Origin: TPA_inf: Saccharomyces
Taxonomy: Eukaryota
Direction of reading: 5' to 3'
DNA: 64,000 bases
Assembly: GCA_000146045.2 (NCBI GenBank)
Contig: BK006945.2
Location: 544,001 to 608,000, forward strand
A program made the position numbers and the translations under genes. Of this stretch, positions 1-64,000 are shown in pieces. Within the stretch, counting starts at the first letter, position 1. Each line of letters opens with the position of its first letter. The notes beneath the pieces were generated by a model that made no database searches, had not been told where the DNA came from, and was given only the letters and a program-made list of their open reading frames with translations.

Positions 1-1698
1 TTTTCCTCGGAATTTCCTGAAAAGTATGTTCTGGATGATGAGGAAGTGGAAAGAATTAACCAATTAGCACAGTTGAATTTGGATGATGCTAAAGCTACTT
101 TGGAAGAAGCAGAAGGCGAATCAGGTGTTGAAGATGACGCCGCAACAGGTAGTTCTAATAAGTTGAAGGATCAGTTGGATATAGATGATGATTTGAAAGA
201 ATATAACCTGGAAGAATATGACGATGAGGAAATTGCAGATAATGAGGGTGGTAAAGACGTTTCCATGTTCCCGGGTTTAAGTAATGATAGCGATGTTAAA
301 TTCCATGAGGGTGAAAAAGGTGAAGATCCATATATTTCATTGCCTAATCAAGAGGATAGTCAAGAGGAGAAGCAGGAGTTACAAGTTTACCCATCCGATA
401 ATTTAGTTCTTGCTGCGAGAACAGAAGATGACGTTTCGTATTTGGATATCTACGTTTACGATGACGGTGCTGGGTTCCACAGTAGCGATATTCCCGTTGA
501 AGAAGGTGATGAAGCTGACCCAGATGTTGCTCGTGGATTGGTTCGTGACCCTGCACTTTACGTTCACCATGATTTAATGTTGCCTGCTTTTCCACTATGT
601 GTTGAGTGGCTTGACTACAAGGTTGGATCCAATTCCGAAGAAGCAGCCAATTATGCTGCCATTGGTACGTTTGATCCACAAATTGAAATTTGGAACTTGG
701 ACTGTGTTGACAAGGCCTTTCCCGATATGATTCTGGGTGAACCTCTTGATAATTCAATGGTGTCTTTGAAAAGCAAAAAGAAGAAGAAGAAGTCTAAGAC
801 TGGACACATTACTACTCATCATACCGATGCTGTTTTATCCATGGCACACAACAAATATTTCCGTTCCGTTTTAGCATCCACCTCTGCAGATCATACCGTA
901 AAACTATGGGATTTGAACTCAGGTAACGCAGCCCGCTCCTTAGCTTCCATTCATTCAAACAAAAATGTTTCATCATCTGAATGGCACATGTTGAATGGTT
1001 CCATTCTTTTGACCGGTGGTTATGATTCTCGAGTAGCTTTAACAGATGTTAGAATTTCTGACGAAAGTCAAATGAGTAAATACTGGTCTGCCATGGCAGG
1101 TGAGGAAATAGAAACTGTTACATTTGCCAGTGAAAATATAATATTATGTGGTACTGATTCTGGTAATGTGTATTCTTTCGATATTAGAAACAATGAAAAC
1201 CGTAAACCAGTTTGGACATTGAAGGCACACGATGCTGGTATCTCCACATTATGTTCAAACAAATTCATCCCTGGTATGATGAGTACAGGGGCCATGGGTG
1301 AAAAGACTGTCAAATTATGGAAATTCCCCTTGGATGATGCTACGAACACTAAGGGCCCAAGCATGGTTCTGTCTCGTGATTTCGATGTCGGAAATGTATT
1401 GACATCGTCATTCGCTCCAGACATCGAGGTAGCGGGTACCATGGTCATTGGTGGTGTCAATAAAGTTTTGAAACTATGGGACGTTTTTACCAATAGATCT
1501 GTACGTAAGAGCTTTAAAAGTGAACTAGAGAATGTTCAAGCAAGAGCAAAAGAAGAAGCCCAAAAAATAGGAAAAAGTTCAAGAATCGCCAGAAAATACA
1601 CCAGTAACGATAACCCAGATACTGTTATAACCATTGATGATCAAGGTGAAGATGAAGAAGAAAGAGAAGGTGGAGATGAGCATGATGACATGGCATAA
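1..1698 (+). CDS. PWP1: Periodic tryptophan protein 1 (WD40, pre-rRNA processing); 5'-truncated at the window edge, about 11 N-terminal codons missing
   Basis: The frame is open from nt 1 (FSSEFPEKYVLDDEEVERINQ...). The ORF track begins at a GTG at 46. WD-repeat protein with an acidic N-terminus. Synteny with NOP56 downstream. Confidence 0.85.
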   Translation, partial: FSSEFPEKYVLDDEEVERINQLAQLNLDDAKATLEEAEGESGVEDDAATGSSNKLKDQLDIDDDLKEYNLEEYDDEEIADNEGGKDVSMFPGLSNDSDVKFHEGEKGEDPYISLPNQEDSQEEKQELQVYPSDNLVLAARTEDDVSYLDIYVYDDGAGFHSSDIPVEEGDEADPDVARGLVRDPALYVHHDLMLPAFPLCVEWLDYKVGSNSEEAANYAAIGTFDPQIEIWNLDCVDKAFPDMILGEPLDNSMVSLKSKKKKKKSKTGHITTHHTDAVLSMAHNKYFRSVLASTSADHTVKLWDLNSGNAARSLASIHSNKNVSSSEWHMLNGSILLTGGYDSRVALTDVRISDESQMSKYWSAMAGEEIETVTFASENIILCGTDSGNVYSFDIRNNENRKPVWTLKAHDAGISTLCSNKFIPGMMSTGAMGEKTVKLWKFPLDDATNTKGPSMVLSRDFDVGNVLTSSFAPDIEVAGTMVIGGVNKVLKLWDVFTNRSVRKSFKSELENVQARAKEEAQKIGKSSRIARKYTSNDNPDTVITIDDQGEDEEEREGGDEHDDMA

Positions 1699-1966
1699 TC
1701 TGGATATGAAAAATATTAAAGCAGAGTACATTGCAAGTACAAATAAAAAATCTATAGAAGATAATACTGTATACTAGTGTAAGAGGAGCCTCAGAAAAAA
1801 ACAATATAATACATTAATATGTGCTGTTACGGTATAATTTAGCATATGATGACAATGTGGTGAATTACAGTTGTGTAACTTTTTTATATCACCCGGCATA
1901 TATACGCTCGTAGAATGCGATGTGAAAATTTTCTTTTTTTTTTTTTTTCAAAGTGAAATTTTTTTG

Positions 1967-1994
1967 AGTGATGAGATGGGAAATGAAAAATTTT
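1967..1994 (+). promoter_or_regulatory. PAC (GTGATGAGATG) plus RRPE (TGAAAAATTTT) ribosome-biogenesis promoter motifs upstream of NOP56
   Basis: PAC at 1967-1978 and RRPE at 1984-1994, about 100-130 bp upstream of the NOP56 ATG. A second PAC-like/RRPE-like pair lies at 1917-1933. Confidence 0.7.
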
Positions 1995-2096
1995 GTGCAA
2001 TTGCGTAGTGTCTACAGTTTTTTAAGTAGTTATTAAAAGTGTTTTGGAAGGTATATTTCTAGGAGAAGAAGCGTGCAGAACAGTATTTAGTGAAAG

Positions 2097-3611
2097 ATGG
2101 CTCCTATTGAATACCTACTGTTTGAAGAACCTACTGGTTACGCAGTTTTCAAGGTTAAGTTGCAACAAGATGACATTGGTTCAAGATTAAAAGAAGTTCA
2201 AGAGCAAATCAATGATTTTGGTGCTTTTACAAAGTTAATCGAACTTGTATCTTTCGCGCCATTCAAAGGTGCTGCTGAAGCCCTTGAAAATGCTAACGAC
2301 ATATCAGAAGGTTTAGTCTCTGAGAGTTTGAAAGCTATCTTGGATTTAAACTTACCAAAGGCTTCCTCGAAAAAGAAGAACATTACTTTGGCTATTTCCG
2401 ATAAAAACTTAGGTCCTTCTATTAAGGAAGAATTTCCATATGTTGATTGTATTTCAAATGAACTTGCTCAGGATTTGATTCGTGGTGTCAGATTACATGG
2501 CGAAAAATTATTCAAAGGTCTACAATCTGGTGACTTAGAAAGAGCCCAATTAGGTTTAGGTCACGCTTACTCCAGAGCTAAAGTGAAGTTCTCTGTTCAA
2601 AAGAACGACAATCACATCATTCAAGCTATTGCTTTATTAGATCAATTAGATAAAGATATCAACACTTTTGCTATGAGAGTTAAAGAGTGGTATGGCTGGC
2701 ATTTCCCCGAACTGGCTAAATTGGTACCAGACAACTACACTTTTGCCAAGTTGGTTCTTTTTATCAAGGACAAAGCTTCATTAAACGATGACTCCTTACA
2801 TGATTTGGCTGCTCTTTTGAATGAGGATTCGGGAATTGCACAAAGAGTCATTGACAATGCCCGTATCTCCATGGGACAAGATATATCAGAAACCGATATG
2901 GAAAATGTTTGTGTTTTCGCTCAGAGAGTCGCTTCCTTAGCTGATTACAGAAGACAATTATACGATTACTTATGCGAAAAAATGCACACTGTTGCACCAA
3001 ACTTATCAGAATTGATTGGTGAAGTGATTGGTGCTAGATTAATTTCTCACGCAGGTTCCCTAACTAATTTATCTAAGCAAGCAGCTTCAACGGTTCAAAT
3101 TCTTGGTGCTGAAAAGGCTTTGTTCAGAGCTTTAAAAACTAAAGGTAACACTCCAAAATACGGTTTGATTTACCACAGTGGTTTTATTTCTAAGGCCTCT
3201 GCCAAGAACAAGGGTCGTATTTCTAGATACTTGGCTAACAAATGTTCTATGGCCTCTAGAATTGACAATTACTCTGAGGAACCATCTAATGTTTTTGGTT
3301 CCGTACTAAAGAAACAAGTTGAGCAAAGATTAGAATTCTACAACACTGGTAAGCCAACTTTGAAGAATGAATTAGCCATTCAAGAAGCCATGGAACTTTA
3401 TAACAAAGATAAACCAGCTGCAGAAGTGGAAGAAACCAAGGAAAAGGAATCCTCAAAGAAGAGAAAATTAGAAGATGATGATGAAGAAAAGAAGGAAAAG
3501 AAAGAGAAAAAATCGAAGAAGGAAAAGAAAGAAAAGAAGGAAAAGAAGGACAAAAAGGAAAAGAAAGATAAAAAGGAAAAGAAGGATAAAAAGAAGAAAA
3601 GTAAGGATTAA
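2097..3611 (+). CDS. NOP56: Nucleolar box C/D snoRNP protein Nop56 (Nop5 domain) with a C-terminal KKE/D repeat tail
   Basis: 504 aa, starts MAPIEYLLFEEPTGYAVFKV, ATG confirmed at 2097. The lysine-rich EKKEKK tail is typical of Nop56/Sik1. Confidence 0.93.
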   Translation: MAPIEYLLFEEPTGYAVFKVKLQQDDIGSRLKEVQEQINDFGAFTKLIELVSFAPFKGAAEALENANDISEGLVSESLKAILDLNLPKASSKKKNITLAISDKNLGPSIKEEFPYVDCISNELAQDLIRGVRLHGEKLFKGLQSGDLERAQLGLGHAYSRAKVKFSVQKNDNHIIQAIALLDQLDKDINTFAMRVKEWYGWHFPELAKLVPDNYTFAKLVLFIKDKASLNDDSLHDLAALLNEDSGIAQRVIDNARISMGQDISETDMENVCVFAQRVASLADYRRQLYDYLCEKMHTVAPNLSELIGEVIGARLISHAGSLTNLSKQAASTVQILGAEKALFRALKTKGNTPKYGLIYHSGFISKASAKNKGRISRYLANKCSMASRIDNYSEEPSNVFGSVLKKQVEQRLEFYNTGKPTLKNELAIQEAMELYNKDKPAAEVEETKEKESSKKRKLEDDDEEKKEKKEKKSKKEKKEKKEKKDKKEKKDKKEKKDKKKKSKD

Positions 3612-3852
3612 AAGGAACAATGAATCGAAATAAAGTATATCCCATCTTTTTGTGTACTTTTCTTCCCTTTAAAGTTTTTCATATATATATATATTATCTT
3701 TTATTCCCTTCTAATATTCTTCTTTAGGATTTGGAAGCTGTATATTGTATATTTAGAAATATTATTAAATAAAAAAGTCATATGTTATTTTGAGCTTAAG
3801 TACCCTCTTATGCCTCTTTCACTCGCCATTACTGACATTCTGTGATCGCCAT

Positions 3853-4770
3853 TCATATATATAGGCCTGATTGTGCACCAATTGCCGCGCTATCACACCT
3901 CCATAAGCGATAGCATTCTTCAGAATATCTTGAAGGCTCAAAACCAAGCCATTGACCGCACAAATCAACTAAAGAACCCATGTCAGACAACGAAAGTTTC
4001 TCAAATCCATTAGGCCCCTCACTAGGCGCTACAAGACATTTAAATTTCAGTCCCTTACTGGGACCGACAATCAATTGTGTTAGCACACTTCCTATGAATC
4101 CCGTTATAAATTCTGGTGGTTGTAGTGTACATTCATTTTCCGTCATTACCTTCATGCTGGCGATTTTATCAGAGGTGCCAATTACTATTATATCAGGGGA
4201 GAACTGGGCTAACTGTGATATGATAGATCTACTTATCATGTTACCAAAAATCGGCGATATACTAATGAAATTCTCCTCCATAGAAAATAATAACGTCTTT
4301 CCAAATGAATAAATCGGGAAAGAAAAACCATATACTGTTTCATCGGCGGTGTCATTTTTTTGATCAGGATCAACCTCGTTTGGAAAGTTTTCGTCGTAAT
4401 TCCACGAGTGTTTACCTGAAGATTGGGGAAGACTTGGACTTTTCACCGTCAATGTAGTTTTAATTTCACCAATAGAGGTTAATTGAAGCAGATTTTTGGG
4501 GAATAATGGGTTCATTATCTTAGTAGTAATGACGGCTGTCGAATATTGAGGAACATCCAAGTCCTGAGGAAACTCAACTTTTGGAACCGGGCAGACTTCT
4601 AAAGATTGCAGGTTTTTTGAAATCTCTGGGAGATCTAGCAGATGTTTTGGTTCTGGTAAGTCATTCCATTGTTTAAACTTCAAAAAGAATCAAGTAACAT
4701 AAGTTAGTCAAACCACTCTACTCTAGCAAAATATGATGGGGAAAAAAGATTATTGTAACATACAAGCATC
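3853..4770 (-). CDS. PBA1: Proteasome assembly chaperone Pba1; spliced, exon 1 at 4770..4765 (ATG CTT), exon 2 at 4677..3853
   Basis: The ORF-track ORF begins at TTG (4683). An ATG lies at 4770 followed by GTATGT (5' splice site). A branch-like GACTAAC and an AG acceptor lie at 4679-4678. The spliced product is 276 aa (MLFKQWNDLPEPKHLL...), matching Pba1 length. Confidence 0.8.
4678..4764 (-). other. PBA1: Intron of PBA1 (87 nt; GTATGT...GACTAAC...AG)
   Basis: Splice signals read directly on the minus strand. Removing the intron restores an ATG-initiated 276-codon frame. Confidence 0.72.
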
Positions 4771-5011
4771 GCTATAAATGAAAATTTTACTGTAGTGCGA
4801 TGATATCTTGGTCGCTGTTTCTTATTATTTCGCCTGTTGCCACCTATTGCCACGCAACTTCTTAAATTGATTTCAATGAAGTCTGAAATTTTGATGCGAA
4901 AGAAAAAAAAAAGTAAAGGCAATAAAACTTCATCAAGTCAAACGTCATCTATAAATAATCCCACTTCAGAATTGAAAAAGACTACATTTGAGTGGAGGAA
5001 CAAAAGCAAAA

Positions 5012-5356
5012 ATGTCTGAATTAGGTGCCAAATATCAACAGTTGCAAAATGAGTTAGAAGAGTTTATTGTGGCCAGACAAAAATTAGAGACACAATTACA
5101 AGAAAACAAGATTGTAAATGAAGAGTTTGACCAATTAGAAGAAGATACACCTGTGTACAAATTGACAGGCAATGTCCTTTTACCAGTTGAACAAAGTGAG
5201 GCACGTACCAACGTGGACAAAAGATTAGAGTTCATCGAAACAGAAATTACAAGATGCGAAAAGAACATAAGGGACAAGCAGGAAGAACTAGAAAAGATGA
5301 GAAGCGAGCTAATTAAACTGAACAATACAGCAGCTTCCACTGGCCCAGGAAGGTAA
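5012..5356 (+). CDS. YKE2: Prefoldin subunit 6
   Basis: 114 aa from the ATG at 5012 (MSELGAKYQQLQNELEEFIVARQKLETQLQ). The ORF-track start at 4988 is TTG. Coiled-coil prefoldin beta subunit. Confidence 0.9.
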   Translation: MSELGAKYQQLQNELEEFIVARQKLETQLQENKIVNEEFDQLEEDTPVYKLTGNVLLPVEQSEARTNVDKRLEFIETEITRCEKNIRDKQEELEKMRSELIKLNNTAASTGPGR

Positions 5357-5510
5357 AACAAACTCACAGGTCCTCGGAAAGACAAGAAAGCGCACAGTAC
5401 CAATAAATCTGCCCAAAATAAAATTTTCTTTTATATACAATTATGTAACTTACAAACAAAATACCTACGCATTTCACTGTCCTAAACTTCAAATTGACAT
5501 GTAAGATTGC

Positions 5511-6293
5511 TTAACCCCTAACTAATTGAGATTTGATTAAATTTACCGTAGACATTAACGTATACCAGGCAAACTCTTCAGTATTGTTATAGTACTCACC
5601 CAAACGCATGACCCTATGTAATTTATCCTTTGCAAAAGTAAACGTTTCTTTGTAATTGTGGGATTTATCCTGAGCCATAAATAACTTTGAACCAATGTAG
5701 GTGCTCGAAACAGCCAATCTCTTAGCATACCATGCAGAATCATGGTGGTCCTTTTCGTTGGAAAAGTAAATCATATCATCGGACAATCTGTGTAGTTCAG
5801 GAATTGCAGTTTCAAAGAGAAAGGCGCTTGGAATAGCCAATTGTGACATTAGTTCCGACAAATGCCCACCGATTGGCTTGTCCATCTCCAATCTTTTTAA
5901 CAGCAAATGTTCTAATGAGGGTAGTTTGTATTGTGGAGTTACGTCAGGGTTGATTCCTTCAGTTAAACGATACCTTTTATCTACCAATTGAAACTTTATC
6001 AGTTCCATGACAGCGGTGGAAGAATGGAAAAACGAGGGCGAGTTGGGAGCACCTATTGAAGAGATCATGGAGGAAGGATAGCCGAGCTCATTTAAAGATT
6101 CAACAATGGATCTTTCAGAGAAACCGTGCTCGGGAACAAACTTTTGTAGAGCTAGTGACAATACTTTATACTGGGGTGATTCTTTTCCATAAGTTAAAGG
6201 TTTAATATGAATTGGTTTAACATGTTCGATAGGGTTCGAATGATATAAACGAAAGAATTTACAGCCCGTTCTGGCAGTATTGCGACAAAGCAT
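5511..6293 (-). CDS. COQ9: Ubiquinone biosynthesis protein Coq9 (mitochondrial)
   Basis: 260 aa, ATG at 6293. N-terminal mitochondrial-presequence-like MLCRNTARTG. Position between YKE2 and MSS51. Confidence 0.88.
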   Translation of the reverse strand: MLCRNTARTGCKFFRLYHSNPIEHVKPIHIKPLTYGKESPQYKVLSLALQKFVPEHGFSERSIVESLNELGYPSSMISSIGAPNSPSFFHSSTAVMELIKFQLVDKRYRLTEGINPDVTPQYKLPSLEHLLLKRLEMDKPIGGHLSELMSQLAIPSAFLFETAIPELHRLSDDMIYFSNEKDHHDSAWYAKRLAVSSTYIGSKLFMAQDKSHNYKETFTFAKDKLHRVMRLGEYYNNTEEFAWYTLMSTVNLIKSQLVRG

Positions 6294-6649
6294 GATTTAT
6301 AATGTGGTAAAGACTCTGTTATCTCTTTCCAAATTGGGGTGAAGTACCTTATGTAGGCCCAAAAAAAAAAAAACCCCGTATTATTGTTTCTTACTATTGT
6401 TATTGCTATTTTTCTTCCGCCTAATATAGTCCGAAAAGGAAAGGATATGTCATGGCAACTGTAGTCAGTATACTACTGTATAGGTGAATGGATTAGTTAA
6501 TGGACTATTAGGTCAACCATTACGAAGGGGGTGGGGTTAGTATTTTTGTATTTACAGATATTGAGATATCATACATAAGAAAAAAATTATAATAACGGTA
6601 GAAAACGCATATATTTATAAGATGAAAGTTGGGCATGGCCTCCCGATAA

Positions 6650-7960
6650 TCATTGTCTCTTGATTGTATGGTACCTTTTACCTCTGAACCCGGCAATATA
6701 CATGTTAAATTGATAAACTTCTTGAGGATTCATGTCATTTAATTCCCACTTCGTACTTCCAAATACGTTTCTGACGGGCTCCATTAAGACATCCATTTCC
6801 TTACCGTATTTGGATTTGACAAGATTTATGTCGTCCGTTAGGTCTTTCTTATTGAAACCCGTTGTGAAGATAGCACATTTTGTTTCCAGTAATGCCTTCA
6901 TAGTTTCACCCATCCATGAACCGTGAGATTCTGGAGATGCGTAGCCTGGATGGAAAGTAAAAAAGACATCCATGTATGGATCGTATGGGAAAAAATCTTG
7001 AGCCTCATGGAATACTTCGAAAAAGTTTGTACGATAAATGAATTTCAGAGTCTCGTCTACTCTTTGTACTACCGGCGTAGTAGACTTGACGTACTCCTGT
7101 TTATCCCTTTTATACAGGCATTCGGGTCCAATGAAATGTATTTCGAAACTCTGCTCTGGGAAAAGAAACTGGAGCTGTTTCCAAACGTGGCCCGGCAATT
7201 GAGCTTCAGCACGTGCACCTAGGATGAAAATTCTCATAGCACGGTTCTTAGTTGTGGTTGGTAAAGATCTATTCTCCAACGGATATAAAGTATACCTGAG
7301 AGCAGCCAGAGATTTTAGACCTTCTAAGGTGATAGGCCCCTTTGGGTTCAATGAATACGGGGAAAATTTGTGCAGCAAAGACCCAATCGTAATTGGATAG
7401 CTTAGCATCTTTGTGACTGCGGCTAATTGGAACTCTGTATCCATGGAATAGAATGATCTTGTGTAGAAAAACAAATCCCAGTTTGTTAGGTTAACGGCCT
7501 TGTCGTAGCCTTGCTGTTGGGGAAAATCAAACTCCGGGAAGGGTCTACCGCTTCTTAAGTCATGCTCATAAATATTAACTTTTTTCAGGATTTCATATTT
7601 TTTAGAATCGTGATATGCTTTATCCATCTCCCAAGCCTCTCGTGAGTGATGAGTCGGAATTCCTGACAGAGGACAAGTGTAGTTAATATCTTTGCCGGTA
7701 ACAGGGCAGTGTGCTAGCGTTCTAATCTTGGCGGCCCTTTCACGCAAGTCCACTGAGGGAGACTGATCCCATGGATGGAATCTGTTCTCCGGAGTAGGAT
7801 CTTCTGGAGAGGGAGGAGGATCCAATCCAAGGGCGTTCCTAACGAACCCCATGAGGTGACGACGTGTTTGGTGAGAGACAACTAGCCTGTTGTGTGGCGA
7901 CTTCCTTAGCAGATGGAAATATAGCTGAGTAGCACCCGAAGGAGCATATAGCACGGTCAT
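6650..7960 (-). CDS. MSS51: Mitochondrial COX1 translational activator Mss51 (zf-MYND-like)
   Basis: 436 aa from the ATG at 7960 (MTVLYAPSGATQLYFHLLRKSP). The ORF-track ORF extends 32 codons upstream with no ATG. Confidence 0.9.
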   Translation of the reverse strand: MTVLYAPSGATQLYFHLLRKSPHNRLVVSHQTRRHLMGFVRNALGLDPPPSPEDPTPENRFHPWDQSPSVDLRERAAKIRTLAHCPVTGKDINYTCPLSGIPTHHSREAWEMDKAYHDSKKYEILKKVNIYEHDLRSGRPFPEFDFPQQQGYDKAVNLTNWDLFFYTRSFYSMDTEFQLAAVTKMLSYPITIGSLLHKFSPYSLNPKGPITLEGLKSLAALRYTLYPLENRSLPTTTKNRAMRIFILGARAEAQLPGHVWKQLQFLFPEQSFEIHFIGPECLYKRDKQEYVKSTTPVVQRVDETLKFIYRTNFFEVFHEAQDFFPYDPYMDVFFTFHPGYASPESHGSWMGETMKALLETKCAIFTTGFNKKDLTDDINLVKSKYGKEMDVLMEPVRNVFGSTKWELNDMNPQEVYQFNMYIAGFRGKRYHTIKRQ

Positions 7961-8185
7961 AGTTCTGGAAGTACAAGTTTGCCAAACTACTTTAAGTCCA
8001 CCTTCGCAATATCTACAGTGTTCTGCGCTTATAAAGTGTAAAAAAACTACAACCAAAGGCCCGCCCTTAGTAGTTGACCAAATATCTACTATTGTCTCTT
8101 GTCAGACTCCTTTGGATTATTTTCTTCGAGCCGCTTTTTCGTAGCGCATGATAAAAAGAGCCCTTTCCCCATACTGCACACTTAA

Positions 8186-8605
<420 letters not shown>

Positions 8606-8723
8606 TAGGGCTGTAAAAACCTCTCACATGTTTTTCTCTGCTGTTTTTCCTTCCCTATTCTTCATATTTTGATATTATTTCATGTATATATTATGTTTGT
8701 ATTTAGACTTTTTTTTTTATACG

Positions 8724-9677
8724 TTATACTATGCTAAGAAAACTCTTTACCAAGAAGTAAAGAACCCAGATCGCGATAATAGAAAGCACCAGCAGCATGA
8801 CCGTGTGGAGTGCTCTTCTAGTAGCAGAATCCTTGTTGAACATCCATTCTTCGTACAAGTACGTAATACACTTGAAGCTGAACTTGCCCATTAACTCGCG
8901 ACGATTCAACTCTCCAATTTCTGCAACGATGTTGAAGTTCCAATCAAAAATGCCTTCTGCGACGCTAATGATCTGCAACTTTTGTGCTTCGGTCAATTCC
9001 GTCCTGGTGGCCAGCTCATAGTTCTTCTTGTATTCCCATTTCAAGCGTGTTTCTTCAGTGGGACCCAGATCGCTGAAGGTGAAGAAGTTTGTGCCCTTTT
9101 TGACCAGTTCCTTCTGTGATAGCTTCTCGAAGTTGGGGAAGAGCCCCAGTCTTCTGTACAAATTCGATCGTATTAGCTTGCCGCCGGCGAAAAGCGCCAA
9201 GTACAGAACGTGACAGTAAGAAAGAATGGTGCATGGCTCCTTGTGTATGTTTTCGTGGATGTTATTGATAAACTGCTGTAGTAGCGGTGGCTTCTGGAAC
9301 GTAGCCAGGAATTCGTTTAATGATTCTGTGCTTTTAAACGTGTTTGAGTATAGCAGCTTCAGGTCCTTATAGATCTGCGTAGATCTTCTAAAATCTTCGA
9401 GCCAAAACTGCTTCAGAATGGTCGAAGTTTGCAGCTCCTCCTCCGTTACGGGGTCATTCAGTAGGCGATCTATCTCTTGCTCGATGGCATCGAACACATA
9501 ATAGTACGCCAGAATACCCTGTCTGTATATAAAGCCATGTCTCATGGCGATGGCCATCTTTATGCCCATGAAGGTATTGATTTTATTGTGGGCATCTCTG
9601 GTTTGAAAGTTGATTCTGTTTGCTAGCGCCCCCACGTCAGTGGGTGAGGGTATGATTGTATTGCTACTGTCCTCCAT
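8724..9677 (-). CDS. HMX1: Heme oxygenase homolog (ER membrane, iron-regulated)
   Basis: 317 aa from the ATG at 9677 (MEDSSNTIIPSPTDVGALANRINFQTRDAH). C-terminal transmembrane anchor. An Aft1-type CACCC element lies upstream. Confidence 0.9.
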   Translation of the reverse strand: MEDSSNTIIPSPTDVGALANRINFQTRDAHNKINTFMGIKMAIAMRHGFIYRQGILAYYYVFDAIEQEIDRLLNDPVTEEELQTSTILKQFWLEDFRRSTQIYKDLKLLYSNTFKSTESLNEFLATFQKPPLLQQFINNIHENIHKEPCTILSYCHVLYLALFAGGKLIRSNLYRRLGLFPNFEKLSQKELVKKGTNFFTFSDLGPTEETRLKWEYKKNYELATRTELTEAQKLQIISVAEGIFDWNFNIVAEIGELNRRELMGKFSFKCITYLYEEWMFNKDSATRRALHTVMLLVLSIIAIWVLYFLVKSFLSIV

Positions 9678-9831
9678 TTTTGCGGTTATTTTATGTGTGT
9701 GTGTGTATATATGCTGTGTTATATTGTGCACTGTTAAATAGCTCCTCCTTAGACTAAGCAAGAGAGTATGAGGAGGTTGCTCTTATATACAAACACAAGA
9801 GGGCGAGAGGGGCACCTGGCCATTGCTCCAT

Positions 9832-9839
9832 CACACCCA
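9832..9839 (+). promoter_or_regulatory. Aft1-type CACCC element (CACACCCA) upstream of HMX1
   Basis: About 155 bp upstream of the HMX1 ATG (9677, minus strand). HMX1 is an iron-regulon gene. Confidence 0.5.
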
Positions 9840-10577
9840 ACTCAGGTGTAAATCGTCCTACTTATGAAGGTCATTAGCCCATGTTTGAAACCGTGTGTTA
9901 CATGGCTCAAATTCCACGGTCCGATAACGCCGACCCCGAGCAGGTGCAAATGGCCAGGCGGTATCGCCAATGATCCGTTTATCTAAAGATAGATAGATGG
10001 CCGAACGTGGACTGCCTCTATGGGTACAATAACATATGCACATGGCAACGGGTCTTGGTGCTCAATCGACGGGCACATACACCCTGACTTTCCCCATCAT
10101 ACGACGATGCTCTAGTAAACTTGCACCCGCACCTGTTAGATAAACAAGTGCGCCCAAGATCACAATACCGAAGGGGCGATATCACCACTCAGTATTCTAC
10201 AGTCGAGCATAGCGTAGTCTGGCAGTATCCCGCACGATCCATTGTATTGTTTGTCCAAACCGCATTTTATGTGTAACGATTAATCGTATATACATGGCCT
10301 ACAAGAAATTACCCTGCGGCGAAGGGTGAAAAAAAAAGTAGTGGAAACTAAAGAAAGAAGAGTTTAGTTACGGACCCTTTCAAGGATTGACACACTCCCA
10401 ATATTTTGCTACATTATTGACCTTTGTTGAAGGAGGCGTTCGTTTATTTAATTATTTTGTTCTGTTTTGCCTACAACTGCGAATACGCTCACATTCTAGT
10501 TTGACCTTCACAAATTCTTATCATCTTCTTTTGTTTATTTTGACACACCCCTATTAAGTGTATTTGTTTTGTAAGTA

Positions 10578-12338
10578 ATGTCTAAGCAGTTTGTTCGTTC
10601 TGCAAAGAACATGATGAAGGGCTACTCATCCACACAAGTGCTTGTGAGAGATGCCACGGCGAACGACTCGAGGACTCCATCGATAGACACTCTCGACGAT
10701 TTGGCACAGAGATCTTACGATTCGGTGGACTTCTTCGAGATTATGGATATGTTAGACAAGAGGCTGAACGATAAGGGCAAATACTGGAGACACGTTGCCA
10801 AATCGCTGACCGTTTTGGACTATCTTGTTCGTTTCGGGAGTGAGAACTGTGTGCTATGGTGCAGAGAGAATTTTTACGTAATTAAGACATTAAGGGAATT
10901 CAGACACGAAAATGAGTCCGGATTTGACGAGGGACAAATTATCAGAGTAAAGGCTAAAGAACTCGTCTCTTTGTTGAATGATGAAGAAAGGCTACGCGAA
11001 GAGAGGTCTATGAATACAAGAAACAGAAGGGCGAACAGAGCTGCTAGGCCAAGGCCAAGAAGACAAAGAACAAGGAGCAACCCACACGATTCTTCTCCCT
11101 CTTACCAGGACGATTTGGAAAAGGCCCTAGAGGAGAGCAGAATTACTGCTCAAGAAGATGAACAACGTAGAAGAGAACTGGCCCAGTACGACGATGAAGA
11201 TCCTGACTTCCAAGCTGCCTTACAACTAAGTAAAGAAGAAGAGGAGTTGAAGCAATTGCAGGAACTACAGAGATTACAGAAGCAACAACAGTCTCTGTCT
11301 CAATTTCAAGCTCCTTTACAACAACAACAACCACAACAACAACCAGCGTACTACGACATTTTCGGTAATCCAATCTCCCAAGATGAATACTTACAGTATC
11401 AGTACCAACAGGACCAGGAACAAGCAATGGCTCAGCAAAGATGGCTGGACCAGCAGCAAGAACAACAGCAGCTTGCTGAACAACAATATTTTCAGCAGCA
11501 ACAACAAGCTGCGGCCGCCGCTTCTGCCTTGCAACAGCAACAAACAGCCGCTAATATGCAACAACAACAACAACAGCCCGCTGATTTTCAACAACCTTTG
11601 CCTACAGGTTCTAATAATCCGTTTTCCATGGATAATCTTGAAAGACAAAAGCAGGAGCAACAGCATGCTCAATTGCAAAGACAACAAGAAGAAGCTAGAC
11701 AACAACAAGAACAATTGAAGCTACAACAATTGCAAAGACAACAACAAGAGGAAGCTCAATTACACCAGAAGAGGCAAGAAGAAGCCCAATTACAACAGCA
11801 GCAAGCCCAATTGCTACAACAGCAAGCCCAGTTCCAGCAACAACAACCCTTGAAGCAAACAAGGACTGGGAACCAGTCTATATCGGATAAATACAGCGAC
11901 TTGAATACCTTGTTAGCAACTGGTACAGGGATAGATACTTTTGGTAACACTGGAGAGGCACGTATTCCTGCACAACATACAAAGACAGGCACATTTATAA
12001 ATTCTCAGGGTACAGGCTACAAACAGGTTACTAATGAACCCAAGAACAACCCTTTCTTAAGCAACCAATACACTGGTTTACCAAGCACAAATATCGTGCC
12101 CACGCAAACAGGGTACGGGTTTGGTAACCAACCTCAAAGTCCTCCTACTAATTCTCCTCAGCAAAATCCTACTGGTATAAGCTACTCTCAGCCACAACAG
12201 CAACAACAGCCACAGCAACAACCGCAATACATGCAAAATTTCCAACAACAGCAACCTCAATACGCCCAAAACTTCCAACAACAACCACAATACACTCAAA
12301 ATTATCAACAACAACCACAATACATTCAACCTCATCAA

Positions 12339-12373
<35 letters not shown>

Positions 12374-12419
12374 ACAGGGATATACTCCTGACCAAGGTGT
12401 AAGCTTAATTGATCTTTGA
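10578..12419 (+). CDS. ENT2: Epsin-like protein with an N-terminal ENTH domain and a long Q/N-rich C-terminus
   Basis: 613 aa, ATG at 10578. ENTH signature in the first ~140 aa. The C-terminal half is made of CAA/CAG repeats and ends in ...GVSLIDL (a clathrin-box-like motif). Confidence 0.92.
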
Positions 12420-12468
12420 TACTGTCCTATATATACTTTTTTGTCATGGGTACACATACATGTACGAC

Positions 12469-12494
12469 ATATATATATATATATATATATATAT
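12469..12494. repeat. (AT)13 microsatellite in the ENT2 3' flank
   Basis: 26 nt of perfect AT dinucleotide repeat about 50 bp after the ENT2 stop. Confidence 0.9.
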
Positions 12495-12733
12495 TAGCGA
12501 GTTTACATTGATGTAGAGCAGTAACTGGAAGAAATAAAAATTTAAACTTAATACTAGGGGGTCCGTCTTCTCGTGGGTACTTCTTTTACAGTTTTCAACT
12601 TCTGCTGACTTGTATGCCTTCTTGGCGCTTCTTCGGAAAAGTTGACAGCGGGCTTTACTTTAACGGCAAATCGCAGTAAGTAAGCAAGTAACGAACTCGC
12701 ACTTCAGCAAAATAAAAAAGAACAATCGATTAG

Positions 12734-15289
<2,556 letters not shown>

Positions 15290-15550
15290 TGTGGTTTGTA
15301 TAGATATATACATAGACTATCCATAGAAATCACCCACGCATTACCCGAAAGTTTTCAATAAAGCGAACAGCGAGAAGAAAAAAAGCGAAACCGACAGAGA
15401 ATTACCACCCTAGAGCTTTAACCCCATTGAGATCAACACAATTTCGAACAGTGAAAGTGCATTGGCGAAGGTGATACAATTGGCTTCCAGCTCTGAATAA
15501 TAATAACTTACAAGCGCAAAGATAACAGATAATTTTATATCAGCATACAA

Positions 15551-16444
15551 ATGGTCGTCATAGCTAATGCGCACAACGAATTAATCCATGACGCTGTTCT
15601 AGACTATTATGGGAAGCGCCTTGCAACCTGCTCTTCTGACAAGACAATCAAGATCTTTGAAGTCGAAGGAGAAACACACAAGTTAATAGACACGTTGACT
15701 GGCCACGAAGGCCCAGTTTGGCGTGTTGATTGGGCACATCCTAAATTCGGAACCATTTTGGCATCGTGTTCTTATGATGGTAAAGTGTTGATTTGGAAGG
15801 AAGAAAACGGTAGATGGTCTCAAATTGCCGTTCATGCTGTCCACTCTGCTTCTGTCAACTCTGTTCAATGGGCTCCTCATGAATATGGCCCCCTACTGCT
15901 GGTTGCTTCCTCTGATGGTAAGGTCTCCGTAGTAGAGTTCAAAGAAAACGGTACTACTTCCCCAATAATCATCGATGCTCATGCCATTGGCGTTAACTCT
16001 GCTTCTTGGGCTCCAGCTACCATCGAAGAAGATGGTGAACACAACGGTACTAAAGAATCTCGCAAGTTTGTTACTGGGGGTGCTGACAATTTGGTAAAGA
16101 TTTGGAAGTACAATTCAGATGCCCAAACTTATGTTCTGGAAAGCACCTTAGAAGGTCACAGCGATTGGGTTAGAGACGTAGCATGGTCACCTACTGTTCT
16201 TCTACGTTCTTATTTGGCCAGTGTTTCTCAAGATCGCACCTGTATTATTTGGACTCAAGACAATGAACAAGGCCCATGGAAAAAAACTTTATTAAAAGAA
16301 GAAAAATTCCCAGATGTTTTATGGAGAGCCAGTTGGTCTTTGTCAGGTAATGTACTAGCTCTTTCCGGTGGCGATAATAAAGTTACTTTATGGAAGGAAA
16401 ATCTTGAGGGTAAATGGGAACCCGCTGGTGAAGTTCATCAGTGA
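15551..16444 (+). CDS. SEC13: COPII coat / nuclear pore / SEA complex WD40 protein Sec13
   Basis: 297 aa, ATG at 15551. WD40 repeats. The sequence matches Sec13 ([38 protein letters not shown]). Confidence 0.95.
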
Positions 16445-16796
16445 AGAGTATCAAGAATTTAAAATGAAACATCTCAAAAGAAAAAAGAATGCAAATGAGT
16501 CTATCGACGAATTTGAAGGGAAATAAACGCATAATGTACAGTAACGTATAACAATTAAAGATTTGTGGAAGTTTTCAAAAACTTTTCAACTTTTTTCTTT
16601 GTTTTTTTTTTGCAACTTCTTATATTAATATTGTCATAGATATTTCTTATACAAAAACAAGCGAACAAAAATAATCGACGTATATACAATAGATATATAA
16701 GACTGTTTTTCTTCAATAGAACAGGCGAAATTATTCTACCGGCCGAAGGTACATCTTCCCGCTATGTAATAAATAGAGGTATTTAAGTTATAACAA

Positions 16797-17732
16797 TTAT
16801 AATTCCCCCATTACGGCAGCAATTAAGTTTTGCACGTCATTAGAGGCGATTTTACCATTCTCCAGTACTTCAGCGTGAGTCGCTTTGCCTTTTTCTAAGG
16901 GTACAGGTGATTCGTCCAACGCACTGGCAGGGCTATCCACCACGCAAGTATTGGTAATCAAACTTAAGGCCAAAACCCTCCATCCGCAATGTCTTGCAAC
17001 AATGACTTCGGGAACAGTACTCATTCCGACAGCATCTCCTCCCAACATCCTTATCATTTTGGATTCTGCTCTTGTTTCGAAAGTGGGTCCAGATACAAAA
17101 GTATAAGTACCTTCATGCAGTGGCCTTTGAATCTTGAGCTCTTTCCATTTCTTAAATAAAAGCTTCCTCAACTCCAGATCATATGCATCACTCAAGGCTA
17201 AAAAACGAGGTCCATCTTCATCCAAGTTAGGACCTCTCAATGGGTGCTGGCCAGCAAGGCCAGGGATATTTAAATGATCATAAATGCACATCAAATCGCA
17301 GGCTTGATATTTCGCGTTTATACCACCAGCGGCATTAGTGACAATTAAATTACGAACATGACCCATGTGGTTAAGCACTCTAATAGGAAAAGTAGTCTCA
17401 AACAATGTGTTGCCTTCATATCCATGAAGACGACCATTCATTAATACTACTGGTGAACCATTCATAGATCCGAACATTAGTGTACCGGAATGACCTGGAA
17501 CCGTACTTTTCTTGAATCCTGGGATGTCTTGGTATGGGACTGTTACCGGGGGTGGATTGTCTCTAGACAGCTTGGTAGATATTCCACCAAGCCCTGAACC
17601 ACATATAATCAAAGTTCTCGGAGGCTCGAAATTTGTTGTATTTTTGAAATGTGGTTCTAAAATAGCAGAAATATACGCAGCGGCCTTGGTAATTGCTTCA
17701 CGTTGTTGACTTACGTTCAAGATATCACTCAT
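16797..17732 (-). CDS. PNP1: Purine nucleoside phosphorylase
   Basis: 311 aa, ATG at 17732. PNP/MTAP family motifs (GSGLG...HG...GPTFET). Convergent with SEC13. Confidence 0.9.
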   Translation of the reverse strand: MSDILNVSQQREAITKAAAYISAILEPHFKNTTNFEPPRTLIICGSGLGGISTKLSRDNPPPVTVPYQDIPGFKKSTVPGHSGTLMFGSMNGSPVVLMNGRLHGYEGNTLFETTFPIRVLNHMGHVRNLIVTNAAGGINAKYQACDLMCIYDHLNIPGLAGQHPLRGPNLDEDGPRFLALSDAYDLELRKLLFKKWKELKIQRPLHEGTYTFVSGPTFETRAESKMIRMLGGDAVGMSTVPEVIVARHCGWRVLALSLITNTCVVDSPASALDESPVPLEKGKATHAEVLENGKIASNDVQNLIAAVMGEL

Positions 17733-18007
17733 CTTTTAAGTTTATTCGGAGTTTCTCATGTGTTCTAGAAGATTAGCAAGATTATCCTAAAGTTATGCCT
17801 GCCCTATCTGCCCTCTGCTTCGAGATTTTCCTTTTCTTTGCGCTTTGTAAACACTGAAACAAAAACAAAAACAATGGAAACATCAGAAAGATATTTATTT
17901 ATTGTGGCCGCATAAAGTTTTAATTCTTTGATAATTAACGTCGTATTTGGGAAACTGCTTACTATACCGGATACTAGGCTGCCCTGATCAAACAAGGAAA
18001 TTGACAG

Positions 18008-19390
18008 ATGATGCTTGAAGGGTATACGGTACAACCTCCACAGTCTACTTTGATAGGTGACATTGAAATTCAGGACGAAAATGCAAACCAAGAAGTTAAG
18101 AACGTACTTTACCAAGGAGTTCAAAAGGGTATAAAAAGGCTAGAAAAAAGACAAAGGAGGGTTGCATTAGGTGATGTAACCTCTCAAAAGGCAAACAAAA
18201 TACACAATGCTATACATAATAAATTCCATCAGACGAAGAACAATTTTGAAATAGAGAACATACGCTCATCGGCCTTGGTAAAAGAACAACAACGAGACGT
18301 AAGGCATGAAGATAGCGACTATTTTTTAATTGATAGTTCTGAAGGCTCTTCTACTGATGACGAACAAGTTAATGAAGATGCTATTGATGATTTGTTAAGT
18401 CGAAGAGTAAATGATCAGCAGATTCAAGCCGATGAAGTGTATGAAGATTTCGATGGAGAAATGCAAGATGTCATTGAAGAGGATGTTGATAGTCAAATTG
18501 AACCACTATCACCAATAAACAACGATGAAATTCAGACTGAGCTGGACAGGGCGTTTGAAAAATATTTTCGGTCGGTTCCCAATCCGCTGGATGATGATAC
18601 CCATGATGTTGTGATGGTTGTGGAGTACGCTTCCGACATATTCTATTACTTGAGAGAACTTGAAGTGAAATATAGGCCTAATCCCTACTATATGCAAAAT
18701 CAAGTAGAGCTTACATGGCCGTTCAGACGAACTATGATAGATTGGCTAGTTCAACTGCATTTTAGATTTCAACTTTTACCAGAAACGCTATACCTGACGA
18801 TTAATATAGTGGATAGATTTCTGTCAAAGAAGACCGTTACTTTGAACAGGTTTCAATTGGTTGGTGTATCGGCTTTATTTATTGCTGCCAAGTTTGAAGA
18901 GATTAACTGCCCCACTTTGGATGATCTAGTTTACATGCTGGAAAATACATACACTAGAGATGACATTATTAGAGCGGAACAGTATATGATAGATACTCTG
19001 GAATTTGAAATAGGTTGGCCAGGACCCATGCCATTTTTAAGAAGGATAAGTAAAGCAGATGACTATGACTTCGAACCAAGAACATTAGCAAAGTACTTAT
19101 TGGAAACTACAATAGTAGAACCCAAACTAGTGGCTGCGGCACCAAGCTGGTTAGCTGCTGGCGCGTATTTTCTGAGCAGAACAATTCTTGGTTCAAATGA
19201 TTGGTCTTTAAAACATGTATTCTACTCTGGCTATACATCCAGCCAAATAATTCCTTTAGCATCACTGATATTGGAGAATTGCAAGAACGCATCTCGACGC
19301 CATCATTCAATTTGGAAAAAATACTTTGACCAAAAGCATTACCGCTGTTCTCAAATTGTAGAAGAATGGATTGTTTCGACAGAAGCCTAA
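18008..19390 (+). CDS. CLB4: B-type cyclin
   Basis: 460 aa, ATG at 18008. Cyclin box (MRAILIDWLVQ-like: RRTMIDWLVQLHFRFQLLPETLYLTINIVDRFLS). Position next to PNP1. Confidence 0.9.
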   Translation: MMLEGYTVQPPQSTLIGDIEIQDENANQEVKNVLYQGVQKGIKRLEKRQRRVALGDVTSQKANKIHNAIHNKFHQTKNNFEIENIRSSALVKEQQRDVRHEDSDYFLIDSSEGSSTDDEQVNEDAIDDLLSRRVNDQQIQADEVYEDFDGEMQDVIEEDVDSQIEPLSPINNDEIQTELDRAFEKYFRSVPNPLDDDTHDVVMVVEYASDIFYYLRELEVKYRPNPYYMQNQVELTWPFRRTMIDWLVQLHFRFQLLPETLYLTINIVDRFLSKKTVTLNRFQLVGVSALFIAAKFEEINCPTLDDLVYMLENTYTRDDIIRAEQYMIDTLEFEIGWPGPMPFLRRISKADDYDFEPRTLAKYLLETTIVEPKLVAAAPSWLAAGAYFLSRTILGSNDWSLKHVFYSGYTSSQIIPLASLILENCKNASRRHHSIWKKYFDQKHYRCSQIVEEWIVSTEA

Positions 19391-19476
19391 CTTACTCATC
19401 TTAACACCATTTGCTTCAGTTTTGGTTTCGGAAGGATCATATTTCATTTATTCAGGTAGAAGATATATATCATATT

Positions 19477-19540
19477 ACACACACACACACACACACACAT
19501 ACACATATACACACATATATATATATATAGATATATATAT
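19477..19540. repeat. Compound (AC)n-(AT)n microsatellite
   Basis: ACACACACACACACACACACACATACACATATACACACATATATATATATATAGATATATATAT in the convergent CLB4/ATG38 intergenic region. Confidence 0.9.
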
Positions 19541-19791
19541 GAATGCATCCTTGATTCCGTTTCAGTTAACACCCCGATGGTCCACCCAAGTTTATATCAT
19601 CCTCTTTTTGACCGAATCTTTATTTGACAATCTTCAAGCAGCCTCAGGGCAAAATTCAATTCTGGAGGGTTTGATATATGTGCCCTATGCCTCCAGGTAA
19701 GCGGCATTCGCAGTAGAAGAGCAGCAATCACATACTCCAACTAAGTTAAAAGACGATACTTCGTATCTTGAAAAGAAATTACCTTATTCGT

Positions 19792-20531
19792 CTAGTTTTT
19801 TTGCTTATCCCTTCTTTGCTTCGCACTTTCTACTAAGCTGTCCCAGCGTTCTCTTAATCGCCCAATTTCATTAGCCAATTTTTTATTTTCTTTCGTAATT
19901 TCGTCAATTTTCATACCATATTCTTTAAATTTTTTCTGCTCATATAATACCAACTCCTTTTTGAATTGTTCCAGTCTTAAGTTAATCTTCATTTCCGAGT
20001 TTTTGGAATTTTTTCCTCCTTCTGTTTTCAATTGAATATCATTATTCAAATTAAATTGTAAGCGGTTTAAAATTGACATAAGAAGTGGATCGTTTATGGG
20101 ACTTAAAGTGTCCTGATATGCTGGGTTATCCCAATTCCTAGCATTGCTTATTCCATTTATCGGAGATTTGTTGTTTAAAATAACAGAGCCAATAAGCATA
20201 TTGTTGTTGACCATTCCAATATTATTTTCTTCTGATGACTGCTTTTCAATCAAAAGTTCCAATTCTTGGATTTTGGCTGTAATGTCCTGTTTTAATAGGT
20301 CAATGGCTTGCGTAACGTCAGAACTTAATTTATTTTGAGACAAATTCTCGTTCTGCGGACCTAAAACTTCAATGGCTTCTTGATACTTCGCTTTTGCATT
20401 TGTAAAATCTCCTTTTCGACATTCCTGTTCGGCGTCCTCAATAATAGTATAAACCTAATTCATGTTAGTCACCATGAACAAAAAAAAAGTGGGGGCATAA
20501 TTCAAAAACTTACTTCCGCTAAAGTACTCAT
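19792..20531 (-). CDS. ATG38: PtdIns3-kinase complex I subunit Atg38; spliced, exon 1 at 20531..20514, exon 2 at 20454..19792
   Basis: The ORF-track ORF starts at TTG. Upstream is ATG AGT ACT TTA GCG GAA followed by GTAAGT, then TGACTAAC and TTAG (acceptor at 20456-20455). The spliced CDS is 681 nt, giving a 226-aa coiled-coil protein (MSTLAEVYTIIEDAEQECRKGDF...). Confidence 0.82.
20455..20513 (-). other. ATG38: Intron of ATG38 (59 nt; GTAAGT...TGACTAAC...AG)
   Basis: Canonical yeast 5' splice site, branchpoint and 3' AG seen on the minus strand. Splicing joins the ATG-initiated exon 1 in frame with the long ORF. Confidence 0.78.
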
Positions 20532-20859
20532 TCCATCACCAAGATTAGTATAACTGTCGTTGAATTATCGAACTAATCCGTGCAGCGATACAGATGTTTT
20601 TTATTTCAAACAGAGCGTTCCATTACGCTGAGTTGAATCATCTGGTTTTTCTACCCTTTAGGAAATTCTAAAGTTGAAGAGGCGCTATCGATGTATGCAA
20701 TGATGAAAAAGTGGTACAGAGCTTTATACATATTACAATACAGTGCAGAATTTATAAAGGGAGATAATACATTTGAAGCGGTTGTTGGTATAGATATATT
20801 GAGAGTACTATAATAAAACTATTGGGCGGTGGTAAAATTCCTGAACAAGGAAGGCATCA

Positions 20860-22281
20860 TTATACTAATTTATGATCACCGTCGGCATCCAGGTCCTCTT
20901 CCAACTCGCCAACCATATTTTCATCATCAACAAGTACATCGTCCAAGTACGAATCTTGTTCTGCAGCTACATAATCCTCCATCAGGCTTTGTACTACTTC
21001 TCTTGACTCGGCGAATTCATCTTGAACGTTCTGCATTGATTGGAACAAGTCGCCTACATTATAATTATTTAAAAATGCGCCCTTGGCAAATACTTTGTCA
21101 AAAGTATTGCACGCATTCTCAAAGACGTTCACCACGGTAGACATATTGCTTAACATCATGCCGCTAACTTCGTTTTCATTTGGTTGTAAAGGCAAGTATG
21201 GCGATCTTCTTCCAATGTTAACGTGCATCGCAGAAGAGGACCATGAGGGGAATTTGATGCGTTGTTGTAATTTGGTCATAGCACGCGATATCTGACGAGG
21301 TTCTACATTACCAATGATTGTATTATAAACGTTAAAATATGTTGGATTGTTCATCGCGGTAGAGACAAGAGAATTGGAAGGGTCTAATAAATCTAACATG
21401 ACGTCATAACTGGAATGGCCTTTATGCGCTATATCATCGTGAATATAATCTGATGTAAATGGAGTGAAACTAGGGCTTAGGAAATGAAGTTCAGGAGAAG
21501 GAATCAAGGTAGAGTAAATACTGGACATGGATGAATACATGTAACTCGGAAACCGTATACTGTTCGTTACTGAAGATATTATGGTCGATATCAATTGATT
21601 CGTGTGTTGTAAATCGATGTTCGGATTTCTAAACACTTTACCGGAAATATTCAGCAACGAAGCGTTATCAAACACCACCGTTGCATCGCTATCTTCTATC
21701 AGTCTTCTCAAAGCCAGAATAGTGTTATAAGATTGAACAACAACCTCAGAAGATCTTGCAGGGAACACAGAATATGTCGTGAGTATTTTTTTAGGATATC
21801 GATCACACAGCGCTTCTAAGAGGTTGGATCCGAGCCCTGAACCGGTCCCTCCGGCTACTGAGTGCAGCAACTGGAAACCTTCGAAATTGTCGGTAGAATC
21901 AATCTCCTTGTCGATCTTGTTAAGAATATCATCCTGGTTACGAGTTCCTATATCATACCCATTGGCCCAAGAATTACCAGCGCTAGCGCCATCAGAAGCT
22001 ACCCAGGTATTTCTTGGGTCGAAAAACCCACGAAATGTGTTCTCCACGTCGGCGATGACACTAGGCTCGGAATCCATCATAATAGCCCTTGGCGTAAACT
22101 TATTCCTACTGTTTTCGCGGAAGAAAGGCTTTGTGTCATCATCTCTTTCCGTACTGGAATCAGGAAGCTGAGATAGCCCATCGGTGCCTATAGCGTGTTC
22201 TTTCGCCAATTGAGACCAGAGAAACTTACCAACGTGGTTCCCGCATTGACCTGCTTGCAAAGTAATAATTTCTCCACCCAT
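20860..22281 (-). CDS. TUB4: Gamma-tubulin
   Basis: 473 aa, ATG at 22281. Tubulin GTP-binding signature (GGGTGSG in AGGTGSGLGS). N-terminal MGGEIITLQAGQCGNHVG. Confidence 0.93.
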   Translation of the reverse strand: MGGEIITLQAGQCGNHVGKFLWSQLAKEHAIGTDGLSQLPDSSTERDDDTKPFFRENSRNKFTPRAIMMDSEPSVIADVENTFRGFFDPRNTWVASDGASAGNSWANGYDIGTRNQDDILNKIDKEIDSTDNFEGFQLLHSVAGGTGSGLGSNLLEALCDRYPKKILTTYSVFPARSSEVVVQSYNTILALRRLIEDSDATVVFDNASLLNISGKVFRNPNIDLQHTNQLISTIISSVTNSIRFPSYMYSSMSSIYSTLIPSPELHFLSPSFTPFTSDYIHDDIAHKGHSSYDVMLDLLDPSNSLVSTAMNNPTYFNVYNTIIGNVEPRQISRAMTKLQQRIKFPSWSSSAMHVNIGRRSPYLPLQPNENEVSGMMLSNMSTVVNVFENACNTFDKVFAKGAFLNNYNVGDLFQSMQNVQDEFAESREVVQSLMEDYVAAEQDSYLDDVLVDDENMVGELEEDLDADGDHKLV

Positions 22282-22653
22282 AGATAGTTATATGTTGAAT
22301 TCTTATACATGTGACTAACCGATATTACGCATTTGTTCATTTCGCAGCTACTGTTACGATTATTATTTATTACATTTAATGAAATTTCCCAAAAGATAAT
22401 ATTAACGCGTTCTGTTACCCGGTGATATTTTCTGAATGTCAGGGTAACAAAGAGAGAACGTTATAATGGGAGAATAGTAAATATTTGCTTTAGGAAATTA
22501 GTAATAATTGCAATGCGGAAAATAGGTGCATTTTGTGTTTCTTGAAAGGTTTGAACTAAAGAATGTATACATATATATTAGAGCGTGCCTTCATGCAGGG
22601 AATTAGAGGATCCGTTACGGAAGAGAGAACTTCGTAAGACATTATTGCTGTGA

Positions 22654-23922
22654 CTATTTTGACCGTTTCCAAGAACTCAACCAGTCATTTATCTTTGGAG
22701 TAACAAAGCAGTCCCATTTGAGAGACCCCTCATCATGATGATTCAGTCTGTCTTGCCTGTTATACGAAACGACTACTCTTGACAAATCTTTTTGGGAAAA
22801 GGTTGGTGCCTTTTTCTTTGCCTTTATACAAAACTGCACTTGTTCTGTGAATTTATTTTGGTACGGCGTTACGGTGATTTGTTCAACATGCGCCGTAAAT
22901 TGGCCCTTTTCGATAATATCGGGTGAATTTTCCCAATCTATGAGGCCACCTGCCCAGTTTATTGTACCGGGTCCGTTGGTTTCCGAGCCGCCTGGCCAAA
23001 CAGCGATTTCTAGTCTCATCGGCGTTTGTGGGTACCTATATTCTTTACTAATGGGGTCCCAGGTATCCTTCTTCAGGACTGTGCGAGCTATTTTACCATC
23101 AACATACCATATTATCCTATCCGGGTCCCAATCAATCTCATAAGTGTGGTAAGTGGCCCAAGTGTCAGCGCCTACGGGAAATCTTTGCATTCTTGTGTAA
23201 TCCAAATGCCCTTGAGAATAGTAGTTTGATTGGGCCGTCATTAAATCACCACCCAGCCACTCAAAATCAATCTCGTCCCCAATTGCGGATGTTAAGTCAA
23301 ATGCAGTCACCACACCCCTCGACCTCGCCGTTTTCATTCGCACGCTTGCCTTGCCGTATAGAAACGACCTGGTCGATGTGATCAAACTTCCGGTAGTTTT
23401 TTTTGGCATAGCCAGAACAATATTCCCGCTACTCGCTTCAATTGATGTGTAGCCGCTATGTGTGAAATCGAAATCTTCCAACATTTTCTCTGCCTCTTTA
23501 CTGTCTGGAGTGACCAAGAATTTGGCGTAGTGTATGATTCTCTTGGAATTTAGCTCCCCTTCTACTACACCCACCTTGGTATTTGCCTTATTCGGTCCAT
23601 TTCCCTCTCTTATTGGTGGCTTAGGTTGATAGTTCACAATAAATTTAGGAACCTTTGGTGTGCTAACAAATTCAAGTTTTTGACTGGCGACTAATGCAGG
23701 TATAGGAGCACAGCTTTCCTCGTCGAAAGATGACCTCACGTTGCAGCCACCGACACATATCGGTCCAGCGCCACATTCATTATACGGCGAGCAGCACGGC
23801 CATTCTGCGGGACAAGGGTTATTTGGAGAACAAGAAATGGAGTTTTTGGGTTTGTATAATTCTCCCAGTGCAAATCCGATGTAGCCAACAACCGGCACCA
23901 GCTGTAATATTGATATTCTCAT
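22654..23922 (-). CDS. CRR1: Sporulation-specific GH16 chitin transglycosylase-like protein (Crh family)
   Basis: 422 aa, ATG at 23922. Signal peptide, Cys-rich N-terminal region and GH16 catalytic-type motif (EIDFEWLG). An MSE lies upstream. Confidence 0.85.
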   Translation of the reverse strand: MRISILQLVPVVGYIGFALGELYKPKNSISCSPNNPCPAEWPCCSPYNECGAGPICVGGCNVRSSFDEESCAPIPALVASQKLEFVSTPKVPKFIVNYQPKPPIREGNGPNKANTKVGVVEGELNSKRIIHYAKFLVTPDSKEAEKMLEDFDFTHSGYTSIEASSGNIVLAMPKKTTGSLITSTRSFLYGKASVRMKTARSRGVVTAFDLTSAIGDEIDFEWLGGDLMTAQSNYYSQGHLDYTRMQRFPVGADTWATYHTYEIDWDPDRIIWYVDGKIARTVLKKDTWDPISKEYRYPQTPMRLEIAVWPGGSETNGPGTINWAGGLIDWENSPDIIEKGQFTAHVEQITVTPYQNKFTEQVQFCIKAKKKAPTFSQKDLSRVVVSYNRQDRLNHHDEGSLKWDCFVTPKINDWLSSWKRSK

Positions 23923-24062
23923 ATTTTTATTTCGTGCAAAAGCCCTTGATGATACTCTAAACTAAACGACTGTTCTTGTATTTCGTTATTAATCGATAAT
24001 TATTAGCTGGTATTGTCTTTTTTTTTTTTTTCCTACATGATCGTCGCGAGGCTTTACATAAT

Positions 24063-24071
24063 TTTTGTGAC
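24063..24071 (-). promoter_or_regulatory. Middle sporulation element (GTCACAAAA, Ndt80 site) upstream of CRR1
   Basis: On the minus strand GGCGTCACAAAA matches gNCRCAAAW. About 145 bp upstream of the CRR1 ATG. Confidence 0.55.
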
Positions 24072-24280
24072 GCCTTTAAAAGTATAGTAGAACGAGCACA
24101 TAAGAAGTAAATGAAAAGTACGGCAGATGCAATTGACAGTAAAGAGCGGTACAATAGTTGAAGAATACCCGATAAAAATGTATTTAGGTTGCTTGACGGG
24201 TTTGCAGCAATTGCCAAGAACACTAACTGTGGCAATCTTGGTGAGAATCTACTCCCAACCCAAACATTTTCGCCGATATT

Positions 24281-24305
24281 TTTGCTCACCTTTTTTTTTT
24301 GCTCA
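24281..24305 (+). promoter_or_regulatory. Two Mac1 copper-response elements (TTTGCTCA) in the FRE1 promoter
   Basis: TTTGCTCA at 24281-24288 and 24298-24305, about 270 bp upstream of the FRE1 ATG. Matches the CuRE consensus TTTGC(T/G)C(A/G). Confidence 0.75.
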
Positions 24306-24343
24306 TCGAAAATTGTTATAGCGGCTCGACTTTGATTTACTAA

Positions 24344-24351
24344 TACACCCA
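24344..24351 (+). promoter_or_regulatory. Aft1/Aft2 iron-response element (TACACCCA) in the FRE1 promoter
   Basis: Matches PyPuCACCCPu, about 220 bp upstream of FRE1. Confidence 0.55.
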
Positions 24352-24515
24352 ATTTCTAATATCCTCAAGGCTAGATCGTTCTCTCAAGGAACTTAAAGTG
24401 CCTGATCTTGCGATGATTAATCTACAGCGATGGATACTTAAATCATGTAAAAATCTCAGTTTTGAAGTCGTTTGCTCTCTTCCATGCTTCAGTTCCCTTT
24501 TGGAAGGTAATATAA

Positions 24516-26627
<2,112 letters not shown>

Positions 26628-26775
26628 GGCCCCTTGTTAATAATTCTTGCACGCATACTTTTGTTATTTTGTTGCTTTATCGGATAAAAGTTAATATAAA
26701 TCGATGTAAATAATTTTATATAATCATACAACAGGGTAATAAAAAGACGAATATATTCAAATGCGGGTTCTAAAT

Positions 26776-27858
26776 CTAAGTTTCATTCTCACTATCACTG
26801 CTTTCTTCCTTTGCCTGTTGAGAGAGTAGTTCTTTCCATTTTTGAGTGAGCTCTCGGATTGCTTCAGGATTTAAACTAGCTTCTACGAGATCCTGTGGAA
26901 CATGATTTTCGGAGTGCTCTTTTGAAGCGAATCTCCCCGTGTTATGCCTCGTCACTAACCTTAATTCATAATCTTCAACATCATTCTTCGGAGGTGCTAT
27001 CGCAGCAATCTCGTTCCATGAAAATAGCAAAGAATCTGTCTTCCTGGCAAACGGATTTATATCAACAATGAAGATTTTATTGAAAGGTCTTGGAATATAA
27101 ACGTCAAGAACGAAACTTTTATCAGGAAACTTGGGCAGGACGACATCATGAACTATTTCATCAATAAGGTCCTTGAAGGTATCTGACAACTCATCTAAAT
27201 AGTCATAATAATTTAAATCACGCTGGGTGGCCCCAACGATATGCGCATTCTTAACGAAGACCCTAAATTCGAGTGCCGGATTCATATCACACCATTGTCT
27301 AAGTACCAAGTCAAATTTCAATCCTTTTATATCATCCCCGTCCACGCAGCCTTTAAATGCTCTTTGAAGGTCATGCATTATGTAATTGGATGCGTTCAAC
27401 AATAGGTAAAGCTCATTTACCTCGTTACACTTCATAGTGTTATTCGGCAAAATCCAGGTAGCGTCTCTTGGTGCAGACCAGTTTAACTTGGGAGCCACTG
27501 CACCTAATTCGTTCAAAGCATCCTTTAATTTCTGGTGTAATTCTGGAAAATCTATCAATGGCTCAACTTCTTGGACAAATTCGGTGGCGGTATCCTCATC
27601 GTCCTCCCAATCACTATAGTCATTATCTTCATTTCTTATTATTTCCTCGGTGTACACAGACCTGGAGTTTTCCTCTTGGGGTAGCTTGATACCGTCTTGT
27701 TCCAAATATTGAATAAATTTTTTCGGTAAGGATTTTAACACTATGGATTTTGGCACATATTTGGGATACAGTGAGGACCAAAACGAGTAAGAACAGTGTT
27801 CAACCTGCGCTCTTGTCACTGGTATATCTATAAAAGTTGTATATTCTTGTGAGGACAT
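26776..27858 (-). CDS. CDC123: eIF2 assembly factor Cdc123 (D123 family)
   Basis: 360 aa from the ATG at 27858 (MSSQEYTTFIDIPVTRAQVEHCSYSFW). The ORF-track start at 27894 is GTG. Confidence 0.88.
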   Translation of the reverse strand: MSSQEYTTFIDIPVTRAQVEHCSYSFWSSLYPKYVPKSIVLKSLPKKFIQYLEQDGIKLPQEENSRSVYTEEIIRNEDNDYSDWEDDEDTATEFVQEVEPLIDFPELHQKLKDALNELGAVAPKLNWSAPRDATWILPNNTMKCNEVNELYLLLNASNYIMHDLQRAFKGCVDGDDIKGLKFDLVLRQWCDMNPALEFRVFVKNAHIVGATQRDLNYYDYLDELSDTFKDLIDEIVHDVVLPKFPDKSFVLDVYIPRPFNKIFIVDINPFARKTDSLLFSWNEIAAIAPPKNDVEDYELRLVTRHNTGRFASKEHSENHVPQDLVEASLNPEAIRELTQKWKELLSQQAKEESSDSENET

Positions 27859-28095
27859 CAATAAGTAATTTATGTCAGCGCTTTTTGGACGCACGTTTTA
27901 GTTTCACTGGTGGAGTTACGGTATCATTAGCTTCTTAATCTTCCCACTGCATAAATGGACATCGGAAAATATCCGCTTATTATGCCTGAAAAAATAATTT
28001 TTTTAACAGAGTTTTCTACGTACTTTTTACTTAACTACTGAGGCAGCGCAACTGTTTAGTATTTAAACATATAAGCATATATATAATGCAAGTAA

Positions 28096-29211
28096 TCAGG
28101 AGAACATCTTCGAAAGAGACTTTTTAGCTTTTTCGTTTTGTTGCTTTCTTTTTAATTTAGTATTATGAATAGCTTTCAAAATGGCAGCGTCATTTGGCTG
28201 GAAAGTAGTGGCCATTTCTAGGTCATTGAGAGCCATATCTGTGTCATTAACATGGTAATAGGCCAGGCCACGACGGTACAAAGCTTTGGCCTTGGCTTTT
28301 TCGTCAGCCGCTTCGGCATATAACACCTCCGATGAGGCTACTAATACTTGCTTGTAATCTTTTAATTTAAGAGCACAGATGGCAATATTCAATGGAATAG
28401 ACACTTTCAATTGATTGATTTTTTCAATTTGTTCCTTCTCCAAATCTTCTGGGAAATACTCTTTCAAGAATTTATCACATTTGACATATTTTTCTAAAGC
28501 CACGGAATAGTTCTGTTTCTTGAACTGTTCAGTACCAATGTTCTTTACCGTTTCGATAGCTTTCAAGACGGTGTCGAAATTCTTCAAGTCAACTTTTTCG
28601 TCTTGTTTTAAAACATCTTCATAATTATCGCCGTACTCATCTGTTGGTGTAGCTTCGGCATTCTCTGGCACTTGATAATCGTCAGGTAACACGCCACAGT
28701 CATCAATCTTTACATCACGCAATGGCTTGTTGTTTTCTTGGTCACATTGTTGGTTTTCAATCAAACGAACAATTCTTTTACCTTGAATCACTTCACCAAA
28801 CACAACGTGCTTCCCGTCCAAATGAGGTGTAGGAACACAGGTTATGAAAGCTTGAGATCCATTGGTATTTGGACCGGCGTTGGCCATGGATAGAAGGAAT
28901 GGTTTATCATGTTTAACAGTGAAATTTTCATCCTCGAATTTTTCATCGTATATGCTCTCACCGCCAGTACCATTAAAATTGGTAAAATCACCAAATTGAC
29001 ACATGAAGTCTTTGATCACTCTGTGGAAAATGGAACCCTTGTACGACAATGGTACATCAGGTTTAGTCTTTGCCATACCAGCATTTCCTTCACACAACTT
29101 CAAAAAATTTTCAGCCGTTTTAGGCACTATGTCATTGTACAACTCAAAAACTATACGGCCTTGGGGTTTACCTCCAATAGAAATATCAAAAAAAGTTTTA
29201 GGTCTAGTCAT
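28096..29211 (-). CDS. CPR6: Cyclophilin-40 type peptidyl-prolyl isomerase with TPR domain (Hsp90 co-chaperone)
   Basis: 371 aa, ATG at 29211. N-terminal cyclophilin domain ([16 protein letters not shown]) and C-terminal TPR repeats. Confidence 0.92.
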
Positions 29212-29331
29212 TTTTACTCCTTGATCGCCTGAATATTGTCTTACCAGTTTTCTATGTGATGTGAGCGCATCAGCACCTCTGATATTCGACTTATTTAAAT
29301 AATTTTCTGTCTGAACTTTCTCCAGCTAGGG

Positions 29332-29350
29332 CGGAAAAATATTCTAGAAG
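29332..29350 (+). promoter_or_regulatory. Heat-shock-element-like GAA/TTC array upstream of CPR6
   Basis: GGAAAAATATTCTAGAAGCTC contains TTCtaGAA with a further GAA unit. About 125 bp upstream of the CPR6 ATG (29211, minus strand). Confidence 0.4.
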
Positions 29351-29465
29351 CTCATAGAAATGCCGTTCAAAAGCGTAACAGTTATGTTCTATAAAGGGAA
29401 ACAATGTGTTTCGATCACTGCAGCTGTCTATTATATACAAGTTATACATCACGACATTTAGATTT

Positions 29466-29918
29466 TCATTTCTTCTTTTCCGAATCCTTACTGGTCGTCC
29501 CATCCACGTCCACTGTGCTTACGCGCTCTCTATTACCATTCTTTTCCCAACACTTCCTAAATAACGCCATCTCGTTGAAGCACTGCCTCCAGTCACCTGT
29601 TTCGGCATGGCACAGCTGTAATGCGAGGTTCTCTACGTAGCATCCGGTCTTGGATATTCTCGTGTCCCACACATCCGGGTCTTCGTCTTCTTGGACCTCT
29701 TTGTATTCTTCCAGCGCCTGCTTATAATACTCTGAAGTTTCGCCAGTTTCACTCATGACCAGTCTGCCAGTTTTAGCCTGCCAGAGCTTTTCTTTCCCTT
29801 TAATCTTCCCTTGTTTGGCGCAACTCTTAGAAGTGCCTTTCACTACCTTTAATGGCTGAGGCCCCTTTTTTTGTTTCGGACATTTGTTGTGAGAAAAAAA
29901 AGAAGAAAATAAAAGCAT
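29466..29918 (-). CDS. COA4: Twin Cx9C mitochondrial intermembrane-space protein, cytochrome oxidase assembly factor
   Basis: 150 aa from the ATG at 29918 (MLLFSSFFSHNK...). Cx9C/Cx10C motif (CYVENLALQLC...CFNEMALFRKC). The ORF-track start at 29972 is TTG. Confidence 0.8.
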   Translation of the reverse strand: MLLFSSFFSHNKCPKQKKGPQPLKVVKGTSKSCAKQGKIKGKEKLWQAKTGRLVMSETGETSEYYKQALEEYKEVQEDEDPDVWDTRISKTGCYVENLALQLCHAETGDWRQCFNEMALFRKCWEKNGNRERVSTVDVDGTTSKDSEKKK

Positions 29919-30150
29919 AAATGAAGCGAATGGATGAGAAGAGGGGAGGGAAAGCAAGAACGAGAAGGACAAACATCAGGGACCCATACTTCAATAAATT
30001 GCTTGATTTGGTGTTAATCAATTCTTCTAACATCAAACCTCTTTTAGTTTCCTTCGATCGTTTCACGTTGCTTATATTGATTGCTTTTTACTTCTATTTT
30101 TTCACTAGAATAAACAAACAAAGACATTCTGTTGATCAAGAAAGTTGAAA

Positions 30151-32337
30151 ATGGTATTTGGTTTTACAAAGAGGGACAGGAGGGTACCTGATTTATCTAG
30201 GTATGATTACTACTATCAGAACCATGAAGATTATAACAAAAGTCCTCAGCTCTCTGCTGCTGCTGCCTCTGCTGCTTCTGCCGCATCACCGGATCGAACC
30301 AATTACTCAAGGTCGCACTCGCTGGTTAGTCATGCACCTTCAATACCGAGACAAAGAAGTTCGGTAAAGAGCCCAGGAAGAAGGCTTTCCACATCCTCTG
30401 CCGCTCCGCCAACGTCCAGGGCAGCAGCTAAGCAGTATTCACAGAAGACTTACTCGTTGAGGTCGCAAAGGAGCGGAGAGTACCATTTACACCCGCCCGG
30501 TTATACTACTAATGGGAGCCGTATGAATTCTATGACGTCTGGTGCGAATGTCAGAAGAAACTACGGTAAGAACAAATCGACGGCCGGCAACAATAACGAT
30601 TCAAGGGCCAACTCCATTACCGTAAAGACTACACAAGTAACAGACCCTTCAGGAAGGACTCAATCAATTACCAAAAAGACAATAAGAAAAATAAATGGGT
30701 ATGAATACGTAGAAACCACGACTACGACTAAGAATTTGGTTCCATTAGGTGACTCGCAGCGTCATTTCGATGAATTTAGTGAAAATTACATGTTGCAAGA
30801 TGACGACATTTTAGAGGAACAAGCTAGTGATAACATTCACGATATAATCGAGGAAAACGAAACAGATAACGAAAAGCCATATTCCCCAGTAAGCGAAAGT
30901 CATTTACAAGATGATTCAGAGCTAAACGTGGAAAAACCAGATTTCCCACTTGGATCATATTTCCACCATAAGTATTCTACAGACGTTATGCCTCTAGAAG
31001 AAGAAAGTAGTTTATCAAACTTCAGTGACGCATTAGATTATATTCCTCCCACCCATCAGACCAGTAGTAAATATATTCATAATAAAAGGAAGCAAGCATC
31101 GACGACAAGAAGGAAGAAAAGACCGCCTGCCGTGAAAAACGCAGAAGCAGAGGCCAAGAAACCATTAACCGAAGCAGAAATGTATCTGAAGGCACTAGAG
31201 GTTGCTAAAAGAAACGTTTATCACACGGATGCTGCTTCGGATAACGCATCGGCCCCCCTCGGGAGTAACAAATCCAGGAAAAGTAGGATGGGTCAAAAAA
31301 TGACCTTGAGAAGCAGTAGTGATTCTCCGACGGCGACTGCTAATCTTGTCAAATCTAATGTCGAGGTTCAACCAAAAAGATTTACAAGTTCCTTCTTCAG
31401 CAGAAATACTAAAAGCGCCCCCCATGAAGTGCACAATCACTCTGTGTCTACACATTTTAAATCGAATAAGGCTGTTGACCCAGTTCCAGAGCCTAAAAGT
31501 GCAAACACAGGGCTAACAGATAAAGAAATGTATGACCAAGCTTTGAAAATCGCACAAGCGAGGTATTACAACTCACATGGTATTCAACCTGAAGCAGTCG
31601 ATAATAGCACTACGGCGGCTAAACCTCGTCAGGTCGGCGTTAGCCATCTGGGATCCACTGGGAGCATCCCGCCCAATGAGCAGCACTATTTAGGGGATTC
31701 TGAAATTCCAGTCCAAAGCGAAGTGCATGAATACGAGCCCATTCCATTGCAGAAGACAAAAACAACTGGTTCTTCCAAAAATAAGTTCAAAACCATGTTC
31801 GATAAAGTGCTGCAATTCTCTCAAGAAAACTACGGCTACCAGCACAAGAAGGAACAAGGCGAACAAACTCCAGTTACTCGTAATGCTGAAGAAAGCTTCC
31901 CAGCAGCGTCTATTTCGGAAGGTGTGACAACCGCAAAGCCATCTTCAAACGAAGGTGTGATGACGAATCCAGTAGTTACAGATTCACCTTCACCCCTTCA
32001 ACAACAAATAGACTCGACTACTGCGTCCTCGAATGGGCAAAGTCAGGGCAATGTACCTACCTCCGCAGTAGCTTCAACAACGAGAACAAGATCACCGGAA
32101 CTGCAGGATAATCTAAAGTCTTCTTCTTCGCTTTTACAGGACCAAACCCCTCAGCGTCAGGAAGACGCCACGGATCCAACAACATCATCGACGAATGAAT
32201 TATCTGCCGCTGAGCCAACAATGGTCACTTCGACACATGCCACTAAGACAATACAGGCTCAAACACAAGATCCTCCCACGAAGCACAAGAAGTCCAGTTT
32301 CTTCACTAAACTGTTCAAGAAAAAAAGCAGCCGTTAG
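30151..32337 (+). CDS. MSC3: Ser/Thr-rich low-complexity protein of unknown function (meiotic sister-chromatid recombination screen hit)
   Basis: 728 aa from the ATG at 30151 (MVFGFTKRDRRVPDLSRYDYYYQNHEDY). The ORF-track start at 30145 is TTG. Position between COA4 and CCC1. Confidence 0.82.
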   Translation: MVFGFTKRDRRVPDLSRYDYYYQNHEDYNKSPQLSAAAASAASAASPDRTNYSRSHSLVSHAPSIPRQRSSVKSPGRRLSTSSAAPPTSRAAAKQYSQKTYSLRSQRSGEYHLHPPGYTTNGSRMNSMTSGANVRRNYGKNKSTAGNNNDSRANSITVKTTQVTDPSGRTQSITKKTIRKINGYEYVETTTTTKNLVPLGDSQRHFDEFSENYMLQDDDILEEQASDNIHDIIEENETDNEKPYSPVSESHLQDDSELNVEKPDFPLGSYFHHKYSTDVMPLEEESSLSNFSDALDYIPPTHQTSSKYIHNKRKQASTTRRKKRPPAVKNAEAEAKKPLTEAEMYLKALEVAKRNVYHTDAASDNASAPLGSNKSRKSRMGQKMTLRSSSDSPTATANLVKSNVEVQPKRFTSSFFSRNTKSAPHEVHNHSVSTHFKSNKAVDPVPEPKSANTGLTDKEMYDQALKIAQARYYNSHGIQPEAVDNSTTAAKPRQVGVSHLGSTGSIPPNEQHYLGDSEIPVQSEVHEYEPIPLQKTKTTGSSKNKFKTMFDKVLQFSQENYGYQHKKEQGEQTPVTRNAEESFPAASISEGVTTAKPSSNEGVMTNPVVTDSPSPLQQQIDSTTASSNGQSQGNVPTSAVASTTRTRSPELQDNLKSSSSLLQDQTPQRQEDATDPTTSSTNELSAAEPTMVTSTHATKTIQAQTQDPPTKHKKSSFFTKLFKKKSSR

Positions 32338-32426
32338 CAGTTGTTTACTCGAATTTTGCAATCAACCCTAATTTTTGAAGCCTGGTTTTAGATTTATTCT
32401 CTTCTTTTTCTTCTTGTGAACTTCAA

Positions 32427-32528
32427 TTACTAATGTAACTTAATTTTTAATATAACTTTTACAGTTTAATAATATTGATTTTTTTCGGTCTGGACCAATC
32501 GCGCCGCATTTCTCACTAATATTACTAA
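32427..32528 (+). promoter_or_regulatory. Two Yap-response elements TTACTAA (Yap5 sites) in the CCC1 promoter
   Basis: TTACTAA at 32427-32433 and 32522-32528, about 400 and 300 bp upstream of the CCC1 ATG. Confidence 0.6.
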
Positions 32529-32824
32529 CATACCCTCTTCTCATTGGCTCGGTACCCCTTTCGTGACCCGCATTTTTTGTTTTCTTTGTTAGCCCGAATG
32601 TCTCACAATGAAGATGTAAAATTAAGATTATATATGAAAAATTGATACAAAACAAAATAGTTCAAATAATCAAGTTAAAGCGACATCACTCTCAATTTTT
32701 GCTTTTTTTAGGTTTATAGAATAGAAATATAACAGAACGAAGCCTTTAGACTCTTTTTTTTTATTGGTATATTGAACAAAGAAACTTTTTTTTTGTCCTC
32801 CCATATCTCGTGCACACAAATATT

Positions 32825-33793
32825 ATGTCCATTGTAGCACTAAAGAACGCAGTGGTGACCCTTATACAGAAAGCGAAAGGTAGTGGTGGAACCTCAGAGT
32901 TGGGGGGGTCTGAATCAACTCCCTTGTTGAGGGGTAGTAATAGCAATAGTTCAAGGCATGATAACTTATCCTCATCTAGCTCGGATATTATCTATGGTAG
33001 AAATTCAGCGCAGGATCTAGAAAACTCACCGATGTCAGTAGGGAAAGATAATAGGAATGGCGATAACGGTTCGGATAACGAAAAGGCGAACCTAGGGTTC
33101 TTCCAATCAGTAGATCCTCGCGTAATTAGCGATTTGATTATCGGGCTAAGCGACGGTTTAACCGTCCCCTTTGCTCTAACAGCTGGTCTATCTTCACTTG
33201 GTGATGCGAAATTGGTCATTACCGGTGGCTTTGCTGAGTTGATCTCAGGTGCGATTTCTATGGGCCTTGGTGGCTATTTGGGAGCGAAGAGTGAATCTGA
33301 TTATTATCATGCTGAAGTAAAGAAGGAGAAAAGGAAATTTTACGATAACTCCAACCTAATTAACAGAGAAATTGAAGACATTCTGTTAGAGATTAACCCT
33401 AATTTCTCGGACGAAACAATCGTTTCGTTCATCAAAGATTTACAAAGAACACCTGAGCTAATGGTTGACTTCATTATCAGGTACGGTAGGGGTCTAGACG
33501 AACCTGCCGAGAATAGAGAACTAATCAGTGCAGTCACTATCGGTGGCGGTTATCTACTTGGTGGGCTAGTACCACTAGTGCCATATTTTTTTGTCTCAGA
33601 TGTGGGCACAGGTCTCATTTATTCTATAATAGTCATGGTTGTAACATTATTCTGGTTTGGTTACGTAAAGACAAAACTATCCATGGGTAGTGGCAGTTCG
33701 ACTTCAAAGAAAGTTACGGAAGGTGTTGAAATGGTTGTTGTGGGTGGTGTAGCAGCAGGTGCGGCTTGGTTCTTTGTTAAGTTACTGGGTTAA
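32825..33793 (+). CDS. CCC1: Vacuolar Fe2+/Mn2+ transporter (VIT1 family)
   Basis: 322 aa from the ATG at 32825 (MSIVALKNAVVTLIQKAKG). C-terminal multi-TM VIT domain (GLSDGLTVPFALTAGLS). The ORF-track start at 32810 is GTG. Confidence 0.9.
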   Translation: MSIVALKNAVVTLIQKAKGSGGTSELGGSESTPLLRGSNSNSSRHDNLSSSSSDIIYGRNSAQDLENSPMSVGKDNRNGDNGSDNEKANLGFFQSVDPRVISDLIIGLSDGLTVPFALTAGLSSLGDAKLVITGGFAELISGAISMGLGGYLGAKSESDYYHAEVKKEKRKFYDNSNLINREIEDILLEINPNFSDETIVSFIKDLQRTPELMVDFIIRYGRGLDEPAENRELISAVTIGGGYLLGGLVPLVPYFFVSDVGTGLIYSIIVMVVTLFWFGYVKTKLSMGSGSSTSKKVTEGVEMVVVGGVAAGAAWFFVKLLG

Positions 33794-33896
33794 GTGTAAA
33801 GTAACAACACTATACATATTTATTGTAAAGAAATTTGGGATTGAGAAGCTTTGCTATATACTTGGAACTGGGCTGGATTTTCTCGACATACATTTC

Positions 33897-33907
33897 TTTT
33901 ACGTTTT
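33897..33907 (+). other. Perfect 11/11 match to the ARS consensus sequence (TTTTACGTTTT); candidate replication origin core
   Basis: Matches WTTTAYRTTTW in the AT-rich convergent CCC1/RSA3 intergenic region. Single match only, no functional evidence. Confidence 0.25.
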
Positions 33908-34361
33908 AATTTGTTTCTATATTCTCCTCTTTAAATTTATTTATATTAATGAATTTCAAACTAGTTTCTTTTTCTATTGCCAAGAGGCCCATCAGGTGAT
34001 CCATGATAACCTTTATTCGCATTGAATCGTTTTTCATTGGATCTAATTCGTCATTTGGTCGCCGCCTTTCTTTGCTCCTTCTGCTTTTTTCTTTTTCTCT
34101 TTGACTATCAGGTCATAAGATCTTCTCCTCCATTATGCCCAAGTGTTTTTCTTTTTTTTGCCTTTATATAAATTACAAAATACATACATATACTTCTCGT
34201 GCAGTATACTGGAATCAGCTTTATACCATATGAAGCACAACTTGGATCAGGACCGCTCTTCATTAAAAATCGAAGAATTATCTAAATAATTAATGTGCAC
34301 GTCAATATATTCTCCGCGGAAACATGACAAACTTTTAGAAAAAGATTTAAAGCAATATTTT

Positions 34362-35024
34362 TCAGTTCTCCATTTCTTTATTTTTCAAGACCAATTCTAG
34401 TTCACCAATATCAAACATTCCTATGCCTTCCTGCAGAGCATCTGCCAAAATGGATAGTGATTTATTCGTGAAATCCGGGGCAGCTCTAAGACGATTGATA
34501 TCATCACCGTAGTTTTCAAAAAGTAAATTTAAGTATTCTTCCCTTAACTTTGTCTTGTCTTTCCCTTTGGGCACAAAGTTTTCTGCCAATTCATTGTATT
34601 CTTCTCTCGCAAGCTTGATATTTTCGGCAATTTTCGATGCATTCATAAAACCCTCCTTGTTTTGAGATTTCGTAGGCTCTGGGATCTTGCTCAAAGAAAT
34701 TTTGGTTAAATCGTCTATCACTTCTTTTGAATTTAACTTCAAATCCTTGCTTTCTTCGTCTGTAAGCTCGACATCCGAAACTTCTATTGCAATGTCCTCT
34801 TGTTTGTCTTCGTCATTACCTTTTGAGAAAACATGATCACTTTTACCATTTTCTCCAACGTGTTCTTCGATGGCCCCATTTTGGATTTCCTCCTTTTCAC
34901 TTTCTGATGATGGATCCGATGATGAAGAATCTGATGATGAAACATCAGCTGTTCTTCTCTTCTTCCTCCTTCTGTTTTTTTTGACAGACTTGATATTTAT
35001 GGCTGATATATCACCTGCCGACAT
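34362..35024 (-). CDS. RSA3: Ribosome assembly protein 3 (60S biogenesis)
   Basis: 220 aa, ATG at 35024. Ser/acidic N-terminus and a basic KKNRRRKKRR patch. RRPE/PAC motifs upstream. Confidence 0.85.
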   Translation of the reverse strand: MSAGDISAINIKSVKKNRRRKKRRTADVSSSDSSSSDPSSESEKEEIQNGAIEEHVGENGKSDHVFSKGNDEDKQEDIAIEVSDVELTDEESKDLKLNSKEVIDDLTKISLSKIPEPTKSQNKEGFMNASKIAENIKLAREEYNELAENFVPKGKDKTKLREEYLNLLFENYGDDINRLRAAPDFTNKSLSILADALQEGIGMFDIGELELVLKNKEMEN

Positions 35025-35133
35025 CCTGTATAATATATTATGGCTAGTTCTTTCCGTGCTATTTCAAGTGGGCAGTTTAAATTCTTGTATATATTACTAC
35101 AATATATGAAAGTTTTCGCTCTTCGTTTTTTGC

Positions 35134-35153
35134 AAATTTTTAGTGATGAGCTC
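35134..35153 (+). promoter_or_regulatory. RRPE-like (AAATTTTT) plus PAC (GTGATGAGCTC) upstream of RSA3
   Basis: About 110-130 bp upstream of the RSA3 ATG (35024, minus strand). Confidence 0.6.
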
Positions 35154-35317
35154 TTCGCGCAAAGAAGTTTTCAATGCCCGTAAAGGCACCTAATTATATA
35201 TCGAATTATTTTAAGCTTTCCGCTTCATCAATGCATTTTGTCTTTATATATCTAGTTTACAAAATAATATGTTGCTATTGCCTTGCTTTTAAAGGCTCAA
35301 TATCTTGGACTTACTGC

Positions 35318-37771
35318 CTAGAATAGCTTATCCATTTCCACTAGCGCGTAGTCTAATATGTAACTTTGTTCAACTAAGTTATCAACCCTTGTGAAATGCC
35401 TTTGCGTGTATGGAATTATTGCATCAACTATCTTTACCATTCCGGGTATCTCACTCAATTTTGCTATGTTATGATGCATCAAAATACATCTTATTGTTCT
35501 TTGCGCTATGGTATGTGTTTTTGCATTTGTATTCCAATCTCTGCATCGTTTCATTAACAAAATTAACTGTTCATCATTTAGGATAGAGATGGCTTGGTCC
35601 AATTCTTCATTGAAAATGACTTCAATTTTGCCCTCTTCGGTATCTTGTCTAGACCTTGATTCGCCCAAAGCTCTTTTCAAAACATTAAACAACCTCATTG
35701 GGTGATCTAAAGTCATTGCTAACAAAAATGCATTTGTCCAATCACCTTTGCTCATATAATTTTGAAGCGATTGTTCTTGTTCGACTTGTAATTTAGCTTT
35801 TTCTTGTTCTTCTTCTATTTCTTGTTCCGTACAATCTTTCCAAAACTGAAAAACACCATCTGCATCAGCACTTACGATCATATCACCATCATTCATAGTA
35901 CTTAAAGCCCATAATCTATTATTATGACCATCCAAAGTCTTCAGACATTCACCGCTAGAACAATCCCATATTTTGATCAAGCCATCAGCACCACAACTGA
36001 TCAGTTGTTTTTGCTTATTAATAAACGAACATCTTTGAACCGCATTGGTATGACCTTCCAATGTTTTCATAACGCTGAATGTATCCAATGACCATATCTT
36101 GACTGTTTTATCACCTGAAGAAGTTGCCAATAATTTATCATATTGGCAAAATGATACATCCCATAGTCCACGCTTGTGGTTGGCCAACGTGGCTTCCAAT
36201 TCACCATTTTCTAGGTTCCAGATCTTACAGGTCTTGTCGTATGATGCTGTTGCAAAAATAGAATCGTTAGGAGAAACTGACAAAGCATTGATATCCTTTT
36301 CATGGGCATGACGAGTATATTCGGATACCTTGATGATTTGAACATCCATACTAGCAGTTGGCTTTGGAATTATCCATTTCTTAATTGTTAAATCATTCGA
36401 TGCTGTCAATAAAAATTCAGGATATCCCTTTGAAACTATATTTGGCAATCCAACAGCAGTTACGGCAGCTGAATGACCAATATACTTGGCATAAATATCA
36501 AACTTGCAGCTGTTCTCATTGTATCTCCAAACAATAGCCGTATTATCTTTAGAGGCGGTTGCGATCCACAGGCCATCCTCAGTAGCATCCAATGAATTTA
36601 GCAAATCTTCATGACCTTCATAAATTTCGACATCCAAAGGCAGCGAAGCTTCTGGGCCTGATAAATCGGGGACGGGTATTATCCTAAGCGATGGAGAATT
36701 GGTAGCTAAAGCTAATTTATTCAGCTCTGGGCCAACATACCTCATGTCAGCAATAATACCATGATTACCAGCAATGCTCGAAGTGACCTGTATTGTGTCT
36801 TCATCATTCTTTAAGTCTTCTTCAACGTTAATTAGTTGTAATGTCTGGTCAGACAATACTAAAAACATCTGTGAATTGCTCAATATTGGAAGTACACCAA
36901 TAATGAATAACTCTTCTATAGGTTTATTGGTTCTTTTAAGCACGCTACCAGATTCAGAGTCAATTAACTGAAAGATAGCATCACCGCCGGCTGTATAAAT
37001 TATGCGTTTACCGTCACCATCCTTTAGGAATCCGCATGACTCTACCTGTTGATTTACTGGAAGTGTTTTCAACAATTTACATTTCTTTTTCATATTGAAA
37101 TCCCAGAGATTGATGATATCGTCTCTACCACCGGAAAGTAAATTTAGGCTTGGCTCATCATTATCTGGTACCTCAATGATATCCAACCCTCTCACAGCAG
37201 ATGTGTGCTCTTGTAATGTGTGCAAGCACTTCCTTTTAACAAGATCCCAAACCTTTACCATACCATTGGTGTCACCGGATGCTAATAACCATATTTTACT
37301 ATTCAATTGTCCATAAAACTTCAAACTGGAAATTGTACCACCATGACCTTTGAACGAATGAGTAATGTAACCATTTTCAATATCCACAACAATTATACTA
37401 CCATCTGTCCCTCCGACTGCGAGAAGCGTTGAAGTGGAATCTGCGTCGAGAATGTACGATGGAGAAGAGATTTTCATTGATCTGACAACTTTCCCGGTCT
37501 TAAGGTGAAAGATTTTTAAAAGCTGAGCTTGTGAAACATACGTGAGATATTGACCATCAGGAGTTAATTTCAGTGCAGTAATTTCTTGCTCGTCTTCATT
37601 AGAAATCTTGTGCAAAATTTTTCTGGAGCCTGGGGTTAAATCGATTATGTTGATTTCGTCAAGCACCGGAGTAGCTAGTATTTTACCATTTTCTGAAACA
37701 GTGGCAACAGCACTGCTTCCTGCATAAATAGGGTTTAACGATATACCTTTATATGAGGTTTTCAGATCCAT
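35318..37771 (-). CDS. UTP13: SSU processome WD40 protein Utp13
   Basis: 817 aa, ATG at 37771. Multiple WD40 repeats and a C-terminal Utp13 domain. PAC and RRPE upstream. Confidence 0.9.
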   Translation of the reverse strand: MDLKTSYKGISLNPIYAGSSAVATVSENGKILATPVLDEINIIDLTPGSRKILHKISNEDEQEITALKLTPDGQYLTYVSQAQLLKIFHLKTGKVVRSMKISSPSYILDADSTSTLLAVGGTDGSIIVVDIENGYITHSFKGHGGTISSLKFYGQLNSKIWLLASGDTNGMVKVWDLVKRKCLHTLQEHTSAVRGLDIIEVPDNDEPSLNLLSGGRDDIINLWDFNMKKKCKLLKTLPVNQQVESCGFLKDGDGKRIIYTAGGDAIFQLIDSESGSVLKRTNKPIEELFIIGVLPILSNSQMFLVLSDQTLQLINVEEDLKNDEDTIQVTSSIAGNHGIIADMRYVGPELNKLALATNSPSLRIIPVPDLSGPEASLPLDVEIYEGHEDLLNSLDATEDGLWIATASKDNTAIVWRYNENSCKFDIYAKYIGHSAAVTAVGLPNIVSKGYPEFLLTASNDLTIKKWIIPKPTASMDVQIIKVSEYTRHAHEKDINALSVSPNDSIFATASYDKTCKIWNLENGELEATLANHKRGLWDVSFCQYDKLLATSSGDKTVKIWSLDTFSVMKTLEGHTNAVQRCSFINKQKQLISCGADGLIKIWDCSSGECLKTLDGHNNRLWALSTMNDGDMIVSADADGVFQFWKDCTEQEIEEEQEKAKLQVEQEQSLQNYMSKGDWTNAFLLAMTLDHPMRLFNVLKRALGESRSRQDTEEGKIEVIFNEELDQAISILNDEQLILLMKRCRDWNTNAKTHTIAQRTIRCILMHHNIAKLSEIPGMVKIVDAIIPYTQRHFTRVDNLVEQSYILDYALVEMDKLF

Positions 37772-37857
37772 ATTGTACGTAGTATGGCTTACTACCGTTG
37801 AGAGTACTATGTTGTTGGTTCACACCTTTAATGCCATACCGCTATTATATCTGAGAG

Positions 37858-37887
37858 CGATGAGCTGAATTTTTCAGAAAATTTTCA
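37858..37887 (+). promoter_or_regulatory. PAC (GCGATGAGC) plus RRPE (AAAATTTTC) upstream of UTP13
   Basis: About 90-115 bp upstream of the UTP13 ATG (37771, minus strand). Confidence 0.65.
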
Positions 37888-38232
37888 GTCGCTTTACACG
37901 GATATATTAAGAAGCTCCATCTTAATCGCCAGAAGAGTGGATGAGGTTATCATCTCAACTAGAGTCGAAGAGTAAGGCAATCCATCAAATGGGGTTGCTT
38001 GAGGCTTATTTACTTTTATACGTCTGATTGGACGGATTATACCAGTAAAAAAAATATTGATTGTGTTTTTCTATAAAAATATGCATATATAAGTAAAAAA
38101 ATAACATGTAATTCTTTTCAACCAACGATAAAGCAAAATTCAGAGTAGAATAAGGCAAAGTCACATACTGATGATGATATTGTAAACGAAAGGTGATTTG
38201 ATTGTAGTAACCATAAAAAAATGCAAAATAGC

Positions 38233-41200
38233 TCATTGTAAGACGTCATTGAATTCGAATGAATGGTTAACATCATTGCCCATAATTCCTTCGATATCTG
38301 CCAATGCACTCTCACTAAATAAACCATTTTTAGTGAAACGAAGATTTTCAGCCGCTGCTTCCACCATACTTTGCCTTCTTCTCCACATGGAATTACTATT
38401 TTCATGGCTTAATGTATTGTCGAATTGCACAGGAGCGGTTAACGATGCTAGGATATCGGCGTCAGTATCTTCGATCACATGACCTTCTTGTGCATCATAA
38501 CCGTTAATATCACCTACAGACAGTAAGTCATTTTCATCTTTGCCCAAAATCTCATGAATTTCATCTAAACCAACACTTTTTGTTGAATTTTTCCTTGTAT
38601 TGCTGTCCACGGCAAGATCAGAATTATGAGGTATTAATGACGCATCTTCAGGTGCGTGAGAGGGAAGTTCATTCATAGGGGTATTTTCATTGGTTGTAAA
38701 ATCGGTACCGGTATTTATGTCGCTATGGCTGTTATTGTTACCGATGATCTCATGGCCATTGATTCCCAATTGTAAATTCATAGTTTCTTGCTCCTTTATT
38801 GCCTTTTGTCTTTGCTTTCTTATTTTAAGAAGCTTCTTTTTTTTCTTTAACTGCCTTTTTTTTTCAGTTTTTTTCCGTTGTAGCTCTTTCATCTTATCAA
38901 TCTTCTTTCTTGTTCTTTCATTACCAATATAGCCAATGGGAACTTTTCTGTTAGAATTTGCTGGTATCATGTACTCATCTTCTTCATAGGCATTAATACC
39001 CTTATTTCTAAATGCAGATAATGGAACCTTAGGAACTTCATACCAATCTGCAGCATGGCCATTTGTGCTTTTGCTATTAATTGCATCATTGTAATTGTTC
39101 TCCATATCGTCTGTGTGGGATGGTGAATCATCCTCCAATTCACTCATGTTTAGCAGCTCATTGAGTGTCAATTCGTCACCGTTATTGCCATTAGAGCTTC
39201 CCTCTCTTTTAACATCTGGGGTTTGAGCCCTTTGATGTTGCTCGCGAAGCTGTTGATGTTCTTGGATTAAGGCGTATAATGATTTAGTAGACAGACCATC
39301 AATAATACTAAAAGGTTTGTTGTCCGTCTCCCAAGTACCCAATTTTGGTGGACGTAATCCAACAACATTTGAACTTACGATTTCCTTTGCTTTTGAGCCA
39401 ATGTTTTTTGACCTTGAACTTGGGGGCGGTAGGTTATCATCTTCATCTGTGGATTCGTCATCAACGTACACAACAGTCTCTAAGAGATCATGTTTGCAAT
39501 CTTTGGATCCATCAGAATTTTCTTTGTCTGAGTTAGAACTTATCAAAGAGGAAGATCCATCGCTGTCGTAATGAAAGTAAAAAGAGTCTGGATCTAAATC
39601 ATCGATGTCTATGAACACATTTGTCACGCTGGAATCATCGTCGTCGTCTTCGTAATCGTCGTCCAGTTCTGTGCCAATGTCTAAGCTATCTGAATCTAGT
39701 GCCCTCAATTCTTCATCCGTGTCAGCATCGTGGGACGTTTCAGATTCACTGCATTCATCATCTGAAGGCATATGGGCAACATCCAACAAAATGTTATCAT
39801 ATTCATCGTCAGAAGAATCATATTTCCCGGAATTCAGGACCGTACTATGAGTGGATGGTTCCAGATCATCATTGGATTTTATCAAATTCGAGCCTTTATT
39901 CTTATGTTCAATATGACTTTTGCCCGATTTATGCCTGCCTTTCTTGCTCTTATGGCCACTATTTTCATCATCTGATTGAAAAAAAACATTGAAAATATAC
40001 TCATCATTGTCCACATTGGAGGTTGTTCTCGTACTAGGTTTTTGCGTCTTTTTATAGAGCTTTCGTCTTTGTTTCCTTTCTTCCTGTTCCCGTTTTTTGG
40101 CCTCTTTCTTTTTTAGTTTAGATAGTTTTTCATCATTTAGCATTAACGGTAAAGATGTACTCAAGGATAGCTTTGGCTCTGAACCATCGCCATAATAATA
40201 AAGATTTGCAAATTTAGGATCTTCATAAAACGGCATATCAAAATCAGACATTATTTCATCTTCTTCGTCATCTTCTTCATCATATCCGTTTTCTTGATTG
40301 TATTCATTTTGCAAAAATTTATTTTCAGCATCTTCTACAGGATCAGACCCTTCTTCGTGTATACTACCATCGAATGAGAGTTCGTCGTCATTTTGTAGCT
40401 CAGAAACAATGTTTTGTTCTTCTTCTTCCAATATGGGAAGATCGTCTTCCCCCGTTTCAAGATCTGTACCAATTTCTCCATGAGAATCTTCATTGTTAAT
40501 CACGTCAAAGTACGCATCCTGGTCAATATCATATTCAGATTCATCTGACTCTGAAATATTGGGAAATCGTAACTCATCGTTGTTACCTAACATCACCTTA
40601 GAATCCAGTTTATCTTCTTCATTACCATTGTTCTCTTTGTTTTTTAAATCCAAGACTTCTTCACCTATATCCTCGTTATAGCCTTCATTACCATTACCAA
40701 AACTAATGCCGTCGTCCTCTTTTTTGAATTTAAACGATAGCGCCTGTTGTGTAGTAGTAGTGCCTGAACCGTTTACTTCTTTTTTGTTTGATTCTTGTTG
40801 TTTTTGTTGCTCTTCTTTCTCTTTTTCTTTTTCTTCTTTCTGCTCTTCTTCATTTTCTTTCTTAGGGGATAGTTTAACTGATTTATTTTTGTTACTGTTC
40901 TCACGAGAGGAATAGAGTGTATTGCTATTTGTATTCATGGCAGATAAAGCTTTCATGGCTCTTTTCTTTCTTTGGGCCGTCAGTTTGACAAAATCTATAT
41001 TCTCGTCATCAGAACTTGTTTCGCTATCACTATCACTATCACTTCCGTCATCATCATCGTCGTCGTCGTCTTCGTCATCATCTTCTTCTTCTTCTTCACT
41101 CTCTTCTTCTTCATTTTCACTCTCTTCGCCATCTGTTACAGCTTGGTAATCGGATGACTCTGTGCCCTCGTCGTCATTGTCTATTTGCCTTTGTATAAGT

Positions 41201-41490
41201 TTACTTTTTTTTCCTTGGGAATTATTTGAAATGTTCTTTGCTTTTCTTTTAATTTTATGTGGGTTTGTACTTTTGTTTTTATCAGAATCAGATACGTCAC
41301 TCAAGGATGACTCAGAAGAGTATATAAGGCTAAATCTTCTTGGCCTCGTTGTACTCAGTGTGGGTGGTGATTGCCTGGACTTTGTATCGGATTCGCCCTT
41401 TTTTATGAGCCTTTTAATATTTGCTGGCAGTTTACCAGAATGTGTACTATGATTGATCGTACTTTTTCGAGGACTTTTTTTGCCTGCCAT
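38233..41490 (-). CDS. IFH1: Ribosomal-protein-gene transcription coactivator Ifh1 (Fhl1 partner), highly acidic and Ser-rich
   Basis: 1085 aa, ATG at 41490. Long D/E runs (EEEEDDDEDDDDDDDDGSDSDSDSETSSDDE). Matches Ifh1 length and composition. Confidence 0.88.
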   Translation of the reverse strand: MAGKKSPRKSTINHSTHSGKLPANIKRLIKKGESDTKSRQSPPTLSTTRPRRFSLIYSSESSLSDVSDSDKNKSTNPHKIKRKAKNISNNSQGKKSKLIQRQIDNDDEGTESSDYQAVTDGEESENEEEESEEEEEDDDEDDDDDDDDGSDSDSDSETSSDDENIDFVKLTAQRKKRAMKALSAMNTNSNTLYSSRENSNKNKSVKLSPKKENEEEQKEEKEKEKEEQQKQQESNKKEVNGSGTTTTQQALSFKFKKEDDGISFGNGNEGYNEDIGEEVLDLKNKENNGNEEDKLDSKVMLGNNDELRFPNISESDESEYDIDQDAYFDVINNEDSHGEIGTDLETGEDDLPILEEEEQNIVSELQNDDELSFDGSIHEEGSDPVEDAENKFLQNEYNQENGYDEEDDEEDEIMSDFDMPFYEDPKFANLYYYGDGSEPKLSLSTSLPLMLNDEKLSKLKKKEAKKREQEERKQRRKLYKKTQKPSTRTTSNVDNDEYIFNVFFQSDDENSGHKSKKGRHKSGKSHIEHKNKGSNLIKSNDDLEPSTHSTVLNSGKYDSSDDEYDNILLDVAHMPSDDECSESETSHDADTDEELRALDSDSLDIGTELDDDYEDDDDDSSVTNVFIDIDDLDPDSFYFHYDSDGSSSLISSNSDKENSDGSKDCKHDLLETVVYVDDESTDEDDNLPPPSSRSKNIGSKAKEIVSSNVVGLRPPKLGTWETDNKPFSIIDGLSTKSLYALIQEHQQLREQHQRAQTPDVKREGSSNGNNGDELTLNELLNMSELEDDSPSHTDDMENNYNDAINSKSTNGHAADWYEVPKVPLSAFRNKGINAYEEDEYMIPANSNRKVPIGYIGNERTRKKIDKMKELQRKKTEKKRQLKKKKKLLKIRKQRQKAIKEQETMNLQLGINGHEIIGNNNSHSDINTGTDFTTNENTPMNELPSHAPEDASLIPHNSDLAVDSNTRKNSTKSVGLDEIHEILGKDENDLLSVGDINGYDAQEGHVIEDTDADILASLTAPVQFDNTLSHENSNSMWRRRQSMVEAAAENLRFTKNGLFSESALADIEGIMGNDVNHSFEFNDVLQ

Positions 41491-41920
41491 TTCGTTCTGT
41501 TTCCAGTTTGCCGGTTGTTTTTTCCTTATTTGTTTATTTGCTTCCTTGTTGAATTTCCTTCAATTTCAACAAGCTTGAAAATGAATTTCGTAGAATGAAT
41601 ATTACTATGTTTGAAATGGTTATTGCTTATGATGCTCACCGAAGTTAAAAAAAATATTATAGGTTTGTCCTATGTTAGAATTGTGGAAAGGGAGGAATGT
41701 AATAAATAAGCAGTAATTAAATATAGCCTTTTGAAGAGTTCCTCCTTTTAATTTCTTGTAGCAAGTGTTTCGAATGTATTCAAATATTACCAATGATTAT
41801 ACAAATACTTACAGCAAGTCAATTAAAGAGCCGTAAAAGCTAAACGTCAAAACGTGTAAAGCACCTATTATCTAGTCTCTTTTCCCTAGTTGTACTTTAA
41901 ATCAATTTAGTGATGAGATG

Positions 41921-41942
41921 AAAAAAAAAAAAAAAAAAAAAA
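41921..41942. repeat. Poly(dA) tract of 22 nt preceded by a PAC-like TGATGAGATG
   Basis: A22 run in the long IFH1/UCC1 intergenic region. TGATGAGATG at 41911-41920. Confidence 0.85.
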
Positions 41943-42463
41943 GAATTCCAACGAAAAAGAAACGACGGGCAGGGCAACCTTTAGAGATTTCAATCCGTAT
42001 AAAGAGATGTAGTAGGCAGTACGGGTAACATCGTCACAATTCATAATGGAACTATCTAGCTTTTGCTTGATTGCAAAGTTCTACACCCGTTGATACTTCA
42101 AACATCTTTGCAATACGTAGGTAGGGGTCGCGTACTAGCAGCCTCCTAGTTAAGTGTATCTTTCAATCGCATTACGGAACAACTAGGCATCCCGAACCCC
42201 ACACGGAAAAATCGGAACAATAACTGAAAATTTCCTTTTTCTTTTTTTTGCTCTTCAAAGTCTCTGCCCCTCTATTGCGTACTCGATTGATTTTTTTATC
42301 AAAGGCCATCTCAGACAAGTAGATCTACATTGGAGTTTCTCATAATATTATCACTATCGGAAGGTAGCATAACCTTTAATAGAGTTTCCGCTGTTTGCTT
42401 GGCTCGTTTTTTTGTTTGTACTATGCCTATTGGCGCAAAGAAGACAGAGTGTGCAAACAAGAG

Positions 42464-43573
42464 ATGAATCAGAGCGATAGCAGCTTGATGGATTTACCAC
42501 TGGAGATACATTTATCATTACTAGAGTACGTGCCTAATGAACTTCGTGCTGTCAATAAATACTTCTACGTTTTGCATAACCACAGCTATAAGGAGAAGAG
42601 TTTGGCGTGGATAGCTGAGGACAACTATATATGGGCCGTTGTCAAACATTCATTATGTTTATATGTCAAGAGTTTGGACCCACTTCGACAGCATGCCAGA
42701 GAAATCATTCAAGAAACGAAGGAACCAGGTTTTAATGTGCCACTGTGCATGACTAAATACATCGCAGATTCTTGGTATATTGTATACAATGCGCTGCAAT
42801 ATCCTGGAAAGATAATTAATATGGGATGGGACAAATATACCAAAAGTCAAGATTCAAATGGTTCTGATTCTACCAGTAACTTTAATAGTCGGCCCAAGGA
42901 AAGAACTCTTATGCAGTCGTTGACAGCTTTACCTGTTAACTTTTGGTCCAGGAGGAAGGACGAGCCTACACCGGTAAACGTTTGGTTTTATGTAAAAAAT
43001 GCGCACGTTGCCAGATACATACCGAAAATTATTACGGAAATAGGCATATGCAACTATGGGCCGAAGCAGATCGTGGCAAGTGCAGGATATATCAACGAAT
43101 TGATAACATCTGAAGGAATATACTGTGTTAACCTAGGCCACCTTCCCAGGCTATACGATGAGCAAATTTTTGAAGGCACTGGAACGACACATCTTCCCCT
43201 GGAACTGAAAGCTATCGACAGGACAGATTCAGATGTTTGTATCAATGGTGATTTAGTTCTACTCGGTTATGACTTTATTCCATATCAGATATCGAAGCCG
43301 TGGTTACTCTTTAGAATCGAACCCGTAAATAGCATTGAAGCAATCTTCAACTATAGTGAATGTTCTTTTTCATACCAGTTTGCATGGAGTTTGGCCTGCT
43401 TACAATCTGAAGAGAAAATTTCATTTCCTAGAGACACGATAATTGGGCACGGTTTACCTTACAAGCCATCCAAATTGATAAGAATTTTCGTCTACAAGCA
43501 TCCGGAACAAAAGCAAGATCTTGGTCAAGAAATAGCATTGCCCAACTGGAATACCCCTTATCTTCGAAGATGA
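42464..43573 (+). CDS. UCC1: F-box protein, SCF substrate adaptor
   Basis: 369 aa from the ATG at 42464 (MNQSDSSLMDLPLEIHLSLLEYVP = F-box). The ORF-track start at 42395 is TTG. Confidence 0.8.
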   Translation: MNQSDSSLMDLPLEIHLSLLEYVPNELRAVNKYFYVLHNHSYKEKSLAWIAEDNYIWAVVKHSLCLYVKSLDPLRQHAREIIQETKEPGFNVPLCMTKYIADSWYIVYNALQYPGKIINMGWDKYTKSQDSNGSDSTSNFNSRPKERTLMQSLTALPVNFWSRRKDEPTPVNVWFYVKNAHVARYIPKIITEIGICNYGPKQIVASAGYINELITSEGIYCVNLGHLPRLYDEQIFEGTGTTHLPLELKAIDRTDSDVCINGDLVLLGYDFIPYQISKPWLLFRIEPVNSIEAIFNYSECSFSYQFAWSLACLQSEEKISFPRDTIIGHGLPYKPSKLIRIFVYKHPEQKQDLGQEIALPNWNTPYLRR

Positions 43574-43694
43574 AAAAAAAATTTATCAATTAGTCTATAA
43601 TATATGTGTATATACGTCTATGCACCTACCTACTTATAAATGGATATAATATTCTTGCAATGATGAAAATATGTATAGTCAAATTTCATTTTTT

Positions 43695-44918
43695 TCAATT
43701 GATAAATGTACTTTCAATGATGGAAACTCCTTCATCGTCATCGAATTTAGACTTCTGGCAGAATTGGTAAATGAATGGCTTCATGTTTGCCAGATTTTCA
43801 GCAATAGACCTAATGAAAGCGGGCAGCTCACTCATTATATCGTACCTATTGACTAATCTTAAATTAGATTCTTCAAAACCACGCGGAAATGAAATGGATG
43901 TAGGATATTTCCAACCATTTTGCTTATCCTCTTTTGTAGATGGAAATTTAACAGCATGATCATTTACACTTGACCCGACCTCCAAAATTTTGTCCTTATC
44001 ACTAACCGCCCATATAGTCACTGTAGTGCTGCCATATTCTTTTGTTGTGGTGAATTCAATACACATCATCGAACGCTTCTCACCATTGAAACAAAGAAAA
44101 TTCCATTTACTAGCCGCCTTATTGGGTATTAGCCCCTGGACAGCATCCAGATACAACATAGGCGTGTCCTTCAAGTCCAGCTTCACAGGTTTATCGTTTT
44201 TCTTGTATGAGATGGTACCATTGCAAAAACCTCTAGGAACAAAAACATGTCTTATCATTTTTCTGGACGTACTAGAAGAGTCTCTTTTTGCTAACTCTTC
44301 CAAGCTGATGCTCTTGTCAAGGTAATAATTGGAACCGTCCGGGTTTATTATGAATCCTTCTTGTAAATTTACGGTAATGTCAACCTTCAAATCTTTTAGT
44401 AAACAGCTTGTACTTCCCTTCGGAATATCTATCTTAATTAATAATTGAGCAAATCCACTGGAGGAAGAATTTTCCAAAGGTACGAAGTGAAACGTAACAT
44501 TGTCCGATTCAACTTTTAACGTATCAAAATCTTTGATATTATCAATTTTAAAGCTTTCCCATATATCAATGTCTTCTTCAGAGTTTTCCTCACTGCTGGC
44601 TTTAAATATTTTGAAATTTAACTGAAAACCTTTGTATATACCGCCCATAACACTGGAATATAATAGTTGAATTAATCCACATTTGCCGTTGGTGAGATCC
44701 GTAAAATACAGAGTTTGTGTCTCTATTCTTGTTTCCGTTGGATTTCTTACTGCTTTTAATAAACTATGTGACTTGAACTTTTTGTGATTTGACGTCCTGC
44801 AAAACCATTCTAGTTTCGATGTATCCTGAAATTTAGTATAATTAGCATGATCCTTCTCGGATAAAACTTCCTTAACGGGGGCAAATTTCGTCTTCTCCTT
44901 TTTGATCGCAACCGCCAT
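43695..44918 (-). CDS. Svf1-family protein (YLR225C), function unknown
   Basis: 407 aa, ATG at 44918. Resembles the Svf1 (survival factor) paralog. Sits where YLR225C is expected between UCC1 and BUR2. Confidence 0.75.
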   Translation of the reverse strand: MAVAIKKEKTKFAPVKEVLSEKDHANYTKFQDTSKLEWFCRTSNHKKFKSHSLLKAVRNPTETRIETQTLYFTDLTNGKCGLIQLLYSSVMGGIYKGFQLNFKIFKASSEENSEEDIDIWESFKIDNIKDFDTLKVESDNVTFHFVPLENSSSSGFAQLLIKIDIPKGSTSCLLKDLKVDITVNLQEGFIINPDGSNYYLDKSISLEELAKRDSSSTSRKMIRHVFVPRGFCNGTISYKKNDKPVKLDLKDTPMLYLDAVQGLIPNKAASKWNFLCFNGEKRSMMCIEFTTTKEYGSTTVTIWAVSDKDKILEVGSSVNDHAVKFPSTKEDKQNGWKYPTSISFPRGFEESNLRLVNRYDIMSELPAFIRSIAENLANMKPFIYQFCQKSKFDDDEGVSIIESTFIN

Positions 44919-45353
44919 TTTTTCTTTGCTCTATGATTTTTATGTTAATTAAACTGTTCGTTGCCCTAAAATTTTGAAAATTTCTCGAATATTTAGAGAG
45001 AATCCGTCACTATTTTAGTATCTATCTTGTCTATTTATATATAAAATCTCATTCCCCTGTTATGGTTTTTGCCAAGCCCTATCCCAAAAAACCAAATGAT
45101 ACATGATAAACCTATTTATCCTCTTTAACAGACCTATCGTTTAAAGCTTTTTTATTGCAAACCCTATTCATTATGGCTTTTTGACCTAGGTCTCATTGTG
45201 ACTTCTATTTTTCACTGTTCAGTAAAAAAAGAAAAGTGATTAAAAAGTATCACTATTTCTGTTAGAAAGCAAGTAGCTATTTTGATTGGTAATTATATAC
45301 ACATATTGAAGGAGGCCGTAGTATTTTCGTTTAAAATATATTACAGTAAGATA

Positions 45354-46541
45354 ATGTCTGCTACATCTTCAAGTGGTGACGTGAAAAAATTTCAAGCTGT
45401 ACCAAAACCAACGAGCAATGCATCACCACCACCAGCATCGAGTGGGTTTAACGCAAGGACCCTATGGCCGGATTTGATAGAAACACCAGAAAACCAGTGG
45501 GTTTTTGAGTGCAAAGATATTATTGAAAAGATAGGCACTAATGGACCGATAGCAGTGGAAATAAAAAAAAATATGGAAAAATGCTTAATGTACTTTTACA
45601 CACTTAAAAAAAAATTAAATCTTTTTGATCACACCTATACGGCATCATGCATTCTATTTTACAGGTATTGGTTCATATATGGAATACCTACAGCCATAAC
45701 TGAATGTATTCATATATCACAGGGAATTCTGGTCACCGCTTGCAAAACAATGGAGAATAATAGGCCTATAGAGGCCTATATTAAGGCGACTTGTGAGTTT
45801 TTGATGCAAAATATACCGTCTTTAAAAAGTCGAACAAATATTGATAAACTTAAATGGGAATTTAGAGATAAGTTAGTGACGAATGAAAAAAAAATACTAT
45901 GTTTATTTGGCTTTGACTTAAATATCAGTAATCCAAAAGAATTGATTGAAGAAGTGTTCAGTGGCTATTATAGATTCAACAGGGATCACAATCTGCCAGA
46001 AAACTTTAAAAAAGCTTTTCCAAAAATTCTTCAAGAATCAAGAAATTTTATGGTCCAAGCTGTCACCCAGCCAGTTTCTTTATTGTGCGACGGTTATACG
46101 TTCATTGTACTATCTCTCATATACTGTGGTTTAGAGTATAAAAAGCTTGTAGACAAAGATTTCAGATATCCGAAAAACTTCTTCAAGGATAGATTCCCTA
46201 TCGAAGTAACGCCGGAAAATTTTGCCAATATCTTTACCGATTACAAGTTACTGGAAGAGAATTTTTTCAACTTAAAAAGTAATAAAGGTGCTAAATTACA
46301 AATTGATTCAAGCATGATTGATTCGGTGATTGACGAAAGTGGCGATGTGGAAAATGAAGTTTCAGAAATCTCTGATCCGTTTAACTACGAGTTGATTAAA
46401 TCCGGTGAGGTGAAGGAAGAGTTTTTGAATCATATTGAAACAAGGGTTAAAGATTTACTAGATAAGGCTAAACAAGAAAGTATGAAGAGAAAGGCTAAAG
46501 ATCCTATAAGAACCCCAGATGCCAAAAAACCTAAAATATAA
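45354..46541 (+). CDS. BUR2: Cyclin partner of the Bur1 kinase
   Basis: 395 aa from the ATG at 45354 (MSATSSSGDVKKFQAVPKP). The ORF-track start at 45282 is TTG. Confidence 0.85.
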   Translation: MSATSSSGDVKKFQAVPKPTSNASPPPASSGFNARTLWPDLIETPENQWVFECKDIIEKIGTNGPIAVEIKKNMEKCLMYFYTLKKKLNLFDHTYTASCILFYRYWFIYGIPTAITECIHISQGILVTACKTMENNRPIEAYIKATCEFLMQNIPSLKSRTNIDKLKWEFRDKLVTNEKKILCLFGFDLNISNPKELIEEVFSGYYRFNRDHNLPENFKKAFPKILQESRNFMVQAVTQPVSLLCDGYTFIVLSLIYCGLEYKKLVDKDFRYPKNFFKDRFPIEVTPENFANIFTDYKLLEENFFNLKSNKGAKLQIDSSMIDSVIDESGDVENEVSEISDPFNYELIKSGEVKEEFLNHIETRVKDLLDKAKQESMKRKAKDPIRTPDAKKPKI

Positions 46542-46561
46542 AAATAGAGTACAAGTTATGT

Positions 46562-48043
46562 TTAATTGGAGGGATCAGTAAAGGTTTGATATATACGTGA
46601 CAAAATGTCCGGCAAGTTCCCTATGTTATCCTGATAGCAATATTTCCAATACTCAATCCAATGATCATCTGTTTCTGGATCTTTAGGTGAGTCAAAGCGC
46701 AGTTTCTGCTTCAATTTTGTTTTCATCTTGTCTATTATTATTCTGGGATGTCTGAATTGGTAAGTTCGGGGATGATAATCGTCCAGAGATTCTGAACAGT
46801 CATTATCTTCGGATATTTTTTCAGCAACAAGTAATTTCCCCTCCATAGCAGTCAACAGTACCTTAGGTAGTTGGTAGTCAGTTACTTCATCAGGATTGTC
46901 ACAAGCATCAATAATATTTTCGATGATACATAAGCATTCTATGGTCAATTTATCCATTTCAGATGATGCTTCGAATGTGTATTCATTATCTTGCATATAG
47001 TATAGTTTTAATACATAAAAAAACTGGATAACTTTAAATTGAACACCTGATGAAAGTAATAAGCCTTCCAGAATTTTATTCAAGCAGCATATAATCTGAG
47101 GGTCATTTTTAAGTTTGAAAGTTATTGACAGAATATTTTTTTGAATTGTTTCATTCATGTGGTTACTATCTACTAATAGTCCGATTCTGGGACCGAACAC
47201 ATCACATTCACACTCCCAAATTTTTCCTCTCAGAATGGCTAACATTTCTTCGATTTCTGCACAATACTGAAAAAACTGACTAAAAACAAAATTTTCATTG
47301 ACCTTTGAAAATTTAAGCGTTATCTTATCCATCGCATCGAAAGCGACGCAGTATAACGCCTCAATAACATCTACCTCGTCGAGTGACCAGTGCCATTGAA
47401 GTGACTTGGTCTCCTCATTTAAATCGAAGCCATGGGAATAATTAGGGTTTTGTCTTTTGATAAAATTTTTTAGATTATTGCCTACCAATGCTTCATTTTC
47501 TTTCAAATCAATTAGAAAACAGTGGCAACACAACATGGATATAAATAGTTCGCAAAGTTCATAAAAAGCTCCAATTTGCTCGTCTGCGATACTTGCAAAT
47601 AGTCTTGTCCTTTTTGAGTACGCAATGAATTGTAAGCACCAGCGAAAAGATTGAAATGCGAGGTTATAATTTTTATCTACATGACCAAATACTCCTTGAA
47701 ATAATTTTATATATAGTACCAGTTTTAATTTATTCATTGTCTCTGGATCGGCTTTATCTTTCTTCATTATCTTGATGATATGTTTTGGACCCATCGCAAG
47801 ATTAAAGTTTAAAATTTTGGCCAGCGCTTCTTTCAGAAGGTTATTGGTTTGAATCCTTAATGGTGAACCTTTTTTCATGATCGAAAGATTATAAAAAACT
47901 ACATGGTACGGAATATAAAGAGCCAAAAAGTCCCTTATCAAATCACCATTATATGCTTGTAAATTTAGGATAGTCTTCACAGCTTTTTTAAATTCTTTTC
48001 TTAAACTTTTTTTAAAAGTTTGATAGTCGACGTCTTTATTCAT
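46562..48043 (-). CDS. ADY4: Meiotic outer-plaque spindle pole body component (sporulation-specific)
   Basis: 493 aa, ATG at 48043. Position and length match ADY4. An MSE-like element lies immediately upstream. Confidence 0.8.
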   Translation of the reverse strand: MNKDVDYQTFKKSLRKEFKKAVKTILNLQAYNGDLIRDFLALYIPYHVVFYNLSIMKKGSPLRIQTNNLLKEALAKILNFNLAMGPKHIIKIMKKDKADPETMNKLKLVLYIKLFQGVFGHVDKNYNLAFQSFRWCLQFIAYSKRTRLFASIADEQIGAFYELCELFISMLCCHCFLIDLKENEALVGNNLKNFIKRQNPNYSHGFDLNEETKSLQWHWSLDEVDVIEALYCVAFDAMDKITLKFSKVNENFVFSQFFQYCAEIEEMLAILRGKIWECECDVFGPRIGLLVDSNHMNETIQKNILSITFKLKNDPQIICCLNKILEGLLLSSGVQFKVIQFFYVLKLYYMQDNEYTFEASSEMDKLTIECLCIIENIIDACDNPDEVTDYQLPKVLLTAMEGKLLVAEKISEDNDCSESLDDYHPRTYQFRHPRIIIDKMKTKLKQKLRFDSPKDPETDDHWIEYWKYCYQDNIGNLPDILSRIYQTFTDPSN

Positions 48044-48518
48044 TATACGTGAGCCGACAATTTGTGACTATGATCAATAAATAGGGCATATATGTACAAT
48101 TTTGTTTGTATTTCCTCCTGTTGGAGATGAGTAGTAACATAATCATGGGTAAATCGTCTTCTCTGTGACAGCGCAAACCTTTACGCCCAATAAAAATTTG
48201 ACAGAAAAATTCTCTATAGTGCCGGGGCACTTCATTCAAATTTAGTAAATAGAACTTTTGTGGCAATGGACAGGTTCAGCTACTGCATTTCATATGCGAA
48301 TTCGCTGCTATACCAGTTTTGTGGCCCCAAAATCACCCGGCAGACAGGGTCTGGTAACACGTCATAATTCTTTCCCTACTTACGAACGTAAAGGAAGCTT
48401 TGCCAACTTTTAGAGAAATGGCTACATTAATTATGAACTGGAGTGAAACAACTGTGCTAAAATGATACGATCTAGTAATTTATAGGAAAAAGTAAAGATG
48501 GCAAAAAACAAAAAATAA

Positions 48519-48619
48519 TGAGAGCTAAGGGATTCGAACCCTTGCATCCGAAGATATCAGAGATTTTAGAGGTTAAACCCACCTAAATCTGACGCCTTAA
48601 ACCACTCGGCCAAACTCCC
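48519..48619 (-). tRNA. tL(UAG): tRNA-Leu(UAG) with a 19-nt intron
   Basis: Minus strand GGGAGTTTGGCCGAGTGGTTTAAGGCGTCAGATTTAGG[TGGGTTTAACCTCTAAAAT]CTCTGATATCTTCGGATGCAAGGGTTCGAATCCCTTAGCTCTCA. Type-II long variable arm. T6 Pol III terminator just downstream (48500-48515 on minus). Confidence 0.9.
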
Positions 48620-48704
48620 ATTGTATGTTGAAAACGATGGATTATACAAGCCATTGGGTTAGCCATTTATTTCTAAAGTCTTTTTCTTGGCTGATTACTT
48701 ATTA

Positions 48705-49035
48705 ATGAGAAATTGGTAAAGTTTGACATAATTGTTGGGATTCCATTGTTGATTAAGGCTATAATATTATGTATAAGAATAAACTAGAAGTTCTCCTCGA
48801 GGATATAGAAACTCTCAAATGGAATCGATATTTCTACACAATAATATTACGATTATTTCTCCTTCCGTTTTATATTTTTCATTATCTTATTACATTATCA
48901 ATCCTTCCATTTCAGCTTCCTTTAACTTCGGTTGCATCTTCTCATACCTTATGTCATCATCTAACTACCCGTATATGATAATATACGCGTAGTAAGACTA
49001 CTAGTTAATGACGATAGTTGATTTTTATTCCAACA
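48705..49035 (-). repeat. Solo delta LTR (Ty1/Ty2 family), about 331 bp, flanked by an ATTAA target-site duplication
   Basis: The minus strand reads TGTTGGAATAAAAATCAACTATCGTC ... AATGGAATCCCAACAATTATGTCAAACTTTACCAATTTCTCA. ATTAA at 48700-48704 and 49036-49040. 86 bp upstream of the tRNA-Leu 5' end. Confidence 0.85.
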
Positions 49036-49144
49036 ATTAAGTTAGCAAATGTGGGAAAGCATAAATTATTTGGGAAATGCATATATCTCCGCGATTTCCC
49101 TAGCTTAGGAGCTCTTTGGGATCGATATCATTTTTGTTGGAATA

Positions 49145-49478
49145 TGTTGGAATAGAAATCAACTATCATCTACTAACTAGTATTTACATTACTAGTATAT
49201 TATCATATACGGTGTTAGAAGATGACGCAAATGATGAGAAATAGTCATCTAAATTAGTGGAAGCTGAAACGCAAGGATTGATAATGTAATAGGATCAATG
49301 AATATAAACATATAAAATGATGATAATAATATTTATAGAATTGTGTAGAATTGCAGATTCCCTTTTATGGATTCCTAAATCCTTGAGGAGAACTTCTAGT
49401 ATATTCTGTATACCTAATATTATAGCCTTTATCAACAATGGAATCCCAACAATTATCTCAACATTCACATATTTCTCA
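49145..49478 (+). repeat. Ty1 5' LTR (delta), 334 bp; contains the TYA start codon
   Basis: Starts TGTTGG and ends TCTCA. Identical in length to the 3' LTR. Followed by a tRNAiMet-complementary PBS at 49479-49488. Confidence 0.93.
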
Positions 49479-50760
49479 TGGTAGCGCCTGTGCTTCGGTT
49501 ACTTCTAAGGAAGTCCACACAAATCAAGATCCGTTAGACGTTTCAGCTTCCAAAACAGAAGAATGTGAGAAGGCTTCCACTAAGGCTAACTCTCAACAGA
49601 CAACAACACCTGCTTCATCAGCTGTTCCAGAGAACCCCCATCATGCCTCTCCTCAACCTGCTTCAGTACCACCTCCACAGAATGGGCCGTACCCACAGCA
49701 GTGCATGATGACCCAAAACCAAGCCAATCCATCTGGTTGGTCATTTTACGGACACCCATCTATGATTCCGTATACACCTTATCAAATGTCGCCTATGTAC
49801 TTTCCACCTGGGCCACAATCACAGTTTCCGCAGTATCCATCATCAGTTGGAACGCCTCTGAGCACTCCATCACCTGAGTCAGGTAATACATTTACTGATT
49901 CATCCTCAGCGGACTCTGATATGACATCCACTAAAAAATATGTCAGACCACCACCAATGTTAACCTCACCTAATGACTTTCCAAATTGGGTTAAAACATA
50001 CATCAAATTTTTACAAAACTCGAATCTCGGTGGTATTATTCCGACAGTAAACGGAAAACCCGTACGTCAGATCACTGATGATGAACTCACCTTCTTGTAT
50101 AACACTTTTCAAATATTTGCTCCCTCTCAATTCCTACCTACCTGGGTCAAAGACATCCTATCCGTTGATTATACGGATATCATGAAAATTCTTTCCAAAA
50201 GTATTGAAAAAATGCAATCTGATACCCAAGAGGCAAACGACATTGTGACCCTGGCAAATTTGCAATATAATGGCAGTACACCTGCAGATGCATTTGAAAC
50301 AAAAGTCACAAACATTATCGACAGACTGAACAATAATGGCATTCATATCAATAACAAGGTCGCATGCCAATTAATTATGAGAGGTCTATCTGGCGAATAT
50401 AAATTTTTACGCTACACACGTCATCGACATCTAAATATGACAGTCGCTGAACTGTTCTTAGATATCCATGCTATTTATGAAGAACAACAGGGATCGAGAA
50501 ACAGCAAACCTAATTACAGGAGAAATCTGAGTGATGAGAAGAATGATTCTCGCAGCTATACGAATACAACCAAACCCAAAGTTATAGCTCGGAATCCTCA
50601 AAAAACAAATAATTCGAAATCGAAAACAGCCAGGGCTCACAATGTATCCACATCTAATAACTCTCCCAGCACGGACAACGATTCCATCAGTAAATCAACT
50701 ACTGAACCGATTCAATTGAACAATAAGCACGACCTTCACCTTAGGCCAGGAACTTACTGA
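49438..50760 (+). CDS. TYA: Ty1 Gag (TYA) capsid protein, 440 aa
   Basis: [39 protein letters not shown]... is Ty1-type Gag, not Ty2. ATG at 49438 inside the LTR. TGA at 50758. Confidence 0.93.
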
Positions 50761-53700
50761 ATCTACGGTAAATCACACTAATCATTCTGATGATGAACTC
50801 CCTGGACACCTCCTTCTCGATTCAGGAGCATCACGAACCCTTATAAGATCTGCTCATCACATACACTCAGCATCATCTAATCCTGACATAAACGTAGTTG
50901 ATGCTCAAAAAAGAAATATACCAATTAACGCTATTGGTGACCTACAATTTCACTTCCAGGACAACACCAAAACATCAATAAAGGTATTGCACACTCCTAA
51001 CATAGCCTATGACTTACTCAGTTTGAATGAATTGGCTGCAGTAGATATCACAGCATGCTTTACCAAAAACGTCTTAGAACGATCTGACGGCACTGTACTT
51101 GCACCTATCGTACAATATGGAGACTTTTACTGGGTATCTAAAAGGTACTTGCTTCCATCAAATATCTCCGTACCCACCATCAATAATGTCCATACAAGTG
51201 AAAGTACACGCAAATATCCTTATCCTTTCATTCATCGAATGCTTGCGCATGCCAATGCACAGACAATTCGATACTCACTTAAAAATAACACCATCACGTA
51301 TTTTAACGAATCAGATGTCGACTGGTCTAGTGCTATTGACTATCAATGTCCTGATTGTTTAATCGGCAAAAGCACCAAACACAGACATATCAAAGGTTCA
51401 CGACTAAAATACCAAAATTCATACGAACCCTTTCAATACCTACATACTGACATATTTGGTCCAGTTCACAACCTACCAAAAAGTGCACCATCCTATTTCA
51501 TCTCATTTACTGATGAGACAACAAAATTCCGTTGGGTTTATCCATTGCACGACCGTCGCGAGGACTCTATCCTCGATGTATTTACCACGATACTAGCTTT
51601 CATTAAAAACCAATTTCAGGCCAGTGTCTTGGTTATACAAATGGACCGTGGTTCTGAGTATACTAACAGAACTCTCCATAAATTCCTTGAAAAAAATGGT
51701 ATAACTCCATGCTATACAACCACAGCGGATTCCCGAGCACATGGAGTCGCTGAACGACTAAACCGTACCTTATTAGATGACTGCCGTACTCAACTGCAAT
51801 GTAGTGGTTTACCGAACCATTTATGGTTCTCTGCAATCGAATTTTCTACTATTGTGAGAAATTCACTAGCTTCACCTAAAAGCAAAAAATCTGCAAGCCA
51901 ACATGCTGGCTTGGCAGGACTTGATATCAGTACTTTGTTACCTTTCGGTCAACCTGTTATCGTCAATGATCACAACCCTAACTCCAAAATACATCCTCGT
52001 GGCATCCCAGGTTACGCTCTACATCCGTCTCGAAACTCTTATGGATATATCATCTATCTTCCATCCTTAAAGAAGACAGTAGATACAACTAACTATGTTA
52101 TTCTTCAGGGCAAGGAATCCAGATTAGATCAATTCAATTACGACGCACTCACTTTCGATGAAGACTTAAACCGTTTAACTGCTTCATATCATTCGTTCAT
52201 TGCGTCAAATGAGATCCAAGAATCCAATGATCTTAACATAGAATCTGACCATGACTTCCAATCTGACATTGAACTACATCCTGAGCAACCGAGAAATGTC
52301 CTTTCAAAAGCTGTGAGTCCAACCGATTCCACACCTCCGTCAACTCATACTGAAGATTCAAAACCTATATCTGAAATCAATCTTCGTGCACCCAGAGAAG
52401 TTGACCCCAACATATCTGAATCTAATATTCTTCCATCAAAGAAGAGATCTAGCACCCCCCAAATTTCCAATATCGAGAGTACCGGTTCGGGTGGTATGCA
52501 TAAATTAAATGTTCCTTTACTTGCTCCCATGTCCCAATCTAACACACATGAGTCGTCGCACGCCAGTAAATCTAAAGATTTCAGACACTCAGACTCGTAC
52601 AGTAACAATGAGACTAATCATACAAACGTACCAATATCCAGTACGGGTGGTACCAACAACAAAACTGTTCCGCAGATAAGCGACCAGGAGACTGAGAAAA
52701 GGATTATACACCGTTCACCTTCAATCGATGCTTCTCCACCGGAAAATAATTCATCGCACAATATTGTTCCTATCAAAACGCCAACTACTGTTTCTGAACA
52801 GAATACCGAGGAATCTATTATCGCTGATCTCCCACTTCCCGATCCGCCTCCAGAACCTCCTACCGAATTATCAGACTCCTTTAAAGAACTTCCACCGATC
52901 AATTCTCGTCAAACTAATTCCAGTTTGGGTGGTATTGGTGACTCTAATGCCTATACTACTATCAACAGTAAGAAAAGATCATTAGAAGATAATGAAACTG
53001 AAATTAAGGTATCACGAGACACATGGAATACTAAGAATATGCGTAGTTTAGAACCTCCGAGATCGAAGAAACGAATTCACCTGATTGCAGCTGCAAAAGC
53101 AGTAAAATCAATCAAACCAATACGAACAACCTTAAGATACGATGAGGCAATCACCTATAATAAAGATATTAAAGAAAAGGAAAAATATATCGAAGCATAC
53201 CACAAAGAAGTCAACCAACTATTGAAAATGAATACTTGGGACACTGACAAATATTATGACAGAAAAGAAATAGACCCTAAAAGAGTAATAAACTCAATGT
53301 TTATCTTCAACAAGAAACGTGACGGAACTCATAAAGCTAGATTTGTTGCAAGAGGTGACATTCAGCATCCTGATACGTACGATACAGGTATGCAATCCAA
53401 CACTGTACATCATTATGCGTTGATGACATCCCTGTCACTTGCATTAGACAATAACTACTATATTACACAATTAGACATATCTTCGGCATATTTGTATGCA
53501 GACATCAAAGAAGAATTATACATAAGACCTCCACCACATTTAGGAATGAATGATAAGTTGATACGTTTGAAGAAATCACATTATGGATTGAAACAAAGTG
53601 GAGCGAACTGGTACGAAACTATCAAATCATACCTGATAAAACAGTGTGGTATGGAAGAAGTTCGTGGATGGTCATGCGTATTTAAGAATAGTCAAGTAAC

Positions 53701-54706
53701 AATTTGCTTATTCGTTGATGATATGATATTGTTCAGCAAAGACTTAAATGCAAATAAGAAAATCATAACAACACTCAAGAAACAATACGATACAAAGATA
53801 ATAAATCTGGGTGAAAGTGATAACGAAATTCAGTACGACATACTTGGCTTAGAAATCAAATATCAAAGAGGTAAATACATGAAATTAGGTATGGAAAACT
53901 CATTAACTGAGAAAATACCCAAATTAAACGTACCTTTGAATCCAAAAGGAAGAAAACTTAGCGCTCCAGGTCAACCAGGTCTTTATATAGACCAGGATGA
54001 ACTAGAAATAGATGAAGATGAATACAAAGAGAAGGTACATGAAATGCAAAAGTTGATTGGTCTAGCTTCATATGTTGGATATAAATTTAGATTTGACTTA
54101 CTATACTACATCAACACACTTGCTCAACATATACTATTCCCCTCTAGGCAAGTTTTAGACATGACATATGAGTTAATACAATTCATGTGGGACACTAGAG
54201 ATAAACAACTGATATGGCACAAAAACAAACCTACCGAGCCAGATAATAAACTAGTCGCAATAAGCGATGCTTCATATGGTAACCAACCATATTACAAGTC
54301 ACAAATTGGTAACATTTTCCTACTCAACGGAAAAGTGATTGGAGGAAAGTCGACAAAGGCTTCGTTAACATGCACTTCAACTACAGAAGCAGAAATACAC
54401 GCAGTCAGTGAAGCTATTCCGCTATTGAATAACCTCAGTCACCTTGTGCAAGAACTTAACAAGAAACCAATTATTAAAGGCTTACTTACTGATAGTAGAT
54501 CAACGATCAGTATAATTAAGTCTACAAATGAAGAGAAATTTAGAAACAGATTTTTTGGCACAAAGGCAATGAGACTTAGAGATGAAGTATCAGGTAATAA
54601 TCTATACGTATACTACATCGAGACCAAGAAGAACATTGCTGATGTGATGACAAAACCTCTTCCGATAAAAACATTTAAACTATTAACTAACAAATGGATT
54701 CATTAG
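49438..54706 (+). CDS. TYB: Ty1 Gag-Pol (TYA-TYB) polyprotein made by a +1 ribosomal frameshift at 50740-50746; Pol = protease, integrase, reverse transcriptase-RNase H
   Basis: The +1 frame is open from 50744 to the TAG at 54706. The joined length is 5268 nt, about 1755 aa. Pol carries the protease D(S/T)G, integrase HHCC zinc-finger/DDE core and RT YVDDM motifs, seen as ...DSGASRTL..., HRMLAHAN, and FVDDMILF. Confidence 0.9.
50740..50746 (+). other. Ty1 programmed +1 ribosomal frameshift heptamer CTT-AGG-C
   Basis: The exact canonical Ty1 shifty sequence CUUAGGC sits in the TYA zero frame (Leu-Arg of ...HLRPGTY). Confidence 0.9.
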
Positions 54707-54728
54707 ATCTATTACATTATGGGTGGTA

Positions 54729-55062
54729 TGTTGGAATAGAAATCAACTATCATCTACTAACTAGTATTTACATTACTAGTATATTATCATATACGGTGTT
54801 AGAAGATGACGCAAATGATGAGAAATAGTCATCTAAATTAGTGGAAGCTGAAACGCAAGGATTGATAATGTAATAGGATCAATGAATATAAACATATAAA
54901 ATGATGATAATAATATTTATAGAATTGTGTAGAATTGCAGATTCCCTTTTATGGATTCCTAAATCCTTGAGGAGAACTTCTAGTATATTCTGTATACCTA
55001 ATATTATAGCCTTTATCAACAATGGAATCCCAACAATTATCTCAACATTCACCCATTTCTCA
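54729..55062 (+). repeat. Ty1 3' LTR (delta), 334 bp
   Basis: Preceded by the polypurine tract TGGGTGGTA (54720-54728). Ends ...CACCCATTTCTCA, followed by the GAATA TSD. Confidence 0.93.
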
Positions 55063-55224
55063 GAATAGATGTGAACTCTTTGGTTTTCGGTCAGACTAGA
55101 CGTCAGTAAATAGTTTGAAAGCGAGAATAAAAAATAATTGTAATGGATAATGAAATGCCGTTAATTGGTAGTATTAATGAAGAATGAATATCCATCTTTT
55201 CATGCAATATAAGAGAAAAATATA

Positions 55225-55540
55225 AAACTGCTGAGATACGGACAAAAATCACCTATGTACAAGTATTTATTTTATCATATACGGCGTAAGAAGATGACGT
55301 CAAAAATTGAGGAACAGTCATCGAATTTAATGGAAGCTGAAATGCAATGATCGATAATGTAATAGGATAATGAGTAACAACAATTAAATTGAAGAAGAAA
55401 AAATAGTGATGCTCTGTAGAGATGTCATTTCCCTTCAATGTTGCTATATTCTCCTGGCACATTAACGTATGCCCACTATTAGTGCCTTTAACAATAGAAT
55501 CCCAACAATTATTCAATTATTCACCCATAAAATCCACCTA
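55225..55540 (+). repeat. Degenerate delta-like solo LTR remnant
   Basis: TATCATATACGGCGTAAGAAGATGACGTC...GGAAGCTGAAATGCAATGATCGATAATGTAATAGGATAATGA...AATAGAATCCCAACAATTATTCAATTATTCACCCATAAAATCCA aligns with delta consensus blocks but has many substitutions and indels. Boundaries are approximate. Confidence 0.6.
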
Positions 55541-55559
55541 TTTTTCAAGAAAGCATTAG

Positions 55560-55960
55560 ATTTGCTCATTATTATTTATTATTAACATAAAAGTGCCTTT
55601 GGTAGTTACTATGTATTTAGTGTGGTGACCCGTATTCCTCATATATATAAGTAGCTACCACATTATGTTCAATCAATATATCTTTAACTCAGCTCAGCAT
55701 TGTCTGAATTGCTCGCTTAAGTTTTTATCCTGTGATTAGTGCATTTACACATAAACGTATACCGGGTGTACCTCAATATACTATGTAAACATTTAAATTG
55801 TTACCATAACAACTCATGTTATTATTAATGATCACTTGACAACATATAAAAACGAAAGAAGAAATAATAATACTACTATGTATAAGTATCCATTTCCTTT
55901 TGTGGATTCCTCAAAATGGCCAGTATATTCGGAAGTAACATAATGTAGTTATTCATCGAT
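55560..55960. repeat. Unclassified AT-rich LTR-like remnant (possibly tau/other Ty LTR); non-coding
   Basis: Contains TATATATAAG (TATA-like) and a block TTTTGTGGATTCCTCAAAATGG resembling the delta segment TTTTATGGATTCCTAAATCC. No clean TG...CA termini identified. Lies between Ty remnants and ECM22. Confidence 0.3.
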
Positions 55961-56018
55961 GAGGTTCACATTCTGTAGCACTGACCCATCGAAAGAAAAG
56001 AGTTTATATTTTGATAAA

Positions 56019-58463
56019 TTACATAAAAGCTGAAAAGTTTGTAGTGGTCATAGAAGGTAACCCACCTCCTAAGAAATCCAGCATCATATGCATACCACCA
56101 CCTCCACTATACTCATCAACATCCTGTGGTAAAACCTGTGATACGCTATCCAAGAACCACACTTTGTCCTTTATTTCTGTGGTATAACCTCTCAATAATG
56201 TATAGTAAGACCTCATTATTCTCATGGCCCCTAGGTCGCCTGTCATTAATAATGCTAAAAAAGTCCTATCCAAAAGAGCAGGAAATGAGAAGACTCTCAA
56301 CATAAAATCTAATTGATTTTTTTCGCGATGCAGTTTGTCCAAATATGCTAAAGTTATCAAGTACGGTGAATCAATTTCTACGGGATATAAATCTGCTATA
56401 CTTTCGTCAAAGCATACGAGTTCCGATATCGTATTATTGTTATTTCCATCACCATTATTGCTATTGTCATTATCATTATTATGATTACTTTGGTTGATTA
56501 CAGCTTCACCCAAATCACTCAAGTCAACAGAAATTAAGTTATAAAACTTGGATGTCTCCGACAGGGGCCATACAGCAGTTAGTATAGTTACGGCGCCTTT
56601 AACATGGAAAATCCATGCCGTTGGTGAGCTGCTTGAAGCATTTGCCAATGAATCTAGGATTAATATTAGAGCACTAGCCACCAAAGCATCTGTGTTATCA
56701 TCTGAAATTTCGAGCACAGCCTCTCTTAACAGTCTCAACGCTTCTAAACGATGACTAGACACGTAGTTATCCAAGCCGGCTTCAGTTCTGGACAAATGAG
56801 TGGCGCTAAAAGCCAAAATTGTATGCATCAAGAAGGGAAAATGAAAAGCCAAATCCGGAATATAAGTGCTCCATACTTCAGGACCAGAAATGCCTGCTTC
56901 GGTTATGGTATGCCATACGTCAGTACAATAGTGATGAAAAAGTTTTAGATCTATCAAATTCAAATTTGATTTTCTAGACAGCCCGACTAATTCAGGGACT
57001 AGTCGTGAGGCTGATGAAGCGTTTGAATGGGGAGAAGATTGTTGTTGAGTGTGAGAATTTGATGAACGTGGAGACAATGCCTCCGAGTTGGATAACAGGT
57101 CACCCATTGGGGACGTCTTCAAAGTAGGAGAATTTCCCAAAGCGGTCCTGTTGTCCGGTATAGATAACAATGACTTTGTAGAGGTTACATTGGATACTCC
57201 CGTTGAAGGGGACGCAATGTTTTGATCTATGGAAGGTTTGGACAACGTGTGTGGGGGACTGATTGTGAGACCGGTATTGTCGATTATCAAGTTTTTGTTA
57301 TGAGATAGTATATCAGAAGCAGTAACTTTATTTTCGTTTCCGTTAAGGGGGTTATTGCCCGAATTAACAGCATCCGTCTTAGTATTATCCAATGGGTTCT
57401 TCGTAAATTGCTTGTTTTTGTCCTCCTGTTCCTGTTGCATATTTGCGAGTGCCTCCTCTGCTGTGCTAACTTTGATTGCTCTGTTATTAGATGTAGCAAA
57501 CTTTCCGAGGCCAAATAACTCTTGAAACTCAGAGGCCATTCCATTTGCAGCACCGTATGGAAATAATGTATTGAAGCTCTTCATATTGAAGTTCAAGCCC
57601 ATCTTGTTCAATTGCGCTAGCTGGTCGAAGGGAATATTGCTGAAGGGGGACTGTGTTCCTTGTTGTTGTGGAATTTGCTGATTTTGTTGTTGAAGTTGTG
57701 GCTGCTGCAATCCATTCGTCACCGAATTTAGCCTACCAGGCGAGAGTAAGCCGTTAAGGCTACTTGATAAATTCATGGCCGTTGATTGAAAACTAGGTGT
57801 TATCGGTATACTCAATGGCGAATTCCCTGGTAGGGCCATGTTTGGGTGGTTGTTGTTTATCATTGAACTGGGAGCTGTTTGTGTTATATTATTATGCGCT
57901 TCAGCTCCATTTGCACTGCTGTTGGTACTGTTACTGGTGTTATTCACTAAACTCGCTAATAGGTGCGGTAACAAAAGATTCTCCATATTATTGGATACGG
58001 ATGGAGGAACGCTATTAGGGGAATTGCTTTGTTCATCAGTACCAACATGTGGCAACAGTTGCTGCTGTAACTGAACTTGCTGTTGTTGACGAAATTGCTG
58101 TTCTTGTTGATGATGAAGTTGCTGTTGTTGTTGTTGTAACATGATGGCATTGTCACTCAGATTTTTCTTGCCTACCCTATCGTGGACCGCTGATGCAAAT
58201 TTTGACGACGAAGAATCTTTTCTTCTTCTTGGCTGAATAGGGCTGTAAACACAGTCCAATTTCATGTTTGTACATTTCTTGCAAAATGGTTTGCCTTCAT
58301 CACATTTTACTCTTCTTCTTTTACAATTGTCGCAACCGGTCTTGGACTTGTTATGAAACTTCCGTTTCCCTGTCGAAGTCTTGCTCACTTTCTTGCCCCC
58401 AACCTCAATCAGTTCAGCATCCTTCTCTCTTTCTTGTCCAGCATTCCCATCATCGGATGTCAT
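56019..58463 (-). CDS. ECM22: Zn2Cys6 sterol-regulatory transcription factor
   Basis: 814 aa, ATG at 58463. Zn(II)2Cys6 cluster [29 protein letters not shown]-rich and N-rich low-complexity regions. Confidence 0.9.
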
Positions 58464-60211
58464 GTTATGTTAGATGGAGATCTATGGATAAACGAAATAT
58501 AAACCTTAAATGAAAAAAACCGTCGACTTAACTCCTCTATATTATGTAAAGGCGAAATGTTATTTGTGCCTTTGAAAAGTGGAGGTCTTGGTTGCTTCTC
58601 CTTCGACGATAATCGATTTCGGTGACTAGTTAGTAGATGATGTAATCGTAGACGCAGGGAACCCTTGCTTTTCCCCAATCGTAACAAAAAAAAACAAGGG
58701 GAAATAAACTATTAGATAGTACGAGTTCGTTAAGTTAAAAAAAAGGCTATAAAAGTCGAAGAACGAATGATTACGACCAACATCTATTGTTCAAACTTGC
58801 CTTCGTTGAGTTTATCGAACGCGCTCGTTTAAATTTTTCCGACAAGAACGAGGAACGAGTCACCAATTACGTTTTCGGCTCTGTCGGTTGCAGGATCTGT
58901 AAAAGCGATATAGATACACACGTCAGCATGAAGCTCTTATGATTTGGCGAGTAGTGTTAGTACGTTAAATGCTACGACTCGGCATATACTGTGCTCGTTT
59001 TTATCAGTTTCATCCGAGGATTGTAGCCTTTTTTTTTCATTTGTTGATGTTTCTCTAGTATTTTCCGTCTTGTAGTGGTTTCGGGTATGTTGAACATAAA
59101 CATTAAAAAAGACGATTAAATAAACTTGAGTTTGTACAAAGGAAAGCTGTAGTCATAGAGTATTTAGAAAAAAAAGCAGCCACAGTTTACATGAAGATGT
59201 GACCAATGAGGAGGCATCGGTTTGCCTTTGAATCTCAATCGCTTGAAAATTGAGTTCTTTTCGAATGATGACACCTCCGAGAAATGGCATTTCTATGCTA
59301 GCGCCACTCTACCCTTTCAAACGTCCGTACTCATATGAAGTTTCATCCTTCACGCAGCGATCTAAAAAGTTGTAAAAAAAAATACATTTAGGCCTAGCTA
59401 TATATGCTACTATGTATCATTCAGTGAAATGGCTGAGGTTATATAAAATACTGGGAGGTCGTTTTTACGCTAAAGCAGACCTTGCGGATCTTTTCCTGTA
59501 GAATATATTTGTAGCATAAGTCCAATTTTACGGGCGCATTTTCAAAATCAAGGTGATATTGACATATTTTGAAGAGCACCCAATGGGCTAGCTGCAAGAA
59601 CAAAGAGACCAGAAAGCCTAGAATTAAATGCCAGAAAAATGGAAATTTATTCTAGACAAAAATTGTTCGGCACCTCTACAGACGTTTAACGAACCTGGTC
59701 CGGCCTTTGAGGCGATCAAAAAAAGGCCCATTTTTGTGTTCCGCGTAATTGGTTTGCGCCTTTCCATGGAGCTTGGTGGGCGACATTCTCAAACTGGTTT
59801 CCTGATACATCATGCACGCCCGTAAAGGGTTTAAGTATTGATTGCTAGCCTGAATGTTTCATATGCATACCGTGTCTATGCAACGAATATATTTCAGAAA
59901 AAAGCACGAAAGCCAAATTTTTGATGTTAAGAGGTGTTTTTGCCCGTAAACGGAGAAGACGTGGTAGGACTCGCAAATGTCGCGTTTAGCGTTGAAGAAC
60001 ATGGAAGTATTGAACGTTTGGGGCTTGACGGCTCGACTTTTTTGCACTACTCCGCCTTGAACAGACGGATGATCCTGGCGCAAGAAACAAAGAGAATCAA
60101 CTCTGAGCAAAGCGAAAAAATGAAATACAACGATAATAAAAGGATAGGAAGGTGTATATATAAGTTAATTTTAGATATAGATTAAGAAAAGATGGGCATA
60201 TACTAATATGA

Positions 60212-60787
60212 CTACAAAATTGCACATTTTTTACTTTTCTTGATAACAGGAGGCTCCAAGGCGGCCACGATAGCTTCATCGAATACATTCTTCAAACCGC
60301 GTTGTGTTAGTGCCGAACACTCGACATATTTTACTGCTTTCAGTTCTCTTGCTAACCTGGAACCTTGTTCTGATGTAATCGGACGTAATCTTTGTCTTTG
60401 CAACTTCTCGATGATTACCTTGTCATCCCTTAGATCAATCTGCGTACCGACGACCAGGCATGGTACACCTGGACAATGGTGATGTACTTCAGGGAACCAT
60501 TTTTCTTTAACGTTTTCAAAAGAGGGTGGGGAAATAACACTGAAACAAACCAAAAATACATCAGTAGAAGGATATGACAAGGGTCTCAATCGATCGTAAT
60601 CTTCTTGACCGGCCGTATCAAACAAACCTAACGTATATGGTTCATCACCAATCATCACAGTCACCGCATAGTTATCGAACACTGTTGGAACATAGTCGGC
60701 TGGAAATTGATTCGTTGTATAGGAGATTAGAAGGCACGTTTTCCCAACAGCACCATCACCGACAACAACACACTTTAGCGTTTGCAT
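60212..60787 (-). CDS. CDC42: Rho-family GTPase Cdc42
   Basis: 191 aa, ATG at 60787. Starts [29 protein letters not shown] and ends in the CAAX box CAIL. Confidence 0.97.
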
Positions 60788-61299
60788 TTTGTGGAAGAGC
60801 TAATACGTTTATTTCTTGTTTTATAAGTTTTGCTTCTCTAATTCGTTTGTTAACCTATCTCCTCAGGAAAATAGAATAGTATAATAAATAACGAATATAA
60901 TTTTTTGCGACAAAGGAAACCTATTGCAAAAAGTGAAGAATGACAGAGAAGGATAATCAGTATATCTCGGTACACCTGGAACCTATTTATCAAAACGCTG
61001 CTCTTGCCTTTTCCAAGAATCGCGTCTATCATCGATCAATCAACCTTGTTTGCTTTTTTTTATCACTTTTTCCCGTATCTTGTTTCATTTGGAAGGGCCC
61101 AATGGAAGCAGTATTACCCGTATTGAATGACCCTTGAATCGACGGTGGAAGACATCTTTAATGCGATGTTTAGAAGACAATGTGCCGTATTTACCTGTAT
61201 ATGTGGATTATCTAACAGTCTACAATACAAAATTAGGTGTAACGTAGCTACAACAGTTGATAGAAATAATGCAACTTTTTTTAAAAAAAAAAGAGAAAG

Positions 61300-61432
61300 T
61301 GCTCGAGGTGGGGATTGAACCCACGACGGTCGCGTTGCTTTTAAAGGCCTGTTTGAAAGGTCTTTGGCACAGAAACTTCGGAAACCGAATGTTGCTATAA
61401 GCACGAAGCTCTAACCACTGAGCTACACGAGC
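61300..61432 (-). tRNA. tI(UAU): tRNA-Ile(UAU) with a 60-nt intron
   Basis: Minus strand GCTCGTGTAGCTCAGTGGTTAGAGCTTCGTGCTTATA[60-nt intron]ACGCGACCGTCGTGGGTTCAATCCCCACCTCGAGCA. T-run Pol III terminator downstream. Confidence 0.9.
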
Positions 61433-61757
61433 ATTTTCGAAAGAGACGTAAATTAAATTGTTATTTATACCGTAGATGATTGTTTTTCACGAAATTACCC
61501 TTTTGAGTTCCGGCTTGTTTCGTTCAACAGTACTACCACTGATAAGTTAGCTTCATTATTGGAAGAAGGTTGATAAATGAAAGAAGATTCACGACTATGC
61601 ACGGCAACTGGTAAGTAATACACGGGCCCAGATATTTATTTTAATTCTTGGAAAGAAAGTATAAATTTATAGGTTCGCTATCAGTAAGTATACGAATTTC
61701 AAACTACGTCATATATAATATCCAAAAGAAGATGAAGGCGATGCGGTCACTCTAGGA

Positions 61758-63119
61758 CTACAACTTATCCATCGCCTCATTTAGTGCATTCACCGCAATG
61801 TATACATCTGAAAATGTATTATATAAGGGAGCAGGAGCCAATCTAATTACGTTTGGTCTTCTTGCATCGCCAATGACACCATGGTCATGCAAATATTGGA
61901 AAACTTTGGGCATAATATCCTCTTTTCCAGTGTCAGAATCGAAGTAAAGTGACAATTGGGCGCCATGTTCTTCATCTGTGCTTGTTGGAGTTAATATTGT
62001 AAAAAAACATGGTAATTTCTCGATCCTTAAAGGGTGTTTGTAATACTTGGAGGCTTCCAACAGTTCCGTCATATAGTTCGTCAGCAACAACGATCTTTTA
62101 CGAACTTCATTAATACCATTAAACTTCGCAAATAATTCCAATGAACTTCTCAATGCCACTGTGTCAATAACGCTTGGATTAGATTGCCTGAATCCCAATG
62201 CTCCTGGAATCGGCTCGAATACTTCCAGCATTTGAAATCGCTTAGCAGGATCATTGCCCCACCAACCAGCTAATCTTGGCAAACTTTCCTTAGCAGGGTC
62301 TGGTTTAGTATGCTTCGAGTGGACAAATAAGCCACCAATTCCACCAGGCCCGGCATTCAAGTACTTGTAAGAACACCAACAGGCAAAGTCAACACCCCAA
62401 TCATGAAGTTGCAATGGGACGTTCCCTACAGCGTGTGCTAAATCCCATCCAACCAATATGTCGGGGAATTGGTGGGCAAATGAGGTGATTCGGCCAATAT
62501 CGAAATATTGCCCCGTGTAATACTGAACACCTGACAAACAGACCAGCGCCAATTCATCTTGATTTACCTCTATGGTATCCAGGATATCTTGAGTTCTGAT
62601 ATAAGTCTCTCCCTCGCGTGGCTCGATCTGAATAAAAACATTCTCAGGTTCCGAAATTCCATGAATTTTGCACTGGTTGTAGAAAGCATAATAGTCTGAT
62701 GGAAAGGAGCCCTTTTCAAAAAGGATCTTGAATCTTTTCTCAGTAGGTTTATAAAACGTAATTAACAATGAATTCAAATTTGCAGTGAGACTATTCATTA
62801 CTGCAACTTCATTTTCTTGAGCACCCACGATGGGGGCTAGTAGTGGAAGAATAGGTAAGTCAATGCTGACCCAAGGCACCTTTCCTCTGGCTTCTTCAGG
62901 ATGTTTGAAATGCGATTCCACAGCACAATCGCTCCACGCATCTAGCTCAGCATTAATTGAATTCCTAGTTGACTTCGGCATCAAACCTAAAGAATTCCCG
63001 CATAAGTACGTCACAGGCTTATCGTCGGACGATAGTCCCATGGATTTAAATGTAGGGATGTTGAATTCATCCCTCAGAGATTCCGGATATTCTCCGTCTA
63101 ATTCCAAAGCTTTCTCCAT
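61758..63119 (-). CDS. BNA5: Kynureninase (PLP-dependent, NAD biosynthesis)
   Basis: 453 aa from the ATG at 63119 (MEKALELDGEYPESLRDEF). The ORF-track start at 63146 is GTG. Aminotransferase class V fold motifs. Confidence 0.88.
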   Translation of the reverse strand: MEKALELDGEYPESLRDEFNIPTFKSMGLSSDDKPVTYLCGNSLGLMPKSTRNSINAELDAWSDCAVESHFKHPEEARGKVPWVSIDLPILPLLAPIVGAQENEVAVMNSLTANLNSLLITFYKPTEKRFKILFEKGSFPSDYYAFYNQCKIHGISEPENVFIQIEPREGETYIRTQDILDTIEVNQDELALVCLSGVQYYTGQYFDIGRITSFAHQFPDILVGWDLAHAVGNVPLQLHDWGVDFACWCSYKYLNAGPGGIGGLFVHSKHTKPDPAKESLPRLAGWWGNDPAKRFQMLEVFEPIPGALGFRQSNPSVIDTVALRSSLELFAKFNGINEVRKRSLLLTNYMTELLEASKYYKHPLRIEKLPCFFTILTPTSTDEEHGAQLSLYFDSDTGKEDIMPKVFQYLHDHGVIGDARRPNVIRLAPAPLYNTFSDVYIAVNALNEAMDKL

Positions 63120-63424
63120 AATTACCAGTTTGTTTCTTTTTTCCACAGAATATTTAGGCTTAATATGTACGTATTGACAGCATATATATTTGCTGTCTTG
63201 AATTTATTATGCTAATAAATAATTATGTTTTTCAAGCGCAGTCACCTATTTCCAAAGCGATGGGTTTGTCCGTGCCGTAGACGGCATCCCGTCGTTTTAA
63301 TAACCGTTATAAAAACCGCCCCCATATTTTCGTGGGTTGACGACGACAGGCGTGGACGACGTTAATTGACGTCGTCATAATATATTTCATATTATGATTT
63401 TTTCCCTCACCATTACTTGTTCTC

Positions 63425-64000
63425 TCAAGTAGGAGTATCTGGCACTTGGACGGTGATGTCCTCATCAGCATCAATTGCTTCGTCTGGATATGAGAGAAAA
63501 TCAGAGGATAGTGGGCCAGTGATAGTTTTTCTCCCTCGTGAAGCAGCATGTTTTACCAACTCAGAAGAAACGCCATCTTTTTCTGGGAGCGGAGACAATT
63601 TTTTTGTTCTCCGGACATTTGCAAATTGTTTTTCCAGTTCTGTCACAGCTATTTTCCCGGCTCTTTTGCGCTGTTGTTCATCTCTTTTGGCCTCAACTTT
63701 TCTCGAAGAGACTACTCTTTCCTGTTGTGTTTTTACATTTATTTTGGAGGAAATTTCCGATAATGCTATTTGGCGTTTTATTTTAATATTTGGGCTTATT
63801 AAATCAAACTTATATTTGCTGGCATTCCATATGACGCCGGTGTCATTTTTCTCTAAAAATTTCATGCCAGAAAATATTATTGATCTAATTCGCAGAACAC
63901 ATTCTTCTTTTGGAGAAAGCACTTTAGTCAATGTAGGGCATCCAATTATATTATTAATCATGTCGGGAGAATCATACACATAATCGTCATTAAAATCTGT
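63425..64000 (-). CDS. EST1: Telomerase subunit Est1, C-terminal part only; the gene continues past the window end
   Basis: The minus-strand frame is open to the window edge. Stop at 63425. C-terminus ...DEDITVQVPDTPT. Position after BNA5 fits YLR233C. Confidence 0.7.
   Translation of the reverse strand, partial: TDFNDDYVYDSPDMINNIIGCPTLTKVLSPKEECVLRIRSIIFSGMKFLEKNDTGVIWNASKYKFDLISPNIKIKRQIALSEISSKINVKTQQERVVSSRKVEAKRDEQQRKRAGKIAVTELEKQFANVRRTKKLSPLPEKDGVSSELVKHAASRGRKTITGPLSSDFLSYPDEAIDADEDITVQVPDTPT

Follow-up and report, generated by a model that had tools for sequence, protein, structure and literature searches.

The 64,000-nucleotide stretch of DNA analysed here (hereafter the window) carries on its forward strand, at positions 49145-55062, an LTR retrotransposon of 5,918 bp, which is almost certainly YLRWTy1-3, the element on chromosome XII of Saccharomyces cerevisiae S288C that comprises the genes YLR227W-A and YLR227W-B. 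On this reading it is a coding-intact, full-length element of the Ty1/copia type, a member of the Ty1/Ty2 hybrid subfamily already known, that inserted recently and is polymorphic, and the dinucleotide difference between its LTRs is most likely due to a post-insertion exchange. The element was identified as YLRWTy1-3 because its Gag-Pol fusion protein of 1,755 amino acids is an exact match with UniProt P0C2I6 / NP_058171.1, "Transposon Ty1-LR3". The neighbouring ORFs are those of S288C ADY4, ECM22, YLR225C and CDC42, and the element is placed between ADY4 and ECM22. YLRWTy1-3 is already annotated and its hybrid class already published; both are thus known rather than new. In the literature it serves as the "representative" and the "most expressed" Ty1 (PMC11258251, citing Morillon 2002; PMC9467533).

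Structural signals and coding capacity

The 5' LTR (49145-49478, forward strand; TGTTGG...TCTCA; 334 bp) holds the Gag start codon at 49438, and the 3' LTR (54729-55062, forward strand; 334 bp) is the same save for CC at 55053-55054. They are direct repeats with TG...CA termini. The sequence-only reading had taken them to be identical; a base-by-base alignment gave 332/334 identities, the two adjacent differences being AT in the 5' LTR (49469-49470, forward strand) vs CC in the 3' LTR, at LTR positions 325-326. The AT falls within Gag codon 11, which is His in YLRWTy1-3. Copies of GAATA flank the element at 49140-49144 and 55063-55067 (forward strand) and represent a true target-site duplication, since 12 other assemblies (L001-L010, L016 and L017) carry the site uninterrupted with a single GAATA. 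The primer-binding site TGGTAGCGCC (49479-49488, forward strand), which we take to be complementary to the 3' end of the initiator tRNA-Met, lies directly 3' of U5, and the polypurine tract TGGGTGGTA (54720-54728, forward strand) adjoins the 3' LTR; a further tract, GGGTGGTA, at 52927-52934 (forward strand) is likely to be the central polypurine tract. The LTRs, the 5-bp duplication with its precise empty site and the adjoining primer-binding site and polypurine tract are those of a Ty1/copia LTR retrotransposon.

The Gag (TYA) ORF (49438-50760, forward strand) encodes 440 amino acids, matches Pfam PF01021 with an E-value of 1.8e-232 and is identical to the Ty1 Gag that S288C annotation assigns to Ty1-JR1/LR3. 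It also has the two methionines, M249 and M259, with which the p22 constructs in the PDB begin. The +1 frameshift heptamer CTT-AGG-C (50740-50746, forward strand, in the Gag frame) lies inside the 38-nt Gag/Pol overlap and occurs only once in the window. Its CTT is Gag codon 435, and joining this codon to GGC at 50744 gives the unbroken 1,755-residue protein. The heptamer does not discriminate Ty1 from Ty2, because it is common to Ty2. The Pol (TYB) frame, which overlaps Gag, extends over 50720-54706 (forward strand) and is open for 1,328 codons (50720-54703) up to a stop at 54704-54706; the length of 1239 codons given previously covers only the part between the first in-frame TTG and the stop. 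The Gag and Pol reading frames of the element are free of internal stops and frameshifts. Thus, of the features reported from the letters alone, the boundaries of a full-length element with 334-bp LTRs, both copies of GAATA, the primer-binding site, the polypurine tract, the Gag ORF and the heptamer were each located and stand.

The domains of Pol follow the order protease, integrase, reverse transcriptase (RT) and RNase H, with the integrase ahead of RT as in copia. Pfam matches on Gag-Pol comprise TYA, Pol_BBD (459-533), rve (663-763), SH3_retrovirus (829-890) and RVT_2 (1281-1487). The catalytic residues of protease, integrase and RT, which the sequence-only reading had proposed to check, are all present, as are those of RNase H. 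These include D461 (DSG) in the protease and D671, D736 and E772 (D,D35E) in the integrase, which spans 51185-53089 on the forward strand (Gag-Pol 583-1217, 635 amino acids), matches the full-length Ty1 integrase PDB 7z0h_W with 1,401.7 bits and also carries the HHCC zinc-binding site, as HRMLAH (from 599) and CPDC (from 637), and KKR at 1178 and 1210. The RT-RNase H region (53090-54703, forward strand; Gag-Pol 1218-1755) contains the RT residues D1346 and D1427-D1428 (FVDD, of the YXDD type) and, C-terminal to RT, the RNase H residues D1610, E1652 and D1685; the catalytic residues of both enzymes do not vary when the protein is aligned with two copia-type polyproteins (25-29% identity). The RNase H fold received no confirmation from Pfam, a PDB sequence search or AlphaFold. 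Judged from its sequence, YLRWTy1-3 is a full-length Ty1-family element with its cis signals, ORFs and catalytic residues all intact.

YLRWTy1-3 Gag-Pol shows nine amino-acid states that none of 10 other Ty1 Gag-Pol proteins has. Eight substitutions within 28 nt (52360-52387, forward strand) change five residues at Gag-Pol 976-982 (PISEINL vs RVSKTNI), in the C-terminal portion of the integrase region, past the Pfam rve and SH3_retrovirus matches. This patch is missing in the same 10 proteins and in L011, L014 and L024, and is found in L015. At residue 1219, the second past the integrase/RT boundary as set by the PDB integrase match, there is A in place of the V of other copies (V1219A). The nine private states, including V1219A and the integrase patch, were counted against the reading of the element given at the outset.

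In the established Ty1 life cycle, RNA polymerase II starts transcription where U3 meets R in the 5' LTR and continues into the R of the 3' LTR. Translation of Gag begins at the ATG within the 5' LTR; ribosomes that slip by +1 at CUU-AGG-C make Gag-Pol, from which the protease frees protease, integrase and RT-RNase H within virus-like particles. Minus-strand DNA is primed by initiator tRNA-Met at the primer-binding site and the plus strand by the polypurine tract, and the integrase inserts the cDNA upstream of RNA polymerase III genes, creating a 5-bp duplication. With its parts intact, YLRWTy1-3 would be expected to follow the same cycle.

Mosaic of Ty1 and Ty2 sequences

The hybrid structure was scored by sliding-window identity and diagnostic sites against one Ty2 locus (L013) and one Ty1' locus (L014). 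Within LTR positions 17-234, 54/55 diagnostic sites are of the Ty2 type, and the sequence is of the Ty1 type from position 240 on, which places the U3/R break at LTR 235-239; the structure is the same in both LTRs. In the 5' LTR, U3 (LTR 1-234; 49145-49378, forward strand) is thus Ty2-like and R-U5 (LTR 240-334; 49384-49478) Ty1-like, and U3 shows 95-99% identity to the Ty2 LTR vs about 80-84% to Ty1-type LTRs. A further junction, from Ty1 to Ty2, lies in Pol at 53666-53685 on the forward strand (element 4522-4541; Gag-Pol 1410-1416, GWSCVFK), shortly before RT motif C. It is followed by a Ty2-derived segment (53686-54962, forward strand; element 4542-5818) comprising RT from motif C, RNase H, the polypurine tract and U3 of the 3' LTR, with 94-100% identity to the Ty2 locus vs 80-91% to the Ty1' locus; scored from RT motif C to RNase H (element 4542-5560), the ranges are 91-100% for Ty2 and 80-91% for Ty1'. 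The Ty2-derived stretch of 3' Pol amounts to ~1.0 kb and is interrupted at approximately element 4704-4838 (window 53848-53982) by a patch resembling Ty1; its history therefore involves more than one simple crossover. The Ty1-like portions of the element are R-U5, Gag, the protease, the integrase and the N-terminal part of RT.

Both the Gag and the hypervariable Pol region between integrase and RT are of the Ty1 type, as expected of Ty1 rather than Ty2, and a non-hybrid Ty1 would have neither this U3 nor this 3' TYB end (RT motif C to RNase H). The name Ty1 given to the element previously is incomplete, leaving out the Ty2 origin of both U3s and of ~1.0 kb of 3' Pol. Jordan and McDonald (1998, 1999) reportedly described hybrids between Ty1 and Ty2 in S. 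cerevisiae S288C. The combination of a Ty2 U3 and 3' TYB with Ty1 R-U5, Gag and 5' Pol agrees with the definition of the Ty1/2 hybrids (PMC4022208, PMC3511429), to which 18/32 S288C Ty1 elements belong, with 240 bp of Ty2 U3 and a segment of 3' TYB, and which as a class are transcribed and transpose at especially high rates in S288C (PMC4022208). YLRWTy1-3 is, by comparison of sequences, a member of this hybrid class, its Ty2 origin being based on one Ty2 reference locus and the literature.

The mosaic may have arisen in two steps. A Ty2 RNA packaged in the same particle would first have received Ty1 minus-strand strong-stop DNA at its 3' R; synthesis would then have returned to Ty1 RNA as template at element 4522-4541. 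The order of the segments (Ty2 U3, Ty1 from R-U5 to the N-terminal part of RT, Ty2 from the C-terminal part of RT to U3) fits such a transfer and switch.

Insertion polymorphism and the origin of the LTR difference

The empty site is precise in the 12 assemblies mentioned above, and two other assemblies, L015 (GCA_947370305.1) and L018 (GCA_002571405.2), have it occupied. One of these two is presumably CEN.PK, recognised from its SCEN_ locus tags only. The insertion is strain-variable, as had been suggested from the sequence alone, and its absence from 12 assemblies marks it as young and polymorphic. Youth had been argued from the identity of the LTRs; this argument fails, because the LTRs differ by a dinucleotide, and it is the empty sites that uphold the conclusion. 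YLRWTy1-3 landed 525 bp upstream of the 5' end of an intron-containing tRNA-Leu(UAG) gene (48519-48619, reverse strand; missed by ARAGORN), in divergent orientation. This gene is the RNA polymerase III gene that defines an integration hot spot. The region of the insertion was already strewn with LTR relics.

A freshly transposed copy is expected to have two identical LTRs, and YLRWTy1-3 departs from this at the AT/CC dinucleotide alone. The same states, AT in the 5' LTR and CC in the 3' LTR, recur in both independent assemblies with the insertion, both alleles are known in other Ty LTRs, and codon 11 is H, P, Q or N in other Ty1 Gag proteins. As judged from the few Ty copies compared, the difference most likely reflects an exchange with another Ty copy after insertion (ectopic or cDNA-mediated gene conversion) and not age-related decay. 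Clock-like decay is contradicted by the nearest empty haplotype, which differs at only 2/8,000 nt of the flanks.

An old, inactive copy, in which LTR mismatches measure the time since insertion, would account for the two mismatches as well as for the nine copy-specific amino-acid changes and the clustered 8-nt patch; with 12 assemblies empty and a haplotype so close in its flanks, however, a clock predicts about 0.08 LTR-LTR differences, the mismatches sit side by side and other Ty copies already carry each of the two states, and the element is free of stops and frameshifts and keeps every catalytic residue. Such an age is very improbable, and the rule proposed with the sequence-only reading, that several LTR mismatches indicate an old, inactive copy, is misleading here. 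Equally improbable is a pure canonical Ty1 whose transposition is too recent for its LTRs to have diverged. The intact ORFs and cis signals, the polymorphic insertion and the name Ty1 in the databases would all accord with it, but the LTRs do differ at two adjacent bases, and the Ty2-like U3 and the Ty2-like element 4542-5818 rule out a pure Ty1.

The dinucleotide could, less probably than by later exchange, have been present at birth, if a virus-like particle had contained two different Ty RNAs and plus-strand strong-stop transfer between molecules had produced unlike U5s. Both alleles circulate among near-identical Ty1 copies, and the hybrid structure points to heterozygous particles and template switching in the ancestry of the element. 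No direct evidence for such an origin was found, though; standard reverse transcription takes both U5 copies from one minus-strand strong-stop DNA, and with the LTRs otherwise identical the two templates would need to differ at these two bases only, so that this origin is considered unlikely. A sequence error, for which nothing speaks beyond its general possibility, is refuted by the recurrence of AT/CC in both occupied assemblies and is the least credible explanation of all. Exchange after insertion is thus the preferred reading.

Comparison with known Ty elements

Relative to canonical Ty1 as generally described (e.g. Ty1-H3; Pseudoviridae, Ty1/copia), YLRWTy1-3 has in common the Gag type, the CTTAGGC +1 frameshift, the primer-binding site and polypurine tract, the protease-integrase-RT-RNase H order, the 5-bp duplication, integration upstream of RNA polymerase III genes, the 5,918-bp length and the products of 440 and 1,755 amino acids; it differs in that both U3s and the region from RT motif C to RNase H are Ty2-derived. 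It resembles Ty2 (L013) in U3 and in element 4542-5818, whereas its Gag is 55-62% identical at the DNA level, its hypervariable Pol (element 3150-3750) 35-54% identical and its R-U5 of the Ty1 type. Its identity to Ty1' (L014) in Pol element 1650-4500 is mostly 93-100%, dropping to 85% at element 3601-3750, and amounts to 85-97% across the hypervariable Pol (element 3150-3750); Ty1' differs in its divergent Gag (82-91%, element 450-1650) and Ty1-type U3, whereas YLRWTy1-3 has the canonical Ty1 Gag.

The published Ty1/Ty2 hybrids (Carr et al. 2012, PMC3511429; Bleykasten-Grosshans et al. 2013, PMC4022208) have the same architecture as YLRWTy1-3, in which Ty2 contributed ~240 bp of U3 together with the 3' end of TYB, and Ty1 the remainder, and its breakpoints (LTR 235-239; element 4522-4541) agree with their description. 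YLRWTy1-3 is of the "long" type, with >300 bp of Ty2 TYB, and does not differ from these hybrids in kind, adding to their structure the Ty1-like patch at ~element 4704-4838 and the private 8-nt integrase patch.

Identity and coding capacity of the element

The retrotransposon between ADY4 and ECM22 spans 5,918 bp (49145-55062, +). Its 1,755-residue Gag-Pol fusion is identical throughout to the "Transposon Ty1-LR3 Gag-Pol polyprotein" (UniProt P0C2I6 / NP_058171.1), the source of which is S288C chromosome XII (1,078,177 bp), and the flanking ORFs are likewise identical to Ady4 (46562-48043, -), Ecm22 (56019-58463, -), YLR225C and Cdc42; the element is therefore YLRWTy1-3. It is real, intact and recently inserted. 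The 334-bp LTRs (49145-49478 and 54729-55062, both +) are direct repeats reading TGTTGG...TCTCA, and GAATA stands on both sides of the element, at 49140-49144 and 55063-55067. The Ty1 primer-binding site TGGTAGCGCC, which we take to be complementary to the 3' end of initiator tRNA-Met, lies directly 3' of the 5' LTR, and the polypurine tract (PPT) TGGGTGGTA directly 5' of the 3' LTR. The Gag ORF (49438-50760, +; 440 codons) starts inside the 5' LTR and carries the only CTTAGGC heptamer of the 64-kb window (50740-50746), which the Gag frame reads as CTT-AGG-C (codons 435-436). These coordinates bear out the boundaries, LTR length, GAATA duplication, primer-binding site, PPT, Gag ORF and heptamer listed in the sequence-only reading. 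The Pol frame of 1239 codons proposed there was a mechanical ORF counted from the first in-frame TTG; the true +1 frame opens at 50720, runs for 1,328 codons up to its stop (54704-54706, +) and overlaps Gag by 38 nt. Joining Gag codon 435 to the GGC at 50744 yields the uninterrupted 1,755-aa Gag-Pol.

The PPT core GGGTGGTA recurs at three internal positions (52489-52496, 52645-52652 and 52927-52934), all in the integrase-coding region, and these copies contribute to a window total of six matches where 0.87 are expected. Of the three, 52927-52934 probably represents the central PPT; the other two sit in repeated coding motifs.

Pfam domains were found in the copia order, namely TYA (E 1.8e-232), Pol beta-barrel (protease), integrase core, retroviral SH3-like and RVT_2. 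Gag-Pol 583-1217 matches the Ty1 integrase chain 7z0h_W of the PDB over its full 635 residues, and Gag 249-359 matches the Ty1 p22/CA structures. Inspection of the protease, integrase and reverse transcriptase catalytic residues, a check suggested with the original reading, found all of them present: D461 in the DSG motif of the protease; D671, D736 and E772 of the integrase, together with its zinc-binding motifs (HRMLAH from 599, CPDC from 637); and D1346 and D1427-D1428 (in FVDD) of the reverse transcriptase. D1610, E1652 and D1685 of RNase H are present as well. In an alignment with two copia-type polyproteins of only 25-29% identity, the reverse transcriptase and RNase H residues show no variation. 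The RNase H domain had no match in Pfam (E up to 10) or in the PDB sequence search, and its AlphaFold model, built on a 3-sequence alignment, was unusable (pLDDT 40).

Comparison with 10 other Ty1 Gag-Pol proteins identified nine residues private to YLRWTy1-3, none of which touches the catalytic residues. These are R820S, five substitutions in a patch at 976-982 (PISEINL vs RVSKTNI in the others), N1056, L1136P and V1219A, the last being the second residue past the integrase/reverse transcriptase boundary as placed by the PDB integrase match. At the DNA level the patch comprises 8 substitutions in 28 nt (52360-52387), all in frame, and is shared only with the occupied locus of GCA_947370305.1 (L015), being unlike both other Ty1 copies and Ty2. 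The occupied locus of the CEN.PK assembly GCA_002571405.2 (L018) carries consensus bases at these positions, through either real conversion or assembly polishing.

Insertion polymorphism and the ADY4-ECM22 spacer

Orthologous loci were collected with the Ecm22 and Ady4 proteins of the window as queries. The strain comparison for presence or absence of the insertion, also suggested earlier, revealed an empty site in twelve assemblies (L001-L010, L016, L017) and an occupied one in two (L015, L018). All twelve empty alleles read ...TTTTTGTTGGAATAGATGTGAAC... with one GAATA, and this precise empty site proves the target-site duplication and an integrase-type insertion. Their spacer measures 2,053 bp, except in L008 and L009, where extra solo LTRs extend it to 2.39-2.73 kb. 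L015 and L018 carry the insertion at the same site with identical flanks; the sole difference of L015 from the window is one homopolymer indel, and L018 shows long-read-type indels and consensus-like bases in the hypervariable region.

Two intron-containing tRNA genes were detected in the window with Rfam, at 48519-48619 (-, 49.8 bits) and 61300-61432 (-, 48.5 bits); the absence of any tRNA gene from the ARAGORN output is an artefact of the introns. The former gene has a UAG anticodon loop and a long variable arm and is thus tRNA-Leu(UAG). YLRWTy1-3 lies 525 bp upstream of it in divergent orientation, a placement that fits the known preference of Ty1 for insertion upstream of Pol III genes. 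tRNA-Leu(UAG) is also the tRNA whose slippage on CUU underlies Ty1 frameshifting; its adjacency to the element is a coincidence, with no functional link to that role.

The spacer is a classical hot spot with debris of earlier insertions. A full-length Ty1-type solo delta (48705-49035, -), 86.5% identical to the LTR of Ty1', lies 85 bp upstream of the tRNA-Leu gene and was found in all strains examined. On the other side of the element, a relic at about 55137-55846 (-) consists of a repeat of about 370 bp that matches the Ty1' reference locus (L014:5506-5854) and is split by a degenerate solo delta at about 55230-55560 (+), of about 72% identity to Ty LTRs. By its resemblance to tau and its match to the L014 repeat, we take the relic to be a Ty4 tau LTR; the delta within it records two older nested insertions. 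A small delta-like fragment follows at 55841-55911. L008 (13283-13606 and 14158-14481) and L009 (13218-13539) have independent solo LTRs of Ty2 type that share about 96% identity with the YLRWTy1-3 LTR, at the window equivalents of about 48720, 55181-55186 and 55245-55250; each of these LTRs has its own short duplication, which confirms that the hot spot is hit recurrently. In a further locus (L019; GCA_033956085.1, CP135955.1), ECM22 and ADY4 are just 684 bp apart (9317-10001). The tRNA-Leu gene, the Ty1 and every LTR relic are missing there, and 21 kb contain six loxPsym sites; this is evidently a Sc2.0 synthetic chromosome XII, and the whole hot spot is therefore dispensable in that design.

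Non-identical LTRs and the target site

The LTRs had been read as identical by eye. Base comparison revealed two adjacent differences at LTR positions 325-326, AT in the 5' LTR (49469-49470) and CC in the 3' LTR (55053-55054). Both L015 and L018 carry the same difference, which rules out a sequencing error. The 8 kb that flank the element in the window differ from the empty haplotype of L010/L017 by only 2 substitutions, which under a clock bounds the expected LTR-LTR differences at about 0.08; decay with age therefore does not account for the dinucleotide. Each state also occurs in other copies: AT in the 5' LTR of Ty2 and in both LTRs of a Ty1 locus with identical Gag (L011), CC in the LTRs of Ty1' and in one solo LTR of L009. 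The same bases are spanned by Gag codon 11, for which Ty1 copies have H, P, Q or N. A post-insertion exchange with a different Ty copy explains the difference most economically; on mechanistic grounds the 5' LTR/Gag side is the easier one to convert, as homology continues beyond it in both directions. That the difference was present from birth, through intermolecular plus-strand transfer, is unlikely. The case illustrates why LTR-LTR mismatches in Ty elements give no simple age clock. Copies commonly exchange sequence, and there is an empty haplotype that is nearly identical.

In all twelve empty alleles the target (window 49135-49144 plus 55068-55069) reads TGTTGGAATAGA. It is identical to the LTR's own first 12 nt, in exact register with the GAATA duplication, and consequently the occupied allele contains a tandem TGTTGGAATA-TGTTGGAATA. 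A plausible origin is the stump of an older delta; over the 200 nt that follow the insertion site, local alignment for a degenerate LTR scored no better than shuffles. Should the target not be such a stump, an integrase/intasome preference for targets resembling the LTR terminus, or a cDNA-mediated conversion that overwrote a resident element, might be considered, and these we regard as very improbable. Three other insertions were mapped in the spacer (in L008 and L009), and no mimic of the LTR terminus was seen by eye beside the L009 insertion (55245-55250). Overwriting of a resident element, if true, would also explain the discordant U5 dinucleotide.

Ty1/Ty2 hybrid structure and relation to described elements

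Reference DNA was obtained through the only two close matches among four in a Gag-Pol homology search, a Ty2 gene model (L013) and a Ty1' gene model (L014), which sufficed for the purpose. The Ty1 locus with identical Gag (L011) came from GCA_002571405.2, taken as CEN.PK from its SCEN_ locus tags. A search with another Ty1 Gag (P0017) returned only collapsed metagenome fragments, among them L024, a mosaic of limited use as a reference.

The LTR of YLRWTy1-3 shares 95-96% identity with Ty2 LTRs but only 84-87% with LTRs of Ty1 type. The mosaic was mapped with sliding windows and diagnostic sites, element positions being counted from 49145. U3 (LTR 1-234) is closest to Ty2 at 54 of 55 diagnostic sites; the segment from LTR 240 to element 4521 (R-U5, Gag, protease, integrase, hypervariable region and N-terminal reverse transcriptase) is closest to Ty1; and element 4542-5818 (reverse transcriptase motif C onwards, RNase H, PPT and the U3 of the 3' LTR) is again closest to Ty2 (94-100%), with a Ty1-like patch at about 4704-4838. 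The junction in Pol falls at window 53666-53685 (Gag-Pol 1410-1416, GWSCVFK), just before FVDD, and the reverse transcriptase itself is therefore chimeric. An intermolecular minus-strand strong-stop transfer from Ty1 RNA to Ty2 RNA would yield the break at the U3/R border.

A Ty1 on chromosome X of GCA_002571405.2 (L011, 6704-12622 and onward) has a Gag identical to that of YLRWTy1-3 and discordant LTRs. Its 5' LTR is Ty1-type (87% identical to the YLRWTy1-3 LTR) and its 3' LTR is 100% identical to the YLRWTy1-3 5' LTR, with a second Ty1 Gag beginning inside; it is a tandem pair with a common LTR and illustrates the free recombination among such copies.

The outline in the sequence-only reading, an intact and recent element, stands; the re-analysis corrects it on LTR identity and Pol length, and the Ty2 contribution had been missed. 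The label "Ty1" covers here an element recombined from Ty1 and Ty2, whose reverse transcriptase is chimeric and whose promoter region is that of Ty2, and YLRWTy1-3 belongs to the published Ty1/2 hybrid class. According to PMC4022208 and PMC3511429 (which cite Jordan & McDonald 1998, 1999), 18 of the 32 S288C "Ty1" elements have the TYB end and the 240-bp U3 of Ty2. These papers explain the hybrids by recombination in heterozygous particles at the reverse-transcription stage, and they give the class high transcription and transposition rates. YLRWTy1-3 is a recurrent partner in Ty-mediated rearrangements (PMC3102749), serves as a "representative" Ty1, and is named the most expressed Ty1 in the same literature (PMC11258251, which cites Morillon et al. 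2002; PMC9467533). As a discovery it thus carries small weight, being an element already annotated in the reference yeast genome, of a hybrid class described in 1998-1999, and in experimental use as a representative Ty1.
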